Part shown: in pieces, positions 1 through 64,000 of the stretch | Numbering within the stretch: the stretch's first letter is position 1 | Layout: each line of letters begins with the position of its first letter | IMG/VR virus record: IMGVR_UViG_3300032304_001168 | Reading direction: 5' to 3' (one strand) | DNA: 64,000 bases | From: a virus | Notes under the pieces: model-generated | Databases searched by the model: none | Told to the model about the DNA's origin: nothing | Seen by the model: the letters and a program-made list of their open reading frames with translations, nothing else | Made by a program: the position numbers and the translations under genes

Positions 1-156
1 TGAAACACCATAACCATCACATTTGAATGGTGATGTAAATACCATATCAGGTATTTTTGTTGAGATGAATTGTCTGTAACTACTATTAACATCCATTTCA
101 TCTTTTGATAAAGTTAATTGTGTTATGGTTTGGCCTGTTAAATTTCTCATAATCAT
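1..156 (-). CDS. partial hypothetical protein (runs off the left edge)
   Basis: ATG ATT ATG AGA directly after the Rad50 stop, open to position 1 (MIMRNLTGQTITQLTLSKDEMDV...); read manually. Confidence 0.5.
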   Translation of the reverse strand, partial: MIMRNLTGQTITQLTLSKDEMDVNSSYRQFISTKIPDMVFTSPFKCDGYGVS

Positions 157-157
157 T

Positions 158-2527
158 TTATTGTTTTACACTACTAATATTGTTTTCTTTAGATATTTTA
201 ACCACGTTGTCCGCCCAATTACTTACAAGTGGATTATGGGTGATGACAAATATCTTTTCAAAATAGTTCTTGATTTTAATAAAAAATTCACCAACCATAT
301 CCAAGTTCTCATTTGATATCTTTCCAAACACCTCGTCAAACACCACCAGGTTGGGTTTTGGTAATGAACTAATCTTACTTAACACCGCTCTCAATGCTAA
401 TGATGCTATGGTTCTCTCATAACCCGATCCTGATGACATAAGTTTCTCAACCTGGGTATTATTATCAATCATCAAAAATTCAACCTCATTCTTATCATTA
501 ATATTAATCTCCAATCTAAAATGACAACTATCTTCCAGCAACCTCTGTAACTCAGAATTCAACATTGGAATCATTGTTTTCATTATTGTCTTAGATATTC
601 CATTCTTTCCAAAGATTTCCAAATATAACTTATATATTTTTTCCTTTTCAGATTCTTCCTTTATTTTTTCAATTTTTTGAAGATTATCTTTAATCTTATC
701 TTTTAAACTATCAATTTGATAATTGTTAGAATCAATGATTCTCTGTACAGATACTTTTTCTCTATCCAATTCATCAATTCTCAGATTGGCTTTGATAAGT
801 TGGGTTTCAATTTTGTTATTGGTGGATATTTTATCTTGTAACAAATTGAATTTTTCCAACTTATCTTCCAACCCTTTGATTTTCATCTCATAACCCTCAA
901 TTGTAAGTTCATATTTTTCTTTGATAAGTTTGTTTTTCTCATACTCATCAAATTCTTTTTTCAATAGAACATACTTAGCTTCTCTGACTATTATATTAGA
1001 CATTAACCCCTCAAATTCAACTTTTTGACTATTATAATAGTCAAGTTCTGCTATCTTGTTTTGAGTTATTGATGCGGTTATTAATTCAATTCCACAATGT
1101 TCACATTTAATTCCCCCATCAACTGAAGACTTTAATTCTTCAATCGAATTGATTGTTTGTTCAACTTGAACAATCTTTTTATAGTATAGTTTGTGTTCAT
1201 CTTTTATCCAGTCGTGTTCTTGTTCCGAGTAAAACTCTGTAGGTTCAACTACTTTGAGTTCTTTTAATTGTCTTTCAACACTTTGTTTTTGGGTTTTTAT
1301 TCCCATAATTTCACTTTCAATACGTTCAGGAACAATATTGGAGATTTCAACATCAATATCCGTGTGTTTGGATTTTAATAATCCATCTCTATATTCTTGT
1401 CCTTTGATTATTCTGTTTTGAACATCAATAAGATTGTTTTGTTGGGTTATATTATCTGTTGTTAATTCTTGGATTCTTGAATTATAACCATCATTATCTG
1501 ATTTCAATTTCTCACTGGAATATACATTTGACAACATTGATTTTGAGAAGTCAGAATATATTTCTTTTGCAAGTTCTTCTTTCTTTTTGAGAAAGTCTAA
1601 CCCCATAAATTTTGATAATACTTGACCTCTTGCTGTTGGTTTGGAGTCAATCAAATCTTCAAGATTTGTTGCTGTTGTTAAGATTGTCATCAAGAAATCA
1701 TCTTTTGTTCCAATTGATGTTTTGATGAAATTCTCTGTTTCCCTCCTTTGTTCACCAGTAAAGTTTTGTAATGACCCATCGGATAATTTCTTATAAAAAT
1801 CCAATTCGGTTTTTACATTCCAAGTATCATCTTTCTTCTTCTTTCTTTCAATGTTTCTAATGATTACATATTCTTCCCCATCAATGATAATTTCACCTTT
1901 GACGTGGACTTTATCTTGAGTTGAGAATCTATTAAAAATTTCTTCAGCTTTTGTTGTCTTGGTGGTTTCATTGAAGAATAGGAATAACAATAGGTCAACG
2001 GTTAAAACTGTTTTCCCACCAAAATTTGCTGGATCTGATTCAACCACAGATATTCCATTACATTTTTCAAAATCTATTTTTTGATTTTGTCCATAAGATA
2101 AGAAATTGGAGAATTCAATATTTTTGATATACCATTTTTTGAATGGGGTAATATCTTCATCTGTCAATAATCTATTATCAACAATTCTATCTAGATTAAA
2201 GATTTCATCAGATAATTGATTTTGATTTTTGGAATCGAGATATGATTTAACCAATTCATATTGATAATTTTTATCCAAGATATTAAAGGAAACATCAACC
2301 GAGTGATTGGTTGTTTCTGTTATTTTTGTTTTGGTAATTACATTAACATTGGTTGAATTGTATTTTTTTTGGAAGTAATGTTTGATGCTCTTTATTTTTT
2401 CTTGTGTAAAGTTTTCAGCATAATCTTCCCATATTACCTGGATGTATGGATTATCAAACTTGGTAAAATCTATATCTTTAATCATATAATTGTAATTGTA
2501 TTCTATTGGTGGATTGAATAAATCCAT
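158..2527 (-). CDS. Rad50/SbcC/T4 gp46-like recombination ATPase
   Basis: IEFSNFLSY N-terminal motif, Walker A NFGGKT, long coiled coil with zinc-hook CEHC, signature SGSGYE, Walker B VVFDE, H-loop ITH; about 130-aa N-terminal extension. Confidence 0.93.
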   Translation of the reverse strand: MDLFNPPIEYNYNYMIKDIDFTKFDNPYIQVIWEDYAENFTQEKIKSIKHYFQKKYNSTNVNVITKTKITETTNHSVDVSFNILDKNYQYELVKSYLDSKNQNQLSDEIFNLDRIVDNRLLTDEDITPFKKWYIKNIEFSNFLSYGQNQKIDFEKCNGISVVESDPANFGGKTVLTVDLLLFLFFNETTKTTKAEEIFNRFSTQDKVHVKGEIIIDGEEYVIIRNIERKKKKDDTWNVKTELDFYKKLSDGSLQNFTGEQRRETENFIKTSIGTKDDFLMTILTTATNLEDLIDSKPTARGQVLSKFMGLDFLKKKEELAKEIYSDFSKSMLSNVYSSEKLKSDNDGYNSRIQELTTDNITQQNNLIDVQNRIIKGQEYRDGLLKSKHTDIDVEISNIVPERIESEIMGIKTQKQSVERQLKELKVVEPTEFYSEQEHDWIKDEHKLYYKKIVQVEQTINSIEELKSSVDGGIKCEHCGIELITASITQNKIAELDYYNSQKVEFEGLMSNIIVREAKYVLLKKEFDEYEKNKLIKEKYELTIEGYEMKIKGLEDKLEKFNLLQDKISTNNKIETQLIKANLRIDELDREKVSVQRIIDSNNYQIDSLKDKIKDNLQKIEKIKEESEKEKIYKLYLEIFGKNGISKTIMKTMIPMLNSELQRLLEDSCHFRLEININDKNEVEFLMIDNNTQVEKLMSSGSGYERTIASLALRAVLSKISSLPKPNLVVFDEVFGKISNENLDMVGEFFIKIKNYFEKIFVITHNPLVSNWADNVVKISKENNISSVKQ

Positions 2528-2608
2528 TGTGAATCTTTTAATTGATTTTGGGGGTGAGTTATATTGAGGTGTGTATATATTTTAGTTATGTGTAATAAAA
2601 AACTAAAA

Positions 2609-2830
2609 TTAAACTACCTCAACTTTATACAGTGTTCTATTACCTAAAATTTCTTTTGAAAAACTTTTAATCACATCATTATTTTTGTGTGAAATAGTTT
2701 CCACATCTGAATTATTCTTAAATTCTTCTAATGTTTTACTTAACCTGTTAAAGTAGATTTGTTCCCACAAAAATATACCAGTCCATTGTAAGTTTTTCAA
2801 AATAAAATCTGTTAATTTAGTTCTTTTCAT
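2609..2830 (-). CDS. hypothetical protein (cassette-borne)
   Basis: 73-aa ORF inside cassette 2585-3100. Confidence 0.65.
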   Translation of the reverse strand: MKRTKLTDFILKNLQWTGIFLWEQIYFNRLSKTLEEFKNNSDVETISHKNNDVIKSFSKEILGNRTLYKVEVV

Positions 2831-2848
2831 ATTGTTTAATTTTTAAAA

Positions 2849-3064
2849 TTATTTACCATATCTACTATTAACAAAAACTCTATTAGCTCCCGTTGTAAGT
2901 GATAATTGATTTTGTTGCTTCATCAATAGTTCAAATTGATTTTCTATTCTTAACCTGTCTGAATTACTTTTTAACATATTAATCAATTTATCCAACTCCA
3001 TATCTCTTTTTGAAGTTAGAAAACCAATTTGTTCCTTGTAATGTAGTTCGAGTTTTTGTTCCAT
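2849..3064 (-). CDS. hypothetical protein (cassette-borne)
   Basis: 71-aa ORF inside cassette 2585-3100. Confidence 0.65.
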   Translation of the reverse strand: MEQKLELHYKEQIGFLTSKRDMELDKLINMLKSNSDRLRIENQFELLMKQQNQLSLTTGANRVFVNSRYGK

Positions 3065-3097
3065 TTGTATAATTTTTTAGTTTTTTTACATACACAT

Positions 3098-3174
3098 AAC
3101 AACAAATATAAGAAATAAATTTTGATTTATCTATTTTTTATAGGTAAAATTTACTTCTCATATTTGCAACCGTT
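3098..3174. repeat. attC-like hairpin site (array 1)
   Basis: AAC-AA-CAAATATAAGAAATAAATTTT...AAAATTTACTTCTCATATTTG-CAACC-GTT; 21-bp arms with 2 mismatches. Confidence 0.75.
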
Positions 3175-3436
3175 AGCGGTAATGTTGAAAAGACAGCGTA
3201 TCGCCAGCATTGAACCTACCAACGCTATCCACAAACCAAGTTCCATACATATTCAAATCCATTTTATCAATAGGCTCGACTAAGTAAAGACTAGTTCCTT
3301 TTGTTTTGTTAGGTTTAATTCTTGTTACTACAAATTTTGATTGGCTATTAGGGAATTTGGTTTCTTCACCACAAGAAGAAAGTACTACAGCTAAAAACAC
3401 ATAGGCAAAAAAGCCGTTCAGTTTTCTATTTACCAT
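3173..3436 (-). CDS. putative lipoprotein (cassette-borne; cassette truncated on its right side)
   Basis: signal peptide with lipobox-like VLSSC; stop TAA lies within the CGCTAAC core box. Confidence 0.7.
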   Translation of the reverse strand: MVNRKLNGFFAYVFLAVVLSSCGEETKFPNSQSKFVVTRIKPNKTKGTSLYLVEPIDKMDLNMYGTWFVDSVGRFNAGDTLSFQHYR

Positions 3437-3441
3437 TTGTT

Positions 3442-3615
3442 TTAATTTTTAGAACACTCAAATATTATTTCAATTTCATCTCCGTGGGTTTGAGTATCAA
3501 TTGCACCCACCATTGTAAGTCCACATTGATACTCCATTTCCCATACGTGAAGAGAATTGTCCTCTCGTTTTATTTCACACCCACATTTTGGACAATTATC
3601 AAATTCAATTTTCAT
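3442..3615 (-). CDS. small Zn-ribbon-like hypothetical protein
   Basis: likely start MKIEFDNCPKCG at 3615 (ORF track extends to 3687); CxxC motif. Confidence 0.55.
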   Translation of the reverse strand: MKIEFDNCPKCGCEIKREDNSLHVWEMEYQCGLTMVGAIDTQTHGDEIEIIFECSKN

Positions 3616-3865
3616 TTTGTGATTCAGGTTCAACATTGTTTTCCAATTCACTTGGGTCAACAACTGAAAATCCAAGTTCTTGTCCACCTAGGGTAACTTT
3701 CAACTCATTTTCTAATTGTTCGTTTTCAGTTAATTTTGCTTGATATTCTTTCAATTTTTGTTCCAACAATTGTGTGTATTGTTTTTGGAATTTTTTCTTT
3801 TCTGTTGCAATTTTTTCATTTCTTTTTGCAACTTTTTTTTTGTGTTCTTTAGTTTTCTTTCCCAT
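3605..3865 (-). CDS. basic coiled-coil hypothetical protein
   Basis: MGKKTKEHKKKVAKRNEKI...; 86 aa. Confidence 0.7.
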   Translation of the reverse strand: MGKKTKEHKKKVAKRNEKIATEKKKFQKQYTQLLEQKLKEYQAKLTENEQLENELKVTLGGQELGFSVVDPSELENNVEPESQNEN

Positions 3866-3877
3866 CTGTAATATTAA

Positions 3878-4117
3878 TTATTTGTTTATTTTATTTATAA
3901 GTTTAACCCATCCCAATCCATTACAATAAGAATATCCAGCATCTTTGGCCTTCATTCTACATTTATCATTATCATTTTGAAATTCTTCTGGAGCGAAATT
4001 AACCCCCCATTTAATAATGGTGTCTTGTCCATCCATTTCAGCAATATCTTGTTCTGATGTTAGATAATGAATAAGAGTATCATTATTACCTTTCATTGTG
4101 TATTCATAAACTATCAT
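3878..4117 (-). CDS. hypothetical protein
   Basis: 79-aa ORF downstream of the promoter at 4154-4182. Confidence 0.65.
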   Translation of the reverse strand: MIVYEYTMKGNNDTLIHYLTSEQDIAEMDGQDTIIKWGVNFAPEEFQNDNDKCRMKAKDAGYSYCNGLGWVKLINKINK

Positions 4118-4153
4118 TGTCTTATAAATTTTAAATTGTTAAACATTTAAGAT

Positions 4154-4182
4154 AATATAGAAAATCAACCTTGGATTGTCAA
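4154..4182 (-). promoter_or_regulatory. putative promoter TTGACA-N17-TATATT
   Basis: minus strand TTTGACAatccaaggttgattttcTATATTAT in an intergenic gap. Confidence 0.65.
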
Positions 4183-4201
4183 ATGGTGTGATATAATGAT
4201 T

Positions 4202-5038
4202 TCATTGAGGTTTAACTCTTTTAATAATATCTTTCATTCTTGAGAATACTTCCATACCAACAGGAAATGACATCAATGAAATTAAGAATTGATTGATATA
4301 AGCATACATTGATATTGCCTGACCTTGAGTCATTTGGAAATTGAAATTGGTAAATATTATTAAGGATCCCACCAAGAATATACTTTTTGTTATGTTCAAT
4401 GATGCCCAATTTCTACCTTGTAATGTTGATTGTAATATTATTACTCTTGCTCTACGTTTATAAAATGTCTCAATTACTTCATCGTCATTTGATTCCATTG
4501 CACGAGTTTTTTGTTCGTAGTGGGTATGTTCAACTTTTGTAACCTGGTCAATCTTACTATAAAAAATATAAACAATTATTATGATTGGTAAGATACAACA
4601 CATCACAATTAAACCTGTAATCCAACTCTGATAGAATATAAAAAATAAACTACCAAATAAACTCATAAATGACCATAAGAAATAATAAAGTCCATGTTCC
4701 AAGAAATTTATAACATAGTTGGATAAATCAGTTCTTGCAACTTTAACTGAGGTGTCAGCATCTTTATTATTCTTTAAGAATTTAAAAATTAAATCATTAT
4801 AAATTTTGGTATATATCTTGGTGTCAAATACCATTCTTCTATACATAAAAAAATTATGTAATAACTCTATAATCAAGAATACAAATAACCAAACATAATT
4901 TTTATTCAACAATCCATCAATTGCTTTTCCTAGAATAAAAGGCTCAACTAAAAACAATAGTTGAGCTATGAATATGTAAAAGTATATCATTAATAAAGAA
5001 AACTTATATTCCTTTATTATCCCATAAATGTATTTCAT
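4202..5038 (-). CDS. standalone ABC-transporter six-transmembrane domain protein
   Basis: multiple TM helices, LVEPFILGKAIDGLL, RRMVFDTKIYTKIY; no nucleotide-binding domain. Confidence 0.75.
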   Translation of the reverse strand: MKYIYGIIKEYKFSLLMIYFYIFIAQLLFLVEPFILGKAIDGLLNKNYVWLFVFLIIELLHNFFMYRRMVFDTKIYTKIYNDLIFKFLKNNKDADTSVKVARTDLSNYVINFLEHGLYYFLWSFMSLFGSLFFIFYQSWITGLIVMCCILPIIIIVYIFYSKIDQVTKVEHTHYEQKTRAMESNDDEVIETFYKRRARVIILQSTLQGRNWASLNITKSIFLVGSLIIFTNFNFQMTQGQAISMYAYINQFLISLMSFPVGMEVFSRMKDIIKRVKPQ

Positions 5039-5042
5039 TAAT

Positions 5043-5165
5043 CTAAATCTTATTTTGAATTTTCAATTTTTGATAAGTTTCTTCTGTTATATAACCAGTT
5101 TCACCATCTGGTGCCATTATAATATAACCATTTTCCAATTCTTTGACAACTACAAATGTATTCAT
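5043..5165 (-). CDS. 40-aa hypothetical protein
   Basis: ATGA overlap with the thyA stop; MNTFVVVKELENGYIIMAPDGETGY...; read manually. Confidence 0.5.
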   Translation of the reverse strand: MNTFVVVKELENGYIIMAPDGETGYITEETYQKLKIQNKI

Positions 5166-6010
5166 ATTGCTAACTCTAATTTTGAATTAATTTTAGTTAT
5201 ACCACTCATATTGTGAATCTTAAAATCATCTATAGTATAATCATAGAAGTTTTTATCAGTTAATAACTCAATGAATGGATGATTTTGTTTAATAGGTTCT
5301 TTATTTATCAACTCAGTCACCGCATCAAAATGTCTATCGTAAATATGTAAATTACCAACTAAATGACAAAATTTTCCTAATCTATATCCACAATGTCCTG
5401 CAACCATCATTTGTAGTGCAACATATTGGATTTTATTTATGTATCCAGCAACCAAGTAGTCATTTGACCTTTGGTATAAAGTTAAATCTAAAATATAATC
5501 GCCATTAACTTTTCTTACATGGAATTCAGCTAAAAATGCACAAGGATGAAGTCCATCACTTTCAATCAAATCTGATTCTTGATAAAGATTTATGATATGT
5601 CTTCTTGAAAATGGATTATTTTTCACTGAATCTAAAACTTTATTCATAATATCCCACTTCTTAACAGTTGCACCATATCTTAATCCTATAGTATCGTCAC
5701 CTACATTCCATTCATCCCACCAATTAATACCCATATCACGAGCAACTTGTAATGAGGATGTTTGTTTTTGGTAAATCCATAATATTTCTTTAATACCAAT
5801 TTTGATTGCCGTTGGTCTTAATGTGGTTATTGGAAATTCACCTTTTGAAATATCATATTCCTCATAGACCTGAGTGATAAATTTGGTATGTGCTGGTGTT
5901 CCATCCTCATATTTTGGTCTAGGATTCTCATCCCAAGAACCCTCTGACATAATTTTGGATATATTTTGGGTATAGTACTTATCAGCTTTGTTCATTTTAT
6001 TCATATTCAA
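5162..6010 (-). CDS. thyA: thymidylate synthase
   Basis: FPITTLR, NPFSRRHII, catalytic LHPC, YQRSND, HIYDRH. Confidence 0.95.
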   Translation of the reverse strand: MNMNKMNKADKYYTQNISKIMSEGSWDENPRPKYEDGTPAHTKFITQVYEEYDISKGEFPITTLRPTAIKIGIKEILWIYQKQTSSLQVARDMGINWWDEWNVGDDTIGLRYGATVKKWDIMNKVLDSVKNNPFSRRHIINLYQESDLIESDGLHPCAFLAEFHVRKVNGDYILDLTLYQRSNDYLVAGYINKIQYVALQMMVAGHCGYRLGKFCHLVGNLHIYDRHFDAVTELINKEPIKQNHPFIELLTDKNFYDYTIDDFKIHNMSGITKINSKLELAI

Positions 6011-6314
6011 TTTCGAATGTGTTGGGATTAATGTATTTTATTCTTTTACCTCCTGTTAAATCAACTATCTTATCATCAGGTATTCTACTTTCAATAATGG
6101 TATCTTTTAATTCCTGCGGTACATCAGGATTATTTAATATTTCATTACGCTTTTCTTCATGCTTACGTGCTAGTTCAGTACCGCATTCTATTAATTTATC
6201 TAGTTTGTTCATTTTTTTTAATCCATTTGATTTTAATTGGAGTGGCTGCATCCCATTGAGAAATGCAGTAGTGTGTGGATGTTTCCCAACTAACCCATTC
6301 GTATTGTTTATCAA
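5997..6314 (-). CDS. hypothetical protein
   Basis: ORF in a tightly packed minus-strand run; start uncertain. Confidence 0.55.
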   Translation of the reverse strand: MINNTNGLVGKHPHTTAFLNGMQPLQLKSNGLKKMNKLDKLIECGTELARKHEEKRNEILNNPDVPQELKDTIIESRIPDDKIVDLTGGKRIKYINPNTFEIEYE

Positions 6315-6323
6315 TGTTGTTCA

Positions 6324-6647
6324 TTATATTTTATTTTTAATGTAACCTTCTATATCGTTTATACATTCTCCAAGTGTTTGCCAAAAGTGAGATGGTAAAT
6401 TTGATAGAGAAACACCTCTACCACTATCAAGTATTATAATGTGTTCTTCAAGTTCTTTCTTAAATTCTATCAAATTTATTAAAGTGTTTGTTAAAGTGTG
6501 TTCTTCATTCATTTTAATCTTCTTTTCATTATTCATATATAATTGTGGATTATTTTCTAAAATGGTAGCAATTGCCCCCACTATTTGTTTTGGTCTAAAT
6601 GAAATTTTCCAATCGCATTCTTCTGCAACTTCATCTACCCACTCCAT
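6324..6647 (-). CDS. hypothetical protein
   Basis: 107-aa ORF in a minus-strand run. Confidence 0.6.
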   Translation of the reverse strand: MEWVDEVAEECDWKISFRPKQIVGAIATILENNPQLYMNNEKKIKMNEEHTLTNTLINLIEFKKELEEHIIILDSGRGVSLSNLPSHFWQTLGECINDIEGYIKNKI

Positions 6648-6658
6648 ATAGTTCTTCT

Positions 6659-6871
6659 TTATTGATTTTCATTTGTTCCTAAGTTTTTTAATCCTTCAAC
6701 AACTTCATTATTAAATTCTAAGGCGAAATCTCTTTCAAGCATATTCATTAGTACTTGTTCAGCATCTAACTTTCCATTGGTAGTTGCCATTTCAATACAA
6801 TCATCATCAGTTTTTTCACTCCAAAACATCATATGTTTGAGTAGTGCATTTCCATCAATATTAATTTTCAT
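6659..6871 (-). CDS. hypothetical protein
   Basis: 70-aa ORF. Confidence 0.6.
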   Translation of the reverse strand: MKINIDGNALLKHMMFWSEKTDDDCIEMATTNGKLDAEQVLMNMLERDFALEFNNEVVEGLKNLGTNENQ

Positions 6872-6877
6872 AACTTT

Positions 6878-7210
6878 CTATTTTTTTGGTTTTAATTCGT
6901 TTTCTATTAGTTTCATTATATCTCTAGTGAGAGAACCTGCAGTTTTAGTTCCATCAATATTCCACTTAATAATAAGTGTTTCAATTTCTGAGTAGAGTGA
7001 TTGTTTATTAACAACATTATGTTCTATGTCAAGTTTCTCTCTTTCTATCTCTTCAACTTTTAGTATTTTACAATCTTCAATGTTAGAACATTCTAACATT
7101 TCTTCTTTCCACTTTTTTAAAGTTTCCAAATCGGTGGTTTCTCTATAACCAATAGTATAATGGTCATTTCTTTCATCTAAGATGAGACCTATGTATTTTT
7201 CTTTATTCAT
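6878..7210 (-). CDS. hypothetical protein
   Basis: 110-aa ORF. Confidence 0.65.
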   Translation of the reverse strand: MNKEKYIGLILDERNDHYTIGYRETTDLETLKKWKEEMLECSNIEDCKILKVEEIEREKLDIEHNVVNKQSLYSEIETLIIKWNIDGTKTAGSLTRDIMKLIENELKPKK

Positions 7211-7224
7211 AACTCGTTATTGTT

Positions 7225-7665
7225 TTATGGTTGTATCTTAATGTTATTTTCTTTCATCCATTCATTATCAGGATAAACTCTATCTGATAATTTACAAAGT
7301 TTTTTTCTTTCTTCATAACTCAACTCTCGTTCTTCAATGGTTAATCTCCACTTTTCAGAGAATTCTTTATCTTCTTTACATTTGTTGATGAATTCTTCTT
7401 GTGTGTATGGTCTGAAATTTGTATATTCCATCACCATCCAATGTAGGGGATTTTTTTGGAGTTTCTTTTGTTCTTCGTTATATTCATCAGCATAGTGCTG
7501 TAAGTAGTTTTTATAAGCCTCATCAATTAGTAGTTGTTGTTCTTTATTTGATAATAACCCCTTCCAAAATTCATTACTTGTAATAATTCTATTATGTTTT
7601 AAATCGGAGAGTCCTCTTTCAAGGGATTCCAATTGTTTCTCGTTTAATGAATCAAAATCTTCCAT
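7225..7665 (-). CDS. hypothetical protein, possibly chimeric with an antitoxin-like N-terminus
   Basis: N-terminal LNEKQLESLERGLSDLKHNRIITSNE resembles small addiction-module proteins. Confidence 0.55.
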   Translation of the reverse strand: MEDFDSLNEKQLESLERGLSDLKHNRIITSNEFWKGLLSNKEQQLLIDEAYKNYLQHYADEYNEEQKKLQKNPLHWMVMEYTNFRPYTQEEFINKCKEDKEFSEKWRLTIEERELSYEERKKLCKLSDRVYPDNEWMKENNIKIQP

Positions 7666-7677
7666 ATTGTTTTGCGT

Positions 7678-8154
7678 TTATACAATCTTTTTTAATTCTT
7701 GTGTTGGATAAGCCTCGTGGAATACCATTTTAAGAATATCATAACTTGAAACAATTCCTACTAGTTCATTATCTTCAGTGATAATTGGTAAAGCGTGAAA
7801 ATAATTTTCTAAAAAGATTTCTACCGCAGTTCCAATTTTTTCATTTGGTTCAATCCTCACAACTTTTTTTGTCATCAAATCTTGGGCTGTATAATTTTCA
7901 AGTAATTTTTGATTTTCCGTTACAACAATATCAAGACTTTCAAATCTTGTATCGTGTATTGCTTTGTAAAAGTCAACTTTACTAATTATACCCACAAGGT
8001 CAAGGTAACGAACAACAGGAATATGGTGAATATTGTGTTGTTCAAAAATGTCCTTAACCATTTGTAATGAATCAGTTGGTAGAATTGTGATTAGTTTTTT
8101 TGTCATAATTTCCGATACTGGTCGGTTCATCATTTCTCTTAAAATTTTGTTCAT
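7678..8154 (-). CDS. CBS-domain pair protein
   Basis: PVSEIMTKKLITI, HHIPVV..LVGIISKVD and ALPII..ELVGIVSSYDIL: two CBS repeats. Confidence 0.9.
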   Translation of the reverse strand: MNKILREMMNRPVSEIMTKKLITILPTDSLQMVKDIFEQHNIHHIPVVRYLDLVGIISKVDFYKAIHDTRFESLDIVVTENQKLLENYTAQDLMTKKVVRIEPNEKIGTAVEIFLENYFHALPIITEDNELVGIVSSYDILKMVFHEAYPTQELKKIV

Positions 8155-8175
8155 ATATTGTTATTTTTTTATTTT

Positions 8176-8808
8176 TTATTGGGAAATCTCACCAATTTTT
8201 TCTCTATCATAATTACTTTTTTTAACAATGTCAAATATATATTTTCCAACATTGGGATTAACACAATTTCTAATAATTTGGTCTTTCCTATGTTTTAATT
8301 TAAACCCCCTCAAATCAAAATAACCCTTATCTGAGCTTCCCCTCTCATTATGGGTCAACCCATCCTTAATATCAATAATTGGAATATCAAAGTTTGTCCA
8401 AAATAAATGTCTACCCAGTTTCAATGATGGTTTAACAAATGGTTCATAATAGGGTTTAACATTCTCAACAACAAACTTTATATTGGTATTCTTTGTGAAG
8501 TTTTGTAAGAAGATTATCTCCGCCCATAATTTCATATCTGGCATTACTGAATCATAACTTCCACCCTTACTTGCCATCATCCTAACTTTGCTATGACTTT
8601 GACAAGGGGGACTACTCCATATAAAATCAAAGTTTCTCCAATTCTTTGCAAGATATTCGTGGGCATCATCAACAATAACTTTATCATTGGGAAAAAAATG
8701 TTGATATACATTTGCGATTTCTTCATTATATTCAACCGCTGTTACTTCAACATCTTCCCAATATTTTCTATTCCCACCAATACCAGCGTATAGATTTAAT
8801 ACTTTCAT
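8176..8808 (-). CDS. DNA (cytosine-5)-methyltransferase, short form
   Basis: motif I LYAGIGG, motif IV SPPCQ, motif VI ENV, motif X-like RNCVNP. Confidence 0.85.
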   Translation of the reverse strand: MKVLNLYAGIGGNRKYWEDVEVTAVEYNEEIANVYQHFFPNDKVIVDDAHEYLAKNWRNFDFIWSSPPCQSHSKVRMMASKGGSYDSVMPDMKLWAEIIFLQNFTKNTNIKFVVENVKPYYEPFVKPSLKLGRHLFWTNFDIPIIDIKDGLTHNERGSSDKGYFDLRGFKLKHRKDQIIRNCVNPNVGKYIFDIVKKSNYDREKIGEISQ

Positions 8809-9428
8809 AATGTTGATGTTAATATTTCATTACAAAGTTGTTCAGGTATTTTACTTCTTTCATAACTTCCTTTTCTACCTTGAGTTCCAGTTTTACTTCC
8901 CCTTGGTGCTGGTTGGTGATGACATTCCGTATTACCATTCTTGCAAACAGGTCTTGGTATCCAAGTTGTACTATTTGTCCATATATCGGTGGGTTTAGCC
9001 CTTTCATCCCCATATTTGCAGTACCATAGGGTATGTCTTGTGAATTCTAACATCCAGGGCATCTTTCTTAACATACCCCTTGGATTTTCAATAAAGAAAA
9101 CCATATTTGGATTAATGGTTAACCATTGTTTTATCAATGAAATAAAATGTTGATTAACCATATCACATTTTTTGGCATATTCACTTTTGGCTTTAGTTCC
9201 GTTTCTGTGATGTGATATTGCAGCAATTGTATATGTTGTACAATCTGGTGAAGCCCAAACAATATCAGGGGTGAATGGAACATCTTCCATTGTTAATTCA
9301 CCAATATCTTTTGATAAATTTATCCCCTCATATTGTTCCCAATCAACTGAAAATACTTCCATTCCAAGTGATTCTGCGGCTTTACCAATAGAACGACTAC
9401 CAGCAAATAACTCTAAAACTTTTTTCAT
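8805..9428 (-). CDS. DNA (cytosine-5)-methyltransferase-like protein
   Basis: LFAGSRS, WASPDC, IENP. Confidence 0.8.
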   Translation of the reverse strand: MKKVLELFAGSRSIGKAAESLGMEVFSVDWEQYEGINLSKDIGELTMEDVPFTPDIVWASPDCTTYTIAAISHHRNGTKAKSEYAKKCDMVNQHFISLIKQWLTINPNMVFFIENPRGMLRKMPWMLEFTRHTLWYCKYGDERAKPTDIWTNSTTWIPRPVCKNGNTECHHQPAPRGSKTGTQGRKGSYERSKIPEQLCNEILTSTL

Positions 9429-9763
9429 TTGGGTCTATTCTCTTCATAATATTCAACAATTGCATTGATTGCCCATACAGCTCCTGATGATAAAATACCA
9501 TCAAAGAACCAACTAAACCATAGTGATGTTCCTATTAATGAAGCTGAAGGTGAATAATAAAAAATTGATAGGAAAAAACCAACCCAAGTTGATGTACACA
9601 TCATACAAGATAGTAAATCCCCAAAGAATTTTCCTAACACATTTAAAGGTAATCGTGAATTACCCCACTCTTTTATTCCATTTCTCACTCCCTGAAATAT
9701 TGACCCATAAACTAATATATTTGACATTCCGTACGCCGTTAATAACCAAATTAATATTATCAT
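9425..9763 (-). CDS. small membrane protein (DUF1360-like)
   Basis: hydrophobic, LLSCMMCTSTWVG motif. Confidence 0.65.
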   Translation of the reverse strand: MIILIWLLTAYGMSNILVYGSIFQGVRNGIKEWGNSRLPLNVLGKFFGDLLSCMMCTSTWVGFFLSIFYYSPSASLIGTSLWFSWFFDGILSSGAVWAINAIVEYYEENRPK

Positions 9764-10482
9764 ATCTTTCCTCCTTTTTTTAAATTATCTTCCGCCCATA
9801 ATGGTTGGAGATTTGTATAATGGTTTAATATTAAAATCTCTTCTTTATTTTTAGCACTACATAAAGGAATTATGTGGTCTAAATGCCATTTTCCATAATT
9901 TTCCCAACTCATACCATCAGAAAATTTACTTGAAATAAATTCTTTAAATTCGTTATAGTCAAGTCCTATTATTTCCTTAGTTTTAACTCCTTTATTCTCA
10001 CCTTTCATATAATCTCTAATTCTTTCCCTTATTCTTTTTTTCATTCTAAAAAAACCATCTTCTTTGTTTTTTTTGTTTTCCCAATCACGACTTAATTTTC
10101 TCATTTTTTCTTTATTTTTTTCCCTATACTCTTTTGATTTTTTAATTAAAATTTCTTTGTTTTTTTCATAAAATTCTTTTGAACATTTTCTAAATTTTTC
10201 TCTCCATTCCTCACTCTCTCTATATTTTTTAGTTCTTTCTTTGGAAGTCATATGAGGATTCTTATCCAAATACTTTTTTATAGTTTCTTTATATTTTTCA
10301 GGATTGTTTTTTCTATACAATTTAGAGCTTTCGTTTATTTTATCTCTATTTTTATCCCTATATATTTTTTTTCTTACCCTTTCACATTCAATACAATAAA
10401 TTGATAACCCATCTTTATTATTTTTGTTTTTACTAAACAAATTTTTATTCATAATAACATTACATTTTTTACAAGTTTTCAT
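9760..10482 (-). CDS. HNH homing endonuclease
   Basis: N-terminal CxxC..CxxC, Lys-rich helical region, MSWENYGKWHLDHIIP...NHYTNLQPLWAEDNLKK. Confidence 0.88.
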   Translation of the reverse strand: MKTCKKCNVIMNKNLFSKNKNNKDGLSIYCIECERVRKKIYRDKNRDKINESSKLYRKNNPEKYKETIKKYLDKNPHMTSKERTKKYRESEEWREKFRKCSKEFYEKNKEILIKKSKEYREKNKEKMRKLSRDWENKKNKEDGFFRMKKRIRERIRDYMKGENKGVKTKEIIGLDYNEFKEFISSKFSDGMSWENYGKWHLDHIIPLCSAKNKEEILILNHYTNLQPLWAEDNLKKGGKI

Positions 10483-10533
10483 ATTTTCTTTTTTATATAA
10501 ATATCTTGTCCAATGTGTTTTATTAGAAAAAAA

Positions 10534-10698
10534 CTAAATTAAATTGTTTTTAAGTTGTTCACTCTCTTTTGGAGTAAGAATTTTAATGTTTCTAACAAGA
10601 GTTCCATCTTCGTGGGATAAAAGTTGTGGTGCAATAATTCCTTGTTTGTATAGCCAACTTGCTATTCTAAATCCAATTTTTACTAAAATGTTTTTCAT
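10534..10698 (-). CDS. 54-aa hypothetical protein
   Basis: MKNILVKIGFRIASWLYKQG... read manually; fills the gap in the operon. Confidence 0.45.
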   Translation of the reverse strand: MKNILVKIGFRIASWLYKQGIIAPQLLSHEDGTLVRNIKILTPKESEQLKNNLI

Positions 10699-10702
10699 AA
10701 GT

Positions 10703-10987
10703 TTAATCTTTTTGTATGTTTATGTGAAATTCTCTAATCATATTATAAATTTCGTTGTCTTTGGGTACTAATATTCTCATTGGATTTTGAGTACCAACAT
10801 ATCTCAACTGATATATTTCTTCCAAATTGGAATCACTATGTAAATAGTAATCTGCAGTCTCTAAATAAAGTGATATATCATATTTAGTTACATCAAACTC
10901 AATATCATTAGTGTCAAATGTAAAGTAGTCATTTATTTTTGGTTTATCATTCCAAAAAACTTCATCAACTTTAAATAACCAAATCAT
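10703..10987 (-). CDS. hypothetical protein
   Basis: 94-aa ORF. Confidence 0.6.
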   Translation of the reverse strand: MIWLFKVDEVFWNDKPKINDYFTFDTNDIEFDVTKYDISLYLETADYYLHSDSNLEEIYQLRYVGTQNPMRILVPKDNEIYNMIREFHINIQKD

Positions 10988-10990
10988 AAT

Positions 10991-11797
10991 TTATTTTTTA
11001 TGTTTATTTAAAAATTCATTTATTTCTTGTCTTGTAACATTAATTCCTTTATGACCTAACTCTTCGATATATTTACTACCTAATTCGGATGGAATTAACA
11101 TTGAACGAAGTGCCACAGAAAAATCACCATCTTCAGCTCTTTGTTTTTCTAAAAAAAATAAGTTACTATAAGGATTAATTGTCTCTATATGGTTTGGATG
11201 AGTTAATTCTACCTCATCATTTTTTTTGATTTCAAACACCCCTCTAATCATTACACCCCTTTCACCTTTAATTTGATAATCTTGTGGTGAATCCAAAATG
11301 TTATCCAATGTTTGATGTAATTTTTTTCTTATACTTTTATATCTTTCATTTTCAGCATCCTCAATCATACTAGGACTTCCAAGACCATAAATTGCTTCGT
11401 CTTGTAATGTTTCAGGTTCAAACTCTATGATAATTTTCTTTTTTAATGTCAATGTTGATGGGTCAACTATTGCAGGAGTGATTGATGCACCATCTTTAAC
11501 CAAATCATTAATTTTATTTGGGTCAAACATTTCAGGTGTTAAAAAAATTGAGTGGAGATAACATTTACCTTTAAAAGATGTGTTGTCATCTACTTTAAAA
11601 GTTTGAGTCATCTTTGTTTTCCCATTTTCATCTTGAAACACTGGTTCTTTTATGATAATTAATTCATCACAATTTTGCAATTCCTCACATTCTTTTAATA
11701 AATCAATCATTACTGATAATTCATCTCCTCTGATAATTTCATCAGATAATTCATTTCCTTTGATAATTTTATTCTTAATTAATTCTTTTAATTTCAT
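10991..11797 (-). CDS. hypothetical protein
   Basis: 268-aa ORF. Confidence 0.75.
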   Translation of the reverse strand: MKLKELIKNKIIKGNELSDEIIRGDELSVMIDLLKECEELQNCDELIIIKEPVFQDENGKTKMTQTFKVDDNTSFKGKCYLHSIFLTPEMFDPNKINDLVKDGASITPAIVDPSTLTLKKKIIIEFEPETLQDEAIYGLGSPSMIEDAENERYKSIRKKLHQTLDNILDSPQDYQIKGERGVMIRGVFEIKKNDEVELTHPNHIETINPYSNLFFLEKQRAEDGDFSVALRSMLIPSELGSKYIEELGHKGINVTRQEINEFLNKHKK

Positions 11798-11798
11798 A

Positions 11799-12089
11799 TT
11801 AAAATTTATTTTCTTTTATTGAGTTTATACCCTCCTCCAAAATATGACAAATTTTTTTTAAATTGTCAATAGTGAAGTCAGTTAAATTAAACCACTCCCT
11901 CTCAATATTATGTTGTTTGAATCTAAAATGTAAGGCTTTTTCTAGTTGGGTGGGGTACTTCGACTCAAATTCAAGAATAACACTTAAATTTGGTGAATTC
12001 AACTCTTTTAACCTCTTTTGTACATCTCTTTTTGTGTACCCTATTTTAACTTGGTCAGAATTGTCTTTGACAAAGTAAACAAATCCCAC
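11799..12089 (-). CDS. T5orf172/GIY-YIG-family nuclease domain protein
   Basis: GFVYFV..VKIGYT..VQKRLKEL..LEKALH..EWFNL; GTG start. Confidence 0.85.
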   Translation of the reverse strand: MGFVYFVKDNSDQVKIGYTKRDVQKRLKELNSPNLSVILEFESKYPTQLEKALHFRFKQHNIEREWFNLTDFTIDNLKKICHILEEGINSIKENKF

Positions 12090-12116
12090 TATCTTTTTTA
12101 GTTAAAAATAGTGGGA
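12084..12116 (-). promoter_or_regulatory. hairpin sequestering the GTG start of the T5orf172 gene
   Basis: TCCCACTAT (12084-12092) and ATAGTGGGA (12108-12116) form a perfect 9-bp inverted repeat. Confidence 0.6.
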
Positions 12117-12144
12117 CTTTGTAAAAGTTAAATGTTAAAAAACT

Positions 12145-12546
12145 TTATAAGAATTTTGGATTAGTTCCAATATAATTACCATCATCATCTAAATCTTCAA
12201 ATGGTGGTAATTCAATATCAACATATCCAACTTCTTTATAATTTATTTCACCATCTTCATCAACACTCGCCAAACCAAGTGTTATTAGATTTTCATATTC
12301 CAAATTACTGAGTGGAATATCATAATCACCAATCATTGACCACATTTCATTGGCAATATCAATGTTTTCTTGAACTGGATTGTTTGCCAACACTTCAAAT
12401 ATTCTTTCAAATATTTCTGTACCACTTCTATCTGCCATATTATATATTATCTTTTTTATAGGTTTCATTGTAATAGGTTTCACTTTCTGTAAACATTGAA
12501 TTAGGATAATAATAATCTTCACTATTAACACCAGCATTAAAAGCAT
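12145..12546 (-). CDS. acidic hypothetical protein (true start probably MADRSG near 12438)
   Basis: ORF track; upstream part overlaps the neighbouring gene. Confidence 0.6.
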   Translation of the reverse strand: MLLMLVLIVKIIIILIQCLQKVKPITMKPIKKIIYNMADRSGTEIFERIFEVLANNPVQENIDIANEMWSMIGDYDIPLSNLEYENLITLGLASVDEDGEINYKEVGYVDIELPPFEDLDDDGNYIGTNPKFL

Positions 12547-12673
12547 TTTCTATCTGCTGTTTTTCAAGTTCAAGAGCTTGTTGAAATTTACCGTGCAATT
12601 CAATAGATACACCAAATGGAATATATTTACCTAAATCGGGTATGTTTTCAGTTAACCATTCTACTGCTGTCAT
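12440..12673 (-). CDS. hypothetical phage protein
   Basis: MTAVEWL...ELEKQQIENAFNAG...YYNETY. Confidence 0.7.
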   Translation of the reverse strand: MTAVEWLTENIPDLGKYIPFGVSIELHGKFQQALELEKQQIENAFNAGVNSEDYYYPNSMFTESETYYNETYKKDNI

Positions 12674-13170
12674 AAGTTATTTTTTAAATTTGAACCCTTC
12701 ATAAATACAGCACCAGTATTGGATACCAATTTTTCAAGTTGTTCAATCTTGTTATTTAATTCAATTATTGTTTTATCTTTCTCCCCAATCTCTTTTCTGA
12801 GTTTCATTAATGTCTCTTGTAACATTCCCATCTTATCATTTGGTTTCTCAACTTGTACAATTTTTTCCACTATCTTCTCAACTTCAATAGGAACTTGCAC
12901 AATTTTTTCTACTATAACCTCATTTGTGGAAAATATTTTCTGCTCAACTACCACTTCTTTTATTACCTCAACAATGACTTCCTTTTCAATGTATTCGATA
13001 ACTCTCTCATTATTTTCTCCTATTAATCCATATTTTTTTATATCAAATCCTTGTTTGAAACATTGTTGGAAAAATATCTCAACATCTTCAATATTGTTTA
13101 ACTTACAATAATCAGTTAAATCTTTTTGATTTTGTTTGTTAAGCGTTAGTGAGTTTTTCTTTTCCATCAA
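12670..13170 (-). CDS. coiled-coil protein with EKIV(E/Q)V repeats
   Basis: VEKIVQVPIEVEKIVEKIVQVEK. Confidence 0.7.
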   Translation of the reverse strand: MMEKKNSLTLNKQNQKDLTDYCKLNNIEDVEIFFQQCFKQGFDIKKYGLIGENNERVIEYIEKEVIVEVIKEVVVEQKIFSTNEVIVEKIVQVPIEVEKIVEKIVQVEKPNDKMGMLQETLMKLRKEIGEKDKTIIELNNKIEQLEKLVSNTGAVFMKGSNLKNNL

Positions 13171-13366
13171 TTATATCTTCAAATGAATTTATTGCAAATT
13201 TAAGAAAAGGTTTTGGATTATCCAAATCAACAAATGAATATTCATCCTTAACCACATCATAAATTCCAAATCCGTGATTCTTAATTGACTCCCCATAGTT
13301 CTGTTGGATTGTTGAACCCACTTGAATTATTGGTATTTTTCTTTTTATTTTAATTTTTCTATCCAC
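13139..13366 (-). CDS. Mre11/SbcD/gp47-like nuclease, C-terminal fragment
   Basis: IIQVGSTIQQNYGE..HGFGIYD matches the GS-x-QQ-x-GE segment that follows GDIH in this family. Confidence 0.8.
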   Translation of the reverse strand: MDRKIKIKRKIPIIQVGSTIQQNYGESIKNHGFGIYDVVKDEYSFVDLDNPKPFLKFAINSFEDIIDGKEKLTNA

Positions 13367-14211
13367 TCTGTTATGTTTTTATATTTTTTTTGATTTTTGG
13401 GTAAGAAAAAATTCATTTCATATTTTAAATTATTTTCTTTACAAAATTTTATAGTTTCTTGTATTTGGGCTTTAATTCTTTCCTCTTCTAATATGAGTCC
13501 TTTAATTTCTTCTAATACTTTTTTTCCATCCTTGTACAAAATTAAAAAATCAGGTAAATAATTTCTTTTTAATCCTCCAAAATCATATTTGATAGATATT
13601 TTGTGTTTTTTTGTCCAAAATATAACTTTTTCATCCTCATTAAGTTCTATCATTCTTTTTTGCTCCCAAGATGAATGGTAAAATTCATTTTCATTTGTTG
13701 TAGTGTTTAATATAAACCCTCTTTTATGATTACCATTTCTTTCATTTTCACTTTCTTTTATTAATCTTTCAATATTTTTTAAAGAAATATTTTCCCTAAA
13801 TTCTTTAGTATGCCAATCCATAGAACCATTAGATAATCGGTGTCTGTCAAAAAAAATTAAATGTTTCTCTAATCTTTCTTTTTTTCTCCAACTATCTTTA
13901 ACTTTTTCTTTTATCTTTTTTTTAGCATCATCAGTATGTTTAAACATGCCAGGTTTCCTATTACCAAAATTACCATTTTTTTCCCCTAATTGTGAGAATT
14001 TTTGCCACTCAACTTGACACAATCTACTACAAAATTTTTTTTTGGAGTTAGGTAATTTTATAAAATTATTTGTACATCCACTAAATTCACAATTTACTTC
14101 AATTTTGATTTGTTTCTTTTCACATTGACCACAAATTTTAGAGCAATATTTTTGTTTTTCCCTTCTAGGTTTGAAATCTAAATTACAACAATCGCATTTT
14201 TTATTTTCCAT
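13345..14211 (-). CDS. homing endonuclease (Cys-rich Zn motifs, NUMOD3-like, TnsA-N/PD-(D/E)XK-like C-terminus)
   Basis: GEKNGNFG..KHTDDAKKKI; YHSSWE...YLPDFLI...EEIKG; likely start MENKKC at 14211 (ORF track 14247). Confidence 0.8.
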   Translation of the reverse strand: MENKKCDCCNLDFKPRREKQKYCSKICGQCEKKQIKIEVNCEFSGCTNNFIKLPNSKKKFCSRLCQVEWQKFSQLGEKNGNFGNRKPGMFKHTDDAKKKIKEKVKDSWRKKERLEKHLIFFDRHRLSNGSMDWHTKEFRENISLKNIERLIKESENERNGNHKRGFILNTTTNENEFYHSSWEQKRMIELNEDEKVIFWTKKHKISIKYDFGGLKRNYLPDFLILYKDGKKVLEEIKGLILEEERIKAQIQETIKFCKENNLKYEMNFFLPKNQKKYKNITEWIEKLK

Positions 14212-14253
14212 ATTTATATTTTTAAGTATAAATATAAATATCACCAAAAAACA

Positions 14254-14898
14254 CTAAATCACAATTTCCCAACCTTTTTTCAAATAAAAATCTAAATCTT
14301 TTTCATCAATTTCTATTTCTCTTTCTAAATAAATTGTTTGTCTGCGATGTATATCCCCACATAGAACGATATCACATCCCTCAAATTTACTCACCTCATA
14401 TCCTGTTTCAAACTTATATCCAATGTCTGTATATAACCCTATAATAGGTCCGTGAAACAATCCAATTTTAAGGTTATTAGATTTCTCAATTGTTGGGGGA
14501 ATATTGTGTTCAAATAAAGAATATACAACCCAATCAATATTCTCATCAACATATACACCTCTATCTTTGTAATAGACAATGTTATCATTATTCATTGATT
14601 CAATGATGGGGGTTAATGTATCCAATCTTGATAAATTGTTCTCAAGCATATCATGATTTCCAACAATGATTATTGTTTTTGCAATCTTGGAACATTTATC
14701 TAATGTCCATCTAACCATTTCAATAAGTTCTGGGCTGACTTGGTTTTTACTATGGACTAGGTCGCCACTGAATACCAGTCTATCAGGTTTAATCTCTTTG
14801 AATTGATTAAACATATCAATCAATATTGATTTGTATAAATCGTGGTCTTTTATTAATCTCAAATGTAAATCAGAGAAGTGACAGATTGTTTTTATCAT
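14254..14898 (-). CDS. Mre11/SbcD/gp47-like metallophosphoesterase nuclease, N-terminal fragment
   Basis: motifs HFSDLH, GDLVH, GNHD, FHG, GDIH. Confidence 0.9.
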   Translation of the reverse strand: MIKTICHFSDLHLRLIKDHDLYKSILIDMFNQFKEIKPDRLVFSGDLVHSKNQVSPELIEMVRWTLDKCSKIAKTIIIVGNHDMLENNLSRLDTLTPIIESMNNDNIVYYKDRGVYVDENIDWVVYSLFEHNIPPTIEKSNNLKIGLFHGPIIGLYTDIGYKFETGYEVSKFEGCDIVLCGDIHRRQTIYLEREIEIDEKDLDFYLKKGWEIVI

Positions 14899-14915
14899 TT
14901 CAGTTTTTGTTTTGA
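14866..14915. repeat. 50-bp direct repeat, copy 1 (mre11 5' end); copy 2 at 15085-15134
   Basis: identical TAAATCAGAGAAGTGACAGATTG...CAGTTTTTGTTTTGA. Confidence 0.9.
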
Positions 14916-15044
14916 TTTAATAATATTCACCAATTCTTCTTTTATTTCGTTTTGAATATCCTCATCAATATTTCCCCACCAACCATCAAAACCACCTCTA
15001 TCACATAGAGCATCAATAATTTCATTTACAATTTCTTTTTCCAT
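14895..15044 (-). CDS. 49-aa hypothetical protein
   Basis: MEKEIVNEIIDALCDRGGFDGWWGNIDEDIQ...; stop overlaps the mre11 ATG (ATGA). Confidence 0.65.
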   Translation of the reverse strand: MEKEIVNEIIDALCDRGGFDGWWGNIDEDIQNEIKEELVNIIKSKQKLK

Positions 15045-15054
15045 TTTATTTATT

Positions 15055-15086
15055 TTTTTCTTCCATCAAATACAACAATCATACTA
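15055..15086. repeat. 32-bp direct repeat of the Dam-like methyltransferase 3' end; other copy at 18235-18266
   Basis: identical TTTTTCTTCCATCAAATACAACAATCATACTA. Confidence 0.9.
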
Positions 15087-15231
15087 AATCAGAGAAGTGA
15101 CAGATTGTTTTTATCATTTCAGTTTTTGTTTTGAATTTCGTAATAGTTTCCCATTTTTACCTCTTAAATCATTGATTATTTGAGGTTTTAAAATAGGTGT
15201 TGATATATTATAGTTATACTCAATTAAAAAA

Positions 15232-15378
15232 TTATTTTGAGTTATATAATATATTCCATTCAGTATATGTATTTGATAATAATTCTTCTATTGTAATCCC
15301 AAATCTTATACAATCACCTAAACATATTTTGTAAAAATTCACACTTCTTTCGTTTATTATATATTCTGAAAATGTCAT
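15232..15378 (-). CDS. 48-aa hypothetical protein (cassette 15213-15423)
   Basis: MTFSEYIINERSVNFYKICLGDC...NSK*; flanked by GTTATACTCAATTAAAAAATTATTTT / AAAATAATTTTTTAACTAAGTATAAC. Confidence 0.5.
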   Translation of the reverse strand: MTFSEYIINERSVNFYKICLGDCIRFGITIEELLSNTYTEWNILYNSK

Positions 15379-15420
15379 ATTTGTATTTTTAATTTGTAAA
15401 ATAATTTTTTAACTAAGTAT

Positions 15421-15466
15421 AACAAAGTGTAAAAAACATTAAAACTATTTTTTACACTCAACCGTT
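15421..15466. repeat. attC-like site (short loop)
   Basis: AAC-AA-AGTGTAAAAAA..CATTAAAACTA..TTTTTTACACT-CAACC-GTT. Confidence 0.75.
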
Positions 15467-15474
15467 ATGTGTAA

Positions 15475-15792
15475 TTAAACAGAGAAACCCTCGTTAATCA
15501 AATATTTTGTTATTGAATGATGGTTGCTCAATGGTCTGTGTTCAATTGAAATATGTCCTTTGTTGTTTTTCCAAGTCCAAGTATGGTCAACTTCTAATTC
15601 TGAATTTACAGATAAACCATATTCAATTGTATGATAGTTATCAGATACAACACAATCTTCTACTTTAAATACAGCAATAATAAAATCTTTTTCAGGTGTC
15701 CATTCAACTTTACCAGCATTACAAGGTTTTCCGATAATCAAAGAGTATATCTGATTAATGTTTTCTATTGTTAAATCTTTTATCGTTTTCAT
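15475..15792 (-). CDS. hypothetical protein (cassette 15464-15823)
   Basis: likely start MKTIKDLT at 15792; arms GTTATGTGTA / TACACATAAC. Confidence 0.7.
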   Translation of the reverse strand: MKTIKDLTIENINQIYSLIIGKPCNAGKVEWTPEKDFIIAVFKVEDCVVSDNYHTIEYGLSVNSELEVDHTWTWKNNKGHISIEHRPLSNHHSITKYLINEGFSV

Positions 15793-15820
15793 AAATTTTT
15801 CGTTTAAATTAACTACACAT

Positions 15821-15906
15821 AACAAGGTGTATATGTAATTTTTTTACAAAGGTACGAATAAGTTTTGACATTTCCAAATAAAAAACTACATATACACCCA
15901 TACGTT
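15821..15906. repeat. attC-like site with a promoter in its loop; near-identical to 16522-16606
   Basis: AAC-AA-GGTGTATATGTAATTTTTT...AAAAAACTACATATACACC-CATAC-GTT. Confidence 0.8.
15847..15878 (-). promoter_or_regulatory. Bacteroidota primary-sigma promoter (-33 TTTG / -7 TAnnTTTG)
   Basis: minus strand TTTG-N20-TACCTTTG pointing into the cassette gene. Confidence 0.75.
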
Positions 15907-15922
15907 ATAAGCAATATTATTT

Positions 15923-16165
15923 TTATTTTGAGTATCTATTTTTAAAATCCTCAAATGCTTCTAAAATTGTGTTTCCCACACCATAGTTCACATGTTCCCA
16001 TTCTTCTTTCATAAAGTGATGTGGGTCATATTGCCACTCTTCGTTTCCTTCAAGTGAGTTTACACAATCAGCATCACAACATGTTTCTACAATAGCAAAT
16101 TTACCGTGTCTCATGTGAACTATGGTCATTGGGTAAATGTCTTCAATTTTGTTTATATTCTTCAT
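15923..16165 (-). CDS. hypothetical protein (cassette 15904-16214)
   Basis: arms GTTATAAGCAATATTATTTTTATTTT / AAAATAAAAATAATACAGCTTATAAC. Confidence 0.7.
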   Translation of the reverse strand: MKNINKIEDIYPMTIVHMRHGKFAIVETCCDADCVNSLEGNEEWQYDPHHFMKEEWEHVNYGVGNTILEAFEDFKNRYSK

Positions 16166-16211
16166 AATTTTAAGTTTTTTAAATCGGTAAAATAAAAATA
16201 ATACAGCTTAT

Positions 16212-16257
16212 AACAACAAATATATTGCATTAAAACGACAATATATTTGCAACCGTT
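16212..16257. repeat. attC-like site (short loop)
   Basis: AAC-AA-CAAATATATTG-CATTAAAACGA-CAATATATTTG-CAACC-GTT. Confidence 0.8.
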
Positions 16258-16278
16258 ATGTGTAATAAAAAATAACTA

Positions 16279-16482
16279 TCAAACCTCGTTTCCATCATCA
16301 AAGATTGTAAAACACGATTTGTCTGATAAAGTCACCTTATATCCAACATATCCACCATCTGCAAAAATGTGCAAGTCTGTTATCCATTCATCAGTTGCAC
16401 CTTTTTCATCTAATTTGCTTTGTATTTTCACTCTTGCTGCATCGTGTTTTACAAAGTCTAATGTTATTCTATTTGCCCACAT
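16279..16482 (-). CDS. hypothetical protein (cassette 16255-16524)
   Basis: arms GTTATGTGTAATAAAAAATAACT / AGTTATTTTTTACATACACATAAC. Confidence 0.7.
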   Translation of the reverse strand: MWANRITLDFVKHDAARVKIQSKLDEKGATDEWITDLHIFADGGYVGYKVTLSDKSCFTIFDDGNEV

Positions 16483-16521
16483 ATTATTAAGTTTAGTTTA
16501 AGTTATTTTTTACATACACAT

Positions 16522-16606
16522 AACAAGGTGTATATGTAATTTTTTACAAAAGTACGAATAAGTTTTGACATTTCCAAATAAAAAACTACATATACACCCA
16601 ACCGTT
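16522..16606. repeat. attC-like site with a promoter in its loop
   Basis: near-identical to 15821-15906; minus-strand TTTG-N20-TACTTTTG at 16547-16578. Confidence 0.8.
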
Positions 16607-16634
16607 AGCACCAATACTACGAAAGTGCTTCGAT

Positions 16635-17252
16635 TTAAATTTCGTTTGGATTTTCATAGATTATTACTGGGATTTTTTTAATTTTTAATCTTTTTGCAGC
16701 TTCCCATCTATGATGTCCATCTAATATACCAAAATCATAATCAAGTAATATTGGTGGTAATTCATCACCATTTTTTAATTTCTTAATTATGTTCAATATA
16801 TTTTGTTCTTCTTGTTTTTCAGTTCCATATATTCTCGAATCATTGGTATCAATATATTTCAATTTACTCAAATATCTCCCAATCTCAATACCTCTCGTAT
16901 CACTCCACAAATATTTTTGTTTATTAACCAAATCTGTGTCAGTATTATACACCAAATCTGGTTTCTTTTCTTTTGGTTGTTTTAATTTTGGTTCAATTTT
17001 TATACCTTTTTTGGTTTCAACAAAATTGAAAAGATTTATAATATCACTTGGATTATCTTCACCAAATATTTTGCTAAATTGTTTATTATTATGCTCAACG
17101 GCACGATTCACATCATTGTATGCAGTCTCCAAATCTTTATAGTATCTATCTTTAAAAGATGAATACCACCCATACATTTTTTTTACATCTAAATCTTGGC
17201 TTTCATTAAGATATTCTCTTATTGTAGTTGCTATAAATTTTCTCAATTCCAT
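16635..17252 (-). CDS. ParB/Srx-like domain protein (cassette 16604-17320)
   Basis: LPPILLD..GILDGHHRWEAAKRLKIKKIPVII; N-terminal MELRKFIATTIREYLNE; arms GTTAGCACCA / TGGTGCTAAC. Confidence 0.8.
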   Translation of the reverse strand: MELRKFIATTIREYLNESQDLDVKKMYGWYSSFKDRYYKDLETAYNDVNRAVEHNNKQFSKIFGEDNPSDIINLFNFVETKKGIKIEPKLKQPKEKKPDLVYNTDTDLVNKQKYLWSDTRGIEIGRYLSKLKYIDTNDSRIYGTEKQEEQNILNIIKKLKNGDELPPILLDYDFGILDGHHRWEAAKRLKIKKIPVIIYENPNEI

Positions 17253-17317
17253 GTTCTTTTACTTTATATATAAATATTCCAAAATTAAATTTTTGCTAAA
17301 CAAACCGTACTGGTGCT

Positions 17318-17403
17318 AACAAGGTGTATAAGAAAGTTTGCTATCAATATTTGTGGTAATTTGAGAGTTCATCTAAGCAAACCTTCTAATACACCCAACC
17401 GTT
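17318..17403. repeat. attC-like site
   Basis: AAC-AA-GGTGTATAAGAAAGTTTGCT...AGCAAACCTTCTAATACACC-CAACC-GTT. Confidence 0.78.
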
Positions 17404-17419
17404 AGCAGTAATATTGTGG

Positions 17420-17659
17420 CTACTTCCCAATTGGTCTATTACAAGTTGCACAGATATAACTACCATTCATTAAATAACATTGAGATTGCTGACAGCCACA
17501 ATACATACTGCTAACATCGGCTATACGCAAGTTTTTTGCTTCCGTTAGTCGGTTAATAACATTGTTTGCCTCTATCAACATTTCAATCAATTTGTCTTTT
17601 TCTATCATTTGATACATCTCTACTTTTTCAGAGTGTGTCATTTCAATTACTTGCATCAT
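17420..17659 (-). CDS. hypothetical protein starting inside an attC-like loop, with a Cys-rich C-terminus
   Basis: reads through the site arm and core as LRIADV-SSMYCGC. Confidence 0.7.
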   Translation of the reverse strand: MMQVIEMTHSEKVEMYQMIEKDKLIEMLIEANNVINRLTEAKNLRIADVSSMYCGCQQSQCYLMNGSYICATCNRPIGK

Positions 17660-17718
17660 ATATTTTAATTTTAGTGTTTCAAATTCGCAAAAAACCTGAC
17701 GTATAGCCGAGAACCGTT
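17513..17718. repeat. attC-like site with a long coding loop
   Basis: AAC-A-TCGGCTATACGCAAGTTTTTTGC...GCAAAAAACCTGACGTATAGCCGA-GAACC-GTT. Confidence 0.72.
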
Positions 17719-17980
17719 ATAGATAATAAGCATCCAACACACTTTCAATATAACCTATTGATATGTGTATTTTAACTAAATCATCATATGTTTTTATACG
17801 TTCAAAAAATTCCTCTTTATTCAACCACTCCACATAGAAACCACCTTCATGTAAATTCATACAATATCCATCATATTCCGTATAAAAACTATCTAACAGC
17901 TTACTATCTATAACATCAGATATATGTAATTTTTCATTACTCTTATCTAAGTTTTGTTCTAAATTTTTATCTTCTTTCAT
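17717..17980 (-). CDS. hypothetical protein starting inside an attC-like loop
   Basis: reads through the site as LHISDV-IDSK; stop TAA lies in the TATAAC core. Confidence 0.7.
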   Translation of the reverse strand: MKEDKNLEQNLDKSNEKLHISDVIDSKLLDSFYTEYDGYCMNLHEGGFYVEWLNKEEFFERIKTYDDLVKIHISIGYIESVLDAYYL

Positions 17981-18023
17981 CTTATTAAATTTTGTGTTAA
18001 AACTACATATATCTGTAACCGTT
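17912..18023. repeat. attC-like site with a coding loop
   Basis: AAC-AT-CAGATATATGTAATTTT...AAAACTACATATATCTG-TAACC-GTT. Confidence 0.75.
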
Positions 18024-18031
18024 ATAAAACA

Positions 18032-18682
18032 TTATAAACGACCACCCCACTCAAATCTAACATATTCAACTTTAAAATCAACATCGTAAATCTCTTTTAG
18101 TAAATTTACAGCATATTGTTCATAACTACAATTCTTATCATATTCTAAACGATGTTGATTATCGTTTACTTCCATTGTCATATGTTCACCTTCGAAACTA
18201 TGACTTTCAATAAATTTGATTTCCATATTTTTAATTTTTCTTCCATCAAATACAACAATCATACTATCTTTTGTACCACTTTGTACTTTACCCTTTGAAT
18301 TTACAGGATAATAAAAATTACCATCATTGTCAACTTTCCCAAATTTAATCCTCCCCCTTACAAATTCAATTTCAGTCGCATTTGGTTTAATATAATCGTG
18401 AAATAACTTTGTGGAGGTGGAAACTGGTATCAAAAATACACAAACTTTTCCCTTCTTCATCTCCTCAATCCCTTTCTTAATAAAGGCCTCCTTTAACTTC
18501 TGACTATATGGGGGATTTATGAAAGTTGACATCCCCCATTCAATATTTAAACCATCAATATCAACATCCTTTTCATTATATGGACAAGGGTCAAAATCAA
18601 ATTTAAACCTCTTATTTAACTCCTCATAAAATTCTGGGGGTGTTGCATAATTATCATCATTATTAATGTGAATCTTTTTCAT
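18032..18682 (-). CDS. phage Dam-like DNA N6-adenine methyltransferase fused in frame to an unrelated about 64-aa C-terminal ORF
   Basis: YATP, FDFDPC, NPPY, FVRGRIKF; after SMIVVFDGRK the frame continues into MEIKFIESHSF... Confidence 0.85.
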   Translation of the reverse strand: MKKIHINNDDNYATPPEFYEELNKRFKFDFDPCPYNEKDVDIDGLNIEWGMSTFINPPYSQKLKEAFIKKGIEEMKKGKVCVFLIPVSTSTKLFHDYIKPNATEIEFVRGRIKFGKVDNDGNFYYPVNSKGKVQSGTKDSMIVVFDGRKIKNMEIKFIESHSFEGEHMTMEVNDNQHRLEYDKNCSYEQYAVNLLKEIYDVDFKVEYVRFEWGGRL

Positions 18683-18906
18683 TAGAACAATTCAAAATCT
18701 TTGTTTATGTGACCACAATCGTCACAACGATATGTTGGGAATGGTACTAATGTGTCCTCCAAACTACCAGTAAATAGTTTTGATACCTTTTTAATCATAA
18801 CCACTTCTTTGAAGTACTTTGAACCACATTCTTCACAAGTAACGGTGGGCTGTTCTTTTAAATCAATCTTTGGTAAACTCTTTTCCGTATTAATTAAATT
18901 ATCCAT
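18682..18906 (-). CDS. Zn-ribbon protein
   Basis: CEECG...CDDCGH. Confidence 0.75.
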   Translation of the reverse strand: MDNLINTEKSLPKIDLKEQPTVTCEECGSKYFKEVVMIKKVSKLFTGSLEDTLVPFPTYRCDDCGHINKDFELF

Positions 18907-19056
18907 TATTTTTCGTTTTTATATATTAGTTTATATGTATTTGGATTTATTCCAATTATTTCTTTGTCTGATACAAATTTAACACCATTATAAACATAAT
19001 GATATTTCTTTGATTTCATCCCAATGTAATTTAATAACTTTTCAATCTTTGTCTTT

Positions 19057-19284
19057 TCACAATTCATTTAAAATTTGTTTTGAATACTCTATATAAAATT
19101 GATTTCCATTTAATACTTCACTTAATCCAGCTTCATTTAATCTTCCATCCTCCCAAGCATCAACTACCATTTTTTCTTCTTTATCCTTCAATTCCAATAT
19201 CTTCAACATAATTTCTTTATGTTCATATCCATCCAATCTTAGTTCTTGGTCAACCCAATTTAATAGTTCTTGTAGTGGTGTCAT
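19057..19284 (-). CDS. hypothetical protein
   Basis: 75-aa ORF, ATGA-coupled to the upstream gene. Confidence 0.65.
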   Translation of the reverse strand: MTPLQELLNWVDQELRLDGYEHKEIMLKILELKDKEEKMVVDAWEDGRLNEAGLSEVLNGNQFYIEYSKQILNEL

Positions 19285-20129
19285 AAATCTAATTTTAAAT
19301 TAAAAACTTGTGCAATTACATTCATAGGGATTCTAAACTCTTCAAATGTCCCATCCTCTTTCAATAATACAATTATTGCCCCAAAAAGTCCAATATTTTC
19401 ATATTTACTTCCAATCAACATTTTAAACAATAATCTCAAATATAATGGTAATTGAACATAATAATGTCCTAAAGCATTGTTGGGTAACTTATTGAAGGGG
19501 TATTTCATCGGTTTTGTAAAATGATTTGATTCAAAGTTCTTAACCTTATTGGTTTTCCAGTCTGTACAAAATATTCCAATTTGATTCTTCTCCTTATTCT
19601 CAATTAACCACATCTTATCTGGTTGTCCCACATAACATAATTCATTATCCCCCAACACCATTTCAGTATCCAATAATACAGCACCTCGTTCTTTCATCAA
19701 TTCCAAACATTTAATCCCACCACTGACCATTCTATCACTCTTTAATATTTGGTCAAAATCACAATCAAAGATTGGTTGTCTGACATCCTTTTTAATATCA
19801 AACATTTTAAGTGATTTTTGTTCCAATAAAAAGTGGGTTCTACTACCTAAGTTAGTTGAATATGTTCCGGCATCAGACCATTCTTTTAACAATTTTTGTT
19901 GCTCATCAATATTACCCTTTGTTTTCTTTAATGCAATTTCTTCAGCTGGAAACTCATCGTAATACTTTTTTATTATTTTTGATACAGAATACCAATCATC
20001 TTTCAATACAGAATTATTATCCAACATTGTGTATTGGTGTTTTTCTTCTTCAAATGTCAATTGTAATTCTTGTTGTCTTTTTTTAACTATTTCTAGTATT
20101 TCATCTCTTACTTTATATAAATCTGTCAT
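19281..20129 (-). CDS. PD-(D/E)XK (RecB/Cas4-like) exonuclease
   Basis: SVSKII, GSRTH, GQPD, DWKTN, YYVQLPLY. Confidence 0.82.
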   Translation of the reverse strand: MTDLYKVRDEILEIVKKRQQELQLTFEEEKHQYTMLDNNSVLKDDWYSVSKIIKKYYDEFPAEEIALKKTKGNIDEQQKLLKEWSDAGTYSTNLGSRTHFLLEQKSLKMFDIKKDVRQPIFDCDFDQILKSDRMVSGGIKCLELMKERGAVLLDTEMVLGDNELCYVGQPDKMWLIENKEKNQIGIFCTDWKTNKVKNFESNHFTKPMKYPFNKLPNNALGHYYVQLPLYLRLLFKMLIGSKYENIGLFGAIIVLLKEDGTFEEFRIPMNVIAQVFNLKLDL

Positions 20130-21037
20130 TTTATTTCAATATAATATTCATTTATTTGTCCCCTCAAATCAGCAATATCCTTATCCAAAGGTAATTTAAC
20201 TATTTTAATTTTTCCATACAAATTCCCGCCATTTAACTCGTGATATAATTTGATTGCATTATCCCAAGCATCACCATCCAAAGCAATTGTTATATTTCCA
20301 TTACACTTTTCATATAAAGTATCAAACAATAATGAACTCATATGTTTTCCCAACATTGGAATACTATTTGGGATGAATATGGAATCAAATGCTCCTTCAA
20401 CTAAGGTAATGTCTTTATTCCAATCAATCAAACTCTCAAAGAAAATGATTTCATCTTTTGGATTTTCAGGGTTTTTATATTTTGCTTTGGTATGTAAATC
20501 CCAACTTCTGGCAATATAGTAATTTAATTTGTTATTTTTATCATAAGATGGAATTATTATTCTACCAGCGTGACTGCCATTATCACAAAAACCAATTCCG
20601 TATCTTTCAATTATTTCATCAGTAATACCCCTATTCATTAAATAATTATGCGCTTGTCTTCTAACTGGGTATATTGATGAGACCTCATTGAACTTCCGAG
20701 TAAAACTCGGTAGTTCAAGTTTGTTTACCTTTTTCTTTTGTATTGGTTTGTTTTCCTCTGGTACTAATACGGAATAAGTTTTAAGGTGGGATTTTTTTCC
20801 ATATTTTTTTATTAACTTGTATAGTGTTCCGTGCATATCACTTGTATCACCACAACTCCAACAATGAAATAAGTGTTGAAAGTAATTTATTTCCAAATTA
20901 CCTTTATGTCTCCCCTCATCGCAGTTTGGGCAATGATGTGCGATTTGGCCCTTAGATTCATAATGTTGTTTTTCATCCCCAAATATATCACGTAGTAATT
21001 CTACGATTATTTCATTATCATCAGACATAATATTCAC
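20126..21037 (-). CDS. DNA primase (Zn-binding and TOPRIM domains)
   Basis: CPNC..HCWSC, YLMNRGI, RIIIP, KYKNP, VEGAFD, LDGD, KDIAD. Confidence 0.9.
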   Translation of the reverse strand: MNIMSDDNEIIVELLRDIFGDEKQHYESKGQIAHHCPNCDEGRHKGNLEINYFQHLFHCWSCGDTSDMHGTLYKLIKKYGKKSHLKTYSVLVPEENKPIQKKKVNKLELPSFTRKFNEVSSIYPVRRQAHNYLMNRGITDEIIERYGIGFCDNGSHAGRIIIPSYDKNNKLNYYIARSWDLHTKAKYKNPENPKDEIIFFESLIDWNKDITLVEGAFDSIFIPNSIPMLGKHMSSLLFDTLYEKCNGNITIALDGDAWDNAIKLYHELNGGNLYGKIKIVKLPLDKDIADLRGQINEYYIEIK

Positions 21038-21052
21038 AAAGTTTTATTACAT

Positions 21053-21081
21053 AATATATTTATTAAAAACAATTTTGTCAA
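21053..21081 (-). promoter_or_regulatory. putative promoter TTGACA-N17-TATATT for the primase operon, overlapping a divergent TATTTAT motif
   Basis: minus strand TTTGACAaaattgtttttaataaaTATATTAT. Confidence 0.6.
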
Positions 21082-21297
21082 ATGCCAACAACAATAACAA
21101 TAAATGGAGTTTCAGGTTCAACACCTTTTGACATTTATCTATGTGATGATCCCTTAACAACTTGTGTATATGTAGATACCATAACTAGTGGTACTTATTC
21201 ATTTGATGTTCCATTAATTATGGATGGTCAATTATCTTATAATCTTAAAGTTGTTGACGATAATGATTGTCAAATAATCTCAAATTTAGTAGTTTAA
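21082..21297 (+). CDS. small virion-associated protein
   Basis: PFDIYLCD..CVYV, similar to 23398-23697. Confidence 0.65.
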   Translation: MPTTITINGVSGSTPFDIYLCDDPLTTCVYVDTITSGTYSFDVPLIMDGQLSYNLKVVDDNDCQIISNLVV

Positions 21298-21300
21298 GAA

Positions 21301-23373
21301 ATGAGTTGTTTTTGTCCATTGGGTTATACCCCAACCATAGATTATGATGATTGTATTAATACCTTAACTGCCGCGACAAGTGGGGGTACATATTTTTATA
21401 CCGCAACAACTGGGAGTCAAAGTGGTTCATTTTGTAATTTAGGTACAATATTTTATGAAGATATAACAAATCTTTCATTCCCAATTACCAATTCAGGAAC
21501 AACAACATCTGCATTCACTCAAAATGGTACATTACTTTTTAATACAGAGTTCTTAGTAGATAATAGTGGAAGGGTTTTAAATATTCAAGCTGGGGGTCAA
21601 GGTGGTGGTTATTCTGGTTGTTTTGGCGGGATATCCCCGTACTATGGTCCACCAAACTTACAAAATTCATTGTGGGGTTCTGGTAGTACAACATCTGGTA
21701 GATTAAATGTTGCAGGTATTTTTGCAACCACTAATCCTAATCCTATTAATGAATGGATTGGTTTTTCATATTGTTTAGACATTCCTATCAAAGGAACTTA
21801 TTTTATTGGATTTGCGGCTGATGATTTAACTAGAATAAAAATAAATGGTGATTTAATATATGAAACATCCACAATAAATTATTGTAATTCAATACCCCAA
21901 ACATTGAATACTAATACTTGGACAATACTCCCATTTGCGTTTAACTCTGGGTTAAATATTGTTGAAATGGAAGGTTTAAACCTTGGGTCTAGTGCCGCAT
22001 TTGCCGCTGAAATATATTCAGGTTCAGTTGCAACACTTAGTGCTTATACCACAACAATACAATTAACTGCAGATACATTATTTAGTACTTTAGATTTTAT
22101 TGGTCAAGATATCCCCTTAACAAGTTCAATAACTGGTGGTACTTCTAATACTGGTTATACTTGTCCAAGTGGTTATACATTATACACTTGTAGTGGAACA
22201 CCATATTGTATTCAAATTGATAGAGTTGGTTTAATTAAATTCTGTATTAGTGATACTGGATTAGGTTATGATGATAATTTTTCGTTATCAGGCACATACA
22301 ATTCAGAACCATATTGGACTGGTGATACTAGCGGTAGATTTATTTATTTAACCTCAAGTGGTTATTGGTGTTTATCAGATTCTTTGGGGGGTACTTGTCT
22401 TTTGGAAGGTGCTTATCCATGCCCATCAACTTGTCCTGATTTATGTGATTCTTATTTCAATGAAGGTATTTGTCCAACACCAACTCCAACACCTACTGTT
22501 AATTGTTCCGTATTAGACTTTAACGCAATTTTTGATTGTGAGGTAACTCCAACACCAAGTATAACACCAACTAACACACCAACGCCAACTGTAACTCCTA
22601 CACCAAGTATTAGTGAACCTTGTGGGGGTAGGGCGGTTAATGTAACAATTACTGGTTATACACCAACACCAACACCGACCCCATCAATAACACCATCAAG
22701 TACACCTCAAATAACAAGACCTTGTAGTGTCTCTGGAAATGTTGTTTTTAATACAGTCCTTGGACTAATTGAATGCCCTAGTAGTAAAAAATTCATTGAT
22801 TGTGAAAATGGTAATTTATATTACGCATCCAATGCTCTTCCTTTACCTTCAGGTGGTACACTATCTCAATTATCAGTTTTCAAAGCTAATGTTGATGGTA
22901 TTTCAAGATGTATAACATATGTTGGTATAGACTTAACAATTAATGGTATGAATATTATTGAATTGGTTGATGGTCCTTTAGATTTTGATGCGGATTGTTC
23001 AGTTTGTGTTCCAAATGTAACTCAAACACCTACACCAACTCCAACACCATCAATTACTCCAACAATTACACCAACTCCAACCGCATCAGCTCTTGTTGGT
23101 TATTATTTATTCCAAAGATGTAACACAAATTCATATGTTATACAAACATTACCTGGTCCTACATCAGTAATTAACCAAGTATTTAGTTTAACTGATTATC
23201 CGTATTCAAATGAATGTTGGAAATATATCTCATATTCAAGTAGTTATCCATCATTACCATTAGGTTCAACATCGTCATTCTTATCAGGTAATAGTTTTCA
23301 AAGTTTGGGTGTTTTTTATTATTCAGATTGTAGTGAATGTATTGCAATAGTTGGGGATTCTGGTGAGTTATAA
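21301..23373 (+). CDS. Cys-rich fibre/virion protein with a PA14-like domain and PT linkers
   Basis: [19 protein letters not shown]; several (PT)n tracts. Confidence 0.7.
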
Positions 23374-23397
23374 TATTTATATTATAATCTAAATTAA

Positions 23398-23697
23398 ATG
23401 AACGCACTTGTTTTTAATAATATTATTGGGTTAAATCAACCATATACCATTTATGTATGTGATGTATTTGGTAATCAATGTATTTTATTAGCTTACATTT
23501 CAACAACTGTTCCCGCAATAAATACAATAACACTCCCACCTCAATTTAATTCAGCTCCAGCAATTGGTGTCAAAGTTATAACAAGTGATGGTTGTGAAAG
23601 ATTTAAGGTTTTATATTGTAGTGAGGATATAAAAACTTTTATGGATTTGGATGATTTCTTTTTTATGGATGGTGTTGGATATTTCTTTATGTCCTAA
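23398..23697 (+). CDS. small virion-associated protein
   Basis: PYTIYVCDVFGNQC...KVITSDGC. Confidence 0.65.
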   Translation: MNALVFNNIIGLNQPYTIYVCDVFGNQCILLAYISTTVPAINTITLPPQFNSAPAIGVKVITSDGCERFKVLYCSEDIKTFMDLDDFFFMDGVGYFFMS

Positions 23698-23719
23698 CTA
23701 TTTATAAATAAAATATTAA

Positions 23720-24703
23720 ATGGCATTTCTTACGGATAGAACTTTAGCAACTGGTGTAACGCCTAATGATTTGATTCATATTGTTGTAACTGGTGATACG
23801 TCTCAGAATCCAGCAGGTTCTTCATTCAAAGCAACAATGGGTCAAGTTTTGGATTTGATTAATCCAACAACGATAACTGGAGGTACTTATAATCCAATAA
23901 CTGGAGATATAACTTTTACCAATTCTTCTGGTGGTACTTTTGTTGTTACGGGACTTGTGACAGGTTATACAAATACCGCAGTAACTGCTTTTACTTATAA
24001 CAATTCAAATTCTTTTACAATATTTGAGAATGATGGTTCAACTTATAGTGCAAGTATTAATGTTGTTACTGGTTTAACTATTAATGGTGATTTAAATGTA
24101 ACTGGAACAACATCATCACAAACTATTTCAGCAACAACATATCAAAACTTACCTACAGATATAAGGGTGACTGGTGGAACTTACTCAAATGGTACTGCGA
24201 CTTTTACAAATAATACTGGAGGTACATTTAATATCACTGGATTCTTTACAAGTGCTAATGACATTAGAGTAACTGGCGCAACATATTCAAATAACACATT
24301 CACATATACAAATAATACAGGTGGAACTTTTAGTGTATTGTTTAACACGATGACTGGTTTAACTATTAATGGTGATTTAAATGTGACTGGAACTATTTTT
24401 TCTACTGGGTCAACCCAATTTATCAGTACTACGGGTATTACCATATCTGCGGTGACTATAAGTACGGGTACAACATACAATGGAATTAACTACGCTGGAA
24501 ATGTTGATTTAACAATACCTTCACCAAGTGGATTTACAGGTCTAAAAATCATAGTTAAAGATGAAAGTGGAAATGCTGGTACTTATAGAATAAGGTTAAC
24601 ACCATCAGTTGGAACAATAGATGGTAGCCCTTACGTTGATATGAACATAAACTATATGTCACTTACATTGGTGGCAAGAAATAATAATTGGTGGATAATA
24701 TAA
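23720..24703 (+). CDS. tail-fibre-like protein with TGGTY..TFTN.TGGTF repeats
   Basis: three TG(G/A)TY repeats and two TGLTINGDLNVTG repeats; C-terminal VKDESGNA...NNWWII. Confidence 0.7.
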   Translation: MAFLTDRTLATGVTPNDLIHIVVTGDTSQNPAGSSFKATMGQVLDLINPTTITGGTYNPITGDITFTNSSGGTFVVTGLVTGYTNTAVTAFTYNNSNSFTIFENDGSTYSASINVVTGLTINGDLNVTGTTSSQTISATTYQNLPTDIRVTGGTYSNGTATFTNNTGGTFNITGFFTSANDIRVTGATYSNNTFTYTNNTGGTFSVLFNTMTGLTINGDLNVTGTIFSTGSTQFISTTGITISAVTISTGTTYNGINYAGNVDLTIPSPSGFTGLKIIVKDESGNAGTYRIRLTPSVGTIDGSPYVDMNINYMSLTLVARNNNWWII

Positions 24704-24704
24704 T

Positions 24705-25928
24705 ATGGCATACATTTTTAACAACTCAATAAAATACTCAAATAGTCCAAACATAGATGCGTTTGGTAGGTTACGTGTTAGTAGTCCATTAACATTGTTT
24801 GACTCAAGTCATAGATACGCTGACAATGGACTATGGTCAACTAGTGCGTCTACAGGTGGTTCGGCAACATTTAATTCAAGTCAAGGTTTAGTAGACTTAG
24901 CTGTAACATCATCATCAGGTTCTCAAGTTATAAGAGAAACTATTAAGGTATTCGCATATCAACCAGGTAAAAGTTTACTTGTGTTAAGTACTTTTGTAAT
25001 GAGTCCCGCCAAGACTAATTTAAGACAAAGGGTCGGATATTACGGAGTAGAAAATGGTTTATATGTTCAACTAAATAATTCTACACTTAGCTTTGTTGAA
25101 AGAAGTTTAGTTACTGGAGTAGTTACTGAATCTGTAGTAAATCAATCATCATGGAATGTTGACACTATGGATGGTAGTGGTCCTTCTGGTATAGTATTAG
25201 ATATTACAAAAGCACAAATATTATTTATGGATATTGAGTGGCTAGGTCTTGGAACAGTTAGATTAGGTTTTGTTATAGATGGTAATTTTTATGTTTGTCA
25301 TAAATTTAATCATGCTAACTTAATAACTTCTACCTATATTACAACTGCTTCTTTACCACTTAGATATGAAATAACAAATACAGGTGCTACAAGTGGAACA
25401 AGTACATTAAAACAAATATGTTCTTCCGTAATATCAGAAGGTGGTTATGAATTAAGAGGTTTACAACAAGCTGTAGGTACACCAATAAATGCTCCTAGAA
25501 CATTAACAACAGCTAATACATATTATCCTATTGTTTCTATAAGACTTAAGTCTACAAGATTAGATGGTATAGCTGTAGCGACAGCTCTCTCTGCAATAGG
25601 CAACACAGCTGCTAATTTTAATTGGCAAGTTGTAGCAGCGGGTACAACAACAGGTGGTTCATGGGTTAGTGCAGGAACAAATTCTTGTATAGAGTATAAT
25701 ATAACAGGAACATCTTTTACAGGAGGTAGAATTATAGCATCAGGTTATTTTACAGCTACATCAAGTACAAGTGTATCTGTAGATATATTAAGAGCTGCAT
25801 TATTATCCACTCAATTAGAAAGAGATGGTTTAACGTCAACACCTTATGAATTTACATTAACTTTAGCATCAGGTACAAATAATGAAAGTGTATTTGGTTC
25901 AATGGACTGGGAGGAAATAAGTAGATAA
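24705..25928 (+). CDS. virion structural protein
   Basis: DAFGRLRVS, YQPGKS, EWLGLGTVRLGF; beta-rich; located in the structural cluster. Confidence 0.65.
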   Translation: MAYIFNNSIKYSNSPNIDAFGRLRVSSPLTLFDSSHRYADNGLWSTSASTGGSATFNSSQGLVDLAVTSSSGSQVIRETIKVFAYQPGKSLLVLSTFVMSPAKTNLRQRVGYYGVENGLYVQLNNSTLSFVERSLVTGVVTESVVNQSSWNVDTMDGSGPSGIVLDITKAQILFMDIEWLGLGTVRLGFVIDGNFYVCHKFNHANLITSTYITTASLPLRYEITNTGATSGTSTLKQICSSVISEGGYELRGLQQAVGTPINAPRTLTTANTYYPIVSIRLKSTRLDGIAVATALSAIGNTAANFNWQVVAAGTTTGGSWVSAGTNSCIEYNITGTSFTGGRIIASGYFTATSSTSVSVDILRAALLSTQLERDGLTSTPYEFTLTLASGTNNESVFGSMDWEEISR

Positions 25929-26051
25929 AAAACTTATATAAAATGTAAAGTTTTTATTTATAGGTAACCCCCTCCAACTTTTAATAGAACTACAGATATT
26001 CTATATTATTTATATAGTCAAATTATTATCTATATTTTTCATAAAAACTTT

Positions 26052-27032
26052 ATGGATAATAATTTGATATTTGTTTCTGCACATCCTGACATACCTTATT
26101 TTCATTGGCAAACAAAAGTATATACGAACAACTTTATTGAAAAAGGAATAAAACCTAAAAATATTCACGTTTTGTTTGTAATGGTTAATGGTAATACCAA
26201 CCCAACTGAGGAATCATTGAAATTAAAAGAATTGGGAATAAATGTTCATCATTATTTGGATGATAGAAAAGATAAAAAATATATCCCAAGTTTAAGGCCA
26301 ATGGCATTATCTAGATGGTTAAAAGAATATCAAGAATTAGGAAAATGTTATTTTTATCACGATTCAGATATTATTTTTAGAGAACTACCAAATTTTGATA
26401 AATTATTAAATGATGATATTGTTTATTTATCAGACACCTTAAGTTACATAAGTTATGATTATATTCTAGGATGTAATAATAGATATGAAACTCATCATCC
26501 AAAATTAGAAAAAGGTTATTTACTTAAATTAATGACAAATATTGTAGATATTTCAATTGATGTTGTTAAGGAAAATAATAAAAATTCAGGTGGTGCTCAA
26601 TATCTAATAAAAAACACCGATTACACATTTTGGGAAAAAGTTTTTGATGATTGTGAAATGTTATATCGTAAACTTTTTGATTTTAATGTAAGACATAGAA
26701 TACCATCAGGTGAACTTCAGATATGGACTGCAGATATGTGGGCAGTTTTATGGAATCTTTGGAGAACTAATCATAAAACAAAAATCGTAAATGATTTAAG
26801 CTTTTCTTGGGCAACTGACACTATTTTAACCTATGAGAAACATCCCATATTACATATGGCTGGTGTTACTGAAGATTTAAAATCAACAAAGTTCTACAAA
26901 GGTGAATTTATTAATGTTGACCCATTAATTAAATTAAAGGAAAATATTAATTATTTTGATTATATAGAAAAAAATAGTTCAACTATAAAATATGTAGAAC
27001 AAATGAAAAAAGTTATAAAAAATGAACAATAA
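26052..27032 (+). CDS. putative GT-A glycosyltransferase
   Basis: YFHWQ, FYHDSDIIF (DxD), GGAQY, WTADMW, ILHMAG. Confidence 0.65.
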   Translation: MDNNLIFVSAHPDIPYFHWQTKVYTNNFIEKGIKPKNIHVLFVMVNGNTNPTEESLKLKELGINVHHYLDDRKDKKYIPSLRPMALSRWLKEYQELGKCYFYHDSDIIFRELPNFDKLLNDDIVYLSDTLSYISYDYILGCNNRYETHHPKLEKGYLLKLMTNIVDISIDVVKENNKNSGGAQYLIKNTDYTFWEKVFDDCEMLYRKLFDFNVRHRIPSGELQIWTADMWAVLWNLWRTNHKTKIVNDLSFSWATDTILTYEKHPILHMAGVTEDLKSTKFYKGEFINVDPLIKLKENINYFDYIEKNSSTIKYVEQMKKVIKNEQ

Positions 27033-27056
27033 ATCTATTTATAGAAAATTAATTTT

Positions 27057-27758
27057 ATGTCATATTTGAACCCTGGTTATTTACCTGTTAATAGTTGTAG
27101 TGTTTTTACTGTCGCACCAATGATAGTAAAATGTAATGTTACTAATGTTACTGGTAAAGAAGGTTCTGCTAATGGTTCTATAACTTTAGGGATAACTGGA
27201 GGTACAACACCATATACTATAACTTGGACTTATCCAAATGGTGTAACACTACAAGGTTCTCAAACTATTGATAATTTATCCGTTGGAACTTATATCGCGT
27301 CAGTTACTGACTATTATGGTGATTTTATGGTAACTACTAGTTGTACTGTTGGCGCACCTACAACAACAACTACCACTTCAACCACGACATCACCACCACC
27401 ATATACTGAATATAGTTTTTGTTATACTATTTTTATAAAGGATATTAAAGGTAATATTTTAGATGTAATTCAATTTAATTTTATACCAAATACATATATA
27501 AATGGTTATCCTAGTTGGATTTCTGACCCTGGTAATCAAGAAATAATATACTATGAACCAACAATACCAAATAATGGTGGTTGGTCTTTATCTGGTTCAC
27601 CTTCAAGTATTATAACGAGTAATAATATTGTCTCTTTTAATTCTGAACCCTCATACCCACCTATTGCAGGTATAAACCCCAACTTCACTGCTTGGACTGT
27701 ACTTATAGCTGGAAATCCAAATAGTTCAGTAACGGCTTCAGAAGGTTTATGTTTTTAA
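27057..27758 (+). CDS. SprB-repeat-like virion protein with a poly-Thr linker
   Basis: NGSITLGITGGTTPYTITW...NLSVGTYIASVTD; TTTTTSTTTS. Confidence 0.7.
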   Translation: MSYLNPGYLPVNSCSVFTVAPMIVKCNVTNVTGKEGSANGSITLGITGGTTPYTITWTYPNGVTLQGSQTIDNLSVGTYIASVTDYYGDFMVTTSCTVGAPTTTTTTSTTTSPPPYTEYSFCYTIFIKDIKGNILDVIQFNFIPNTYINGYPSWISDPGNQEIIYYEPTIPNNGGWSLSGSPSSIITSNNIVSFNSEPSYPPIAGINPNFTAWTVLIAGNPNSSVTASEGLCF

Positions 27759-27761
27759 CAT

Positions 27762-28487
27762 ATGGCATTATTTTCATCAATTAATACAAATCAAGGTATA
27801 TGTGGATGTGATGGTTCTTTATCCATTACAGCACAAAATGGTGTACCTCCATATTCATATTCAATAGATGCTGGAGTTTCTTTTAGAAATACACCTCTAT
27901 TTACCAATTTATGTACTGGTGCTTACACGGTAGTCGTTAAAGATTCTTTATCCGCTGTTAGTACTAATACAATAGTAATTAACAAACCAAATGAACCTAT
28001 AACATATAGTATTTTTTTAAATACAACAACATCAATATTACAAAATAATGGTATAAGTATAACAAAAAAATATGAAACAAGTTTTGTTGTCACACCACCA
28101 TTACCTATTGGTACTTATATCACATTTGATATTAATCATACAAATGTTAGTAAAGTTTCACCAACATATTCAGCGTCAACAACTACAACAAATTCTCAAC
28201 TTGTAATTGATTCAATTGTTATTTCACCAACTCTAACTGGATTAACAACTGGTTCAACATATAATTCAATACCAGGTTGTCAATCAAATACCTTGTATGT
28301 TGACACAATTACCGATTCTTGGAATACTTTAACCTTAAGTGGTACAACAGATTTTTTACTTACAACAACAACATCATTAGTTAAAAATGTGGATGTGGAT
28401 TGTTATTACTCAACAAATGAAGATTTTTATTCTCTGAGTAATCTTAATATTTTTGGGTGTAGTTGTTGTAAAGTTTCAACTACATAA
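27762..28487 (+). CDS. SprB-repeat-like virion protein
   Basis: DGSLSITAQNGVPPYSYSID..FTNLCTGAYTVVVKDS. Confidence 0.7.
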   Translation: MALFSSINTNQGICGCDGSLSITAQNGVPPYSYSIDAGVSFRNTPLFTNLCTGAYTVVVKDSLSAVSTNTIVINKPNEPITYSIFLNTTTSILQNNGISITKKYETSFVVTPPLPIGTYITFDINHTNVSKVSPTYSASTTTTNSQLVIDSIVISPTLTGLTTGSTYNSIPGCQSNTLYVDTITDSWNTLTLSGTTDFLLTTTTSLVKNVDVDCYYSTNEDFYSLSNLNIFGCSCCKVSTT

Positions 28488-28511
28488 TTTAAAACATTAT
28501 ATTTATATTTT

Positions 28512-31500
28512 ATGGGATACATTTTAAAAAATACATCAGGTTTAATAAATACGAGAATCACCGACACAGGTAGATTGAAAATCTCACAAGGTAATTTTAA
28601 TATTTCTTATTTCCAACTTGGAGATAGTGAAGTTTCATATAATGCGTTACCACAATCAACTTACAATCAATTTAATAATTTCATACTTGAACCTAGTTTT
28701 AATGCTCAAAACTCAGCAGGTGTTCCACAATCAAATAAAGAAAACATAAAATATCCATATTACGTGGATGGTAGTGATGGGAACACTTATGGTATTCCAT
28801 TTATGTCTTCTATTGTTGAACCCGTGTATAATAGAGCAACACCAAGAGGATTTTTTACAGGTATATCAGTTGATGATGTCTTTAATTGGAGTGCTAAAAC
28901 AAATAATACTCACGTTATTAATTCTAACTATGTTGTGGATATGAGTACATTACTAGGTACTAATACTATTGTAGTTACTGACAATTCTTGTAACGATAAT
29001 CCAATAAGAGGTATACAAGCTGGAGATATTATAACAATATACTACGATGGGAATGGATTGAATGATTGTCAATGTACTACGGCCACAACAACAACAACTA
29101 GTACTTCGACTACTACTACAACAACAAACCCATGTGTCACACCAATTCCAACAACTACAACTACAACAACTACTTGTTCGTTTATAAATCCTTGTTGTCC
29201 ACCACCAGTAGTTGATTGTTTAGTAAATGTATCATCTTGTTATTCAATTCTTACATATAGAGTAATAGCTGCTTGTAATAATACTTTAACTTTGGATAGA
29301 CCTGTTCCAGATTTTTCATACTTGTATTCTAGTTGTTTTGCAAGAGTTTTAGTTTATCCCCCAATTATTACTGAAATTTATGATAGTATAACACCAAGTA
29401 ATCATTGGTCGAATAACGTTATTAATTATGAATCAGTTTGTTCTACGGATGAATTTGATGTGAAAATATGGAATATGAATATTCCTTGGTCTGAAACACC
29501 AGCAGGTATTGATTCAAATGTTTATAAGGATTATACTAAATTCGGTTCAATTAATTATTTAGGTTCTAAAGAATATTTTGGTTACGCCTCAAGTAGTGGA
29601 CAAACTGATACAAGTTCAGTTTACTATTATAATTCATTTGATGAAAAAATAATAGTTAAACCTGAAGAACAAAAAACCATTGCAATAGTTCATTATACAA
29701 ATCAAACTATTGATTTATTTTATGGTGAAAAATTCGCATTAGAACCTTTTGATGAAACTGCTGAAGATACCACAGGACAAGCAAGAAATTTTAGAATTGA
29801 TTTACCTTGGTTAATGTGGCATAAAAATCCAAATTGTTGTAATGGTCAATCATTCTATATTGACCCTCCAGGATTTGATGATTTGAATCTATATACTATT
29901 CATTATTTAGAGTCAACCAAAAACTCGGATATGAATACCCCAGGTATTCGTTATTATCACTTGTGGGACACTAATCCAAATTTGGATGGTTATCCTAGTA
30001 GAGTTGGTAAAGTGTTCCCAGATAGTAAAATAATTATCTTTGATGATGAAGAAATCATTGCCGCTATGTCTTATAAGTCTAATAGGAATTGGACTTTGCC
30101 AGCACCAAAAGTTTCGTTGATAACACCTAATATATGTGGGTTAGATAATAATTCAGTCGAGGGTATTTTAACGGGTAATAGTGAATATCTTTATGTGACT
30201 TATAGATTATCGAATAATTTTGGATTTACAAATTCATTACATTGTAATTACTGCCAAAGTATTCAAGGACCAAATGTTTCTTGCAATCCTATTACATCTC
30301 AAAATGTTAGTGTGAGATTTGGTGATGAATTTTTATGTTTATCGACCGCTAATACATCGATTACCCCTTGTTGGTATTCTGGTTTCACATTTTGGGGTTT
30401 ACCACAACCAGAAACATCCCCTAATACTTATATCGCCTACCCATTTATTAACACAGAGCAAAATTTGAATGGTTATCCAATATTTAGAAGTCTTGTTGAT
30501 GAGGGTGCAATTTATAATATTTTTTATGATGGTAATGATTGGATTTTTAGAAACAACAATTATAGTGAGGATGAAATAATTAATTTCACGAATGGTGGAT
30601 TAATAGGTGACTTCACAATTGATTTTGAAGGAGGTATAACAGGTTATACTCAATGTAATTACAATCCTTTATTGTGTGTTACTTCGTGTGTTGAAAACGA
30701 ATCTTGTGTAATATCAACATACACCAATACTTTGAGTGGGTCAACAAACCTATATTTATCAAATTTTGATGTAACTAGTAGGTTGGTTTATTATAATTCT
30801 ACTTGGGAGATTTACTCAGCGGATACAAGAATTGCTATTTTAACAGGATTAACAAATAACGATATACCAATAGGTACATGGATTCCTGATGTTGTTCCTT
30901 TAACTGGTTTAACAACAAGTTTATTTGAAAGTTGTGGAAGTATTACTTGTAGTAGTTACTCAGCAAGTACTACGGCAAATAGTACAACAATTAAAGTTGT
31001 TGATTGTAGTTTTATTATTTCAGATGAAACAATTATAGTTTCAGGAATTACATATAGTGGTTGTGCAATAACTTTGGATGGTTCTTTAGACTCTGCAATT
31101 GTTCAAGTCTCAGGGGAAACTACGTATGGAAGTTACACTGGAACTTGTCCAACATATTCAGCCGTTACCGCAAGTACTATTTGTTCCGGGTTATGTAATG
31201 TAAATAATGGATTTATTGCTAATAAGTTTGAAATAATTTGTCAAAAAGTGGATGACACCGGAAGACCTATTTCTGATGAATGGAAAATCATTGATTTTAC
31301 AGACCAATTAAGTGGTTCAACAATAAATGGTTTCTTAACCCAATCAGGATTAACTGGTAACACTTTTGTAATTACTCAAGATTTATATGATAATGCCGAT
31401 ATATACGATTTAAATGATTATATTGATTTAACACCTATTGGTTTTACTGGTCATCAATTGAATTTTGGGGATGAATATTACTTCTATGGTAATGTTGAAA

Positions 31501-31721
31501 CTGATATTCAAGCAACAATATATGAAATGGTATATAAAATAAATTTGAGTAGTGTTGAATTTCAAACACCATCAAATCCAACTTGGTCTTCAAGTAATAG
31601 TCGTTATATCACTGAAATTGGTCTTTACGATTCTGATAAAAATCTTATGATTGTATCAAAAATGCAGTCACCCATATTAAGACAAGGTATTCAGCAATTT
31701 TTGATTAAATTAGATATATGA
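28512..31721 (+). CDS. large tail/baseplate-fibre attachment protein
   Basis: N-terminal ITDTGR..FQLGDSEV, C-terminal YITEIGLYD (tail-fibre base motif), poly-Thr and Cys-rich inserts. Confidence 0.65.
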   Translation: MGYILKNTSGLINTRITDTGRLKISQGNFNISYFQLGDSEVSYNALPQSTYNQFNNFILEPSFNAQNSAGVPQSNKENIKYPYYVDGSDGNTYGIPFMSSIVEPVYNRATPRGFFTGISVDDVFNWSAKTNNTHVINSNYVVDMSTLLGTNTIVVTDNSCNDNPIRGIQAGDIITIYYDGNGLNDCQCTTATTTTTSTSTTTTTTNPCVTPIPTTTTTTTTCSFINPCCPPPVVDCLVNVSSCYSILTYRVIAACNNTLTLDRPVPDFSYLYSSCFARVLVYPPIITEIYDSITPSNHWSNNVINYESVCSTDEFDVKIWNMNIPWSETPAGIDSNVYKDYTKFGSINYLGSKEYFGYASSSGQTDTSSVYYYNSFDEKIIVKPEEQKTIAIVHYTNQTIDLFYGEKFALEPFDETAEDTTGQARNFRIDLPWLMWHKNPNCCNGQSFYIDPPGFDDLNLYTIHYLESTKNSDMNTPGIRYYHLWDTNPNLDGYPSRVGKVFPDSKIIIFDDEEIIAAMSYKSNRNWTLPAPKVSLITPNICGLDNNSVEGILTGNSEYLYVTYRLSNNFGFTNSLHCNYCQSIQGPNVSCNPITSQNVSVRFGDEFLCLSTANTSITPCWYSGFTFWGLPQPETSPNTYIAYPFINTEQNLNGYPIFRSLVDEGAIYNIFYDGNDWIFRNNNYSEDEIINFTNGGLIGDFTIDFEGGITGYTQCNYNPLLCVTSCVENESCVISTYTNTLSGSTNLYLSNFDVTSRLVYYNSTWEIYSADTRIAILTGLTNNDIPIGTWIPDVVPLTGLTTSLFESCGSITCSSYSASTTANSTTIKVVDCSFIISDETIIVSGITYSGCAITLDGSLDSAIVQVSGETTYGSYTGTCPTYSAVTASTICSGLCNVNNGFIANKFEIICQKVDDTGRPISDEWKIIDFTDQLSGSTINGFLTQSGLTGNTFVITQDLYDNADIYDLNDYIDLTPIGFTGHQLNFGDEYYFYGNVETDIQATIYEMVYKINLSSVEFQTPSNPTWSSSNSRYITEIGLYDSDKNLMIVSKMQSPILRQGIQQFLIKLDI

Positions 31722-31725
31722 CAAT

Positions 31726-32325
31726 ATGAATAAAGATATTAAAGAAACACCGAAAGTACTTGGTCTAGATGTATCAACTAGTACAATAGGTTGGGCACTT
31801 TTTGATTTAGATTCCAAAGAATTATTAGAATTAACACATATTTCACCAAGAACAAAACCAAAAGAAGAAAACAAAATAAAGGAACTCATTCTTAAAAGTG
31901 AAATTTTTAAAATAAAATTAAAAGATTACTCAAGTTTTAATATCACAAAAGTTATAATTGAAGAGCCATTGTTAAATAGTAATAATGTTTATACTGTACA
32001 AACATTACTTAGATTTAATACTTTAATATCCAAGGAAATATATGATACTTTAGGAGTTGTACCAGAATATATTTCAACGTACAATTCAAGAAAAAACGCA
32101 TTCCCTTGGTTGGTTCAAGATAATGGAAAAGGTAAACACGTGTTATTTGGAGGTTATCCTAAAGATTGTGATAAAAAACAAATAATATGGGAACAAGTAG
32201 CAAAAAGAGAACCCCAAATAAATTGGGTTTATACTAAAAAAAATACACTCAAAAAAGAGAATTTTGATATGAGTGATGCCTATTGTTGTGTTTTAGGATA
32301 TATGAAACAAGAAGGTAAATGGTAA
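31726..32325 (+). CDS. RuvC-like Holliday junction resolvase
   Basis: VLGLDVST..IGWA, IIEE, DMSDAY. Confidence 0.8.
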   Translation: MNKDIKETPKVLGLDVSTSTIGWALFDLDSKELLELTHISPRTKPKEENKIKELILKSEIFKIKLKDYSSFNITKVIIEEPLLNSNNVYTVQTLLRFNTLISKEIYDTLGVVPEYISTYNSRKNAFPWLVQDNGKGKHVLFGGYPKDCDKKQIIWEQVAKREPQINWVYTKKNTLKKENFDMSDAYCCVLGYMKQEGKW

Positions 32326-32329
32326 AATT

Positions 32330-32357
32330 AAACCCCACTTTTTAGGTGGGGGTTTTT
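32330..32357. terminator. intrinsic terminator between convergent genes (possibly bidirectional)
   Basis: AAACCCCAC..GTGGGGGTTTTT. Confidence 0.8.
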
Positions 32358-32358
32358 A

Positions 32359-34503
32359 TTATGTACATGAAACACAACTAATATCATAATAAATTTTTAC
32401 ATCAATTATGACAGTTGCGTCCACAATAGAAATCGGTGGGTTACAAATTGTTGTTATCTTTAAGTCACCACTCACAGGGTCAATTGTAACGGAGTCAATA
32501 TTAGAATATGTTAATAATAATGTTTCAACAGAATCAAATAAAGTAGTATCGGTAGGATAATCAGTCATTCCACTACTTACATAAAAGATATCAGTTTGTA
32601 TCAATCCATTAATATTTACAACAGATTCAAAAGTAGCTGAATTAAGAATACAATTAGTATCACCAGAAGTTAAATCAAAAAATCCTTCAATTAACATCTG
32701 TTTTAACCCCTTTTTAACTATTTGACCAGTATTATTGAAATCATCATCACAAATATTATATACTTCATATGATGAAAATAAATTATACCCCAATAAAGTT
32801 ATTGTTCTAGTTTGACTACAACCAAATGAATCGGTGATAGTTAATGAATATGTCCCTGCTGATAAATTAGTTACAGTTAATCCTGTTTGTAATCCAACAT
32901 TTGGACTCCAATTTAATGTAAATGGTGGTTCACCACTCGTAATAAAAGTTTCAATTATTCCATTATTACCAATAGGATTTGTTCCATTTAAAATGAAATT
33001 AACACCACTCGAACTATTAATTGTAAATGGTAATATTTGTTGACATAAATTAACATCAGTCACTGAAGCTGTGTAACTTCCTGATGGTAAATTAGTAAAT
33101 GTATATGATAAAGAATTAGAAATAACACTTTGACCATTAATTTGATATGTATATGGCGCAGTTCCTCCCGTTGTTATTGATAAAGTTACTGAACCATCAT
33201 CATTTCCACAGGTTGTACCTGTTGTTGTTGTGGTTAGTGTATATAGTATGGTGTTGTTTATTGTCACTAACTGAGTATAAGTACAAGAACCTGAACTATC
33301 TGTTATAGTTAAAGTATACGTATCTGAACTTAAATTAGTAAAAATTGCACCTCCATTTTGTATTGGTTGTAGAAATGTTGTAGAATTTAGTCCAGAATCA
33401 GTAAGAGTATAAGTATATGGTGGTGACCCTCCAAATATGGATATATTGATTTCACCCCCACTATTATTACAAATAGAGTTAGTTGTATTAACACTTACAA
33501 CGGATATTGAATTTGGGGTTAATAATGTAGTAGTACTAGTAAATTGACATAATCCCGCATCTGTCACGGTAACTGAAAAATTGCCAGCAGGTAATCCAGT
33601 AAATGTATATGATGTGTCAAAGGTTATAACAACTTCTCCGTTTGAACCCTCAATATGATAAGGTGCTGTACCTCCTGAAATATAAATTGTTACAACACCA
33701 TCAGAAGTATAACAAGATGGTTCACTATCAATTAAAATTAAAGAACTCAATGCTAGTACTGATTCAATAGTGGCTGAAGCTGCAGTATTGCAACCAATTC
33801 CATCTGTAACTAAAACACTATAAAATCCATTACTTAAACCAGTGATTGATTGTCCTATCCCACCATTTGACCATAAATAAGTATATGGAGGAGTTCCAGT
33901 TAAACCAGTTATATATAAAGCACCAGTATTAATAAAACATGGAGAATTATTTACTTGATATAAGCCATATGTAAATGAATTTGATGGTTTAATTATACAA
34001 CTTTCACTTTTACCAGTACATCCACCTCCATCATCAGAAATTACATAATAAGTTCCAGCTGAAAGTGAACCAAATACTATGCTATTAATACCACTAGTTC
34101 CTGAAGTTATGAATCCAATTGTATTTTCATATAAATAATGTGTTGATGGAGCGTATAAATTTTGAGTTGTTGCAGTTATTACACCATTATTAAATCCACA
34201 CGAAGTATTTCTTGACTGAATGGAAACACAAGTGCCTGATGAAATATTAACATTCATTAAGAAATATGTGTTACCTGATAAACAGCTATCAATAACATTA
34301 AAAGTATATGTTCCAGCAGATAAACCACTTTCTGTATAACCTGTAACACCAGGTCCTAATGCTGTAGTTCCTGTTGTAGGACTAATCCATTGAATTGTAT
34401 AATCTGGAGCATCACCCTCAATAGTAATCCCAAATGAACCACTACTAGTATTTGAACAATCCCCAGTTATACCACTTAAAAAAACATTTAATTCACAAGC
34501 CAT
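32359..34503 (-). CDS. multi-SprB-repeat virion protein
   Basis: repeated G(G)T(A/P)PY.Y.W...TGL.AGTY.VTVTD..C units. Confidence 0.75.
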   Translation of the reverse strand: MACELNVFLSGITGDCSNTSSGSFGITIEGDAPDYTIQWISPTTGTTALGPGVTGYTESGLSAGTYTFNVIDSCLSGNTYFLMNVNISSGTCVSIQSRNTSCGFNNGVITATTQNLYAPSTHYLYENTIGFITSGTSGINSIVFGSLSAGTYYVISDDGGGCTGKSESCIIKPSNSFTYGLYQVNNSPCFINTGALYITGLTGTPPYTYLWSNGGIGQSITGLSNGFYSVLVTDGIGCNTAASATIESVLALSSLILIDSEPSCYTSDGVVTIYISGGTAPYHIEGSNGEVVITFDTSYTFTGLPAGNFSVTVTDAGLCQFTSTTTLLTPNSISVVSVNTTNSICNNSGGEINISIFGGSPPYTYTLTDSGLNSTTFLQPIQNGGAIFTNLSSDTYTLTITDSSGSCTYTQLVTINNTILYTLTTTTTGTTCGNDDGSVTLSITTGGTAPYTYQINGQSVISNSLSYTFTNLPSGSYTASVTDVNLCQQILPFTINSSSGVNFILNGTNPIGNNGIIETFITSGEPPFTLNWSPNVGLQTGLTVTNLSAGTYSLTITDSFGCSQTRTITLLGYNLFSSYEVYNICDDDFNNTGQIVKKGLKQMLIEGFFDLTSGDTNCILNSATFESVVNINGLIQTDIFYVSSGMTDYPTDTTLFDSVETLLLTYSNIDSVTIDPVSGDLKITTICNPPISIVDATVIIDVKIYYDISCVSCT

Positions 34504-37500
34504 TAACTACAATATATTTGAAAATTTATTCCTACATTTATTTTAAAGTTTATAATTGAATCCGAAATTGAACAAGATTCACTATAAACTACCACAGTGT
34601 CATTATCAGTTAAATAATAATTATATCCATAATTCTTAAGTTCTTCTAATGCGGCAATTATAGCTATATCCCAATCAGAAACACTTGGTGTACTAAATGT
34701 TGGTATGTTATACCCAACTCCATTAAAGAATGGATACGAAACAATCGTAGTATTGTTTACACGTAAATCAACATACCATATAGTTGTCATACTATTTAAA
34801 TCACAATTACCTACAGATGTTCCATTTGTCGCCAAATATGTATTTAACACATTACCCAATACAGAACCAAAAGTTGTTACTTTAGGATTAGAATCCCAAG
34901 GATATATTGGACATTCAACAGATTCAACTGGGCAATCTAACCTATATAAATTGTCATTTAATTCACAAGGTCTACATAATGGTGGTCTTTGTTTTGTTGA
35001 TTCGCAATCAACACCTTCAGTTGATATTAGGAACTTTTCGCTAGTCCAAGTTTTACTTATAGGACACTCTGAATCAACATCCAAATATCCATATTCTATA
35101 TTGTTTATAAAAAATTCCCATCTAGATAATGATGAATTATATCTAATTAATAACACATTCCCTGAACTTAAATCAGTATAAGTGTAAGATTGTCTATTAT
35201 TAAAATAACCATTAGGCGTTAATTTAAAAATTCTAGGACTACTTGGATCCTTCAATTTAAATGTTAATTGAATGCACTCACAAGGATTTGTTTCTTCAAC
35301 TGTTATAATTTGACATCCTCTTTGTCTTTTCCATACAAATTTTTGCCTATGAAATATTGAATTTTCATATTTAATTCCCGTATTAAATATTGTGGTTGCG
35401 GGAACCATTTGTTCAATTAATCTAATCCAATAATCACCCAAACCATTGACATAATCTATCATAGTTTGGTATGTAAAATTATTGTTAGTAATATCAACAT
35501 TTTCAGACTCCAAATATCTCCAATAAATTGATTCTAATGTTGGATAACCCCCAGTTTTACCATTAAATGAATATTGTCGATTTCTTACATTAATCATATT
35601 TCTCCAAAATGTCTGAGCAAATTCGAAAAAAGATTTACTTTTTGGTTTTGGATTTAATTCAGTCCAATCCACCCCACCTTTATATGGATATCTAGGTATT
35701 GGACATGGGTCACAAGGGTCATCACTACCAAAATTCATTCCTTCATTGGGAATGGGATAATTTAATTCCCTTGACAAATACCATACATCATATGCCAATC
35801 CTTGAGCTGGATTTAAAAATATCTCAGTATTTTTAACATTCAAAACTAATTTATCGTCACCAACAAAATATCTAGCATTTATATTTCCATCCAAATTAAG
35901 TCGTAGATTAATTTCATCATCATACCAACTTTTGTTATTATCAACCGATGGTGATAATTTATAACCTAAATTCATAAATGGAAATTTTCTAAATCTATTT
36001 AGATATTCTTGACCATATGAAAATGGTAATAAGGATGTTTGATAATTAGGATTATTACCCGTGAAAACACTTAAAGTAATATTAACTTCTTCCGGTCCTC
36101 TATGTTGTGGTGTTTGTTCAAACCAACCACTTCCGATTTGAAAGAAATAACTTTCAGAATCAATTGGTGCTTTAGGAAACCCTAAACTATCAATTGGAAA
36201 ATCATCTATAGAAGTATTAACATCTTGAATTATCGCTTCAGTAGTAAACCCAGTATATTCAACTCCAAATATTGAAAAAGTATTTGCGGGTTCTAAAACA
36301 GGAAGTTGTTGTACATATGTTCCACCTGAAATACTTCCAAATTCCGTATTGAATTTGTTCATATTTATTTTTTGGTCAGCCAAATAAATAAATTCATTAA
36401 ATTCAACCAAAGCATCTGGAGCACCAATAAGTTTTAATAAAATCTCAATTGATTTTCTAGTTCCTTTTGATTTAAAAAGATAGGCTGAGTTTAATATTAT
36501 ATTTCTATAAAATTGATAATTTAATTCATCGGGTGTTTGAGGATTTGGTAATCCTGAGAAATTTGATTGTTGTTGGTTATTTTGACCAAATACCGAAGAC
36601 AAAAATTGGTCGTTTGTTATTGGTGATATATTTGTACTCCACCCTAAAGTTTGTGCTAAATTTTTAAGAAGTTGACTTGGTATATCATTACCTATAGTAT
36701 AATTTACTGAAGTCATAAACGATAATGAAGTAATAAACGTATTTACTTCATCAAAACTTCTACCATATATTTGTAGTATTTTTTCAACTTTTTGGTCATC
36801 AGTATCAAATTCTTTTAATGCACCAGTTGTTAAAAATCTTGATATTAAATTGGTTCTAAGTTCATCATATAGTTCGCTTATCTCATTAAGTTTTACTAAA
36901 TAATTTTGAAATGATGCTGTAATGATATCAAGATTCCATTTACCATATAAAGTCCAAGTTAATTGATTTTTTTCAATATAAAATGTACCGTCTTCAGCTT
37001 CTCTAGGTATTTGATATGTTGATGTGTATATCGGTGTTACATTCCTATTTAATAAGAAATTTTCAACCTCCCCAAAATCTTCATTGAATACTTTATTAAC
37101 TTGAGTATCGTTAGGTCTAATAATTAAATCACTAATAGTTGTTGATTCACCAGAAAATGGATTACCTTGTACAGTTAAATTAAGTGTACCAACGGTTAAA
37201 GATGTTGTTGGTATAATTCCAATTACTTTATATCCATCATTATTAACATACAATGAATAATTTGCGTATTCTATTGTCATATTTCTTAATGAAGAAACTT
37301 CAATTTCTCTCAATTCAAGATTTCTTGTTGAATTAACCGTGAAATCAATACCAAATGGATTCCTAATCTTAGCTAAGTCCAAATCAAACGTTGTTGAGTC
37401 CGTTGTTGGGTTATATGATATGTTGGTAGCAGTATCACCAGTTAAGTAATTTAACCCTAAAAATGTTGATTCTATTGCCGCAGGGAAATAACTTATAATA

Positions 37501-37832
37501 GTTGTAATTGTTGCAGACATTCTTTTAACTAAAGAACCATACAAAACAAAATTACTTATTTGTGATAAATCATAATTAGGGTAGACCTTAAAATTATTTT
37601 CAACTATAGTCTTTGATTGATTAACATTATCTAAACCCAAGGATTCTAAATTTATTGGGTTTGAGAAAGTCCCGGTAATAAATGTTCTATCAACCTTTTC
37701 ACTGGCCGATTGTGTGAATTCAAAATTACCCTGAGTTAACCCCCCACCACCAACAAGTTGTAAACCAACTAAATTGTTAGAAAAACTACCAGCACCTGAT
37801 GCTTGTGGAGGACAAGTAAATTTATTAGCCAT
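34503..37832 (-). CDS. baseplate/tail structural protein
   Basis: LLKNLAQTLGW...LFKSKGTRKSIE resembles the P2 gpI/baseplate wedge motif. Confidence 0.65.
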   Translation of the reverse strand: MANKFTCPPQASGAGSFSNNLVGLQLVGGGGLTQGNFEFTQSASEKVDRTFITGTFSNPINLESLGLDNVNQSKTIVENNFKVYPNYDLSQISNFVLYGSLVKRMSATITTIISYFPAAIESTFLGLNYLTGDTATNISYNPTTDSTTFDLDLAKIRNPFGIDFTVNSTRNLELREIEVSSLRNMTIEYANYSLYVNNDGYKVIGIIPTTSLTVGTLNLTVQGNPFSGESTTISDLIIRPNDTQVNKVFNEDFGEVENFLLNRNVTPIYTSTYQIPREAEDGTFYIEKNQLTWTLYGKWNLDIITASFQNYLVKLNEISELYDELRTNLISRFLTTGALKEFDTDDQKVEKILQIYGRSFDEVNTFITSLSFMTSVNYTIGNDIPSQLLKNLAQTLGWSTNISPITNDQFLSSVFGQNNQQQSNFSGLPNPQTPDELNYQFYRNIILNSAYLFKSKGTRKSIEILLKLIGAPDALVEFNEFIYLADQKINMNKFNTEFGSISGGTYVQQLPVLEPANTFSIFGVEYTGFTTEAIIQDVNTSIDDFPIDSLGFPKAPIDSESYFFQIGSGWFEQTPQHRGPEEVNITLSVFTGNNPNYQTSLLPFSYGQEYLNRFRKFPFMNLGYKLSPSVDNNKSWYDDEINLRLNLDGNINARYFVGDDKLVLNVKNTEIFLNPAQGLAYDVWYLSRELNYPIPNEGMNFGSDDPCDPCPIPRYPYKGGVDWTELNPKPKSKSFFEFAQTFWRNMINVRNRQYSFNGKTGGYPTLESIYWRYLESENVDITNNNFTYQTMIDYVNGLGDYWIRLIEQMVPATTIFNTGIKYENSIFHRQKFVWKRQRGCQIITVEETNPCECIQLTFKLKDPSSPRIFKLTPNGYFNNRQSYTYTDLSSGNVLLIRYNSSLSRWEFFINNIEYGYLDVDSECPISKTWTSEKFLISTEGVDCESTKQRPPLCRPCELNDNLYRLDCPVESVECPIYPWDSNPKVTTFGSVLGNVLNTYLATNGTSVGNCDLNSMTTIWYVDLRVNNTTIVSYPFFNGVGYNIPTFSTPSVSDWDIAIIAALEELKNYGYNYYLTDNDTVVVYSESCSISDSIINFKINVGINFQIYCS

Positions 37833-38740
37833 TATTGAGTTATATTTGTAAAGTTTTTACTGAAATCAATATTATCATTTCTATCTTGTCTAACTTCATA
37901 CAACAATTCATTGAATTGATCTCTAATTTCATATAAATTGTATTGTTTGTAGATGTTATTATCAGAATCGTACAATGTGTAGATACCATCATCAATTGAT
38001 TTCGTTTGATTACCAAACAATGCAATCGCTAATGTTGAGAAGTCGTGTTCAGCTATTTCAACATCCAATGATAATGGATTAAAAAATGTATGACTTATTA
38101 TAACATTCTGATTTGGTTGTCCAATGAATGGTATAGCATTGGGTTTGTTTGTAGGTGCTGATGATGGTGAAAGCGTACAAAATATTAAATTACTACTACT
38201 ATCAGTGTATCTATATCTTATCGCTTTTTGTGATGTATTTGTTAGATTTTGAATAACAGGTTCACAAAAGAATGATGAAGTTATTATTCTAAAGAAATTA
38301 GGTATTTTACTACCATCACTATTTAAATACTCAATTCTAAATCCGACTAAACCTTGATTAACAAATTTATTTCTATACTCTGTTGGTACTGAATTTAAAT
38401 CTATAATGATACCTCTAACATTAGGTAATGCCGATAAAACACCACAATCCAAAAGTGTTGTTCTTATTTGAACTGGTCTAATATATAATGTATATATACC
38501 AATCCTATTGAATTGTTCGGCTGGTAATCTAAGGTTATATAAACCTCCCAAAATCTCAATATTAGCATTCCCACCTGTTTGTGCATTATTAAAATATGGT
38601 CTTAATATTGATTTGGCATCCAATTTAGTTAATACAAAATTATCAGTATCATCCCTTGATGGGGTATAATTTAATATTATTTCCACATCTTCTGGTGAAA
38701 CATCGGCACCTCTAATTGTTCCATAGCTACCTACCGCCAT
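37832..38740 (-). CDS. structural protein (unknown)
   Basis: 302-aa ORF in the baseplate operon with upstream TATTTATA. Confidence 0.6.
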   Translation of the reverse strand: MAVGSYGTIRGADVSPEDVEIILNYTPSRDDTDNFVLTKLDAKSILRPYFNNAQTGGNANIEILGGLYNLRLPAEQFNRIGIYTLYIRPVQIRTTLLDCGVLSALPNVRGIIIDLNSVPTEYRNKFVNQGLVGFRIEYLNSDGSKIPNFFRIITSSFFCEPVIQNLTNTSQKAIRYRYTDSSSNLIFCTLSPSSAPTNKPNAIPFIGQPNQNVIISHTFFNPLSLDVEIAEHDFSTLAIALFGNQTKSIDDGIYTLYDSDNNIYKQYNLYEIRDQFNELLYEVRQDRNDNIDFSKNFTNITQ

Positions 38741-38792
38741 TTATTATAAATTTTAATTCGTTTATCTTTATCACTTCTTATAAATATTGAAG

Positions 38793-39971
38793 TTATGTAT
38801 TTATTATATTGAAAAATCCATATCCATATTTTTCTATATCACCAATATTATCAACTTCCCCTAATCTCATAATTCTTTCCAATCCTGAATTTTTACCTCT
38901 CTCTATGAATACATTTGATTGGATTTCAGGTTCGGAGATAACATTTAATAAAACTTCATTTTTGGTAATTGCTGAACAAACATAATCAACTGAAGATACA
39001 CCACTCACAACAAAAATTGTTAGATTGTCAGGGTAATCAAAATAATCTAAATTATTAATGGTATATGCCGTATAATCAGCGTTTGGCGGAGTTCCATAAA
39101 AAATACCAATAGCCCCACTTGACCCAGTTACCGTTTCATTAGGTTTGTATTTACCCCCAATTAATTGTGTTTTAGGGCCATACACTTGTAAATCACTTAA
39201 ACAAGATTTTGTATATCCACTAATTATCAATGGTTGACCTTGTAAGTAATCATTAAAACCATTTATTGTCGCATCACAAGTGCTATCACCGCTAAAAATA
39301 TAATCATACATAATTGGTGTACCTGACCAACTTCCACCTAATGGTGTAAAATATGCAGTTCCATTAGGATTATTGATTGTTACTCCAGTTATTGGTATAT
39401 TGATTGTTTTTTGTATCAGATTATATCCCCAAGGACTCATACCAGTTATTGATATTGTGTACTCACCATCAGACGAGTACGTATGTGGGATTGGTAATGG
39501 GGTATATGGTGATACTGGTTCAGTTTGACCATCACCCCAAGAAATTTGATAACTAGAAAAACTTAAATATTTTTTAAGTTCATTTTCTGAGGTGTTATAC
39601 AAAATAACCGTATAATATGGGAAAATTGAATCCCCTGTAAAGATGAAATTATTCATTACATCTTGTTGTAAAATCATTCCATCAAAAACAGAATAATACC
39701 CAATATCAGTTGCAGTTTCTGTTAATAAAATTGGAATTGTTATACCCGTTAATAAAGATGTTCCATTAGTACCACCAGATAAAAGTTGTGTCATTGACGA
39801 ATAAACATATGTCAAACCAGTAAAATTACTTGTTGTGGTTGTTGTTGTAATGTCACAACAAGGGTCTGGTTCAACAATATTAGTTGTACCATCAACATTA
39901 TATCTAACCAAGAATAAATCTTTATTTATTACTTCAGGTGAAATTCTAATATGTCTATTTTGTGTTCTCAT
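38793..39971 (-). CDS. structural protein with a PKD-like domain
   Basis: ISWGDG...HTYSSDGEYTISI. Confidence 0.65.
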   Translation of the reverse strand: MRTQNRHIRISPEVINKDLFLVRYNVDGTTNIVEPDPCCDITTTTTTSNFTGLTYVYSSMTQLLSGGTNGTSLLTGITIPILLTETATDIGYYSVFDGMILQQDVMNNFIFTGDSIFPYYTVILYNTSENELKKYLSFSSYQISWGDGQTEPVSPYTPLPIPHTYSSDGEYTISITGMSPWGYNLIQKTINIPITGVTINNPNGTAYFTPLGGSWSGTPIMYDYIFSGDSTCDATINGFNDYLQGQPLIISGYTKSCLSDLQVYGPKTQLIGGKYKPNETVTGSSGAIGIFYGTPPNADYTAYTINNLDYFDYPDNLTIFVVSGVSSVDYVCSAITKNEVLLNVISEPEIQSNVFIERGKNSGLERIMRLGEVDNIGDIEKYGYGFFNIINT

Positions 39972-39972
39972 C

Positions 39973-40794
39973 TTACTGCGGCGGATTTATATATTCATAC
40001 CATTTCATAGGATTAATACTTGTTCCAATTCTTGTATTTGGATTATTCCCATCAAAAATTTGATATGTTTTATTACTATAATCCAAAACAACTTTATTAT
40101 AAAATAACTTATTACCATCAAAAACAAATTTATTAGGTAATATCGCTTGAGGTCTATTCATCATTTTCACAAAAACCCCCAATTTCGCATCAAAGAATTT
40201 TGCTGACATATAAAATGTATCTATCTCCAAATAATTAAAATCATTCAACCAATAAAAAAAGAATCCCTCTTGGTCACCAATAAAATCCAATATAAAATAT
40301 GGCTTTTTTATATTAACATTACTTAATGAACTTGAAGTTGAGGCTGTTTGGGTTAATCCTTGTTGTGTTGGTATTATTACAGTAAAATAGTTAGTATGAC
40401 TTTTAACATTAGTTGTGTCATAAAAATCTAATTTAAAGAAAGAATTCCTAAATGGTCTACTAAAATAGTATACTTCAGTTGAAGTAAATCCTTCTGATAG
40501 ATAACTATTTTTCCAAAGATTAATATCGGTAATAGTTGTTGATGTTACCGTAATTGGCGGTCTTCCATAAAAATTAAATTCATAATTAACTGCAGTTCTA
40601 CTATCATTTGAGGAATATTCACTATGATGAAATCTTGAAACTTCAAAATCTGTCGCAGTTCCAATTATCTCTTCAATAACCGTAGATTCGTATTCTTCAA
40701 TACTATCTTGTTTACCTAAGAAATCCCAATTAATTTCAATTGGTAGTTCAAGTCCTTGATTAGTATCCGAAAGTCTTAAATAATATTTATTCAC
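39973..40794 (-). CDS. structural protein (unknown)
   Basis: 273-aa ORF in the operon. Confidence 0.6.
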   Translation of the reverse strand: MNKYYLRLSDTNQGLELPIEINWDFLGKQDSIEEYESTVIEEIIGTATDFEVSRFHHSEYSSNDSRTAVNYEFNFYGRPPITVTSTTITDINLWKNSYLSEGFTSTEVYYFSRPFRNSFFKLDFYDTTNVKSHTNYFTVIIPTQQGLTQTASTSSSLSNVNIKKPYFILDFIGDQEGFFFYWLNDFNYLEIDTFYMSAKFFDAKLGVFVKMMNRPQAILPNKFVFDGNKLFYNKVVLDYSNKTYQIFDGNNPNTRIGTSINPMKWYEYINPPQ

Positions 40795-42625
40795 AAGGGT
40801 CTATTATTGGTTCTGATGTTATGGTTTGTTCAATATAATTAGTTCCCTCTGGAATTATTCTAAAAATAAAATTATTATAAGGGTAATGAACACCGTTTAA
40901 AAATGGATAATCAACACCTAATCCACTACTATCAACATATCCATAAGGATATAAATCTCGCCAAATAAATTGGTCATTTGTTGTTGTGAAATATGAATAA
41001 TTAGGAATATTTTCAACAATTCTTTTGTCTCCACTTTCAATATAATCCGAAAATACTCTTATTGTCATAGGATGTAATGGATTGTAATAATAACCTCGTT
41101 GATTTGAATTTGTTGTACCCAAAGACTGATTAATATCAAATAAGTTGGGGTTAAATTTTATCTTATGGTAAACACGAGATATGACCCTCTCTTTTTGTTC
41201 AAAATCATTCCATTCACATAAATCACCATCCAATTCATCCCCCTTTTGTAATGTATCTAAATAGGTAAAATTATATTGATTTCCGTTTACTATTCTTTGA
41301 TAATCTGAAAATGAAAATGTTGTATTTGATAATGAAAAATTATTATCCCACCAATTGTTTGGTGTATTATTATTGTTAACTGATGGAATATTAAAATCCC
41401 ATCCTTGTTTCATTGGGTAATAATTATTAGTTTGTGAATCATTGATACCAAATGTCCACCCAAAATATCCTTTCCACATTACAGTGAAAAAAAGTTCAGA
41501 TATTGGTCTTTTTTGATTATCTAATAAATTATTAATATCCAAAATATTGTTTACTGTTACAGAATACGCTTGTGAACCTTCCTTAACCGAGATTCTTGAT
41601 GTTAAATTTGGGGTTAAATTTGCTGGTTCATATTTTTTGACATTTCTAAATGCTGTTTGTTCGAATCCTGTTTTTGTTACAACAATATCATCAATATTTG
41701 TTAATATTTTATTTTTTCTTATATAATATTTTGATATTGTATCAGTAACATTATCTTTAAGTAATAATCTTTTAGCAGTTCCTTGTCCACCATCATTAAA
41801 TGTTGACCCAGTGAATCCAATATTAACAATATTAAACACATATTCATCACTACCAAAAGTATCGTCACCCAAGGAATAAACTTGATGTATATCAATAATA
41901 CTACTACCAGTATATCTAAAATTAGAACTAACTTGAAAAAATTCACCCACGCTTAATCCGTGTTTAATTGGACTTCTAAACTCAATAATATTTCTACCAT
42001 TATAAGTTGAGTTTTTAATCCCAAATGGGATTCCATTACTTACAGTCCAATTTACTGTAGGATAAAGTGGTGTTGGGTCGTTTGGAACTTTAAATGTTGC
42101 TTGTAATTGTTTACTATAGTCATTTTCAAACGCGTAACTTATAAAGAAATTCCAATTATAACTTGATGCACTCTTTGCGACAAAATTAATATGTGGTGGT
42201 GTTGAACCTGATGTTGTTGTATACCCTGATACATTATAATCATTTCTTATAAAATCAAATTCATTATATAATGGAAATCCACCCCAAGGAAAATTTGAAT
42301 TTGGATTACACCTTTGAATTACAGTTTCTTGAGCATTAACATAATATAGATTTTGTTCAAATGGTGGATATGGTGGGTTGCCAATTGTTTGACCACTATA
42401 AGCATTTTTGAATATTATTGAGAATTTACATGTTGGTCTAAATTTATTTGAGGATTGTCTTTCATCTTGAAATACTTGTTCCAAATTTATATTAGAAGTT
42501 CTATCATACTCAACTTGTTGTTTTTGTGTTTCTTCTAACCCAAGTTGAATTGATAAATCTGTATTTGGTGACCCCTTATATCTTAAAGAACCTAAAACTA
42601 TTCTTGTATCATTAATATTCCCCAT
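40787..42625 (-). CDS. structural protein (unknown)
   Basis: 612-aa ORF in the operon. Confidence 0.6.
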   Translation of the reverse strand: MGNINDTRIVLGSLRYKGSPNTDLSIQLGLEETQKQQVEYDRTSNINLEQVFQDERQSSNKFRPTCKFSIIFKNAYSGQTIGNPPYPPFEQNLYYVNAQETVIQRCNPNSNFPWGGFPLYNEFDFIRNDYNVSGYTTTSGSTPPHINFVAKSASSYNWNFFISYAFENDYSKQLQATFKVPNDPTPLYPTVNWTVSNGIPFGIKNSTYNGRNIIEFRSPIKHGLSVGEFFQVSSNFRYTGSSIIDIHQVYSLGDDTFGSDEYVFNIVNIGFTGSTFNDGGQGTAKRLLLKDNVTDTISKYYIRKNKILTNIDDIVVTKTGFEQTAFRNVKKYEPANLTPNLTSRISVKEGSQAYSVTVNNILDINNLLDNQKRPISELFFTVMWKGYFGWTFGINDSQTNNYYPMKQGWDFNIPSVNNNNTPNNWWDNNFSLSNTTFSFSDYQRIVNGNQYNFTYLDTLQKGDELDGDLCEWNDFEQKERVISRVYHKIKFNPNLFDINQSLGTTNSNQRGYYYNPLHPMTIRVFSDYIESGDKRIVENIPNYSYFTTTNDQFIWRDLYPYGYVDSSGLGVDYPFLNGVHYPYNNFIFRIIPEGTNYIEQTITSEPIIDPCE

Positions 42626-45600
42626 CTATTCAGTTATGTTTTCAAAATTTATCCATTTTTTTATAAATCTATCCCAAGCTGTTTTTCCTTTTTTTAATCC
42701 AAAATAAAAATAAAATGGTGAACCTACTGTAATTGTATTATCTGGAGATGAATTACGTTCCCAAGAATTTATATCTGGATTATATTCGTTAGTTGTACTA
42801 TTATAAGAATAGATATAACCTTTATCATCTCTACTATATGTACTAGTATTTCTAAAGTATCTTGAACTAACGTCTAATCTATTCAATGATTGATATTTTT
42901 TATAAAAGAAACTTCCATCATCTATAGTATTCGTGTACCAAGTATTACTTTGATTACCAAAAATATTATCATACTGATTATTATTTTTATTTATTTCCCA
43001 TTGATAGAATGGTACTTCTTGTGAATAAACATAGAAATTGTCAAATGCACAATTATTACTAGGGTCAACCAATTCATTAATAATATTTCGTTTAGGTGAT
43101 ATAAAATCTCTTGTTTGAGAATCTGATGAGAAAAATATACCAAAAATAGCATTATTACTATTAGTGTCATTGAAATAAATAGGGTCTTGTCCACTAGGTA
43201 TTGGTAAATAATTTGATGATTCAAATTCCACAACACCTAATTCTGAACTTATTGATATCATTTGAGCATAATCACCATCAACAAATCCTTTATAATCATC
43301 TCTACTATCAAAATATTTTGTAACATTAGCTCCACCACCACTTATTAACGATTGAATGAAATTAAGATTTACCAATCGACTAATAATTAATAAATTTAGA
43401 ATTTCTGAAACATCTTTATATGTTGTTTCGGATAATCTATCCATAACATATCCATCAAATTCATTTGAGAAAACCAATTCTTGTGTATAATTTGTTTTTG
43501 GCCCTAAATCAATTATTGTTGTTGGAAACTTAAGATTTTTTTTGTTACCTTTATATAATGGATTAAGTGGTGGCGCACCAACAAATCTAGGAGATAAACT
43601 AGTATTACCTAAAAAGTACGGACTACTTCTATAATAAAAATTATTAGTAGGATGTAAAATTATAGTATCTTTACAATAAACACTTATAGGTTCGTTGTTT
43701 ATATTAAATCGTTTATCATTTTTAAATGAAAACGCATACAATGTTCCATTTATCCAATTATTTGTAAACATATGTGACCATACATTTCTACAAGCAGCAA
43801 ATGTTATTTGTAATCTATTAGTCCATTCATTTAATAATTGAAAGTCTTTAACTAGACTCAACACTGGAACTGTTATTAATACATAACAACCATTTTCCAT
43901 AATTGGTGTTTGATTTAAACCATTATCATAACACGCATTTGGTGGGGCTATCACATCAATCTCACTATTATTACTTTCATAACAACCTAAAGGAACTAAT
44001 TTTGAACAAGAAAAAGTACTTAAAATGGATATTCCAGGAGGTTGGTCATCTAAATTCTGTAATTCACTACTAAATGTTGGTGTTCCCAATTCTGTGGTCG
44101 AACTAGTACCAAATACACCAACACCTGAAGTTTCATCATCACTAACAAAATAAACGGTAAACTTTGGATTTGAGAACAATGGAAAAGTGTTTTCCAAATC
44201 TTGTATATAAGATGTAGATGTTGGAAGCCTATCTGACCTCATAACAATCCGTCCTGAACTTACCATTGTATTAGTATAATTATAGTTTGAATTATATAAC
44301 AAATAAGATGGTGCATAATAATATGATACACCTTTAGGTCTGTCATCATTTGGATTAAGATTAGGACCCAAATTACATGGATCAATACCATTTAAACATA
44401 GTATTTGATTCATATAAGAACCACCTTCAACAATTTGGTTAGACCAGTAAGAACGATAAAAAATATTTGGACTTCTATGTTGTATTTTCTCGTCACCATT
44501 TAGTATCGCTCTTTGTCTTGTAAGTAAATCACCTCCATTAATTCTTCTAAATTCAACTTGAAATGCGTTTTGAAGTTCCTCAGTTGAGAAAGGTGGTGTC
44601 ACCCCATTTCCATTTCTAGACCCATAATCTCGATTTAGTTTTAAATAAGGTATTGGGTCTGGAATTGTAGGACTATTATTAGATGTTACATTTAATCCTA
44701 TAGAATTAGTTAAATAATTCCAAGGTGTACTTTTATCTAACAACGAATAATAATTAGGTAATTTAGAATTAAATGGAATAAAACCATTTTGTCCACCTAT
44801 TGTTGGTCGATAGTGATAGGATTGGTAATATAAATATTGATTAGTTGTAGGGTCAAAACCATCAGTATTAGGATTGTGTCTTGTGTTTTGTATACCTCCA
44901 TTAATTGGGATGTTTAGTTTATAATTATCACCTCTAATTATAAATTTACCACCATCATAATCGGGATTTATTCCACCTGGATTATAAAATGGGTATACAA
45001 TATTACCTAAAATTCTATTGTATATTACCGAACCTCCTATAATTCCAGATAAATCATATTCAACTTCACCTCTAGTTGAGTATGGGTCAACACCTCTTAC
45101 TAAAAATACTAACCCTTGTTCTGCAAAATTATTGAATGCCAAAGCTGGGCTAATTCGATAAGTCCCAACATCTCCATCACTAAAATTATTACGAATAAAT
45201 TCATTTTGATTATTCATCGTAACAATATTAATACGCGTAAATAACGCATGTGTTAATGTTCCTGGAAAATTTCCCCAAAATAATCCTGGGGGTGAATTTA
45301 ATGAATCTTGTTGTAAATCAATGTCATCATATCCATATATGTCACCAATTGTCATTGCTGTTATTACTTGGAAATATTCAATATCCATTGGATATTTAGC
45401 ATACTGAGCATCATCAACACCTTGGTCAATTTGATATGTCGTTGTATTGTTACCACTACCATCAAATCTAGCCCAATCAACATTTATTGAATTATTATTT
45501 TGATTTATAGTAATTCCAGTTGTTGCATTATTACCGAATTGATTTGTTGTTGAACCTGTTATATTTGGGTCAGTTGATAGCTCAGAAGACTGAAATGTGA

Positions 45601-47944
45601 CTAATGCCCCTGCGGTAAATTCACTTAATTTTTCAGGTTTTACCATTAAAAGCATCACATTATCAAAATGATAAGGTGTATTAACACCAGTTGTTAACCA
45701 ATCACCTAGTGTTGTACCTGCTGTTCTAGCGTATCCATTTAAAGTTGGTCTAAAAGATACTCTAATTCTATTACCACCACCCCAAGGATTATAAGTATTT
45801 CTTACATCAATATTAGTTTGAGGGTTTAAATAATCCTCCCAAGTGTTAGATAATGTCCAAATTTTTCTTAACCCACCATCATAATATGCAGATTTTAAAT
45901 TAAATAAATTTAATCTTTCAAAGATAGGAATACTTGTTGTAAATATTTTTTTATTATTACCAATATCTTGCATTTGTGGTGCAAACGTACTAGGTGATGG
46001 TAATCCAGGATTATATGGTTGCCCTGTAACCAAAAGTTGTTCTGAAAAGGTTAAATAATTTGCGGGATTTGTATTAGGGTACGTTGACCCCACGTATGAA
46101 CCATCAAGATTTATTGCGTAGTCACCAAATTGACCAAAATTATTACCATCTCCAGCCCATAAACCAGCGGGTCTATTATACTGACTAAACGACCATAATG
46201 GCGTTAAATAACCATCCCTTAATAATTCAGTATCAACTGCCACTTGAAATTCACTTGGAGCAGGTCCTGTCGCTTCACCCCCTTCTTTGCAACTACATAA
46301 ATCACAATCAGGATAAGATAAATTTGGTAATCTTAAATTGGCAATTCTTCTCCAAAATGGAATAAATAGAGCAGCTAAAACACCTGCAAGTAAATGTGAG
46401 ACAATTAACAACAGATATAAAATAGGTCTTGCAATATACAAAAGTATGATGAATAACAAATATACTAAATCAAATCTATATGCGGCATCATTTGTTGGGA
46501 ATTTTACATTATCACTCTCGCATGTTTCATCTAATATATTCTTAATTGAAATAATTCTATTCTGTAGATACCCACTTCTATATTGGTCAATTAATTGTGA
46601 TACACTATAGACTTTATTATAACTCATTAAATAAAAATAATCCTCACAATCAATGGCAACTTGTGGGTCAACATAATCATTCCAATCTAAACTAAAAGCA
46701 TAAGATTTAAAAACGTTTGGGTTTGGATTTGGTACTTGGAGTGGGTCAGAACTCCCTGAAGAATCCCACCCGTATTCTCTAATATTTGGCACTAAAAAAT
46801 ATGCTCTTTTAATTGGTTCTGATAGTTTTGGTGATTGATTCCATTTAATTTTAAATCTATATTTTCCTCTAGTAGGAATACCAATAGTGGAGTCATTAGA
46901 TAATACTCTATTCCCAAATTCATTAGTAAACACATAATCCAAGTTCATAGGAACATCAACAAGCCAAGTTCCATTTTCATCAATAACTTGACCACCAGAT
47001 TCTAAATCAAATTGTTCTAATATTGGTAATCCTTGATTATCCAAAGATATTGTTTGTCTTATTGCCAATATTTCACCAGCACCAGCTACTAAATTACATA
47101 ATTCACCTTGTTTTAGTTTTGATTTACAATTTGATTTTTGAAATTGTTCATCTGATGATGAAAATATTGACCCCATAAAAATTGCTGTTGGTGTAATCTC
47201 AATATTCACTTCCCCACTTACATCAAAGTCAGTTCTTGTTATACCAATACTACAAACTTCAGGTTGTCCCCAAAATGGGTCAACATTTATTGTTCTATTA
47301 AAAGAAACTATTTGGGGTAAAGAATTCAAGTTACTAGATGATTTAAAACTAACTCCAGCGACTTGGGATTCCGTAGCCACACCCATTCTAATCAAATCTT
47401 GTGGTGATAATGAAAATTCACCAATATCTGATAAATCAATGTCAACGTGAATTGTTTGTGATCCTAATGGAATACCAAATAACATATAATCACCACTATC
47501 ATTTGTTTGGGTGGTGAACTTATAATATTTGTCATAAACTTCAATAACGTTATTATCAACTAAAGCATCCTCTCTATCAGGAAAACTACCAGTTGGAACG
47601 TGAGCACTATACGATTTTGTATAAGGTAAAAGATTATACCTATATCCATCTTCATTAACTGATGATAATGATTTATAAGGATATAATGTTGATATTATTG
47701 GATTATTTTCATCTTGTTCTGAGAGCGGAATAAAAATAGATACCTTACAATTTGGTAATCCAAATCCATTGTTTATTGATATTCTACCAACAATAACACC
47801 ATAATCCGAACATTGTCTATTATAGATTTGGTCTGATAAAATCTTAAGAGAAAGTATCTCTAGTTGTTCAAAATCTTGGTCTAATAATATTTTTACGGAT
47901 TTATCAACCCCAAGTTGGGTTCTTATTCTATATGAATTTGACAT
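42626..47944 (-). CDS. very large structural protein with an internal hydrophobic segment
   Basis: 1772 aa; N-terminal Ig/prealbumin-like TTQTNDSGDYMLFGIPLG; TM-like LVYLLFIILLY...LFIPFW. Confidence 0.65.
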   Translation of the reverse strand: MSNSYRIRTQLGVDKSVKILLDQDFEQLEILSLKILSDQIYNRQCSDYGVIVGRISINNGFGLPNCKVSIFIPLSEQDENNPIISTLYPYKSLSSVNEDGYRYNLLPYTKSYSAHVPTGSFPDREDALVDNNVIEVYDKYYKFTTQTNDSGDYMLFGIPLGSQTIHVDIDLSDIGEFSLSPQDLIRMGVATESQVAGVSFKSSSNLNSLPQIVSFNRTINVDPFWGQPEVCSIGITRTDFDVSGEVNIEITPTAIFMGSIFSSSDEQFQKSNCKSKLKQGELCNLVAGAGEILAIRQTISLDNQGLPILEQFDLESGGQVIDENGTWLVDVPMNLDYVFTNEFGNRVLSNDSTIGIPTRGKYRFKIKWNQSPKLSEPIKRAYFLVPNIREYGWDSSGSSDPLQVPNPNPNVFKSYAFSLDWNDYVDPQVAIDCEDYFYLMSYNKVYSVSQLIDQYRSGYLQNRIISIKNILDETCESDNVKFPTNDAAYRFDLVYLLFIILLYIARPILYLLLIVSHLLAGVLAALFIPFWRRIANLRLPNLSYPDCDLCSCKEGGEATGPAPSEFQVAVDTELLRDGYLTPLWSFSQYNRPAGLWAGDGNNFGQFGDYAINLDGSYVGSTYPNTNPANYLTFSEQLLVTGQPYNPGLPSPSTFAPQMQDIGNNKKIFTTSIPIFERLNLFNLKSAYYDGGLRKIWTLSNTWEDYLNPQTNIDVRNTYNPWGGGNRIRVSFRPTLNGYARTAGTTLGDWLTTGVNTPYHFDNVMLLMVKPEKLSEFTAGALVTFQSSELSTDPNITGSTTNQFGNNATTGITINQNNNSINVDWARFDGSGNNTTTYQIDQGVDDAQYAKYPMDIEYFQVITAMTIGDIYGYDDIDLQQDSLNSPPGLFWGNFPGTLTHALFTRINIVTMNNQNEFIRNNFSDGDVGTYRISPALAFNNFAEQGLVFLVRGVDPYSTRGEVEYDLSGIIGGSVIYNRILGNIVYPFYNPGGINPDYDGGKFIIRGDNYKLNIPINGGIQNTRHNPNTDGFDPTTNQYLYYQSYHYRPTIGGQNGFIPFNSKLPNYYSLLDKSTPWNYLTNSIGLNVTSNNSPTIPDPIPYLKLNRDYGSRNGNGVTPPFSTEELQNAFQVEFRRINGGDLLTRQRAILNGDEKIQHRSPNIFYRSYWSNQIVEGGSYMNQILCLNGIDPCNLGPNLNPNDDRPKGVSYYYAPSYLLYNSNYNYTNTMVSSGRIVMRSDRLPTSTSYIQDLENTFPLFSNPKFTVYFVSDDETSGVGVFGTSSTTELGTPTFSSELQNLDDQPPGISILSTFSCSKLVPLGCYESNNSEIDVIAPPNACYDNGLNQTPIMENGCYVLITVPVLSLVKDFQLLNEWTNRLQITFAACRNVWSHMFTNNWINGTLYAFSFKNDKRFNINNEPISVYCKDTIILHPTNNFYYRSSPYFLGNTSLSPRFVGAPPLNPLYKGNKKNLKFPTTIIDLGPKTNYTQELVFSNEFDGYVMDRLSETTYKDVSEILNLLIISRLVNLNFIQSLISGGGANVTKYFDSRDDYKGFVDGDYAQMISISSELGVVEFESSNYLPIPSGQDPIYFNDTNSNNAIFGIFFSSDSQTRDFISPKRNIINELVDPSNNCAFDNFYVYSQEVPFYQWEINKNNNQYDNIFGNQSNTWYTNTIDDGSFFYKKYQSLNRLDVSSRYFRNTSTYSRDDKGYIYSYNSTTNEYNPDINSWERNSSPDNTITVGSPFYFYFGLKKGKTAWDRFIKKWINFENITE

Positions 47945-48017
47945 TAAATTATCTTTTTAAATAAATACTTTATTTGACTTTTTAAAAAGATAAATCAATA
48001 ACTGGGGAAATAAATTA

Positions 48018-49856
48018 TTACGAGAAATTAATAGTTTTAAAATTCTTAACCCTTACATTAATATCCTTAGTCGCAAATCTAACTTGATATGTTTGACTAG
48101 GTTCTGCAAATATAGTATCGTCCACTAATTCAATTTGTTTAGTTTCACTATCCAAATATCTTTGTGATGTTTGAGATGAAGAATATTGACCTCCAACCTT
48201 ATTAAACGCTTGGATTTCCGCTACGGCAATAATACCATTTTGAGATTGAATTATTCTTCTTATTTCAGATACATTAACATTTTGACCCATTTCTCTAGTT
48301 TTAGGACTCATATATTCATTAACACTATCAACTATTTGTGCTATTACAGCACCTTGATTTTGACTATTATCTAATACAACATCAATATTAAACGCTAAAT
48401 CAATAACATTTGCAGATTCTATTGATATGTAATCATTTAACATTCTATAGTTAGATAAATAATTAGCGATATTACTTTTTAAAGTATTTGATGTAATTTC
48501 AGTTAAATTACCAGATTCATCATAAGATAAAATCTTAATTTTAATTTTGTTATTTTCTTCAGTTATAGATGCTTTAGCTGGAGCCCCAAATTGGGATGGC
48601 ATTGTTCTAATTATTGACTCATAATCATTAATTGTAACCGCTCTATTTTGTGCCGCAAAATTAAACGAGACCAAATTTCTAACTTCTTCTGTAGTTGGGT
48701 TAGGTGCACCACCAATTGCCGCTGTTACATTGTTACAAGACAAAGAATTTATAACACTTGTATTTACAGAATCAGAAGGTCCATTAACGAAAAATGAAAC
48801 AGTACCGATTTGATTTATCACATTAACACCTAAATTACTAGTAGTGCCTCCACCAATTCTATATTGTACAAATAATGTAGTATTTGCTTTAAGAGTACTT
48901 CCCAAAGCAAAATTATTTGAATACTTATATAAATCTAATTTATACCCATTCCTAGCAAACTCTCTTAATTGTTCATCCGCTGATTGACTTCCTCCACCAA
49001 ATGTCATTTTCAAAAACCCTTCTGGTGTATATTCAGTAATAAACTTACTTGTTGCTGTAATATATTTACCAACTTTAATACCTGGATTGTCGGCTACTTT
49101 AGTAGGGTCTTCAATAAAAACTCTTTCTTCGGCTAAAGCCTTAACTTCATACCATCTGTTGTCCAATCCTAAAAATTCTTGTACAGATGGAATATTCGCA
49201 TATTGAGTACCATCTTTTAGTAGTACACTAGTAACACCTAATACATTTCTTTCAGGTAAAAATAATTCAAAAAATGGTTTAACATCATTTGGTGTTACAA
49301 CACGTTTGAATACCTTTGTTATACCATTTACCACCGTTTCCCTCTTGGTGATGGTATAATTTAATAATCGGTTATTTGAATCAAAATTGGGTATTTTTAA
49401 TCTATTGGGGAAACCTTCGGCATTGACTGCGGATGCAAAATCAATATCATACACAGTTTCAAAAACTTGACCAGCACCATTGATTTGTGCTCCTCTTCTT
49501 AGAATACCACAATATCTTAAATCTTCTCTATCACCAAAACCATCAACTGTAATTGAAAAATCAACTAGGGCAACTGAAGGTCTTTGTCCTGGAATTTTAA
49601 GTCCATAAGTTTTGGCAATATTAAAAATTGATGACCTTTGTTGTGCAAATTGTAGTACCGTTTCTTGAATACTCCTATCAATATTAAATTGTAGGTTATC
49701 CGATACCGCAGCATTTAAATCTAATAACGCAGAAAAAATGGAAGCGTCATTAAAATTATCAATTAAATCAGGATAATATGTTCGTGTAAAATTTATTAAT
49801 TCAGTTCTAATTGACTGAAAATCTCTAGTTGTATATGATATTTTTTTATTAGCCAT
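48018..49856 (-). CDS. baseplate wedge subunit (T4 gp6-like)
   Basis: YTTRDFQSIRTEL, AQQRSS, QNRAVTINDY. Confidence 0.88.
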   Translation of the reverse strand: MANKKISYTTRDFQSIRTELINFTRTYYPDLIDNFNDASIFSALLDLNAAVSDNLQFNIDRSIQETVLQFAQQRSSIFNIAKTYGLKIPGQRPSVALVDFSITVDGFGDREDLRYCGILRRGAQINGAGQVFETVYDIDFASAVNAEGFPNRLKIPNFDSNNRLLNYTITKRETVVNGITKVFKRVVTPNDVKPFFELFLPERNVLGVTSVLLKDGTQYANIPSVQEFLGLDNRWYEVKALAEERVFIEDPTKVADNPGIKVGKYITATSKFITEYTPEGFLKMTFGGGSQSADEQLREFARNGYKLDLYKYSNNFALGSTLKANTTLFVQYRIGGGTTSNLGVNVINQIGTVSFFVNGPSDSVNTSVINSLSCNNVTAAIGGAPNPTTEEVRNLVSFNFAAQNRAVTINDYESIIRTMPSQFGAPAKASITEENNKIKIKILSYDESGNLTEITSNTLKSNIANYLSNYRMLNDYISIESANVIDLAFNIDVVLDNSQNQGAVIAQIVDSVNEYMSPKTREMGQNVNVSEIRRIIQSQNGIIAVAEIQAFNKVGGQYSSSQTSQRYLDSETKQIELVDDTIFAEPSQTYQVRFATKDINVRVKNFKTINFS

Positions 49857-49860
49857 AATA

Positions 49861-50319
49861 TTAAATATTGATAATTATAAAATCACTTGAGTTAAATGCT
49901 GTATCAGTAACCAAGTAATCTATTTTGATTTTTGCTGTATGTTCAGCCTGACTAATACCTGGTACAGTAAAAACTCTTTCATTGTTGTCGTTTATATACG
50001 TACCCTTATCTTCCTCACCTTCAGAAGCTGGATTTATTGTTATATTTGTTATAGTCAAACCTGGCAAATATTCACTAACTGAATCTCGTATTTCTGCTTC
50101 CAAATCAGAGAATGTTGGTCCATCCATAGGTTCAAATATATATTCATATAATCTTGTACCAAAATTAGGTAAATAATATCTCGTACCTTTCCTTGTTAAT
50201 AAAAGGTGAATTAAATTACTTCTAATTTCGTCATCAGTTGTTTGTGATAAAGATAAATAATTACCCTCGTATGAATCTCTAAAAGGGAAATTTATTCCGT
50301 ATGTTATTCCATCTGCCAT
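49861..50319 (-). CDS. baseplate wedge/sheath initiator (T4 gp25-like)
   Basis: IRSNLIHLLLTRKGTRYYLPNFGTRL..YIFEP. Confidence 0.9.
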   Translation of the reverse strand: MADGITYGINFPFRDSYEGNYLSLSQTTDDEIRSNLIHLLLTRKGTRYYLPNFGTRLYEYIFEPMDGPTFSDLEAEIRDSVSEYLPGLTITNITINPASEGEEDKGTYINDNNERVFTVPGISQAEHTAKIKIDYLVTDTAFNSSDFIIINI

Positions 50320-50365
50320 ATTGATAAATATAATGTTTGAATTATTTCTATAAATACCTCAAAAC

Positions 50366-50392
50366 AAAAAATCACGACATTATGTCGTGATT
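50366..50392 (-). terminator. intrinsic terminator after nrdA
   Basis: AATCACGACA-TTA-TGTCGTGATT with a T-run on the minus strand. Confidence 0.75.
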
Positions 50393-50400
50393 CTTATTTT

Positions 50401-52818
50401 TTAAGATGAACAACCGAAACAATCGAATGGTGAATCAATTGGTTTACTAATTACATCAACGTGTGGTAATGTCGGTGTTGTTTTTGGTTTATCTATCTTT
50501 GATATATCTACAGCCAAATGTTTTGCACCAGTTGATATCGCCTTAGTTCTAACATAATAACATAATGTTTTCAATCCTTTTTGCCAAGCGTGGAAATGTG
50601 ATGAAGTGATTTTTGACAAAGTTGGATTACCCATATAGATATTCATTGATTGTGATTGGTCAATAAAAGGACCTCTATCTGCCGCCATATCAATCAATTC
50701 TCTCTGTGATATTTCCCATATTGTTTTATACTTCTTCATCAAATGTTCAATTCTTTTAACTTTGAAGTTGTATTTCTTATCTTCTGTATCTAAGTAATTG
50801 TTGAAGTTTATATTTTGAATTGACCCTTCATTTAGAATAATTTCATTTTTCAAATCTTCTCCCCAAATACCAAGTTTCTCAAAGTCAGCAATTAGATATT
50901 TGTTAACAATCATAATTTCACCACCAACTACTCTTCTATTAAAGATTGCTGAATGTGCGGGTTCAGTCATTTCGTAAGAACCTGTTATCTTAGCAGAACT
51001 TGCAACTGGCATCTGTGCTGTAAACAATGAATTACATATGCCATAATTTTTAACATTTTCTTTTAATCCATTCCAATCCCATCTACCAGATAAATCAGAT
51101 TCAGTTAATCCCCACATATCAAATTGGAATATACCTTTTGACATTGGTGAACCTTTGAAATATTCATACCTTTGGTATTCTTCATCGTGAGCCAATTTAT
51201 TACTCTCAGTAATTGCTGCAAAGTATATTGTTTCAAATATTTCTTTATTTAACTTTTTAGCCTCATCTGATGTAAACTCATAATCCATTAGATAGAATAC
51301 ATCAGCCAATCCTTGTGTTCCAATCGCAATTGCTCTTTGTTCTCTACCACCCTTTTCACCCTTACTTGTTGAATAATTGTTGATATCAACAACTTTGTTC
51401 AAAGCTCTTACTACTTTTCTAGTTTCGTTATAAAGTTCCTCAAAATCAAATTGTGCATCGTGTACAAAGTTCTTTAATACCATTGAAGATAGGGTACAGA
51501 TTGCTGTAAAGTTAGACTCGTCACTAAATTGTACAATTTCCGCGCAAAGATTTGATTGTCTGATAGTTCCAATATTTTGATGATTACTCTTCTTGTTTAC
51601 ATTATCTTTTGATAAAAGATATGGAACACCTGTTTCAATTTGTGATTCAACAATTTTATTCCAAATATCTTGAGCTTTAACTTTTTTACCTAAACCTAAA
51701 CTAACAGCTTGATTATATACTGACTCATATTCTTCACCATATACTTCTTGTAATGCTTTCAATCCAGCTTTTTTAATGTCATTAGGACAAAATAAATACC
51801 AATCACCATTTTCTCTTACAGCTCTCATAAAGTTATCAGGTATCCACAATGCCGTAAATAAATCTCTAGCTCTTAGTTCTTCAGCACCAGTGTTCTTTTT
51901 GATTTCCAATAAATCAATAATGTCCTTATGCCAAGGTTCAAGATATATCGCAGCAGAACCAGGTCTTCTACCTTGTTGATTAAAGAATCTTAATGACTCG
52001 TTAACAATCTTTAGATATTTTAACAATCCACCAGCAAAACCACCTGATGTACTTAATCTACTCTCCTTACTTCTGATATTTGACATACAAAGTCCAATGC
52101 CAGCAGCATCAGCCGAATAAGTGGAAATATCAGTCATAGTATTTAATAAACCTTCTCTTGAATCCGCATCATTATAATGTAATACACAAGATGCTAATTG
52201 AGGTATCTTTGTACCAGAATTAATCATGATTGGTGTTGCTGGAGAAATAAGTTGGTTTGATAGTGACTTGTAGTATTCTATAGCCTCTTCAAATGATTTT
52301 GTAACCCATAAAGCTACCCTCATATACATATGTTGGGGTCTTTCAATAGTCACACCTTCTGGTGTTTTAAGAAGATACATTTCATATAATGACCTCCAAG
52401 CAAAATAATCAAAGTTATAGTCATTATCGTGATTGATTATGTTATCAATATTAGATGCCCCATAACTTTCAATGGTTTTCATTAATGTCTCATTAACAAT
52501 CCCATCAACGTGTAAAGTGTGCATTGTATTTGAGAAACTTGGGTCAGTTTCTTTGTGATATGATGATATAGCAACAGAGGAAGCCAATCTTGAATAATCG
52601 TGATGACTTCCAGTATATGATGCCGCAATTTCATAAATCAACTTATCAAGTTGTTTGGTTGAAATTACCCCCTCAGTTGGTACTGAGGTGATAACTTTAA
52701 TGAATATTTGGTCAGAATTAACGTTTAGGTTTTTACTTGCTCGTTTAATTCTTGTTTGTATTTTTGTGGGGTTAAATGCGACCACTTCCCCATTTCTTTT
52801 TTTAATTCTTAATGACAT
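50401..52818 (-). CDS. nrdA: class Ia ribonucleotide reductase alpha subunit
   Basis: N-terminal ATP cone, SPATP, QLASC, SNLCAE, MPVASS, GLKTLCYY, C-terminal CFGC. Confidence 0.97.
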   Translation of the reverse strand: MSLRIKKRNGEVVAFNPTKIQTRIKRASKNLNVNSDQIFIKVITSVPTEGVISTKQLDKLIYEIAASYTGSHHDYSRLASSVAISSYHKETDPSFSNTMHTLHVDGIVNETLMKTIESYGASNIDNIINHDNDYNFDYFAWRSLYEMYLLKTPEGVTIERPQHMYMRVALWVTKSFEEAIEYYKSLSNQLISPATPIMINSGTKIPQLASCVLHYNDADSREGLLNTMTDISTYSADAAGIGLCMSNIRSKESRLSTSGGFAGGLLKYLKIVNESLRFFNQQGRRPGSAAIYLEPWHKDIIDLLEIKKNTGAEELRARDLFTALWIPDNFMRAVRENGDWYLFCPNDIKKAGLKALQEVYGEEYESVYNQAVSLGLGKKVKAQDIWNKIVESQIETGVPYLLSKDNVNKKSNHQNIGTIRQSNLCAEIVQFSDESNFTAICTLSSMVLKNFVHDAQFDFEELYNETRKVVRALNKVVDINNYSTSKGEKGGREQRAIAIGTQGLADVFYLMDYEFTSDEAKKLNKEIFETIYFAAITESNKLAHDEEYQRYEYFKGSPMSKGIFQFDMWGLTESDLSGRWDWNGLKENVKNYGICNSLFTAQMPVASSAKITGSYEMTEPAHSAIFNRRVVGGEIMIVNKYLIADFEKLGIWGEDLKNEIILNEGSIQNINFNNYLDTEDKKYNFKVKRIEHLMKKYKTIWEISQRELIDMAADRGPFIDQSQSMNIYMGNPTLSKITSSHFHAWQKGLKTLCYYVRTKAISTGAKHLAVDISKIDKPKTTPTLPHVDVISKPIDSPFDCFGCSS

Positions 52819-52828
52819 AGTTATAATT

Positions 52829-53779
52829 TTAAAAATCGTCTGTAAATGAAATCGTTTCGTTCAATTTAGCTTTTTGGTATTCCATTGTTCTTGATTCAAA
52901 GAAATTACCCTTTGTTTCAACCGCAATTTGTTCCATAAACTTGAATGGTTGTTCAACATTAAAATGTTTACTACATCCCATCTTTATTAGTAACCCATCG
53001 ACTACAAATTCTAAATATTGCTTCATTAGATTTGAGTTCATTCCAATTAAAGAAACAGGTAATGATTCTGTAATAAATTCTTTTTCAATTTCCAAAGCAG
53101 ACAATAGAATTTCTTTAATTCTTTTTTCACTTGGTTTATTTTCAACGTGATTATTCAATAAATGAATCGCGAAATCACAATGTAAGTTTTCATCTTTAAA
53201 AATCAATGAATTAGCATTAGAAAGTCCTTGCATTACACCTCTTGATTTCAACCAAAAGATTGAACAAAATGAACCTGAGAAAAATATACCTTCAACAGCG
53301 GCAAAAGCAACCAATCTTTCTTGAAAAGAAGCCTTCTCAATCCAATCAAACGCCCATTTGGCTTTCTTTTGAACTGCGGGTAATCTATCAATAGCATTGA
53401 AACATTCGTCTTTTTCCTTTGGATTTGATATGTAAGTATCAATCAATAAAGAATACATTAAAGAATGGATATTTTCCATCATTAATTGAAATCCGTAAAA
53501 GAATTTTGCTTCAGGGTATTGAACTTCCTTATAAAAATTCTCAGCCAAGTTCTCATTGACAATTCCATCAGATGCCGCAAAGAATGACAATATGTTCTTG
53601 ATGAAATATTGTTCGTTCTCTGACAAGTTCTGCCACTCTCTGATGTCACCAGTCAAGTCAACCTCTTCTGCTGTCCAAAATGCTGCTTGGTGTTGTTTGT
53701 AGAATTCCCATATATCATTGTATTGAATGGGGAAAATCACAAAACGATTTGGATTGGTTGTTAATATTTTTTCTGTCAT
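52829..53779 (-). CDS. nrdB: class Ia ribonucleotide reductase beta subunit
   Basis: [35 protein letters not shown]. Confidence 0.97.
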
Positions 53780-53781
53780 AA

Positions 53782-55161
53782 TTAATTATTTTGTTCTCTT
53801 TGTTTTCTTTTTTCTAATAAATCTTTAATTCTTTGTCTATTGTTTTCTTCTTTTTGTTCTTCGTGGCCCAAGAATGTTACTGAAGATTCCGTATCGATTT
53901 CCAACATACTATTATCAAATTTACAATTTTCAAAGACAATACCATCATCCCCAATTCTAGATTTTGTTACTGCCATTGTTGCCAACTTCATTTCTTTTTG
54001 CTGAAGCGATTTAGCGATTGATATGATAACGTGACCAACTTGTGCTTTCTTAATTGACCCACCCATTTGGTCTGTTGTTACAACCTCAGATGATATTGAA
54101 CTTCTATTACCCTGCGTTGCAGTCCATCCAACCAAGTCTAACTCGTGACACATTGCTTCAAATCCTCTCATTACCGAACCCTCTGATTTCCATTCATCAC
54201 CCAAGTTTTTCTCAGGGACAACACAATCAATATAATCCAATAAAACCATATCTACTTTGATACCATCAGCAATCTTTTTTCTAATTAGATTTTTGATTTG
54301 AGTCATTGTCATAGTATCAGAAGGAAGCTTCTCCAAGACAAGTTGATTTGTCATTTTATTTTCAATTTCTCTTACCTTGGATATTACTTCATCCTTTTTA
54401 TTAGACATATCATCAGGATGGATTTTTGTCCACAACGTAAAATGTTTTCTTTGAATAACCTTGGGATTATCCTCAAAAAATATTTGAAGTACATTATATC
54501 CCAAATTAAAAGCATGGTTGGCAATCTTGGTTAAGATAGTTGATTTACCTACACCAGTAGGAGCTAATATAACCCCGATTTCACCTTTTGCCAAACCACC
54601 TTTTAGAAGTCTATCAATTCCTGGTATTCCCATTGGAATTGGATGTCTATAGTCTTCATTTAATACATCATCCAAATTAGAAAATACATTCAACGTTCCA
54701 CTTTCAACAATTCCGACTTGAAGAGCTTCACGTATCATTTCTTCAAGAGTATCGTAATTTTCAAACTCACCACCATCAATTACTTTTTGTGCTTTAGTAA
54801 TCGCTTTTTGTAGTTCTTGTTGTTTGCAAAACTTTAATGCTTTTTCTTGAACAAACTCTCCACCAGATATTGGAGCTTCTTTAATTTTTCTAATTGTGTC
54901 AATAACAACTTTAGCAACATTTTCTTGTTGGAACTCTGATTTTGTTATCTGTTCTAAAGTGTCAAAAGATGGTACACCATCCCATTTTTGACTATACTCT
55001 TTAATCATTTGGATAATGATTTTAAAGTACTTGTTATCAAAGTAAGCTGGTTCTATTACATCAACAATAGACCTCGAAAATTCTTTATCTAGTACAATTT
55101 GATTAATAAGTTGTATTTGAAATGAGCTTCCTAGATAATCGAAATTTTTGTTAGATGACAT
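53782..55161 (-). CDS. replicative DnaB/gp41-like helicase
   Basis: [27 protein letters not shown]. Confidence 0.92.
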
Positions 55162-55188
55162 ATGTTTGAATTGTTGTATGAATAAATA

Positions 55189-55644
55189 TTAGACTAGTGT
55201 GCTATATCCCAAATAATTAAATGTTAAATCTTTTTCGGACAAAATATCCGTTAAATCATATAAAACACCCTTGATTTGTTGACGAATATCCACCGTATAT
55301 CTGATTTTTGGGGGATATATCTTAGCATCAATTCTTCTATGTGAAATTATTTTATCATTTTGTTTTATGAAAATGTTAAAATATTCAGGACCTTCTACGA
55401 AAGAAGTATTAAGAATTGTTGGGTTGTGTGTGATGTCATATTGGTTTTCCAATAGATAACTCACTGATTTCATTTTTAACGAATAATTAATATTTTCAAT
55501 CAACCCATCCATATATTCCAAGAACTCAATTGAATTTTTGGCTTTTGAATTGTAATCTCTTACATTAAAAAATCTTTGTACGATAATGTTATCGTTTACC
55601 ATCATCAAGAATTCCAGTTTGGTTACATCATTTTGTTCTCTCAT
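55189..55644 (-). CDS. hypothetical protein in the replication cluster
   Basis: 151-aa ORF. Confidence 0.7.
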   Translation of the reverse strand: MREQNDVTKLEFLMMVNDNIIVQRFFNVRDYNSKAKNSIEFLEYMDGLIENINYSLKMKSVSYLLENQYDITHNPTILNTSFVEGPEYFNIFIKQNDKIISHRRIDAKIYPPKIRYTVDIRQQIKGVLYDLTDILSEKDLTFNYLGYSTLV

Positions 55645-55650
55645 TGTTAA

Positions 55651-56658
55651 TCATTTTTTTGTTTTAAAATTGTGTTTTTCTTTTCTTGTAAGTTTCAAAA
55701 ATGGTTTTAAAAAATTTACCCAAGCGTCGTCACCTTTTGGAAGAAATTTAAAGAATCCATCTTCCATCATCATCTTTATTAGATTTCTATGTCCTCTACC
55801 ATTGGGGTCTAATGTTTCCTTATAATAAAGTTCAACCATCTCTTTTCCTTCATCATCAATTAATGGTTCTGATAAATCTACAATCTTTTTATTGATTTCA
55901 AAGAATTCATCACCATATATTCCTGTCTTTGTTTTTCCTGTTAAAAGGTTTTTAATGGTGTTGTTTTCTTTATCTTCTTTCAAAAGGTTTTCAGCCTTGG
56001 TTAAAATATCGTCAATTGTTACGTCTTGTTCAAGTAGTTCGGGAAAAAACTTGAATAAAGTTTTATCACCCAAATAATATATCCCATCAATATTATCTGA
56101 TTTATCCCCACATAATACTTTATATGTTAATATATTGTTATGGGGAATTGAATGTTCTTTTAATTTAATCTTATCCCCATTTCTATATATTTGTTTTGCG
56201 GATGGTGAATAAATTGATACATTTGGGGAAATAAGTTGTGTTAAATCCTTATCAGATGAGAATATTGTAATTGATTCATCTTTAGCAATTTGACAATAAT
56301 AAGCAATTAAATCATCAGCTTCATTATTATCTATGTTAACTTGTCTAATAAACATTTCTTCCAAATATTGTTTAACCCTTTCCTTTTGATATGAGAAAGA
56401 TTCTTCTTTAAACACATTGGAATCAACTACCCTATTTTCTTTGTATTGGGGGTATATAATTTTCCTTTTACTTGAATTACCTTCATTATCCCAAAAAGCA
56501 ATTACTTTATCAAAATTGTATTCCTCAATAAATCTTTTAGTTGTGTTAAGGAAGTGCCATATACCCCCAATATGATTACCATTGTGGTAATAATCTTTAA
56601 CCCCATAGAAACCTATTTTTAATAAGTTATTAGAGTCAACTAATAATGTTTTTATCAT
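55651..56658 (-). CDS. 5'-3' exonuclease (FEN/T4 RNase H/PolI N-terminal-like)
   Basis: LLVDSNN, YKENR, EADDLIA, SSDKDL, GDKSDNIDGI; likely start MIKTLLVD (ORF track starts at 56724). Confidence 0.92.
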   Translation of the reverse strand: MIKTLLVDSNNLLKIGFYGVKDYYHNGNHIGGIWHFLNTTKRFIEEYNFDKVIAFWDNEGNSSKRKIIYPQYKENRVVDSNVFKEESFSYQKERVKQYLEEMFIRQVNIDNNEADDLIAYYCQIAKDESITIFSSDKDLTQLISPNVSIYSPSAKQIYRNGDKIKLKEHSIPHNNILTYKVLCGDKSDNIDGIYYLGDKTLFKFFPELLEQDVTIDDILTKAENLLKEDKENNTIKNLLTGKTKTGIYGDEFFEINKKIVDLSEPLIDDEGKEMVELYYKETLDPNGRGHRNLIKMMMEDGFFKFLPKGDDAWVNFLKPFLKLTRKEKHNFKTKK

Positions 56659-56668
56659 TAATTTTTTT

Positions 56669-57676
56669 TTAAGGGTTAACAAAATTGTTTTCTTCTTTTT
56701 TGAATTCAGATGTAATGTATTCACCCAAAAATTCTATAAATATTGCTTCCATTACTGGAACACATATGGAGTTACCAGCTAACGAAATGTGATTGTTTGT
56801 TGTTAGACTTGTTGATAATAATTTATCAATATCTTCTTCTCTAACACCCATAAATCTATAGGCTTCTCTACTAGTAATTGTTCTTATTCTACCATCCTCA
56901 GTCATAATTTGTGGTGAACCAGTTGTCGTTAAACAAGGGGAACATCCTTCAATAGAATAGATACGTCTTGCTTGGTCATATTTAACATCGTTTCTACGTC
57001 CTACAAGTCTGCACACACTATTCTTTTTAGGTTCGTTGGGTGTTATGTCACATTCAATAAATAAGTTCTCCACAATGTCATTTTCTATGAATGGTCTCAT
57101 TGGTACTCTATCTTTTCTATGTTTATCAACTCCGTTCATTATTGATTCAACTTCATCATTTGTCATTCCAAAAACTGACATCATAAAGACTCTCTCCCTA
57201 TTTTGGGGACAACCATAGTCAGCACCATTTAAAACCCTCCAAGAACATCCATATCCCAATTCATTTAAAAATGATATATGAGCTTTAAAGTTATCTATAT
57301 GATTGTGAGACACCAAGTTTTTAACATTTTCCATCAAAAGATACTTTGGTTGATTCTTTGTTAAAATCCTTTCCACTTCATATAATAAACCACTTCTTGT
57401 ACCTATCTTAATCCCTTCTTGTTTGCCTGATATTGAAATACTTTGACAAGGGAATGAATAAGTCATTAGGACACATTGGGGGTAATTGTCCTCGTTTACC
57501 TTCGAAATGTCCCCCAAGTTACCCAATGTTGTTGTATGTAATGAATCGTAAGCAATATTTGCGGTTTTAAGGATGTCACAATTTGCAACATTCTCAAAAT
57601 CAACACCAATGTATTTTAGTGCCAATTCTTGTGTCCCATAACCTGAAAATAGTGATATAACTTTTAATTTATTCAT
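56669..57676 (-). CDS. DNA (cytosine-5)-methyltransferase
   Basis: LFSGYG, FPCQ, ENV, QNRERVF, AGNSI. Confidence 0.92.
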   Translation of the reverse strand: MNKLKVISLFSGYGTQELALKYIGVDFENVANCDILKTANIAYDSLHTTTLGNLGDISKVNEDNYPQCVLMTYSFPCQSISISGKQEGIKIGTRSGLLYEVERILTKNQPKYLLMENVKNLVSHNHIDNFKAHISFLNELGYGCSWRVLNGADYGCPQNRERVFMMSVFGMTNDEVESIMNGVDKHRKDRVPMRPFIENDIVENLFIECDITPNEPKKNSVCRLVGRRNDVKYDQARRIYSIEGCSPCLTTTGSPQIMTEDGRIRTITSREAYRFMGVREEDIDKLLSTSLTTNNHISLAGNSICVPVMEAIFIEFLGEYITSEFKKEENNFVNP

Positions 57677-58551
57677 AATAAATTTTTTTCAATTCTTTCT
57701 TCAAATTTTTTTTGGTATCGTTGTATCCAAACAATATTCCCACAATTATAGTGAAATAAAATTTCTTTGTCAGTAAGTTTGGGTACTTCTCTCAATTTAT
57801 AAATAAAATTATTTTCTTCACAAAATATTTCTGCAGCTTTTTTCTTATCCTCGACTAATAAAGTATTCCATAGTTTTTTCGGTTTACATTCAATTATATA
57901 CTTATTTTCTAATACAAAATCAGGATAATAATTTTTTTTACGATTTTTGTGTTCAAATCTTATTCTGTATTTTTCAGATTCTCCAGTTTCCCACTTAATA
58001 TTAAATTTCTCAATAACATTTATCATATATGATAGTTCTAACAAACTTCTAAAATACCATCCTTTATACCATCCAGACCACCCATTACCAGAACCAAAAG
58101 GTGGTGTTTTGCCAAACCAATAGTTTTTTTCCCCCTTAGTTGCTTTTTTTAATGAACAAACCTCATTCATTTCTTTAGCTTTTTCTTCACCATATTTTTC
58201 TATCCATATTTTTAGGTAGGAATTACCTAACATAGGGGGGTTTTCTCTCATCTTTTTACTTAATTCGTCTCTATATTCCTTTGATTTTATTTTTTTATAG
58301 TATTGTTTTCTACATTCACTATTGTTAGAAGATTCTATCATTTTTATCATAGATTCTTCACTATGATTTTTGTTATAAAATGGATTCCTATCCCCTTTTT
58401 TCAAACATGACGAACACAAACCAAAATTTTTACTTCTTTTGGTGGCATTTTTATAAGTGTTTAAGGTACGATAATTGATTACTCGGTTACACTCTTTACA
58501 ATTTATATAACAAGGGGTTTTGAACCCCTTTGCTTTTTCACAATTACACAT
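57673..58551 (-). CDS. homing endonuclease (NUMOD3-like plus TnsA-N/PD-(D/E)XK-like)
   Basis: GDRNPFYNKNHSEES, GEKNYWFGK, FRSLLEL..YYPDF..IECKP. Confidence 0.8.
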   Translation of the reverse strand: MCNCEKAKGFKTPCYINCKECNRVINYRTLNTYKNATKRSKNFGLCSSCLKKGDRNPFYNKNHSEESMIKMIESSNNSECRKQYYKKIKSKEYRDELSKKMRENPPMLGNSYLKIWIEKYGEEKAKEMNEVCSLKKATKGEKNYWFGKTPPFGSGNGWSGWYKGWYFRSLLELSYMINVIEKFNIKWETGESEKYRIRFEHKNRKKNYYPDFVLENKYIIECKPKKLWNTLLVEDKKKAAEIFCEENNFIYKLREVPKLTDKEILFHYNCGNIVWIQRYQKKFEERIEKNLL

Positions 58552-58604
58552 ATACTATAAATATCAATAAATCAGGTAAAAGAATGTCCCATTAACATTT
58601 TTTT

Positions 58605-59603
58605 CTACTCATTATCTGTTGTGTCTATTTCTATTTTTTCTTCATCATAAATTAGTTCACCAGTACCAGAAAGGATTACATTCCAATATTGAGAGTATTC
58701 TTTTTTATATTTGTCTAAAGCTTCCTTTGTGTCTGATATATAACCTTGTGGAACTGCTAAAATTTTACCATCCTTATAACTAATACCATTGACATGATTT
58801 TTTAAAACTGAGATTTTAGTTCTTATAGCAAATGTCACAGTTCTACCATTTTTTGTTGCCGTAATATGATTAATACCTGAACTTTTTTGGTTACCAAACA
58901 AAAATATTAAACTAGATGCCAACCATAATGCTTCACCACCTTTAGCTTTAATTGTTGGTTGTCCAAAAGGATTATCAGGTAATTCAACCCAAGGTTGGTT
59001 GATTACAATCATTGTATTATAATATGGATAGTCCTCTTTTTTTGATTTTGTTATTCTCGAATGAATTCCCATTCCGATTTTGTCTGCGAGGGCTGCCGCA
59101 TTGTGCATTTTTCCACCTTTACCCTCAAAAGTCATTTGACATGGGATTGAACCAATTGAGTCCCAACAAATACATAAATTATAGGGTAGTTCACCCTTTT
59201 CTTGAGCATCTAATAAATCATTTATATATTCAGTAGCCTGTTCAATATAATCAAAACTATCGTTGAATAGAAAATTTCCATCCCAAGTACCATCTTCCAT
59301 TTGTTCGGCCTGTAACCCCAACTCAACAGCATGTGACCAAGACCATTTTTTTTCTGTGATTATAAAAGCAGGTAAGTCCCCCCTTTTTTGGGCATTTGCT
59401 GCCGCTAAAATCATTGCTGTTGTCTTAGAACCATTTGAGTGTCCCAACATCATATTAATACCCCCTAACACAGGCCCTGGTAGTCCACAGGCTTCCATAA
59501 ATGCTTCACCACAATTGTAGAATGTTTCTGGTTTGTATTTTGTTTTAGTTGAAAACTTGGATTTAATTGAATCCAAACTTATTTCTTTTTTCTTAATTGC
59601 CAT
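58605..59603 (-). CDS. RecA/UvsX-like recombinase
   Basis: Walker A-like GHSNGSKT, WDSIG, INQPW, KGGEAL, KNHV. Confidence 0.85.
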   Translation of the reverse strand: MAIKKKEISLDSIKSKFSTKTKYKPETFYNCGEAFMEACGLPGPVLGGINMMLGHSNGSKTTAMILAAANAQKRGDLPAFIITEKKWSWSHAVELGLQAEQMEDGTWDGNFLFNDSFDYIEQATEYINDLLDAQEKGELPYNLCICWDSIGSIPCQMTFEGKGGKMHNAAALADKIGMGIHSRITKSKKEDYPYYNTMIVINQPWVELPDNPFGQPTIKAKGGEALWLASSLIFLFGNQKSSGINHITATKNGRTVTFAIRTKISVLKNHVNGISYKDGKILAVPQGYISDTKEALDKYKKEYSQYWNVILSGTGELIYDEEKIEIDTTDNE

Positions 59604-59820
59604 AGTTTAGATTGTATTTTACAAATTCTGTTAATGTTTCCAATTTATCTTTTGCGTTAGCCAATTGTTCTACAAACTTGTCCATTTCTTCCAAATGTTG
59701 TGGATGTTCTCCAATAGCAACAGGATTAGAAAAATAGATTAACAAGGTCGCTTCAGCCTCTGCAATCTCACTCTCATACTTAAGAGTAAGTGCATCAATC
59801 ATTTTCTTTTGAATTTTCAT
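59593..59820 (-). CDS. hypothetical phage protein
   Basis: YFSNPVAIGEHPQ motif. Confidence 0.75.
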   Translation of the reverse strand: MKIQKKMIDALTLKYESEIAEAEATLLIYFSNPVAIGEHPQHLEEMDKFVEQLANAKDKLETLTEFVKYNLNYGN

Positions 59821-59831
59821 TTAATTGTTTT

Positions 59832-59863
59832 AAAAAAGAACCCCACCTTCAACAATGGGGTTC
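59832..59863 (-). terminator. intrinsic terminator after the SSB gene
   Basis: GAACCCCA..TGGGGTTC plus a T6 run on the minus strand. Confidence 0.7.
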
Positions 59864-59879
59864 ATGTTAGATAATAATT

Positions 59880-60725
59880 TTAGAAAGGTAAATCACCATC
59901 AGCATCAAAGTCAACCTGTGGGTCTTCATAAGATTTTTTACCACCAAAGGATACTTCACCAACCTCAGAGTTACCATATACATAACCACCTTTTTCACTA
60001 TCCCATTTAGGTGTTTCACCTCTCGCAATAGATTCTAGGTATTCTACAGGTTTTTTAGAATATACATCAGCCCAACCTAATTCATCGTTCACCCAACCAT
60101 CAGCAATTGATTTGTCTGTGTGAATTGGTGCTGGGTCATCATACATAATTGTTTGTATAACTGTGTATGTCGCGCCTTTTGGTGTTTTAGCTTTGGTCAT
60201 TTCAAGGATAATGTCTCTACCTTTTTCAGAGTCAGTCACATCACCTTTTGCACGGAAGATAGGAATTAGTTTGTCTAATATACCTTCGTTTTTATAGTTG
60301 TGTTTAAATCTCCAAAATTTTACACCATCTTGTTCGTTGTCACGATCAATTAATTTAACGATGTAAAATTTACGAGGTTTATATTGTTTGGCAAGTTCTT
60401 TGTCAGCCTCTTTACCAGTTGCCATTAGTTCTTCATGTACCTCAGAAAGCGGTGAACGTTCATTGTCGTTCTTTCCTGGGTCGTAGAACTTTTGCCATTT
60501 ACCATCAACTTGGATTTCGTGAAACCACACTTCTTTAAAAGGAGAAGTTCCATCGTTGGTTGGTAAAATTCTTAGTCTTTTTTGTCCTTGTTTTTCATTG
60601 TCTTTAAGAAGAGCTGCGAAGTATTTCTTCATTCTCTCATCTTGAGACATTTTGTTAGTGTTAGTACTTGATTTTTGTGATTGCTCGTACTGAGCCAAAA
60701 TCGCATCTAAGGGATTTGTCGCCAT
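59880..60725 (-). CDS. single-stranded DNA-binding protein (T4 gp32-like)
   Basis: RLRILP, WFH, GVKFWRF, GRDI; acidic tail DADGDLPF. Confidence 0.82.
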   Translation of the reverse strand: MATNPLDAILAQYEQSQKSSTNTNKMSQDERMKKYFAALLKDNEKQGQKRLRILPTNDGTSPFKEVWFHEIQVDGKWQKFYDPGKNDNERSPLSEVHEELMATGKEADKELAKQYKPRKFYIVKLIDRDNEQDGVKFWRFKHNYKNEGILDKLIPIFRAKGDVTDSEKGRDIILEMTKAKTPKGATYTVIQTIMYDDPAPIHTDKSIADGWVNDELGWADVYSKKPVEYLESIARGETPKWDSEKGGYVYGNSEVGEVSFGGKKSYEDPQVDFDADGDLPF

Positions 60726-60763
60726 GTTTTTTTAAATTTTTTGATTAGAAAATATTATACACA

Positions 60764-60792
60764 ATAATAAGTGTCAGCCGTGAGTTTGTCAA
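60764..60792 (-). promoter_or_regulatory. putative promoter TTGACA-N17-TATTAT for the SSB gene
   Basis: minus strand TTTGACAaactcacggctgacactTATTAT. Confidence 0.65.
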
Positions 60793-60800
60793 ATAAAGTT

Positions 60801-61502
60801 TTAATATAATTTTTTAAATCTAGACATATCAGTGTTTTGTGTCATTTCATCATCACCAAAATCTCTAAAACTTTTTTGTATTTCGTTTGGTGAATAACTT
60901 TCAACATCATCAGGGGTTATAATATATTGTTCTCTTCCTGATTTTTCAAAATCTTCTTCTTTGTCTTCAAAGAATTGACTTAATTTTTGATTAAAAGGAC
61001 CTGAATCCAATGTTCTTAATTCTAGTTTTTCTTCAGGACTCTTTGTTCTATATTTTTCAATTTTAGTTTCTAATGAATTTAATTTAGAAATTATTTCATC
61101 CATTGTACCTAATTTATTTTCCAAATCATTTAAATGACCAAAAAGAGTATCAAAATATTCTTCTTGTTTTTCTTCAACAGATTTTTGACTTTTAACTAAA
61201 TCAGTAACTTCAATTTCTTCTTTATTACCTTTGTCTTTTTCGTCTCCAATTTTTTCAACATCAGGATCGTTTTCAATATCAACTGGTGTTGGTTCAGTCG
61301 CTCCTGTTGGTGCTGCTGGTGGTGGTGCTCCTACACCTGGAGGTGGTGGGGGTAATTCTCCTCCTGGAGGTGGTGGGGGTAATTCTCCTCCTAGAGGTGG
61401 TAACTCTCCACCTGGAGGAGGTGGTAACTCTTGTTCAGTTATATAATTATTAATTTGATTATATCTCCTAATTTCTTCAATAATTTTTAAATCAATTTTC
61501 AT
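60801..61502 (-). CDS. Pro-rich acidic coiled-coil protein (possible head/scaffold-associated)
   Basis: (PPPPGGEL)n repeats, acidic linker, coiled coil. Confidence 0.7.
   Translation of the reverse strand: MKIDLKIIEEIRRYNQINNYITEQELPPPPGGELPPLGGELPPPPPGGELPPPPPGVGAPPPAAPTGATEPTPVDIENDPDVEKIGDEKDKGNKEEIEVTDLVKSQKSVEEKQEEYFDTLFGHLNDLENKLGTMDEIISKLNSLETKIEKYRTKSPEEKLELRTLDSGPFNQKLSQFFEDKEEDFEKSGREQYIITPDDVESYSPNEIQKSFRDFGDDEMTQNTDMSRFKKLY
61336..61430. repeat. tandem 24-30-bp repeats encoding ELPPPP(PP)GG
   Basis: CCTGGAGGTGGTGGGGGTAATTCTCCT twice plus variants. Confidence 0.8.
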
Positions 61503-61509
61503 TTTTAAA

Positions 61510-61734
61510 TTATCCGTTTAATAATTGTTTTATACCTGTTGTGGTTTCAACTTGAATTTTTTTGTTGGTTTTCAAAGTATTGTCAACTCTTTCAATTAAT
61601 CCATCTTTCATTCTTATAGTGTAACATTCACCTGTTTGTAAGTCACAAACTTGTTTAGTTCCATCACCCATATCTCTTTCAGTTGTTTGGGTTTGTCTAC
61701 CTAAGTAGTTTTCTAGTATATTTTTTACGCTCAT
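61510..61734 (-). CDS. hypothetical protein
   Basis: 74-aa ORF, VCDLQTGECY, upstream TATTTATA. Confidence 0.7.
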   Translation of the reverse strand: MSVKNILENYLGRQTQTTERDMGDGTKQVCDLQTGECYTIRMKDGLIERVDNTLKTNKKIQVETTTGIKQLLNG

Positions 61735-61776
61735 ATTTTTTGTTTTATTATAAATATTACAAATTAATAAAAAAAA

Positions 61777-64000
61777 TTATCTAATTGTTGTAGAACTATA
61801 TAAATTATATGCTTCAGTAACGACTTTAGTATAATCAGATAATGTACCATCTTGTACTAATTTATTATAATAAGTTTCACCTTCACTATTGTTATTGAAC
61901 CCATTAACAATGACAAATTTAGTTACAAAATTTATAATATCAGTTTTATTATTCCTTGATGGTAATGTTTTATAACCATCAAGTCTAGGTCTCCATCTTT
62001 CATTTAAGAAATTAACATTCTTAGTTAAATTTCCAAAAATTAAATAAGGTGTATTATTATTAGAACAATAAAATTTATTTTCCGTATATGGTGTTAAGTC
62101 TCCCCAATCACTATTTAATGCTAATCCAATAAAATTATATCCATATGCTTGTATTGTTGATTGTACGCTCCTACTTCCAATATAAAGTTTAGCAAATATA
62201 CAAATAGATAATAAATCTCTATTAGCTTTTAAATTTTCTGGGGTTGGTATTGATAATATTTCAGTAACTATTCTTGTAATTACATCTTGAACAGATACGG
62301 TACTTCTTGTTGGTGATTCATTTATGAACTTTTCATATCTACTAATAGTTGGTGTACAAGTTTGACTTCCATTAATTGTATTAGAATTTGTCGCCAATAA
62401 ACTTTGACCTTGAGTTGATAACCCTAAAATATTTGTAGGATTTTTGGCTGTATCAGCATCCTTTTCTTGAGTGATAACTTCATTAATTTTACTTATTAAA
62501 TTAGTTTTTAACGCTTGTAAATAATTATCAATTTTAGGTAATGATGCGGTTGGTTGTCTAATGCCTTTTATATCAGTAGAAAAATTACCATCACCAATTT
62601 GGTGGTTAACTTCTAATATCATATAAGGTCCACTAAACATTGGTACATTCCTCAAATTAAAATACATTGTTGGTTGGATTAACGCATTCCCTAACATACT
62701 AATATCACAAGAATAACTTCTGTTTTTATATAAATTATATAATGAAACATTTTGAGTTGACCCCCCTCGATTTCCACCTTGATTAGCCATCTGATTCAAA
62801 ATTTCTAAAGATTCTGCCGTAGCCAATCCCGAATTTTGTCCAACGCTAAATGATTTAAATACACCTTGATTTTGAGGTCCAATGTCAACATTGAATCCGA
62901 CAACTTTATTTGATTTATCCCAATCTTTTTTTCCTGTTAAATCTTCAATTAATGGATTATCACTAGCTCTTCTCAAATCAAATGCGTCATTTCTAAATCT
63001 ATAGTCAACATTTTTTATATCCAATTGTTCACTTGGTTTACCTCCATAAAAACAAACCATTTTAGCGGATGATTCTCGATAATCAACATTTAAAAATGTA
63101 CCAAATAATGTATTGGCAAAATCGACACTTCCATCAACTTTTGGTTTAGGATTTTTGGTAGCCTCTTGAACATTATAAAAATTAACATAAGAAGGTATGT
63201 TCATTACAACAAAATTGTTTTCAATTATTATTGTTTGAACAAATGATAACATATTCACTTTTGGTGAAATTGTTGTTAAGGTTTCTCTTAATTTAAAGAT
63301 ATCAATTAGTACTTTATCTCCAATATTTCTACTTGCTCGGTCTAATAAAAGAATATCTTCAAATAATGTTTTATTTTTAAAATCATTACCTGCAATCCAT
63401 TTATCATTTAATGCTTTAAATGATTCCCATAATTCAACTTTAGGTTGCGGTTCACTTGTTAATTCACTTGATTTAATAGGTTCTATCGTATTATTAACAT
63501 TTGGTAAATCTTTTTGTAATTTTGGTATTAATATGTCTAATATCTTACCTTGGAAATCCTCAACCCCATTTAAAAATGTTGTCATTCCATTTGAAAAAGC
63601 ATTGTATCCATTCTTATTCAATGAATTAGGTATTTGGTCATATGTTGGAGAGTCAACTTCCTCTAATCTAATAATAAATTGTGGGTCATTTGGATTGGTT
63701 GACGTACTACCGTAAACTCCAATAATAACTTCGTCAATTAATTTTTGAACATCATTAGGTGTACCAACAACATAAGAACCATCAAACAATATTAATCCTT
63801 CAACATTTTTATATATCGTTTTTAATTTATTACCTAAACTTAGTACTGAAATTGTATAATAGTTTTTAAGTAAAGCAATCGCAATTGTAGTTGGAGGTGT
63901 ACTTGGTATAGGTGTTGGTGGACTAATAACATTACTCTGAAATTGATTTAATTTTTGAGTAGCATACATCTTTATAATCTTAGCAAATTGTTGAATATTC
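61777..64000 (-). CDS. partial large baseplate hub/tail protein (5' end beyond the window)
   Basis: frame open to the right edge; CDISMLGNALIQP..FSGPYMILEVNHQI resembles gp27/GPD-type hub C-terminal motif. Confidence 0.6.
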   Translation of the reverse strand, partial: NIQQFAKIIKMYATQKLNQFQSNVISPPTPIPSTPPTTIAIALLKNYYTISVLSLGNKLKTIYKNVEGLILFDGSYVVGTPNDVQKLIDEVIIGVYGSTSTNPNDPQFIIRLEEVDSPTYDQIPNSLNKNGYNAFSNGMTTFLNGVEDFQGKILDILIPKLQKDLPNVNNTIEPIKSSELTSEPQPKVELWESFKALNDKWIAGNDFKNKTLFEDILLLDRASRNIGDKVLIDIFKLRETLTTISPKVNMLSFVQTIIIENNFVVMNIPSYVNFYNVQEATKNPKPKVDGSVDFANTLFGTFLNVDYRESSAKMVCFYGGKPSEQLDIKNVDYRFRNDAFDLRRASDNPLIEDLTGKKDWDKSNKVVGFNVDIGPQNQGVFKSFSVGQNSGLATAESLEILNQMANQGGNRGGSTQNVSLYNLYKNRSYSCDISMLGNALIQPTMYFNLRNVPMFSGPYMILEVNHQIGDGNFSTDIKGIRQPTASLPKIDNYLQALKTNLISKINEVITQEKDADTAKNPTNILGLSTQGQSLLATNSNTINGSQTCTPTISRYEKFINESPTRSTVSVQDVITRIVTEILSIPTPENLKANRDLLSICIFAKLYIGSRSVQSTIQAYGYNFIGLALNSDWGDLTPYTENKFYCSNNNTPYLIFGNLTKNVNFLNERWRPRLDGYKTLPSRNNKTDIINFVTKFVIVNGFNNNSEGETYYNKLVQDGTLSDYTKVVTEAYNLYSSTTIR

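Follow-up and report, generated by a model that had tools for sequence, protein, structure and literature searches.

Integrons are the textbook bacterial gene-capture system, and the insertion of their integrase IntI is used to hold the extrahelical bases of attC. The Xer/dif system uses a double-stranded site of ~28 bp with two inverted arms and a 6-8-bp spacer, while in the CTX phage (IMEX) Xer enzymes act on a hairpin formed by the single-stranded attP, with one strand exchange and a simple double-stranded target. In that phage, the enzymes are the host XerCD, the target is dif and the whole phage genome integrates. In T4-type phages, the PeSLs combine promoter and terminator in conserved sequences, which homologous recombination exchanges between genomes or sites (Arbiol et al. 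2010, PMC2839356). Furthermore, phage sites have been treated as integron attC usable by the bacterial IntI1, and it has been proposed that phage CALINs are serviced by the IntI of the host (Qi et al. 2023, PMC9892861).

Here, we analyzed a window of 64,000 nucleotides of viral DNA (IMG/VR record IMGVR_UViG_3300032304_001168), which contains two arrays of small genes with hairpin sites. We consider, with a probability of about 0.78, that both arrays are mobile gene-cassette rows of an integron-like site-specific recombination system in large Bacteroidota phages. The cassette system seems to be a phage counterpart of the integron that has hardly been described so far, with the enzyme gene deleted here.

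Hairpin sites and cassettes of the two arrays

Array 1 (window 15213-18024) contains seven hairpin sites, and an eighth one is found at 3097-3175, in array 2. All eight are located on the minus strand, which is the gene-sense strand, and show perfect or near-perfect arms of 12-20 nt in the form x'-TAAC-G(GTTG)-arm-loop-arm'-T(T)-GTTA-x. Sites 1 (15420-15467) and 3 (16211-16258) are attC-like hairpins of the 48-nt class, and sites 4 (16521-16607) and 5 (17317-17404) are attC-like hairpins of the ~87-nt class. Site 4 has 20-nt arms and its loop contains a Bacteroidota-type promoter motif on the gene strand (TTTG-N20-TAnnTTTG), which is also present in the loop of the near-identical hairpin of site 2 (15820-15907). 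The attC-like site 6 (17512-17719) has 12-nt arms and a 172-nt loop with the ATG of ORF c5, while site 7 (17911-18024), also attC-like, shows TAAC, GGTTA, 17-nt arms, a 65-nt loop with the ATG of ORF c6, and GTTA. Site 8 of array 2 is an attC-like hairpin as well. In 50 Markov shuffles of the window, no site with arms of at least 10 nt was obtained on either strand, and AACCGTTA shows seven occurrences versus 1.3 expected. The pairing of the arms is not independent evidence, because the site finder demanded complementary arms. The features of integron-type attC (imperfect hairpin, AAC/GTT cores, unpaired spacer and variable loop) are present in these sites, and Rfam contains no family matching them. 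A set of 365 unique sites shows 219 distinct arm sequences and 162 distinct boxes; their structure is kept and their sequence is not.

All cassettes are located on the minus strand. The distal cassette of array 1 (18021-18234) is truncated on its 5' side and fused in frame to a Dam gene; it includes the ORF 18032-18226 and the box GTTTTATAAC, and the Dam homology of the fused ORF ends at residue 149. In the relative L091, the homolog of this ORF stands alone as a small ORF and is likewise followed by GTTTTATAAC. ORF c6 (17717-17980; boxes GTTATAGATA / TATCTATAAC) encodes 87 aa of no family, and ORF c5 (17420-17659; boxes GTTAGCAGTA / TACTGCTAAC) encodes 79 aa, whose Cys-rich C-terminal 28 aa lie within a 115-bp cassette. 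The 205-aa product of ORF c4 (16635-17252; boxes GTTAGCACCA / TGGTGCTAAC) shows a C-terminal ParB-like nuclease domain. ORFs c3 (16279-16482, 67 aa) and c1 (15475-15792, 105 aa from ATG) show the boxes GTTATGTGTA / TACACATAAC, which are also those of the cassette of array 2 (2585-3096), with the ORFs 2849-3064 and 2609-2830. ORF c2 (15923-16165, 80 aa; boxes GTTATAAGC / GCTTATAAC) has a 46% identical homolog among the cassettes of the L091 array that adjoins the recombinase, where the complementary box pair is another one. The last cassette of array 1 contains ORF c0 (15232-15378, 48 aa) and shows an inverted repeat of 26 nt, 92% complementary. Finally, the ORF 3172-3436 encodes 87 aa with a lipoprotein-like N-terminus and ends in TACCGCTAAC, the box that precedes site 8. 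As no partner box is found upstream, this ORF represents the distal unit of array 2.

Every gene is flanked by inverted repeats of 10-26 nt, and those around single cassettes reach 18-26 nt (15213-15238/15398-15423, 15904-15929/16189-16214 and 16255-16272/16507-16524). When the six variable bases after GTTA were compared with the reverse-complemented box that precedes the next TAAC, five cassettes matched in 6/6 and two in 5/6 positions; random box pairing gives 6/6 in 1.3% of draws and at least 5/6 in 5%. In the relatives, the mean box match of 312 non-redundant cassettes was 4.88/6, versus 2.33 for the boxes of the same hairpin and 2.28 for random pairs. The pairing extends over ~15 nt. At its position 11, 181 of 235 cassettes have G.T on the gene strand and A.C pairs are essentially absent; therefore, the structure is strand-asymmetric. 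The cassette-boundary signature of integrons, in which the outer boxes pair across the cassette, is present. An earlier note, made from the letters of the window alone, had described the seven sites of array 1 and claimed that their boxes pair across the gene and usually not across their own hairpin. All seven sites were found where it had placed them, and the box claim holds in the window and in the 312 cassettes; its site layout needs one correction, since the loops of sites 6 and 7 include the starts of the downstream ORFs.

Cassette turnover and the linked recombinase in relatives

The ends of blocks with at least 90% identity between contigs cluster at TAAC: 23 of 113 distinct left ends are found at offsets -3 to 0 and 15 of 107 right ends at +3/+4, with only two block ends at GTTA and a chance expectation of ~0.03 per offset. 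Similarity between the window and L001 begins exactly at the terminal TAAC, and L001 and L002 show flanks with 95-99% identity and entirely different cassettes. Dam is a cassette bounded by sites in four relatives (L005, L006, L011 and L018). Only one indel of a whole cassette was found between contigs; as it has identical 48-nt hairpins on both sides, homologous recombination explains it equally well. The outer limits of array 1 are not at cores; they are at direct repeats of 32 and 53 nt.

Relatives encode a tyrosine recombinase of 266 aa, Xer/IntI-like, whose gene is located just downstream of the array. All 45 distinct viral homologs with at least 1.5 kb of upstream DNA have same-strand sites upstream, and these loci contain 272 same-strand sites, none on the opposite strand and six downstream. 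Among bacterial homologs, mostly 32-56% identical, same-strand upstream sites were found in only 5 of 66. The 256-kb contig G004 has only one tyrosine recombinase, 300 bp after its sole array, and the complete 69.8-kb genome G010 contains one recombinase-adjacent array and a second array elsewhere which includes Dam. No tyrosine recombinase was found in G003, a 219-kb contig with sites that is 88% complete. Against TIGR02249 (integron integrase), the recombinase scored 161 bits in two stretches, with a cut-off of 265; NF040815 gave 195 bits (cut-off 220) and XerC/XerD ~160 bits. Among solved structures, 4a8e is the closest. Where VchIntIA (2a3v) has 82 residues, the enzyme has 34, and it thus lacks the IntI-specific insertion. 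As judged from its amino acid sequence, the enzyme is Xer-like and not an IntI.

The arrays of relatives end in a conserved junction, TAAC-TATtATATATA, located 45-55 nt before the recombinase start (44 distinct loci), and no dif-like site was recognised at it. G004 has a single copy of this motif, and the gene strand of the window carries it solely where the two arrays end. Thus a putative attI-type site adjoining the recombinase gene at the array end is present in relatives, although the function of the junction in recombination is inferred. In the window, the attI-like junction of array 1 (15190-15216, minus strand; TAAC and then TATAATATATC) and that of array 2 (2562-2588, minus strand) each show 10 of the 11 conserved positions. 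The junction of array 2 is followed by an SbcC gene, not by a recombinase gene. At array 1, a stub of 11 codons (15119-15154, minus strand; MGNYYEIQNKN and a stop) is located 58 nt after the terminal TAAC, and can be compared with the start of one recombinase subgroup, MKKTNYYEICNQKLK. A mosaic junction (15055-15137, minus strand) consists of two copied segments in direct contact, one of the SbcD 5' region (15085-15137, equal to 14866-14918) and one of the Dam 3' end (15055-15086, equal to 18235-18266); it is a scar of homologous or illegitimate recombination around the array. As the recombinase of array 1 is reduced to this stub, the platform is integrase-less and decayed: the window has kept the arrays, and the enzyme gene was deleted by short-homology recombination. 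For the system to be active today, a recombinase would have to be supplied by another part of the ~290-kb genome or by a co-infecting phage.

The earlier note had reported no tyrosine recombinase in the window, which was borne out over the 64 kb, and had proposed a search for a linked IntI/XerC-like recombinase in relatives, where a candidate now stands at all 45 viral loci. A conserved gene order without gain, loss or reordering at the cores, which it regarded as refuting, is not what L001 and L002 and the breakpoints at TAAC show. Its integron-like interpretation gains support from the boundary signature, the turnover and the linked recombinase; recombination, single-strandedness and circles have not been shown.

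Proposed mechanism and alternative explanations

On the gene strand, a cassette begins with G and the hairpin core, continues with GTTA, box x and one small ORF, and ends with box x' and TAAC. Recombination between two positions, each between TAAC and G, would release a circle in which x'-TAAC meets G-core-GTTA-x to form one long imperfect hairpin. This hairpin is predicted to have an outer stem of ~15 bp with the fixed G.T pair, an asymmetric internal loop (GGTTG versus T or TT) and an inner stem of 10-20 bp, with a loop that would make the total length of the site ~48, ~87 or ~125 nt. The simple terminal site TAAC-TATtATATATA, before the recombinase gene, would be the insertion point of the circles. 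It is inferred that the linked recombinase is the enzyme for these sites and that cassettes pass through circles; by analogy with integrons, we also infer that the gene-sense strand may fold and react in single-stranded form, with the exchange of one strand. Only TAAC is common to the attI-like and the attC-like sites, which by inference does not suffice for the exchange of two strands across an overlap of 6-8 bp. According to Smyshlyaev et al. 2021 (PMC8138268), integrons cannot function without the IntI insertion, and its absence from the linked recombinase counts against this explanation. We give slightly better than even chances to a self-contained phage integron, in which a compact enzyme of the Xer type, devoid of the IntI insertion, recombines hairpins folded from single-stranded DNA and trades small accessory genes. 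At the same level of confidence, its users would be large Bacteroidota phages and some Bacteroidota chromosomes, with cargo such as methyltransferases and nucleases.

Alternatively, the arrays could be ordinary integron material, with cassettes from bacterial integrons serviced by the IntI of the host. The AAC...GTT cores and overall attC architecture of the sites fit this, as does the lack of a recombinase in the window. The CALIN criterion (at least two same-orientation attC-type sites without an integrase nearby) is fulfilled, by seven sites within 2.6 kb and one at 3.1 kb in recombinase-free 64 kb, only if the sites count as attC-type. P12002L_attC1, of Polaribacter phage P12002L, is a member of the present site family predicted as attC by HattCI; however, it was the sole phage site that did not recombine with IntI1, in the only published test of a family member (PMC9892861). 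Furthermore, the arrays of relatives are linked to a recombinase that is encoded by the phage, is not an IntI and has a conserved junction of its own; the ORF is opposite to the classical cassette direction in 301 of 312 cassettes, and the cassette genes are orphans of phage type whose homologs occur in other phage arrays. We therefore regard a bacterial origin of this kind as unlikely.

Another explanation is that the hairpins are regulatory, like PeSLs, that homologous recombination shuffles the genes, and that the neighbouring recombinase is incidental. The phage encodes a UvsX-like recombinase and SbcCD, scars of homologous recombination are found at the flanks of array 1, and PeSL mini-circles are documented (PMC2839356). 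Identical hairpins occur in different contexts, with the one clear indel lying between identical hairpins, and the loops of sites 2 and 4 carry a good promoter motif. However, this motif is present in only 16 of 126 mid-size and 2 of 175 long sites and, with 219 arm sequences in 365 sites, the definition of a PeSL (strong promoter and conserved terminator stem-loop) is not met. Such diverse arms are a poor substrate for homologous exchange, which also leaves unexplained the box pairing, the breakpoints at one position, the recombinase linkage in 45 of 45 loci and the fixed junction. This explanation is equally improbable.

The box pairing could also serve the RNA: the 5' and 3' ends of the transcript, with G.U at position 11, would pair so that the transcript is processed or stabilised, and the pattern in the DNA would be a by-product. 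The wobble asymmetry favours the gene-sense strand, which is that of the mRNA, and the boxes lie just outside the ORFs; yet a folded DNA strand of the same sense would show equal asymmetry, and a role in RNA predicts neither breakpoints at TAAC, nor turnover between near-identical genomes, nor linkage to recombinase and junction. As the whole explanation it is very doubtful, although both roles of the boxes could coexist. Small non-autonomous TIR transposons or hairpin-dependent elements of the IS200/IS605 type, with a transposase elsewhere, are hardly credible in spite of the 10-26-nt inverted repeats around each gene and of units that abut a fixed tetranucleotide as IS200/IS605 elements do, given that no Y1 (HUH) transposase (PF01797) was found in five related contigs (~800 kb in total), the repeats vary between units, unlike binding by one transposase, no target-site duplications were seen and the linked enzyme is a tyrosine recombinase.

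If the self-contained phage integron is true, integron-type chemistry arose twice or predates the IntI insertion. If its enzyme works as inferred, phages would have a dedicated route for swapping small accessory genes, which would account for part of the hyperplastic regions of jumbo phages; anti-defence functions are plausible cargo, and Dam-type methyltransferases are cassettes in relatives. The origin of integrons would become testable, and a small new recombinase for single-stranded DNA substrates would be available. The window illustrates a decayed platform of this kind, with arrays retained and the enzyme gene lost.

Comparison with known systems

The integron architecture of hairpin sites, cassette boxes and terminal site is here linked to an insertion-less enzyme and carried by phages. 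Like integrons, especially sedentary chromosomal ones with IntI, attI and attC, the present arrays show one small ORF per cassette, AAC/GTT cores and imperfect hairpins of ~48-125 nt with kept structure and varied sequence, as well as an unpaired spacer between outer and inner stems. In both, the crossover in the core on one hairpin side makes the outer box pair across the cassette, a simple terminal site lies by a tyrosine recombinase gene, and enzyme-less secondary arrays and rapid turnover are found. They differ in that the phage-linked recombinase has 266 aa, is Xer-like without the IntI insertion and remains below the integron-integrase cut-offs. In addition, the ORFs point to the terminal site and recombinase, not away from them (301/312 cassettes), with the hairpin 5' of the ORF; the recombinase is co-oriented with the array, the outer stem has ~15 bp with a fixed G.T versus 7 bp, and the carrier is a phage. 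The classical layout of promoterless ORFs directed away from attI under a common promoter Pc is not fulfilled, and some hairpin loops carry promoters.

The phage CALINs share methyltransferase cargo with this family, which has Dam cassettes in relatives, and P12002L_attC1 (NC_028924 30008-30056), upstream of a DNA methyltransferase gene, belongs to it. However, no cognate phage recombinase, terminal junction or cassette-box rule is described for them (PMC9892861). The hyperplastic regions of large myoviruses likewise contain stem-loops, the PeSLs, between their small orphan genes, with modular shuffling and some promoters in loops, whereas the present hairpins are diverse in sequence, mostly without promoter motif, and show fixed TAAC/GTTA cores, cassette-specific boxes and linkage to a tyrosine recombinase. 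With the CTX phage, the proposed system would share a Xer-family enzyme, a folded single-stranded hairpin, one strand exchange and a simple double-stranded site; it differs in that the enzyme is encoded by the phage and linked to arrays of many small gene cassettes.

Hairpin sites, boxes and gene content

The region 15213-18024 shows small minus-strand ORFs set apart by seven hairpin sites, and 3097-3175 is an eighth site at the head of a second array (2585-3175) with one cassette. All eight sites share the same strand. Read on the gene (minus) strand, a site starts with a box x', TAAC and a G with 3-4 further nt (mostly GGTTG); two complementary arms of 12-20 nt then enclose a loop, and T or TT, GTTA and a box x follow. 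Sites were identified with a rule-based finder checked against shuffles, and none with arms of at least 10 nt appeared in 50 shuffled versions of the window. Their lengths fall into three classes, of about 48, 87 and 125 nt, and no match to the hairpin sites was found in Rfam. The arm sequences are highly varied, with 219 distinct arms among 365 sites, so the conserved element is the structure together with the TAAC/GTTA cores and not the arm sequence. The presence of a Bacteroidota promoter in every hairpin loop was considered and dropped, as the promoter is confined to one hairpin type. In the long-loop sites at 17512-17719 and 17911-18024, the downstream ORF begins inside the hairpin loop and extends over both the 3' arm and GTTA box, so that the recombination site is partly coding sequence.

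The reverse complement of box x, the bases after GTTA, recurs across the gene as box x', in front of the next TAAC. Since the boxes were not used by the site finder, the statistic on them is separate from site detection. Over six variable positions, the boxes of the window match at 6/6 in five cassettes and at 5/6 in two, and the inverted repeats reach 18-26 nt. Among 312 non-redundant cassettes of related contigs, the mean match is 4.88/6 (145 perfect), against 2.33/6 between the boxes on either side of one hairpin and 2.28/6 for random pairs. Both observations of the earlier note, the seven sites dividing small minus-strand genes and the boxes that are complementary across each gene rather than across their own hairpin, were therefore confirmed. 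Box pairing persists to about position 15. At position 11, the gene strand has G opposite T in 181 of 235 cases while A.C pairs are essentially absent, which indicates a structure that is better on one strand, as is likewise the case for the attC sites of integrons.

The cassette ORFs (c0-c6 in the first array) are small orphans; c4 has a ParB-like nuclease domain, and a homolog of c2 with 46% identity is found in the recombinase-adjacent array of the related contig L091, where the box pair is different yet again self-complementary. The gene of the Dam methyltransferase is itself flanked by sites in several relatives. Genes for a baseplate wedge, ribonucleotide reductase, DnaB, a UvsX-like recombinase and SbcCD show that the phage is large and myovirus-like, and the CheckV completeness of the two closest contigs (18% for 52.5 kb and 35% for 102.8 kb) implies a genome of about 290 kb. 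Thr/Pro-rich repeats with a 12-nt period at 22545-23081, 27344-27400 and 29084-29164 are linkers within very large plus-strand ORFs, which probably encode fibre or surface proteins.

A linked tyrosine recombinase and its junction with the array

No tyrosine recombinase was found in the window, as the earlier note had stated, and a search of five related contigs for a Y1 transposase was negative. Three of five related contigs sharing the hairpin contain one tyrosine recombinase each, of 266-268 aa, with the domain PF00589 and a SAM-like N-domain (PF13495). Its best model is XerA/"integron integrase" NF040815 (195 bits, cut-off 220); XerC, XerD and TIGR02249 (integron integrase) reach similar scores, none of which passes its cut-off. 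Among solved structures, the closest are 4a8e, a Xer-like protein of Pyrococcus, and 2a3v (VchIntIA). The RKHRH-Y catalytic motifs are readable in the sequence. The alignment with VchIntIA is split, with 34 residues where IntI has 82, and consequently the IntI insertion is missing; this insertion is incompletely conserved within the "integron-like" recombinase subgroup of Smyshlyaev et al. 2021 (PMC8138268).

In the 256-kb related contig G004, the only array has 11 sites (238349-244567), shares its strand with the only recombinase gene and stops 300 bp short of it. Using recombinase similarity alone, we gathered 80 viral loci (55-100% identity) with 67 distinct recombinase genes, 45 of which have at least 1.5 kb of DNA upstream. 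Same-strand sites were found upstream of all 45 genes, within 1.5 kb in 43 of them. Across the viral loci, 272 sites lie upstream on the same strand and none upstream on the opposite strand, with 5 and 1 downstream. As a negative control, 80 loci from bacteria and archaea, whose homologs are more distant (mostly 32-56% identity), were analyzed: 5 of 66 carry such sites and most have none within 10 kb. L147, L163, L181 and L218 are among the bacterial contigs with sites, and a few such contigs (a Bacteroidales MAG, Niabella, Aquimarina and a Bacteroidota MAG) have arrays obeying the box rule; the system thus extends beyond phages. In L181 (Aquimarina sp.) and L163 (Bacteroidota MAG) the array is downstream of the recombinase homolog and on the opposite strand (convergent), unlike the phage layout. 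The complete 69.8-kb related genome G010 has one array beside the recombinase and a second array elsewhere, which includes the Dam gene; an intact platform thus coexists with an array that, as in the window, is remote from the enzyme.

Two cultured phages with the nearest recombinases (36-41% identity), Cellulophaga phage Ingeline and Polaribacter phage Freya, were rejected as models, as the finder detected no canonical sites; the scan of Freya_10 covered positions 1-6500. The genomes of Freya_1 to Freya_10 (MT732463-MT732472) range between 43,978 and 48,920 bp and their integrase start shifts from 83 to 4180, which suggests that the DNA upstream of this related integrase varies.

At 44 distinct loci, x'-TAAC closes the last cassette and is followed by TATtATATATA, and the recombinase starts 45-55 nt beyond. 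G004, with its 256 kb, has a single copy of the motif TAACTAnnATATAT, located at the array-recombinase junction. The window has only two copies on its gene strand, at 15216 and 2588, where the two arrays end; both match 10 of 11 conserved positions. By analogy, this junction is read as the putative counterpart of attI. Junction and hairpin sites share only TAAC, which would be too little identity for conventional two-strand exchange; by inference, it fits single-strand exchange, as in integrons.

Breakpoints and history of the arrays

The earlier note proposed that the units were assembled by site-specific recombination, with breakpoints between relatives expected at the cores. All collected contigs were compared pairwise, the ends of blocks with at least 90% identity were recorded and duplicate junctions were removed. 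Left block ends fall at TAAC offsets -3 to 0 in 23 of 113 cases and right block ends at offsets +3/+4 in 15 of 107, in line with that proposal; about 0.03 per offset are expected by chance, and only two block ends were found at GTTA. Because block ends pile up at TAAC, the exchangeable unit is inferred to run from TAAC|G through the hairpin core, GTTA, x, the ORF and x' to the next TAAC, so the hairpin moves together with the gene downstream of it. Cassettes have a median length of 304 nt, and the longer ORF is on the gene strand in 301 of 312.

Cassette content also differs between relatives: L001 and L002 are 95-99% identical to the window in Dam and SbcD, yet contain none of its cassette ORFs. 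Between L001 and the window, identity is 97-98% from the SbcD gene as far as the array's terminal ATAAC, directly beyond which the two are unrelated. A whole-cassette indel was not retained as proof of site-specific exchange, given that the only case (L078 versus L064, two related contigs, four cassettes) lies between identical hairpins, where homologous exchange is equally possible. Two sites about 29 bp apart at L001:12361-12389, flanked by the complementary boxes GTTATGTTC and GAACATAAC, look like an 'empty' cassette.

An ATG lies 58 nt past the junction of the first array, which is the expected distance, and opens a reading frame that gives MGNYYEIQNKN before stopping; in one recombinase subgroup the start is MKKTNYYEICNQKLK. 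This recombinase stub leads into duplicated sequence from the SbcD 5' region, which in turn is joined to duplicated sequence from the Dam 3' end. Over 12 nt, the codons for QKLK in the recombinase gene are identical to the end of ORF 14895-15044, from which we infer that this may be the deletion point of the recombinase gene. The second array keeps the junction and the recombinase leader, and SbcC is next. At the distal end of the first array, the homology of Dam to its relatives ends at residue 149, exactly at a 32-nt repeat. In L091, the other 67 residues of the Dam-fused ORF form a small gene of their own, with box GTTTTATAAC after it as in the window; hence the first cassette was cut short and joined to Dam. 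Short-homology recombination thus made the outer borders of the array block, and the cassette system its inner structure.

At 15055-15137, copies of the SbcD 5' region (14866-14918) and the Dam 3' end (18235-18266) directly abut, a junction that would be expected if the Dam-to-SbcD interval had been duplicated in tandem or circularised; L001 shows the same junction at 11026-11126 with different content on either side. The SbcD-like gene is interrupted at 13340-14323 by about 980 bases more than in L001, and homology resumes at 13339. This insert contains a 300-aa ORF (13345-14247) encoding a TnsA-like/PD-(D/E)XK endonuclease and looks like a mobile endonuclease within a core gene.

Comparison with known systems

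The nearest phage precedent for shuffling via stem-loops is the PeSLs of T4-type phages, which involve homologous exchange of conserved promoter-terminator elements. That mechanism does not fit arms this diverse, the boxes, breakpoints at a single position or the linkage to a recombinase.

By analogy, integrons would be the functionally closest known system, with the recombination, its strand and the role of the enzyme inferred. Read on the plus strand of the window, the phage unit shows the layout of an integron cassette, where the crossover falls within CGTTA, beyond the hairpin; the classical cassette, in contrast, has its ORF on the opposite strand. The definition of the integron family excludes the phage system, since its enzyme is without the IntI insertion and its ORFs are inverted. 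The window arrays match the form of CALINs (attC clusters without an integron integrase), which were reported in phages by Qi et al. 2023 (PMC9892861). The primer sequence of P12002L_attC1 from that study corresponds to a site which we found at NC_028924 30008-30056, and P12002L_attC1 was the one site failing with IntI1 (PMC9892861). One member of the phage system had therefore already been seen and filed as attC. No description of the cognate recombinase, the terminal junction or the box rule was found in the literature searched.

The overall reading of an integron-like cassette array is supported. With recombination, its strand and the role of the enzyme inferred by computation alone, the description that fits best is a new variation on the integron principle, represented in the window by two integrase-less arrays on a decayed platform.

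Follow-up and report, generated by a model that had tools for sequence, protein, structure and literature searches.

The window analysed here, the whole 64,000-nt stretch of the virus IMGVR_UViG_3300032304_001168, belongs to a large Bacteroidota-type phage and harbours an array of seven small cassettes at 15213-18020, each carrying one minus-strand ORF. The array is preceded by an attI-like box and followed by a terminal R' arm without partner and a Dam-type methyltransferase gene. A second array with one cassette is present at 2568-3183, also headed by an attI-like box (Table 1). The block 14898-18678 is absent from most close relatives. However, L179, a 95%-identical relative, shares the platform but holds five unrelated cassettes (L numbers denote the related sequences compared).

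Table 1. Features of the two cassette arrays in the window (R', GTTA-side arm; R'', TAAC-side arm)
Coordinates	Strand	Feature	Arms and ORFs	Inner hairpin and spacer	Remarks
15119..15154	-	Probable remnant of the platform's recombinase gene (inferred)	Start codon plus about 7 codons, fused to a second copy of the mre11 5' region		ATG 58 nt from the GTTA of the attI-like box; junction shared with L179
15196..15212	+	attI-like box GGTGTTGATATATTATA			Directly before the first GTTA
15213..15463	+	Cassette 1	R' 15213-15238; 48-aa ORF 15232..15378 (minus); R'' 15398-15423	15426-15458, loop CATTAAAACTA; spacer CAACC	Arms 26 nt, 92% complementary
15464..15903	+	Cassette 2	R' 15464-15478; ORF 15475..15792 (minus); R'' 15809-15823	15826-15898; spacer CATAC	Loop holds TTTG-N20-TACCTTTG on the minus strand
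15904..16254	+	Cassette 3	R' 15904-15929; 80-aa ORF 15923..16165 (minus); R'' 16189-16214	16217-16249, loop CATTAAAACGA; spacer CAACC	26-nt arms with 24 matches
16255..16603	+	Cassette 4	R' 16255-16284; 67-aa ORF 16279..16482 (minus); R'' 16496-16524	16527-16598, promoter-type loop; spacer CAACC	27 matches with a one-base bulge; inner stem has its own A/G position after 12 bp
16604..17400	+	Cassette 5	R' 16604-16617; 205-aa ParB-N-like ORF 16635..17252 (minus); R'' 17307-17320	17323-17395; spacer CAACC	Homologous cassettes in L124, L127 and L008 carry different arms, changed on both sides
17401..17715	+	Cassette 6	R' 17401-17421; 79-aa ORF 17420..17659 (minus); R'' 17494-17515	17517-17710, 172-nt loop holding the ORF start; spacer GAACC	Body only 115 nt; 20 matches with a bulge
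17716..18020	+	Cassette 7	R' 17716-17731; 87-aa ORF 17717..17980 (minus); R'' 17899-17914	17917-18015, loop holding the ORF start; spacer TAACC	
18021..18682	-	Terminal R' (GTTATAAAACAT, 18021-18032, + strand) and Dam-type methyltransferase gene (18032..18682)	No partner arm found		Distal end of the inserted block
2568..3183	+	Second, one-cassette array	attI-like GGTGTGTATATATTTTA 2568-2584; cassette 2585-3171; R' 2585-2608; two small minus-strand ORFs; R'' 3075-3100; terminal R' 3172-3183	3103-3166; spacer CAACC	

Pairing of the cassette ends and geometry of the sites

A sequence-only reading of this region had reported that the two ends of each cassette are complementary over about 10-26 bp, with a recurrent mismatch or bulge about 10 nt from the GTT and an asymmetric central spacer. 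This observation is confirmed, and both pairs given as examples, in cassettes 3 and 6, are present exactly. All eight cassettes in the window have complementary own ends of 13-27 matched bases (median 21.5). Non-cognate pairs within the window have a median of 5, with the exception of three cassettes that share one arm type, GTTATGTGTAAT. We extended the comparison to 123 non-redundant cassettes of the same family from the window, viral contigs, MAG contigs and a Fluviicola chromosome. Own ends give a median of 15 matches and 81% reach 12 or more, while the two arms of one in-array site give a median of 5, as do random non-cognate ends. The pairing is therefore far above what AT-rich DNA of this kind gives by chance.

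Per position, own ends are paired in about 80% of cassettes at positions 5-8 and in 73-78% at positions 12-14, with all four base-pair types, whereas non-cognate ends are paired in 8-26% at positions 6-14. Covariation in the outer arms of homologous cassettes, whose absence would have spoken against the earlier reading, was found, since 29 of 36 arm changes are compensatory, although this count was made on cassettes pre-selected for paired arms.

The recurrent mismatch is sharper than first described. Position 11 of the GTTA-side arm is A in 123 of 123 cassettes and is paired in 1%. It faces C in 94 of 97 well-paired cassettes (A against G in 94/97), that is, an A.C mismatch on one strand and a T.G wobble on the other. 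An extra T sits on the TAAC-side arm in 25 cassettes, and differences cluster at positions 9-11. The same A.C cap follows the inner stem, with A at +15 in 102/104 sites and C at -18 in 52/57 long-loop sites. Among 192 unique sites, the spacer is 2 nt after AAC and 5 nt before GTT in 104, 1/5 in 36 and 3/6 in 23. Inner stems are uninterrupted for 11-13 bp, and the extrahelical bases that classical attC sites have in the L'' arm of the bottom strand are not present in their first 11 bp. The unpaired features lie elsewhere, namely a 3-nt bulge at the spacer and the A.C / T.G positions after the inner stem and in the outer arm. AAC and GTT are invariant by construction of the site finder; position 4 is A in 118/123, while position 5 is T in 73/123, which is not a purine, so the RRRY pattern of the classical RYYYAAC / GTTRRRY boxes is only partly kept.

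One premise of the sequence-only reading needs correction, namely that canonical attC sites have only 7-bp R boxes. In five classical class 1 cassettes from one public record, the own ends pair over 8-12 nt, and the contrast with a 7-bp core was thus overstated. The extra length is a matter of degree, and part of it is ordinary. The real departures are the mismatch, the spacer, the bulge-free inner stem and, judged from related phages, the enzyme.

The circularised cassette is predicted to fold into one long imperfect hairpin. The bottom strand is the more stable one in 111 of 115 reconstituted sites, by a mean of 3.6 kcal/mol, and a site with its own R' is 7.3 kcal/mol more stable than the same site with the R' of the next cassette. 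The 115-nt unit of cassette 6 folds with paired ends on both strands (z -4.5 and -3.9). Arm length falls as arm GC rises (rho -0.70, p 5e-15), and median arm energies stay between -13 and -17 kcal/mol across GC classes, which suggests selection for hairpin stability. However, this does not account for a sharp second peak of arm length at exactly 26 nt. The asymmetry follows site polarity and not gene direction, since genes are antisense to the site in viral contigs (72 against 4) and sense in the Fluviicola chromosome (7 against 0).

Exchange point, recombinase and related systems

The exchange point is bracketed between -2 and +4 of the G of GTT, within CC|GTTA, so that everything from position 5 of the R' arm onward travels with the cassette to its right, as in integrons, where the cassette boundary is at G|TT. 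No recombinase was found in the window with tblastn. Nonetheless, seven related viral contigs carry a 265-aa Xer-like recombinase next to an attI-like box. The conserved box GGTGT(T/G)GATATA...TA|GTTA lies about 55 nt from the recombinase start in five phage contigs (L002, L009, L012, L037 and L107) and next to a truncated recombinase in the Fluviicola chromosome, and the same box heads both arrays in the window. In the window the recombinase gene appears deleted, as the recombinase ATG of relatives lies 51-60 nt from the box and the intergenic sequence is similar to that before the remnant at 15119-15154. The attI-like role of the box is inferred from its sequence and position.

The recombinases of relatives score 158-210 bits on the IntI model TIGR02249, below its cut-off of 265, and match it in two pieces that skip model positions of about 180-239; they lack the IntI-specific insertion in the catalytic domain. 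The archaeal XerA model (XerA_Arch, NF040815) scores higher, with 194-224 bits. In a comparison with PDB sequences, XerA (4a8e) gives 123 bits and IntI4 gives 94 bits in two stretches.

Similar to classical integrons, the system comprises arrays of mostly one-gene cassettes, folded imperfect-hairpin sites with AAC and GTT, exchange at or next to G|TT, strand-asymmetric unpaired features, and an attI-like box next to a tyrosine recombinase gene. In contrast to them, the outer stem is 14-26 nt with the A.C / T.G position at 11, and the spacer is 2/5 nt instead of 5-6 nt on each arm (PMC5027507); class 1 control sites show 5/6. Short sites share the conserved 11-nt loop CATTAAAACGA, and in phages the genes run antisense to the site, with promoters or gene starts inside the site loop.

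Clusters of attC sites lacking an integrase (CALINs) were reported in virulent phages, including Polaribacter phage P12002L (Qi et al. 2023, PMC9892861). Its site P12002L_attC1 (L121:3084-3140) belongs to the family described here, with TAAC AA, stem, CATTAAAACGA, stem, TAGCC and GTTA-N5-AAT. It lies in a phage of a Bacteroidota host, and its cassettes carry methyltransferases. That study treated the sites as ordinary attC sites, found attC1 by HattCI only, and obtained no recombinants of attC1 with IntI1. In the sections consulted, the cognate long arms, the mismatch, the spacer asymmetry and a phage-encoded recombinase were not described. A search of the phage collection with one site gave mostly low-complexity noise apart from P12002L. 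Literature searches for a Xer-like integron system in Bacteroidota or their phages, and for the conserved motifs as text, found no description of it, and IntegronFinder 2.0 reports only one complete integron in Bacteroidetes. A search of Rfam returned only a chance match below threshold. A first, loose pattern scan of viral sequences returned 120 stretches, of which only 31 have a real stem and the rest are chance matches.

Regarding Xer recombinases and their dif-type sites (XerC/D, archaeal XerA), XerA is the best sequence match of the recombinase. From the cleavage point outward, the R arm up to the conserved (A/C)AT is 11 nt, which is the arm length of dif sites. However, dif sites are double-stranded, single-copy chromosomal sites used to resolve chromosome dimers, while the sites here are many, hairpin-forming and covarying, and bound mobile cassettes.

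Interpretation and alternative explanations

We consider it likely that the stretch is an array of seven one-gene cassettes of an integron-like system found in Bacteroidota and their phages. Read on the + strand, each site consists of an R'' arm ending in TAAC, a 2-nt spacer (AA), an 11-13 bp inner hairpin, a 5-nt spacer (CAACC) and an R' arm starting with GTTA. In this view, the two ends of a cassette are the two halves of the outer stem of its own site, and in the excised circle, or in single-stranded DNA, the R'' arm, inner hairpin and R' arm would form one long imperfect hairpin. The outer stem comprises 9-10 perfect pairs, an invariant A facing C at position 11, often with an extra T beside it, and a further stretch of pairs ending near position 15, or sharply at 26. 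On the bottom strand, the A.C position and the two spacer mismatches all become G.T wobbles; that strand folds better and is probably the one recombined.

Our data demonstrate the cognate pairing, the covariation, the exchange point, the strand asymmetry, the adjacency of the recombinase in relatives and the turnover of cassettes. On the other hand, mobility is inferred from comparisons only. It is also an inference that long arms are kept because AT-rich stems need more pairs to reach a stability threshold, and that the array in the window, without its own recombinase gene, is serviced in trans. Likewise inferred is that the A/C position and the 3-nt bulge take the place of the extrahelical bases of classical attC sites, for a Xer-like recombinase lacking the IntI insertion which reads those bases. 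The interpretation given in the sequence-only reading is thus partly supported: a non-canonical site, a predicted long hairpin and, in relatives, a neighbouring Xer-like enzyme that lacks the IntI-specific insertion agree with it, whereas cassette inversion is not supported.

Integrons are the textbook case of recombination at folded single-stranded DNA, and all known ones depend on IntI and its insertion reading extrahelical bases. The sites described here keep the logic of an integron, with hairpin sites, exchange at GTT and cognate cassette ends, but place the strand-discriminating features differently and pair with a Xer-like enzyme, which offers a natural experiment on how single-strand site recognition can be built. 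The long arms, which scale with AT content, give a testable rule for how much stem stability such recombination needs. The system also explains part of the gene turnover between nearly identical large phages of Bacteroidota, and the current integron finders appear not to see it, although HattCI called one family member an attC. It is about as likely as not that the two-helix site, with each helix capped by an A.C (top strand) or T.G (bottom strand) position and joined by a 3-nt bulge, is the recognition code of a separate Xer-derived family of cassette recombinases. This would be a second integron-type system, shared by Bacteroidota chromosomes and their phages and working without the IntI insertion, which phages would use to swap promoter-bearing accessory genes, even at arrays that have lost their own enzyme.

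Among the alternatives, a role of the arms mainly in RNA is unlikely but cannot be excluded. The ends of each cassette transcript could pair into a panhandle that protects the mRNA, ends transcription or makes an RNase III site, with the recombination signature being secondary. In phages the better-folding strand, on which the mismatches become G.U wobbles, is also the mRNA-sense strand, and promoters and gene starts lie inside the site loops, so transcripts would contain both arms. However, the same A/G asymmetry is kept relative to site polarity in chromosomal cassettes, where the genes run the other way and the mRNA would carry A.C mismatches. Besides, the arms are linked to a conserved exchange point and to a recombinase with an attI box, and empty cassettes with no gene keep the stem.

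It is very unlikely that these are ordinary attC sites of a classical integron remnant (a CALIN) serviced by an IntI integrase, with the extra pairing being chance in AT-rich DNA or the normal reach of the R box. The AAC and GTT triplets, the cassette boundary at GTT, the HattCI call and the pairing in class 1 cassettes are in agreement with this explanation. Nevertheless, the cognate-specific pairing, the 2/5-nt spacer, the first 11 bp of the inner stem without extrahelical bases, the neighbouring recombinases in relatives, which lack the IntI insertion and score below the IntI cut-offs, and the failure of IntI1 on P12002L_attC1 argue against it.

Equally unlikely is that the hairpins are regulatory stem-loops (a promoter plus a terminator), like the promoter-early stem-loops of T4-type phages, between which genes are shuffled by ordinary homologous recombination. 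Those are mobile regulatory cassettes with promoters between small accessory genes in a variable phage region, and no dedicated recombinase, conserved AAC/GTT exchange point or cognate arms are known for them. Two inner hairpins in the window carry a host-type promoter motif in the loop, read from the sequence by its resemblance to the Bacteroidota -33/-7 consensus, and the region is a variable early-gene block that differs between close relatives. However, the hairpin stems covary and share little sequence, offering little homology for recombination, the exchange point is fixed to a few bases, a dedicated tyrosine recombinase and an attI-like box accompany the arrays, and the same sites fill bacterial chromosomal arrays.

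An invertible or transposable unit (including a MITE-like element) bounded by the 13-27 nt inverted repeats, flipped by a DNA invertase or moved by a transposase that reads the repeats, was rejected, as the arms differ between cassettes beyond GTTA, so that no single protein could read them by sequence, none of 36 homologous cassette bodies is inverted relative to site polarity by blastn and none of 12 by tblastx, breakpoints fall at CC|GTTA, outside the repeats, and no transposase or invertase lies next to the arrays. We also considered that the long AT-rich arms double as -7 promoter boxes, but dropped this idea, because some arms contain TAnnTTTG and many do not.

Organisation of the array and pairing of the cassette ends

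The window has 29% GC and encodes a primase, an exonuclease, ribonucleotide reductase, baseplate and virion proteins, Rad50/Mre11-type nucleases, thymidylate synthase and a Dam-type methyltransferase. It is part of a large phage. In the main array the + strand reads seven times as a TAAC-ended arm, 1-2 nt (mostly AA), an 11-13 bp perfect stem with a loop of 11 to 172 nt, 5 nt (mostly CAACC), and a GTTA-started arm. All genes lie on the minus strand. Two long loops contain TTTG-N20-TACCTTTG on the minus strand, which fits the Bacteroidota -33/-7 promoter consensus. Two other loops contain the start codons of ORFs that read through the TAAC arm into the cassette body. An eighth cassette of the same build was also found in the window. 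Apart from a ParB-N-like protein and the flanking Dam methyltransferase, the cassette proteins match no family.

Complementary ends had been proposed from the sequence-only reading, and this observation was confirmed, as both of its example pairs are exact. Every cassette in the window has complementary own ends of 13-27 matched bases. The 115-nt unit folds with its ends paired on either strand, with z-scores of -4.5 and -3.9, and none of 200 shuffles folds as well. Three cassettes with unrelated bodies share one arm type (GTTATGTGTAAT...). Thus, arms come in recurring types rather than being unique to each gene.

Structural scans of viral contigs and of bacterial and archaeal genomes found the same kind of site in many low-GC viral contigs, and in genomes of Bacteroidota, including Flavobacteriales, Chitinophagales, Saprospiraceae and Fluviicola among others. 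Two contigs binned as a Methanolobus MAG (L124 and L127) carry arrays of 9-10 sites of this Bacteroidota/phage type, and are probably mis-binned phage contigs. Many short sites share the 11-nt loop CATTAAAACGA between stems that covary. From 216 sites we took 143 cassettes, 123 of them non-redundant. Own ends match over a median of 15 bases, and 81% reach 12 or more, while the two arms of one in-array site give a median of 5, as do random non-cognate ends. Per position, own ends are paired in about 80% of cassettes at positions 5-8 and in 73-78% at positions 12-14, with all four base-pair types present, whereas non-cognate ends are paired in 8-26% at positions 6-14. Among homologous cassettes whose arms differ, a set pre-selected for paired arms, 29 of 36 changed positions are changed on both sides so that pairing is kept. 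The pairing is therefore a property of the family and not of chance.

Coordinates of the features in the window and in related contigs
Feature	Location	Strand
Array of seven cassettes	window 15213-18020	+
Eighth cassette	window 2585-3171	+
Long loops with TTTG-N20-TACCTTTG	window 15826-15898; 16527-16598	motif on minus
115-nt unit with paired ends	window 17401-17515	
Cassettes sharing one arm type	window, from 15464, 16255 and 2585	
ParB-N-like ORF	window 16635..17252	minus
First attI-like box	window 15196-15212	
Second attI-like box	window 2568-2584	
Region of the second box and the start codon of the Rad50/SbcC-like gene	window 2525-2584	
Rad50/SbcC-like gene	window 158..2527	
Probable recombinase remnant (inferred)	window 15154-15119	minus
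Inserted block	window 14898-18678	
ORF with homologue in relatives, beside the block	window 18682..18906	
Duplicated 5' region of mre11	window 14868-14917 = 15089-15137	
Piece of the Dam gene interior between the copies	window 15055-15087 = 18237-18269	
Insertion in the mre11-type gene	window 13340-14323	
300-aa ORF with TnsA-like endonuclease domain	window 13345..14247	
Empty cassette, relative L179	9582-9610	reverse
Empty cassette, relative L052	from 1125	
Chromosomal recombinase, L155	1492-2628	minus
Chromosomal recombinase, L176	904-2037	plus

Conserved mismatch, strand asymmetry and point of exchange

Position 11 of the GTTA-side arm is A in all 123 cassettes, although this was not required by the site finder. 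In 94 of 97 well-paired cassettes the partner arm has the base that makes A face C. An extra T on the TAAC-side arm occurs in 25 cassettes, and the other differences cluster at positions 9-10. On the complementary strand, position 11 is a T.G wobble. The same holds for the central spacer, where AA facing C..C on the + strand becomes two G.T wobbles around a 3-nt bulge on the other strand. The same cap also follows the inner stem, as the 15th base after AAC is A in 102 of 104 sites, and faces a C in 52 of 57 long-loop sites. The inner stem possesses conserved bases T7, A8, W9 and A10 after AAC, at or near invariance for T7, A8 and A10. This is a likely sequence-specific contact within an otherwise covarying stem, and the attI-like box contains a similar GTATATA or GATATA. 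Empty cassettes of 29 nt were found in the relatives L179 and L052, made only of a 9-bp GTTA/TAAC stem around the conserved loop and reading GTTA-N5-CATTAAAACGA-N5-TAAC. Thus, the conserved (A/C)AT and AC(G/W) of the arms are the ends of the conserved loop. The empty cassettes suggest that cargo sits in what was once the loop of a plain hairpin.

Each site was rebuilt as it would be in a circular cassette (TAAC-side arm, inner hairpin, own GTTA-side arm) and folded with DNA parameters. The bottom strand, which is the minus strand in the window, is more stable in 111 of 115 sites, by a mean of 3.6 kcal/mol. A site with its own arm is 7.3 kcal/mol more stable than the same site with the arm of the next cassette, as it stands in the array. 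Arm length falls as arm GC rises (Spearman -0.70, p 5e-15). Arms with under 15% GC have a median of 26 nt, and arms above 30% GC have 15 nt, while median duplex energies stay between -13 and -17 kcal/mol. This supports selection for a stability threshold. However, arm lengths are bimodal, with a broad peak at 14-16 nt and a sharp second peak at exactly 26 nt, where pairing drops from 16% at position 26 to 2% at position 27, and this sharp edge is not explained by stability.

Sites in different contigs that share the left part but have different right neighbours first differ at positions +5 to +7, counting the G of GTT as +1. Sites that share the right part but differ on the left first differ at -2 to -4. 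Therefore, these comparisons place the exchange within CC|GTTA, as at G|TT in integrons. The inner hairpin belongs to the cassette on its left on the + strand. In this phage the hairpin is thereby placed upstream of the gene, which fits the promoters and gene starts found in the loops.

Genes run antisense to site polarity in viral contigs (72 against 4) and in the window (6 of 6), and sense in the Fluviicola chromosomal array (7 against 0). The A/G asymmetry keeps to site polarity in both, which argues that it serves DNA recombination rather than mRNA folding. No homologous cassette body was found in the opposite orientation relative to site polarity, neither among 36 compared by blastn nor among 12 compared by tblastx.

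Associated recombinase and comparison with classical integron sites

In the Fluviicola chromosome a long array ends at an attI-like box, ...GGTTGGGTATATAAATAA|GTTAGCGGTAAT, directly after a 5'-truncated tyrosine recombinase gene. Full-length relatives of about 378 aa are common in the sampled class, and several are followed by the same kind of box and sites. The tally of these relatives includes two unpublished genomes (G100 and G186), on which no claim rests. Seven viral contigs encode a 265-aa homologue (40-47% identity), whose start codon lies about 55 nt from the box GGTGT(T/G)GATATA...TA|GTTA and which is co-oriented with the cassette genes. Chromosomal recombinases of this family, in contigs L155 and L176, carry an extra N-terminal region of about 100 aa that the 265-aa phage versions lack. 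All these proteins score best on archaeal XerA. They match the integron-integrase models in two pieces that skip the IntI-specific insertion, and score below the curated cut-offs.

The window possesses the same box at two positions. Nonetheless, the search with tblastn revealed no recombinase in the window. A start codon with about seven codons, at the right distance from the first box and fused to a copy of the mre11 5' region, looks like the remnant of a deleted recombinase gene. The second box lies 57 nt from the start codon of the Rad50/SbcC-like gene, which is the distance at which relatives have the recombinase start. Cognate pairing, covariation, the strand asymmetry, the exchange point, cassette turnover and the adjacency of a recombinase in relatives are shown by the sequence comparisons, whereas the deletion of the recombinase gene and the function of the attI-like box are inferred.

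Classical sites are described with RYYYAAC/GTTRRRY boxes, spacers of 5-6 nt on each arm and extrahelical bases in L'' (PMC5027507). A class 1 array in a public phage P1 record shows exactly that geometry. Its five cassettes have cognate ends pairing over 8-12 nt. Therefore, pairing beyond the 7 nt that the sequence-only reading took as the classical limit is not new in itself. The difference here is one of degree (14-26 nt), together with the mismatch, the spacer, the bulge-free inner stem and the enzyme. Qi et al. 2023 (PMC9892861) listed a cluster of attC sites in Polaribacter phage P12002L. Their attC1 is a member of the present family, and was the one site that IntI1 did not recombine. IntegronFinder 2.0 reports a single complete integron in Bacteroidetes, and no description of this system was found in the literature that could be searched. 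The system is a variant of the integron principle. The interpretation offered by the sequence-only reading is partly supported, being right on the non-canonical site, the long hairpin and the distinct recombinase, and wrong, or at least unsupported, on cassette inversion.

Cassette turnover and local rearrangements

Most close relatives (88-94% identity in Mre11) have nothing between mre11 and the homologue of ORF 18682..18906, and window 14898-18678 is therefore an inserted block. One relative, L179, shares the flanks at about 95% identity, the remnant junction, the attI-like box and the distal Dam gene. However, its five cassettes are unrelated to the seven of the window, and each has its own cognate arms. 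Therefore, cassettes have been exchanged after the inferred loss of the local recombinase, presumably in trans.

The 5' region of mre11 is present twice in the window, and a 33-nt piece of the Dam gene interior sits between the copies. L179 possesses only one copy, joined directly to the recombinase remnant, so the window carries an extra local rearrangement of about 190 bp. The mre11-type gene is also interrupted by a 300-aa ORF with a TnsA-like endonuclease domain. Close relatives, such as contig L181, lack exactly this segment, so it is an insertion into the gene.

Follow-up and report, generated by a model that had tools for sequence, protein, structure and literature searches.

ORF1 and ORF2, two short genes that read through attC-like hairpins in a phage-like genome, are probably cassette genes of a phage integron-like array, in which whole units move and in which protein heads and tails re-assort at a valine codon formed by the hairpin core. 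The window, by which we mean the entire stretch of 64,000 nucleotides that was analysed, is a phage-like contig of 29% GC that carries the genes of its 1-21 kb region on the minus strand. ORF1 (17420-17659, minus strand, 79 aa) consists of a head, N1, and a tail, C1, and ORF2 (17717-17980, minus strand, 87 aa) of a leader, N2, and a tail, C2. As an initial annotation of this DNA had noted, both begin within the loops of recombination sites and cross arm and core as L-x-I-x-D-V, with the core GTT read as Val both times; the two sites that it placed at 17513-17718 and 17912-18023 agree to 1 nt with the attC-like hairpins H2 (17512-17719) and H3 (17911-18024) described here.

The arrays, their hairpins and the two read-through genes

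The main integron-like cassette array (15213-18024, minus strand) is made up of seven hairpin-plus-body units in coding order and fills the interval between the Dam methylase stop codon (18032) and a docking motif, and in a close relative (L067) homology to the window picks up again at 15217. A second array (2568-3175, minus strand) holds one cassette, with a hairpin at 3097-3175 and a body at 2585-3100 that contains two ORFs, and also terminates on a docking motif. On the coding strand, each hairpin (H) has the layout TAAC, 5-nt spacer, arm, loop, arm, 1-2 nt spacer, GTTA, and each body (B) runs from GTTA to TAAC with its two ends pairing with each other. A detector for this arrangement (TAACG..stem..GTTA) found eight sites on the minus strand of the window, none on the plus strand and none in shuffled sequences. 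In a complete 288-kb phage relative (G003), it found 10 sites on one strand versus 0 on the other, and in all fetched DNA 246 hairpin sites versus about 6 in shuffles. The sequence AACCGTTA occurs seven times in the window, always on the plus strand, where 1.3 occurrences are expected. The arms differ among site families yet remain complementary, so that they covary; an Rfam search of the sites returned a chance match only, and no family.

The mismatches in these stems are unevenly distributed, with 188 G.T on the coding strand versus 16 A.C or C.A, and when DNA energy parameters were applied the coding-strand hairpin was the more stable in 154 of 177 sites. By these measures, H is an element predicted to fold as single-stranded DNA on the coding strand. 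The ends of the bodies pair with their own partner over a median of 10 nt, versus 4 nt for non-own pairs (135 bodies). All sites, for example 16521-16607 and 17911-18024, have a conserved G.T pair (TAGT facing ATTA) some 13 bp inside the hairpin arm, which recurs in the body-end pairing and exists on the coding strand only; this pair may set the choice of strand.

In the case of ORF1, the hairpin site H2 (minus strand) reads, on the coding strand, TAAC (17719-17716), ggttc, the arm TCGGCTATACG (17710-17700), a 172-nt loop, the arm CGTATAGCCGA (17527-17517), t and GTTA (17515-17512). The loop contains the ATG of ORF1, at 17659, and its 48-codon head, which continues across arm and core as ..N-L-R-I-A-D-V-S-S.., the core GTT (17515-17513) being Val codon 49. 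N1 thus comprises codons 1-48 plus Val 49 and is a long helix, and C1 is a Cys-rich beta ribbon: a single-sequence AlphaFold model of ORF1 shows a helix at residues 9-54, pLDDT below 50 at residues 48-51, where the joint lies, and then beta hairpins or a ribbon. The body B1 (17401-17515, minus strand) is bounded by GTTA and TAAC and its ends pair (17494-17515 with 17401-17421). Downstream, the cassette of ORF1 is bounded by H1 (17317-17404, minus strand), a compact site with a 33-nt loop that holds no start codon. Full-length relatives of ORF1 that lack the site motif also occur (P0010, P0063 and P0073). In addition, 2440-2790 of L098 is a fossil ORF1 cassette, in which the 5' (non-coding) arm and both TAAC cores are mutated, with the coding arm and GTT kept in the gene.

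The site of ORF2, H3 (minus strand), belongs to a family present in 43 IMG/VR loci, and reads on the coding strand TAAC, ggtta, CAGATATATGTAGTTTT, a 65-nt loop, AAAATTACATATATCTG, at and GTTA. Its loop carries the ATG, at 17980, and the leader of ORF2, which crosses arm and core as ..K-L-H-I-S-D-V-I-D-S.., with GTT (17914-17912) as Val codon 23. N2 therefore corresponds to codons 1-23 (17980-17912) and ends in L-H-I-S-D-V, and C2 to 17911-17717. The body B2 (17716-17914, minus strand) has GTTA and TAAC as its bounds, and its ends pair over 16 nt at 94% (17899-17914 with 17716-17731). An AlphaFold model of ORF2 was poor (pLDDT 43) and was left unused. The claim that both ORFs end in or beside the far arm of their cassettes was borne out, since the TAG stop of ORF1 (17422-17420) sits within the far-end inverted repeat of its cassette, and the TAA stop of ORF2 coincides with the opening TAA of the TAAC core that follows (17719-17717). 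Neither ORF has a match in Pfam or PHROGs.

Other sites in the family carry different cargo. The compact sites 15820-15907 and 16521-16607 are near-identical, and on the coding strand their loops hold a Bacteroidota-type promoter, TTTG-N20-TAnnTTTG (here TTTG-N20-TACTTTTG), which indicates the phylum of the host. At 8145-8433 of L067, a hairpin has a complete 57-aa Cys-rich ORF in its 169-nt loop and is followed by an ‘empty’ 29-nt body that is itself just a short hairpin. Genes can thus be housed entirely in a loop or entirely in a body, or can extend across the arm. A by-eye reading of ORF 15475-15825 as a further core-crossing ORF proved wrong on recheck.

In a blastn search of a phage database the Dam gene was the sole match, and the nearest record (G001) had no match to the region. 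The Dam methylase of the window (18032-18682) has 216 aa and those of the close relatives L067 and L068 have 150 aa, with 99% identity to the window protein over residues 1-149. Dam homology is lost near 18240 in all 30 relatives. A stretch of 26 nt, 18240-18265, is repeated exactly at 15060-15085, and behind this repeat 15085-15134 reproduces, without a change, the first 50 nt of a metallophosphatase gene (14866-14915). From their arrangement, the Dam and metallophosphatase duplications look like a recombination scar adjoining the docking motif.

Joints at the two cores and frames across the site

The initial annotation had left two outcomes side by side, an ORF that travels whole and an in-frame swap of N- and C-terminal modules at the core, and had held that the arm pairings do not decide between them. 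The pairings indeed leave the matter even, because the chain of hairpins is symmetric. We had taken body-end pairing as a decider of the crossover and have withdrawn this, as the symmetric chain hides which flanking hairpin owns a body. Genome comparison revealed both outcomes.

For ORF1, movement of the whole cassette is seen in L097, which is 95.7% identical to the window over 17722-17401 with both flanks unrelated, and in which one break falls immediately at the proximal TAAC and the other at the terminal TAAC of the body. It is seen again in a contig from another lake sample (run X3), which covers 17400-17728 at 98% and has unlike flanks on both sides. Four further independent cases elsewhere have a hairpin and its downstream body in new contexts, and in three cases one upstream body is followed by different hairpin-plus-body units. 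In 77 of 90 pairs, exact identity ends 0-1 nt before TAAC. The tail of ORF2 is encoded by no IMG/VR locus, so that movement of a whole cassette is documented for ORF1 only. From these alignments, the cassettes move as units with a crossover at the core, as do those of integrons. The sequencing runs consist of assembled contigs, in which rare joints cannot show; neither excised circles nor recombination products were seen, and joints with sides of 21-31 nt were left out of the evidence.

The second joint lies at the distal GTTA. H2 is conserved in L097, L100 and L101 and breaks at both cores; in L100 and L101 the match to the window is exact between TAAC and ..CGTATAGCCGATGTTAG, after which the tails are unrelated. 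Likewise, L035 and L042 have an upstream body and hairpin in common and diverge right behind GTTA, and L083 and L090 carry the same Dam body with unrelated hairpins. All 13 IMG/VR relatives of ORF2 match its residues 1-23 or 1-26 only. Among metagenome proteins, 21 unrelated tail clusters carry the ORF1 head (80% identity or more), and the ORF1 tail C1 follows 11 clusters of heads, which bring four or more distinct arms (among them LRIADV, LRQPP, LERESD and NIVVQAD); the ORF2 leader is found on 66 tail clusters, and the ORF2 tail behind five heads. The annotation had proposed to look for like N-terminal halves on unrelated C-terminal halves at the GTT codon, and this is what we found, with homology ending 0-2 nt after GTTA. 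It had also named homologues that keep the same halves together as the contrary case; in the metagenome proteins the halves do not stay together.

Where two sites share a distal hairpin half but have unrelated bodies, the exact match stops 0-2 nt past GTTA in 122 of 148 pairs (82%). With breaks clustered at GTTA and at TAAC, both cores are sharp evolutionary joints. The unbiased set holds few independent events, about five of one kind and three to four of the other. Such break positions would be left equally by site-specific exchange and by crossover within a conserved element, because both end at the edge of the element.

The frames that cross the core show several signals of coding. A start within the site and in the GTT frame is present at 75 of 189 unique related sites, and 59 of these 75 frames stay open for at least 25 codons beyond the core, versus about 10% by chance. 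Of 83 long-loop sites, which were not picked by the search pattern, 34 have an in-site start whose frame, that of the GTT, continues beyond the core for 25 codons or more, about eight use the +1 frame (one site family) and none uses +2. Close copies of the ORF1 head, including copies on different tails or bodies, have a pN/pS of 0.06-0.22, and by this measure of substitution the head is shown to be under purifying selection. The leader of ORF2 is short and of low complexity, with diversities at the three codon positions (0.12/0.04/0.10) that are weakly coding-like; its lengths are 60, 63, 66, 69 and 72 nt, all indels being multiples of 3. Of the 66 tails on this leader, 54 lack a Met at their start, several of them having no Met at all, and 12 have a Met directly following the Val. 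The motif L-x-I-x-D/A-V-x-x-S is a translation of conserved site nucleotides (TTA..ATA..GMT GTT A....AGT) and hence not a protein-level motif. In the single RNA run, coverage was limited to 15085-15323. Taken together, these sequence signals support the earlier proposal that the recombination site is also protein-coding, and the site-spanning fusions look maintained and translated.

The second site family (L023, L009, L024, L033 and L095) crosses the core in the +1 frame, as ..A-N-T-L|L.., and one of its tails resembles a DNA methyltransferase (..DPPY..).

A linked recombinase, a docking motif and the origin of the chimeras

Turning to the enzyme, no recombinase gene was found within the 64-kb window, nor behind either docking motif there. 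In related IMG/VR records, a tyrosine recombinase (PF00589, 266-268 aa) is present in 8 of 18 long records, and in only one of the five estimated to be at least 90% complete. Hairpin sites lie just upstream of it and on the same strand in all seven loci that have upstream DNA, and the motif TAAC-TATNATATAT precedes the recombinase ATG by 30-50 nt in 7/7 related loci. The same motif terminates both arrays of the window, at 15196-15216 for the main array (minus strand; coding strand TAAC TATAATATATCAACACC) and at 2568-2588 for the second (minus strand; TAAC TAAAATATATACACACC, nearly the same as the main-array motif). Both are near-identical to the sequence directly upstream of the recombinase gene of L045. 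We infer from this placement that the motif is an attI-like docking site. The recombinase scores best against XerA, XerC/D and IntI models, below every cut-off and with XerA the best. Against TIGR02249 (integron integrase) it reaches 152-158 bits in two stretches, with a cut-off of 265, and its match to PDB 2a3v (IntI4) is likewise split in two; the two-piece match to integron integrases indicates a recombinase without the IntI-specific insertion.

Two complete phages, G023 (35.5 kb) and G024 (39.3 kb, with terminal repeats), have two sites each (L116-L119), including the H2 type with the ORF1 head, and the cassettes are thus common to very different phages. A tyrosine recombinase was not found in either of these two genomes. 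The enzyme may act in trans or come from the host.

In about half of the long-loop sites the loop carries a predicted translation start together with an N-terminal module, whose frame through arm and core is always the same, so that bodies, most of which lack a start of their own, receive a start codon and a head from the hairpin. A unit of hairpin and body moves whole, breaking at the proximal TAAC, and would enter the docking motif beside the Xer-like tyrosine recombinase. We infer from linkage alone that this recombinase catalyses the whole-unit path, and by analogy it would act on the folded coding strand and cut at TAA|C, much as IntI acts on the bottom strand of attC. Hairpins and bodies also re-assort at the distal GTTA, the Val codon, to yield in-frame head/tail chimeras. 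This second joint could be the work of the recombinase, either at the less stable hairpin of the complementary strand or with GTT serving as a secondary site; alternatively, exchange between short homologies could make it.

That both hairpin cores are true recombinase crossovers, the proximal one through the coding-strand hairpin and the distal one through the complementary-strand hairpin or a secondary GTT, is a tentative reading, with somewhat less than an even chance. Were the recombinase to cross over precisely at G|TTA, the reading frame would be preserved of its own accord. If this reading is true, loops with their heads or promoters and bodies with their tails are re-assorted independently and always in frame, and the system would be a natural machine that shuffles the domains of small phage proteins combinatorially at the level of DNA. 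It would also offer a model for the origin of integron cassettes, in which a recombination site comes to be joined to a new gene. A live but less likely account is that only the whole-cassette path is site-specific and that no enzyme acts at the Val codon, the chimeras having arisen by homologous or microhomology exchange or by template switching at the hairpin base. The patches available to such exchange would be 17-36 nt of the distal arm and 8-12 nt families after GTTA. Different heads do agree over their final 8-12 codons (as in ..ITEAKNLRIADV of P0018 and ..ELKNLRIANV of P0045), the halves of hairpins assort separately (153 + 58 pairs share one half only), some unrelated bodies have GTTA plus 8-13 nt in common, and homologous shuffling mediated by PeSLs is a documented precedent (PMC2839356, PMC4122927). 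However, the same tail is found behind hairpins that are alike in ..T-GTTA only, as with the Dam body of L083 and L090 and the arms in front of C1, and 82% of the breaks fall 0-2 nt from the core.

Two further accounts bear on the hairpin and on the start codon rather than on the joint. It is improbable that the hairpins serve chiefly as structures of the mRNA, in control of its translation or processing near the start codon, with the mosaicism of the DNA as a by-product. This would fit the strong bias of G.U-type wobbles to the sense strand and the bracketing of start codon and leader by the arms, but homology breaks exactly at both cores, the sites are tightly linked to a tyrosine recombinase and a docking motif, no Rfam family matches them, and compact sites of the same family hold a host-type promoter in the loop, so that transcripts beginning there (15820-15907 and 16521-16607) would be without the 5' arm. 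More improbable still is that the loop ATGs go unused, that the true genes begin past the core and that the open frame across the site is incidental. The short, low-complexity and weakly constrained leader of ORF2 (0.12/0.04/0.10) could be read in this way, as could the 12 of 66 tails with a Met right after the Val; against it stand the 54 tails with no Met at the joint, several with none anywhere, the 59 of 75 frames that are open where chance gives 10%, leader indels that are all multiples of 3, and the low pN/pS of N1 (0.06-0.22). We retain the reading of ORF1 and ORF2 as cassette genes whose units move whole and whose heads and tails re-assort at the Val codon.

Comparison with known systems

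Clusters of attC sites have been reported in virulent phages, including a Polaribacter phage site that can be recombined by IntI1 (Qi et al. 2023, PMC9892861). The arrays described here resemble integrons, especially sedentary chromosomal integrons with their near-identical attC sites, in being arrays of one-gene units with imperfect hairpins and AAC/GTT cores, one strand of which folds better. As in integrons, the ends of each unit pair together, whole units move and break at the core, many unrelated genes carry the same site, and the docking site adjoins a tyrosine recombinase gene, in a position next to the enzyme, like that of attI, in 7/7 loci. The TAAC..arm..arm..GTTA layout and the covarying arms are those of attC-type hairpins, with a spacer geometry unlike that of attC. 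When the layout is read from the complementary strand, the order is that of an integron: recombinase, docking site, then cassettes that each end in a hairpin. There are also clear differences. The recombinase is a Xer-like protein of 266-268 aa without the IntI insertion; the genes are on the strand that folds and run in the direction of the docking site and the recombinase; the spacer is of 5 nt on one side of the hairpin against 1-2 nt on the other, and the arms carry conserved G.T pairs; and the sites carry promoters or start codons with heads, whereas integron cassettes are promoterless and are read from the platform promoter Pc, away from attI. Finally, the second core (the R'' side) is here an evolutionary joint as well, in frame inside genes.

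A parallel to the read-through frames is provided by ORF-11 and ORF-18 in attI1 of class 1 integrons, which span the crossover and act by translational coupling (PMC8876359). There too, a short ORF with its own start spans the crossover and helps to express cassettes that lack a start region; however, the peptide normally ends at a stop in the cassette core and the arrangement is confined to attI, whereas the site-borne ORF described here runs on as an in-frame fusion and lies within cassette hairpins. The PeSLs (promoter/stem-loop motifs) of T4-like phages are similarly repeated regulatory stem-loops between small genes, situated in variable regions of large phages, that serve as points of modular exchange (PMC2839356, PMC4122927). 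They are sequence-conserved repeats, each an early promoter with a terminator stem-loop, thought to act via homologous recombination, and have no conserved core, linked recombinase, docking site or encoded protein heads. Like PeSLs, some of the sites here carry promoters, and their hairpin halves assort separately; on the other side, their arms covary between families, their breaks fall at 4-nt cores and a recombinase is linked to them.

The cargo of the arrays includes many Cys-rich ribbons, and a role for it in host takeover or counter-defence is plausible, if putative. Public metagenomes hold dozens of natural experiments of this type, with one head on 21 tails and another on 66, from which it could be tested at which of the two cores, and in which strand, the cut is made, whether a Xer-like enzyme of this small size can drive an integron-like system, and whether phages use it to build and express libraries of small chimeric proteins.

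In shufflons, such as that of R64 with Rci and pilV, the recombination site likewise lies within a coding sequence, and C-termini are exchanged in frame by inversion between inverted sites. Shufflons thus share with the present arrays a site inside a coding sequence and the in-frame swapping of protein ends; however, inversion is there confined to one locus, whereas here the sites point the same way and the swaps are between genomes. No inverted variant was seen, all eight sites of the window and all 10 of G003 being on one strand and in one orientation. Xer/dif modules, for their part, are flanked by 28-bp double-stranded XerC/XerD sites with a 6-bp spacer. Our literature search found no published description of cassette hairpins that encode in-frame protein heads. 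To our knowledge, the recombination sites of integrons are regarded as non-coding, and their attachment to new genes still awaits an explanation; in the arrays described here the site is predicted to be translated, and the junction of site and gene would thereby be visible in proteins and held to one reading frame.
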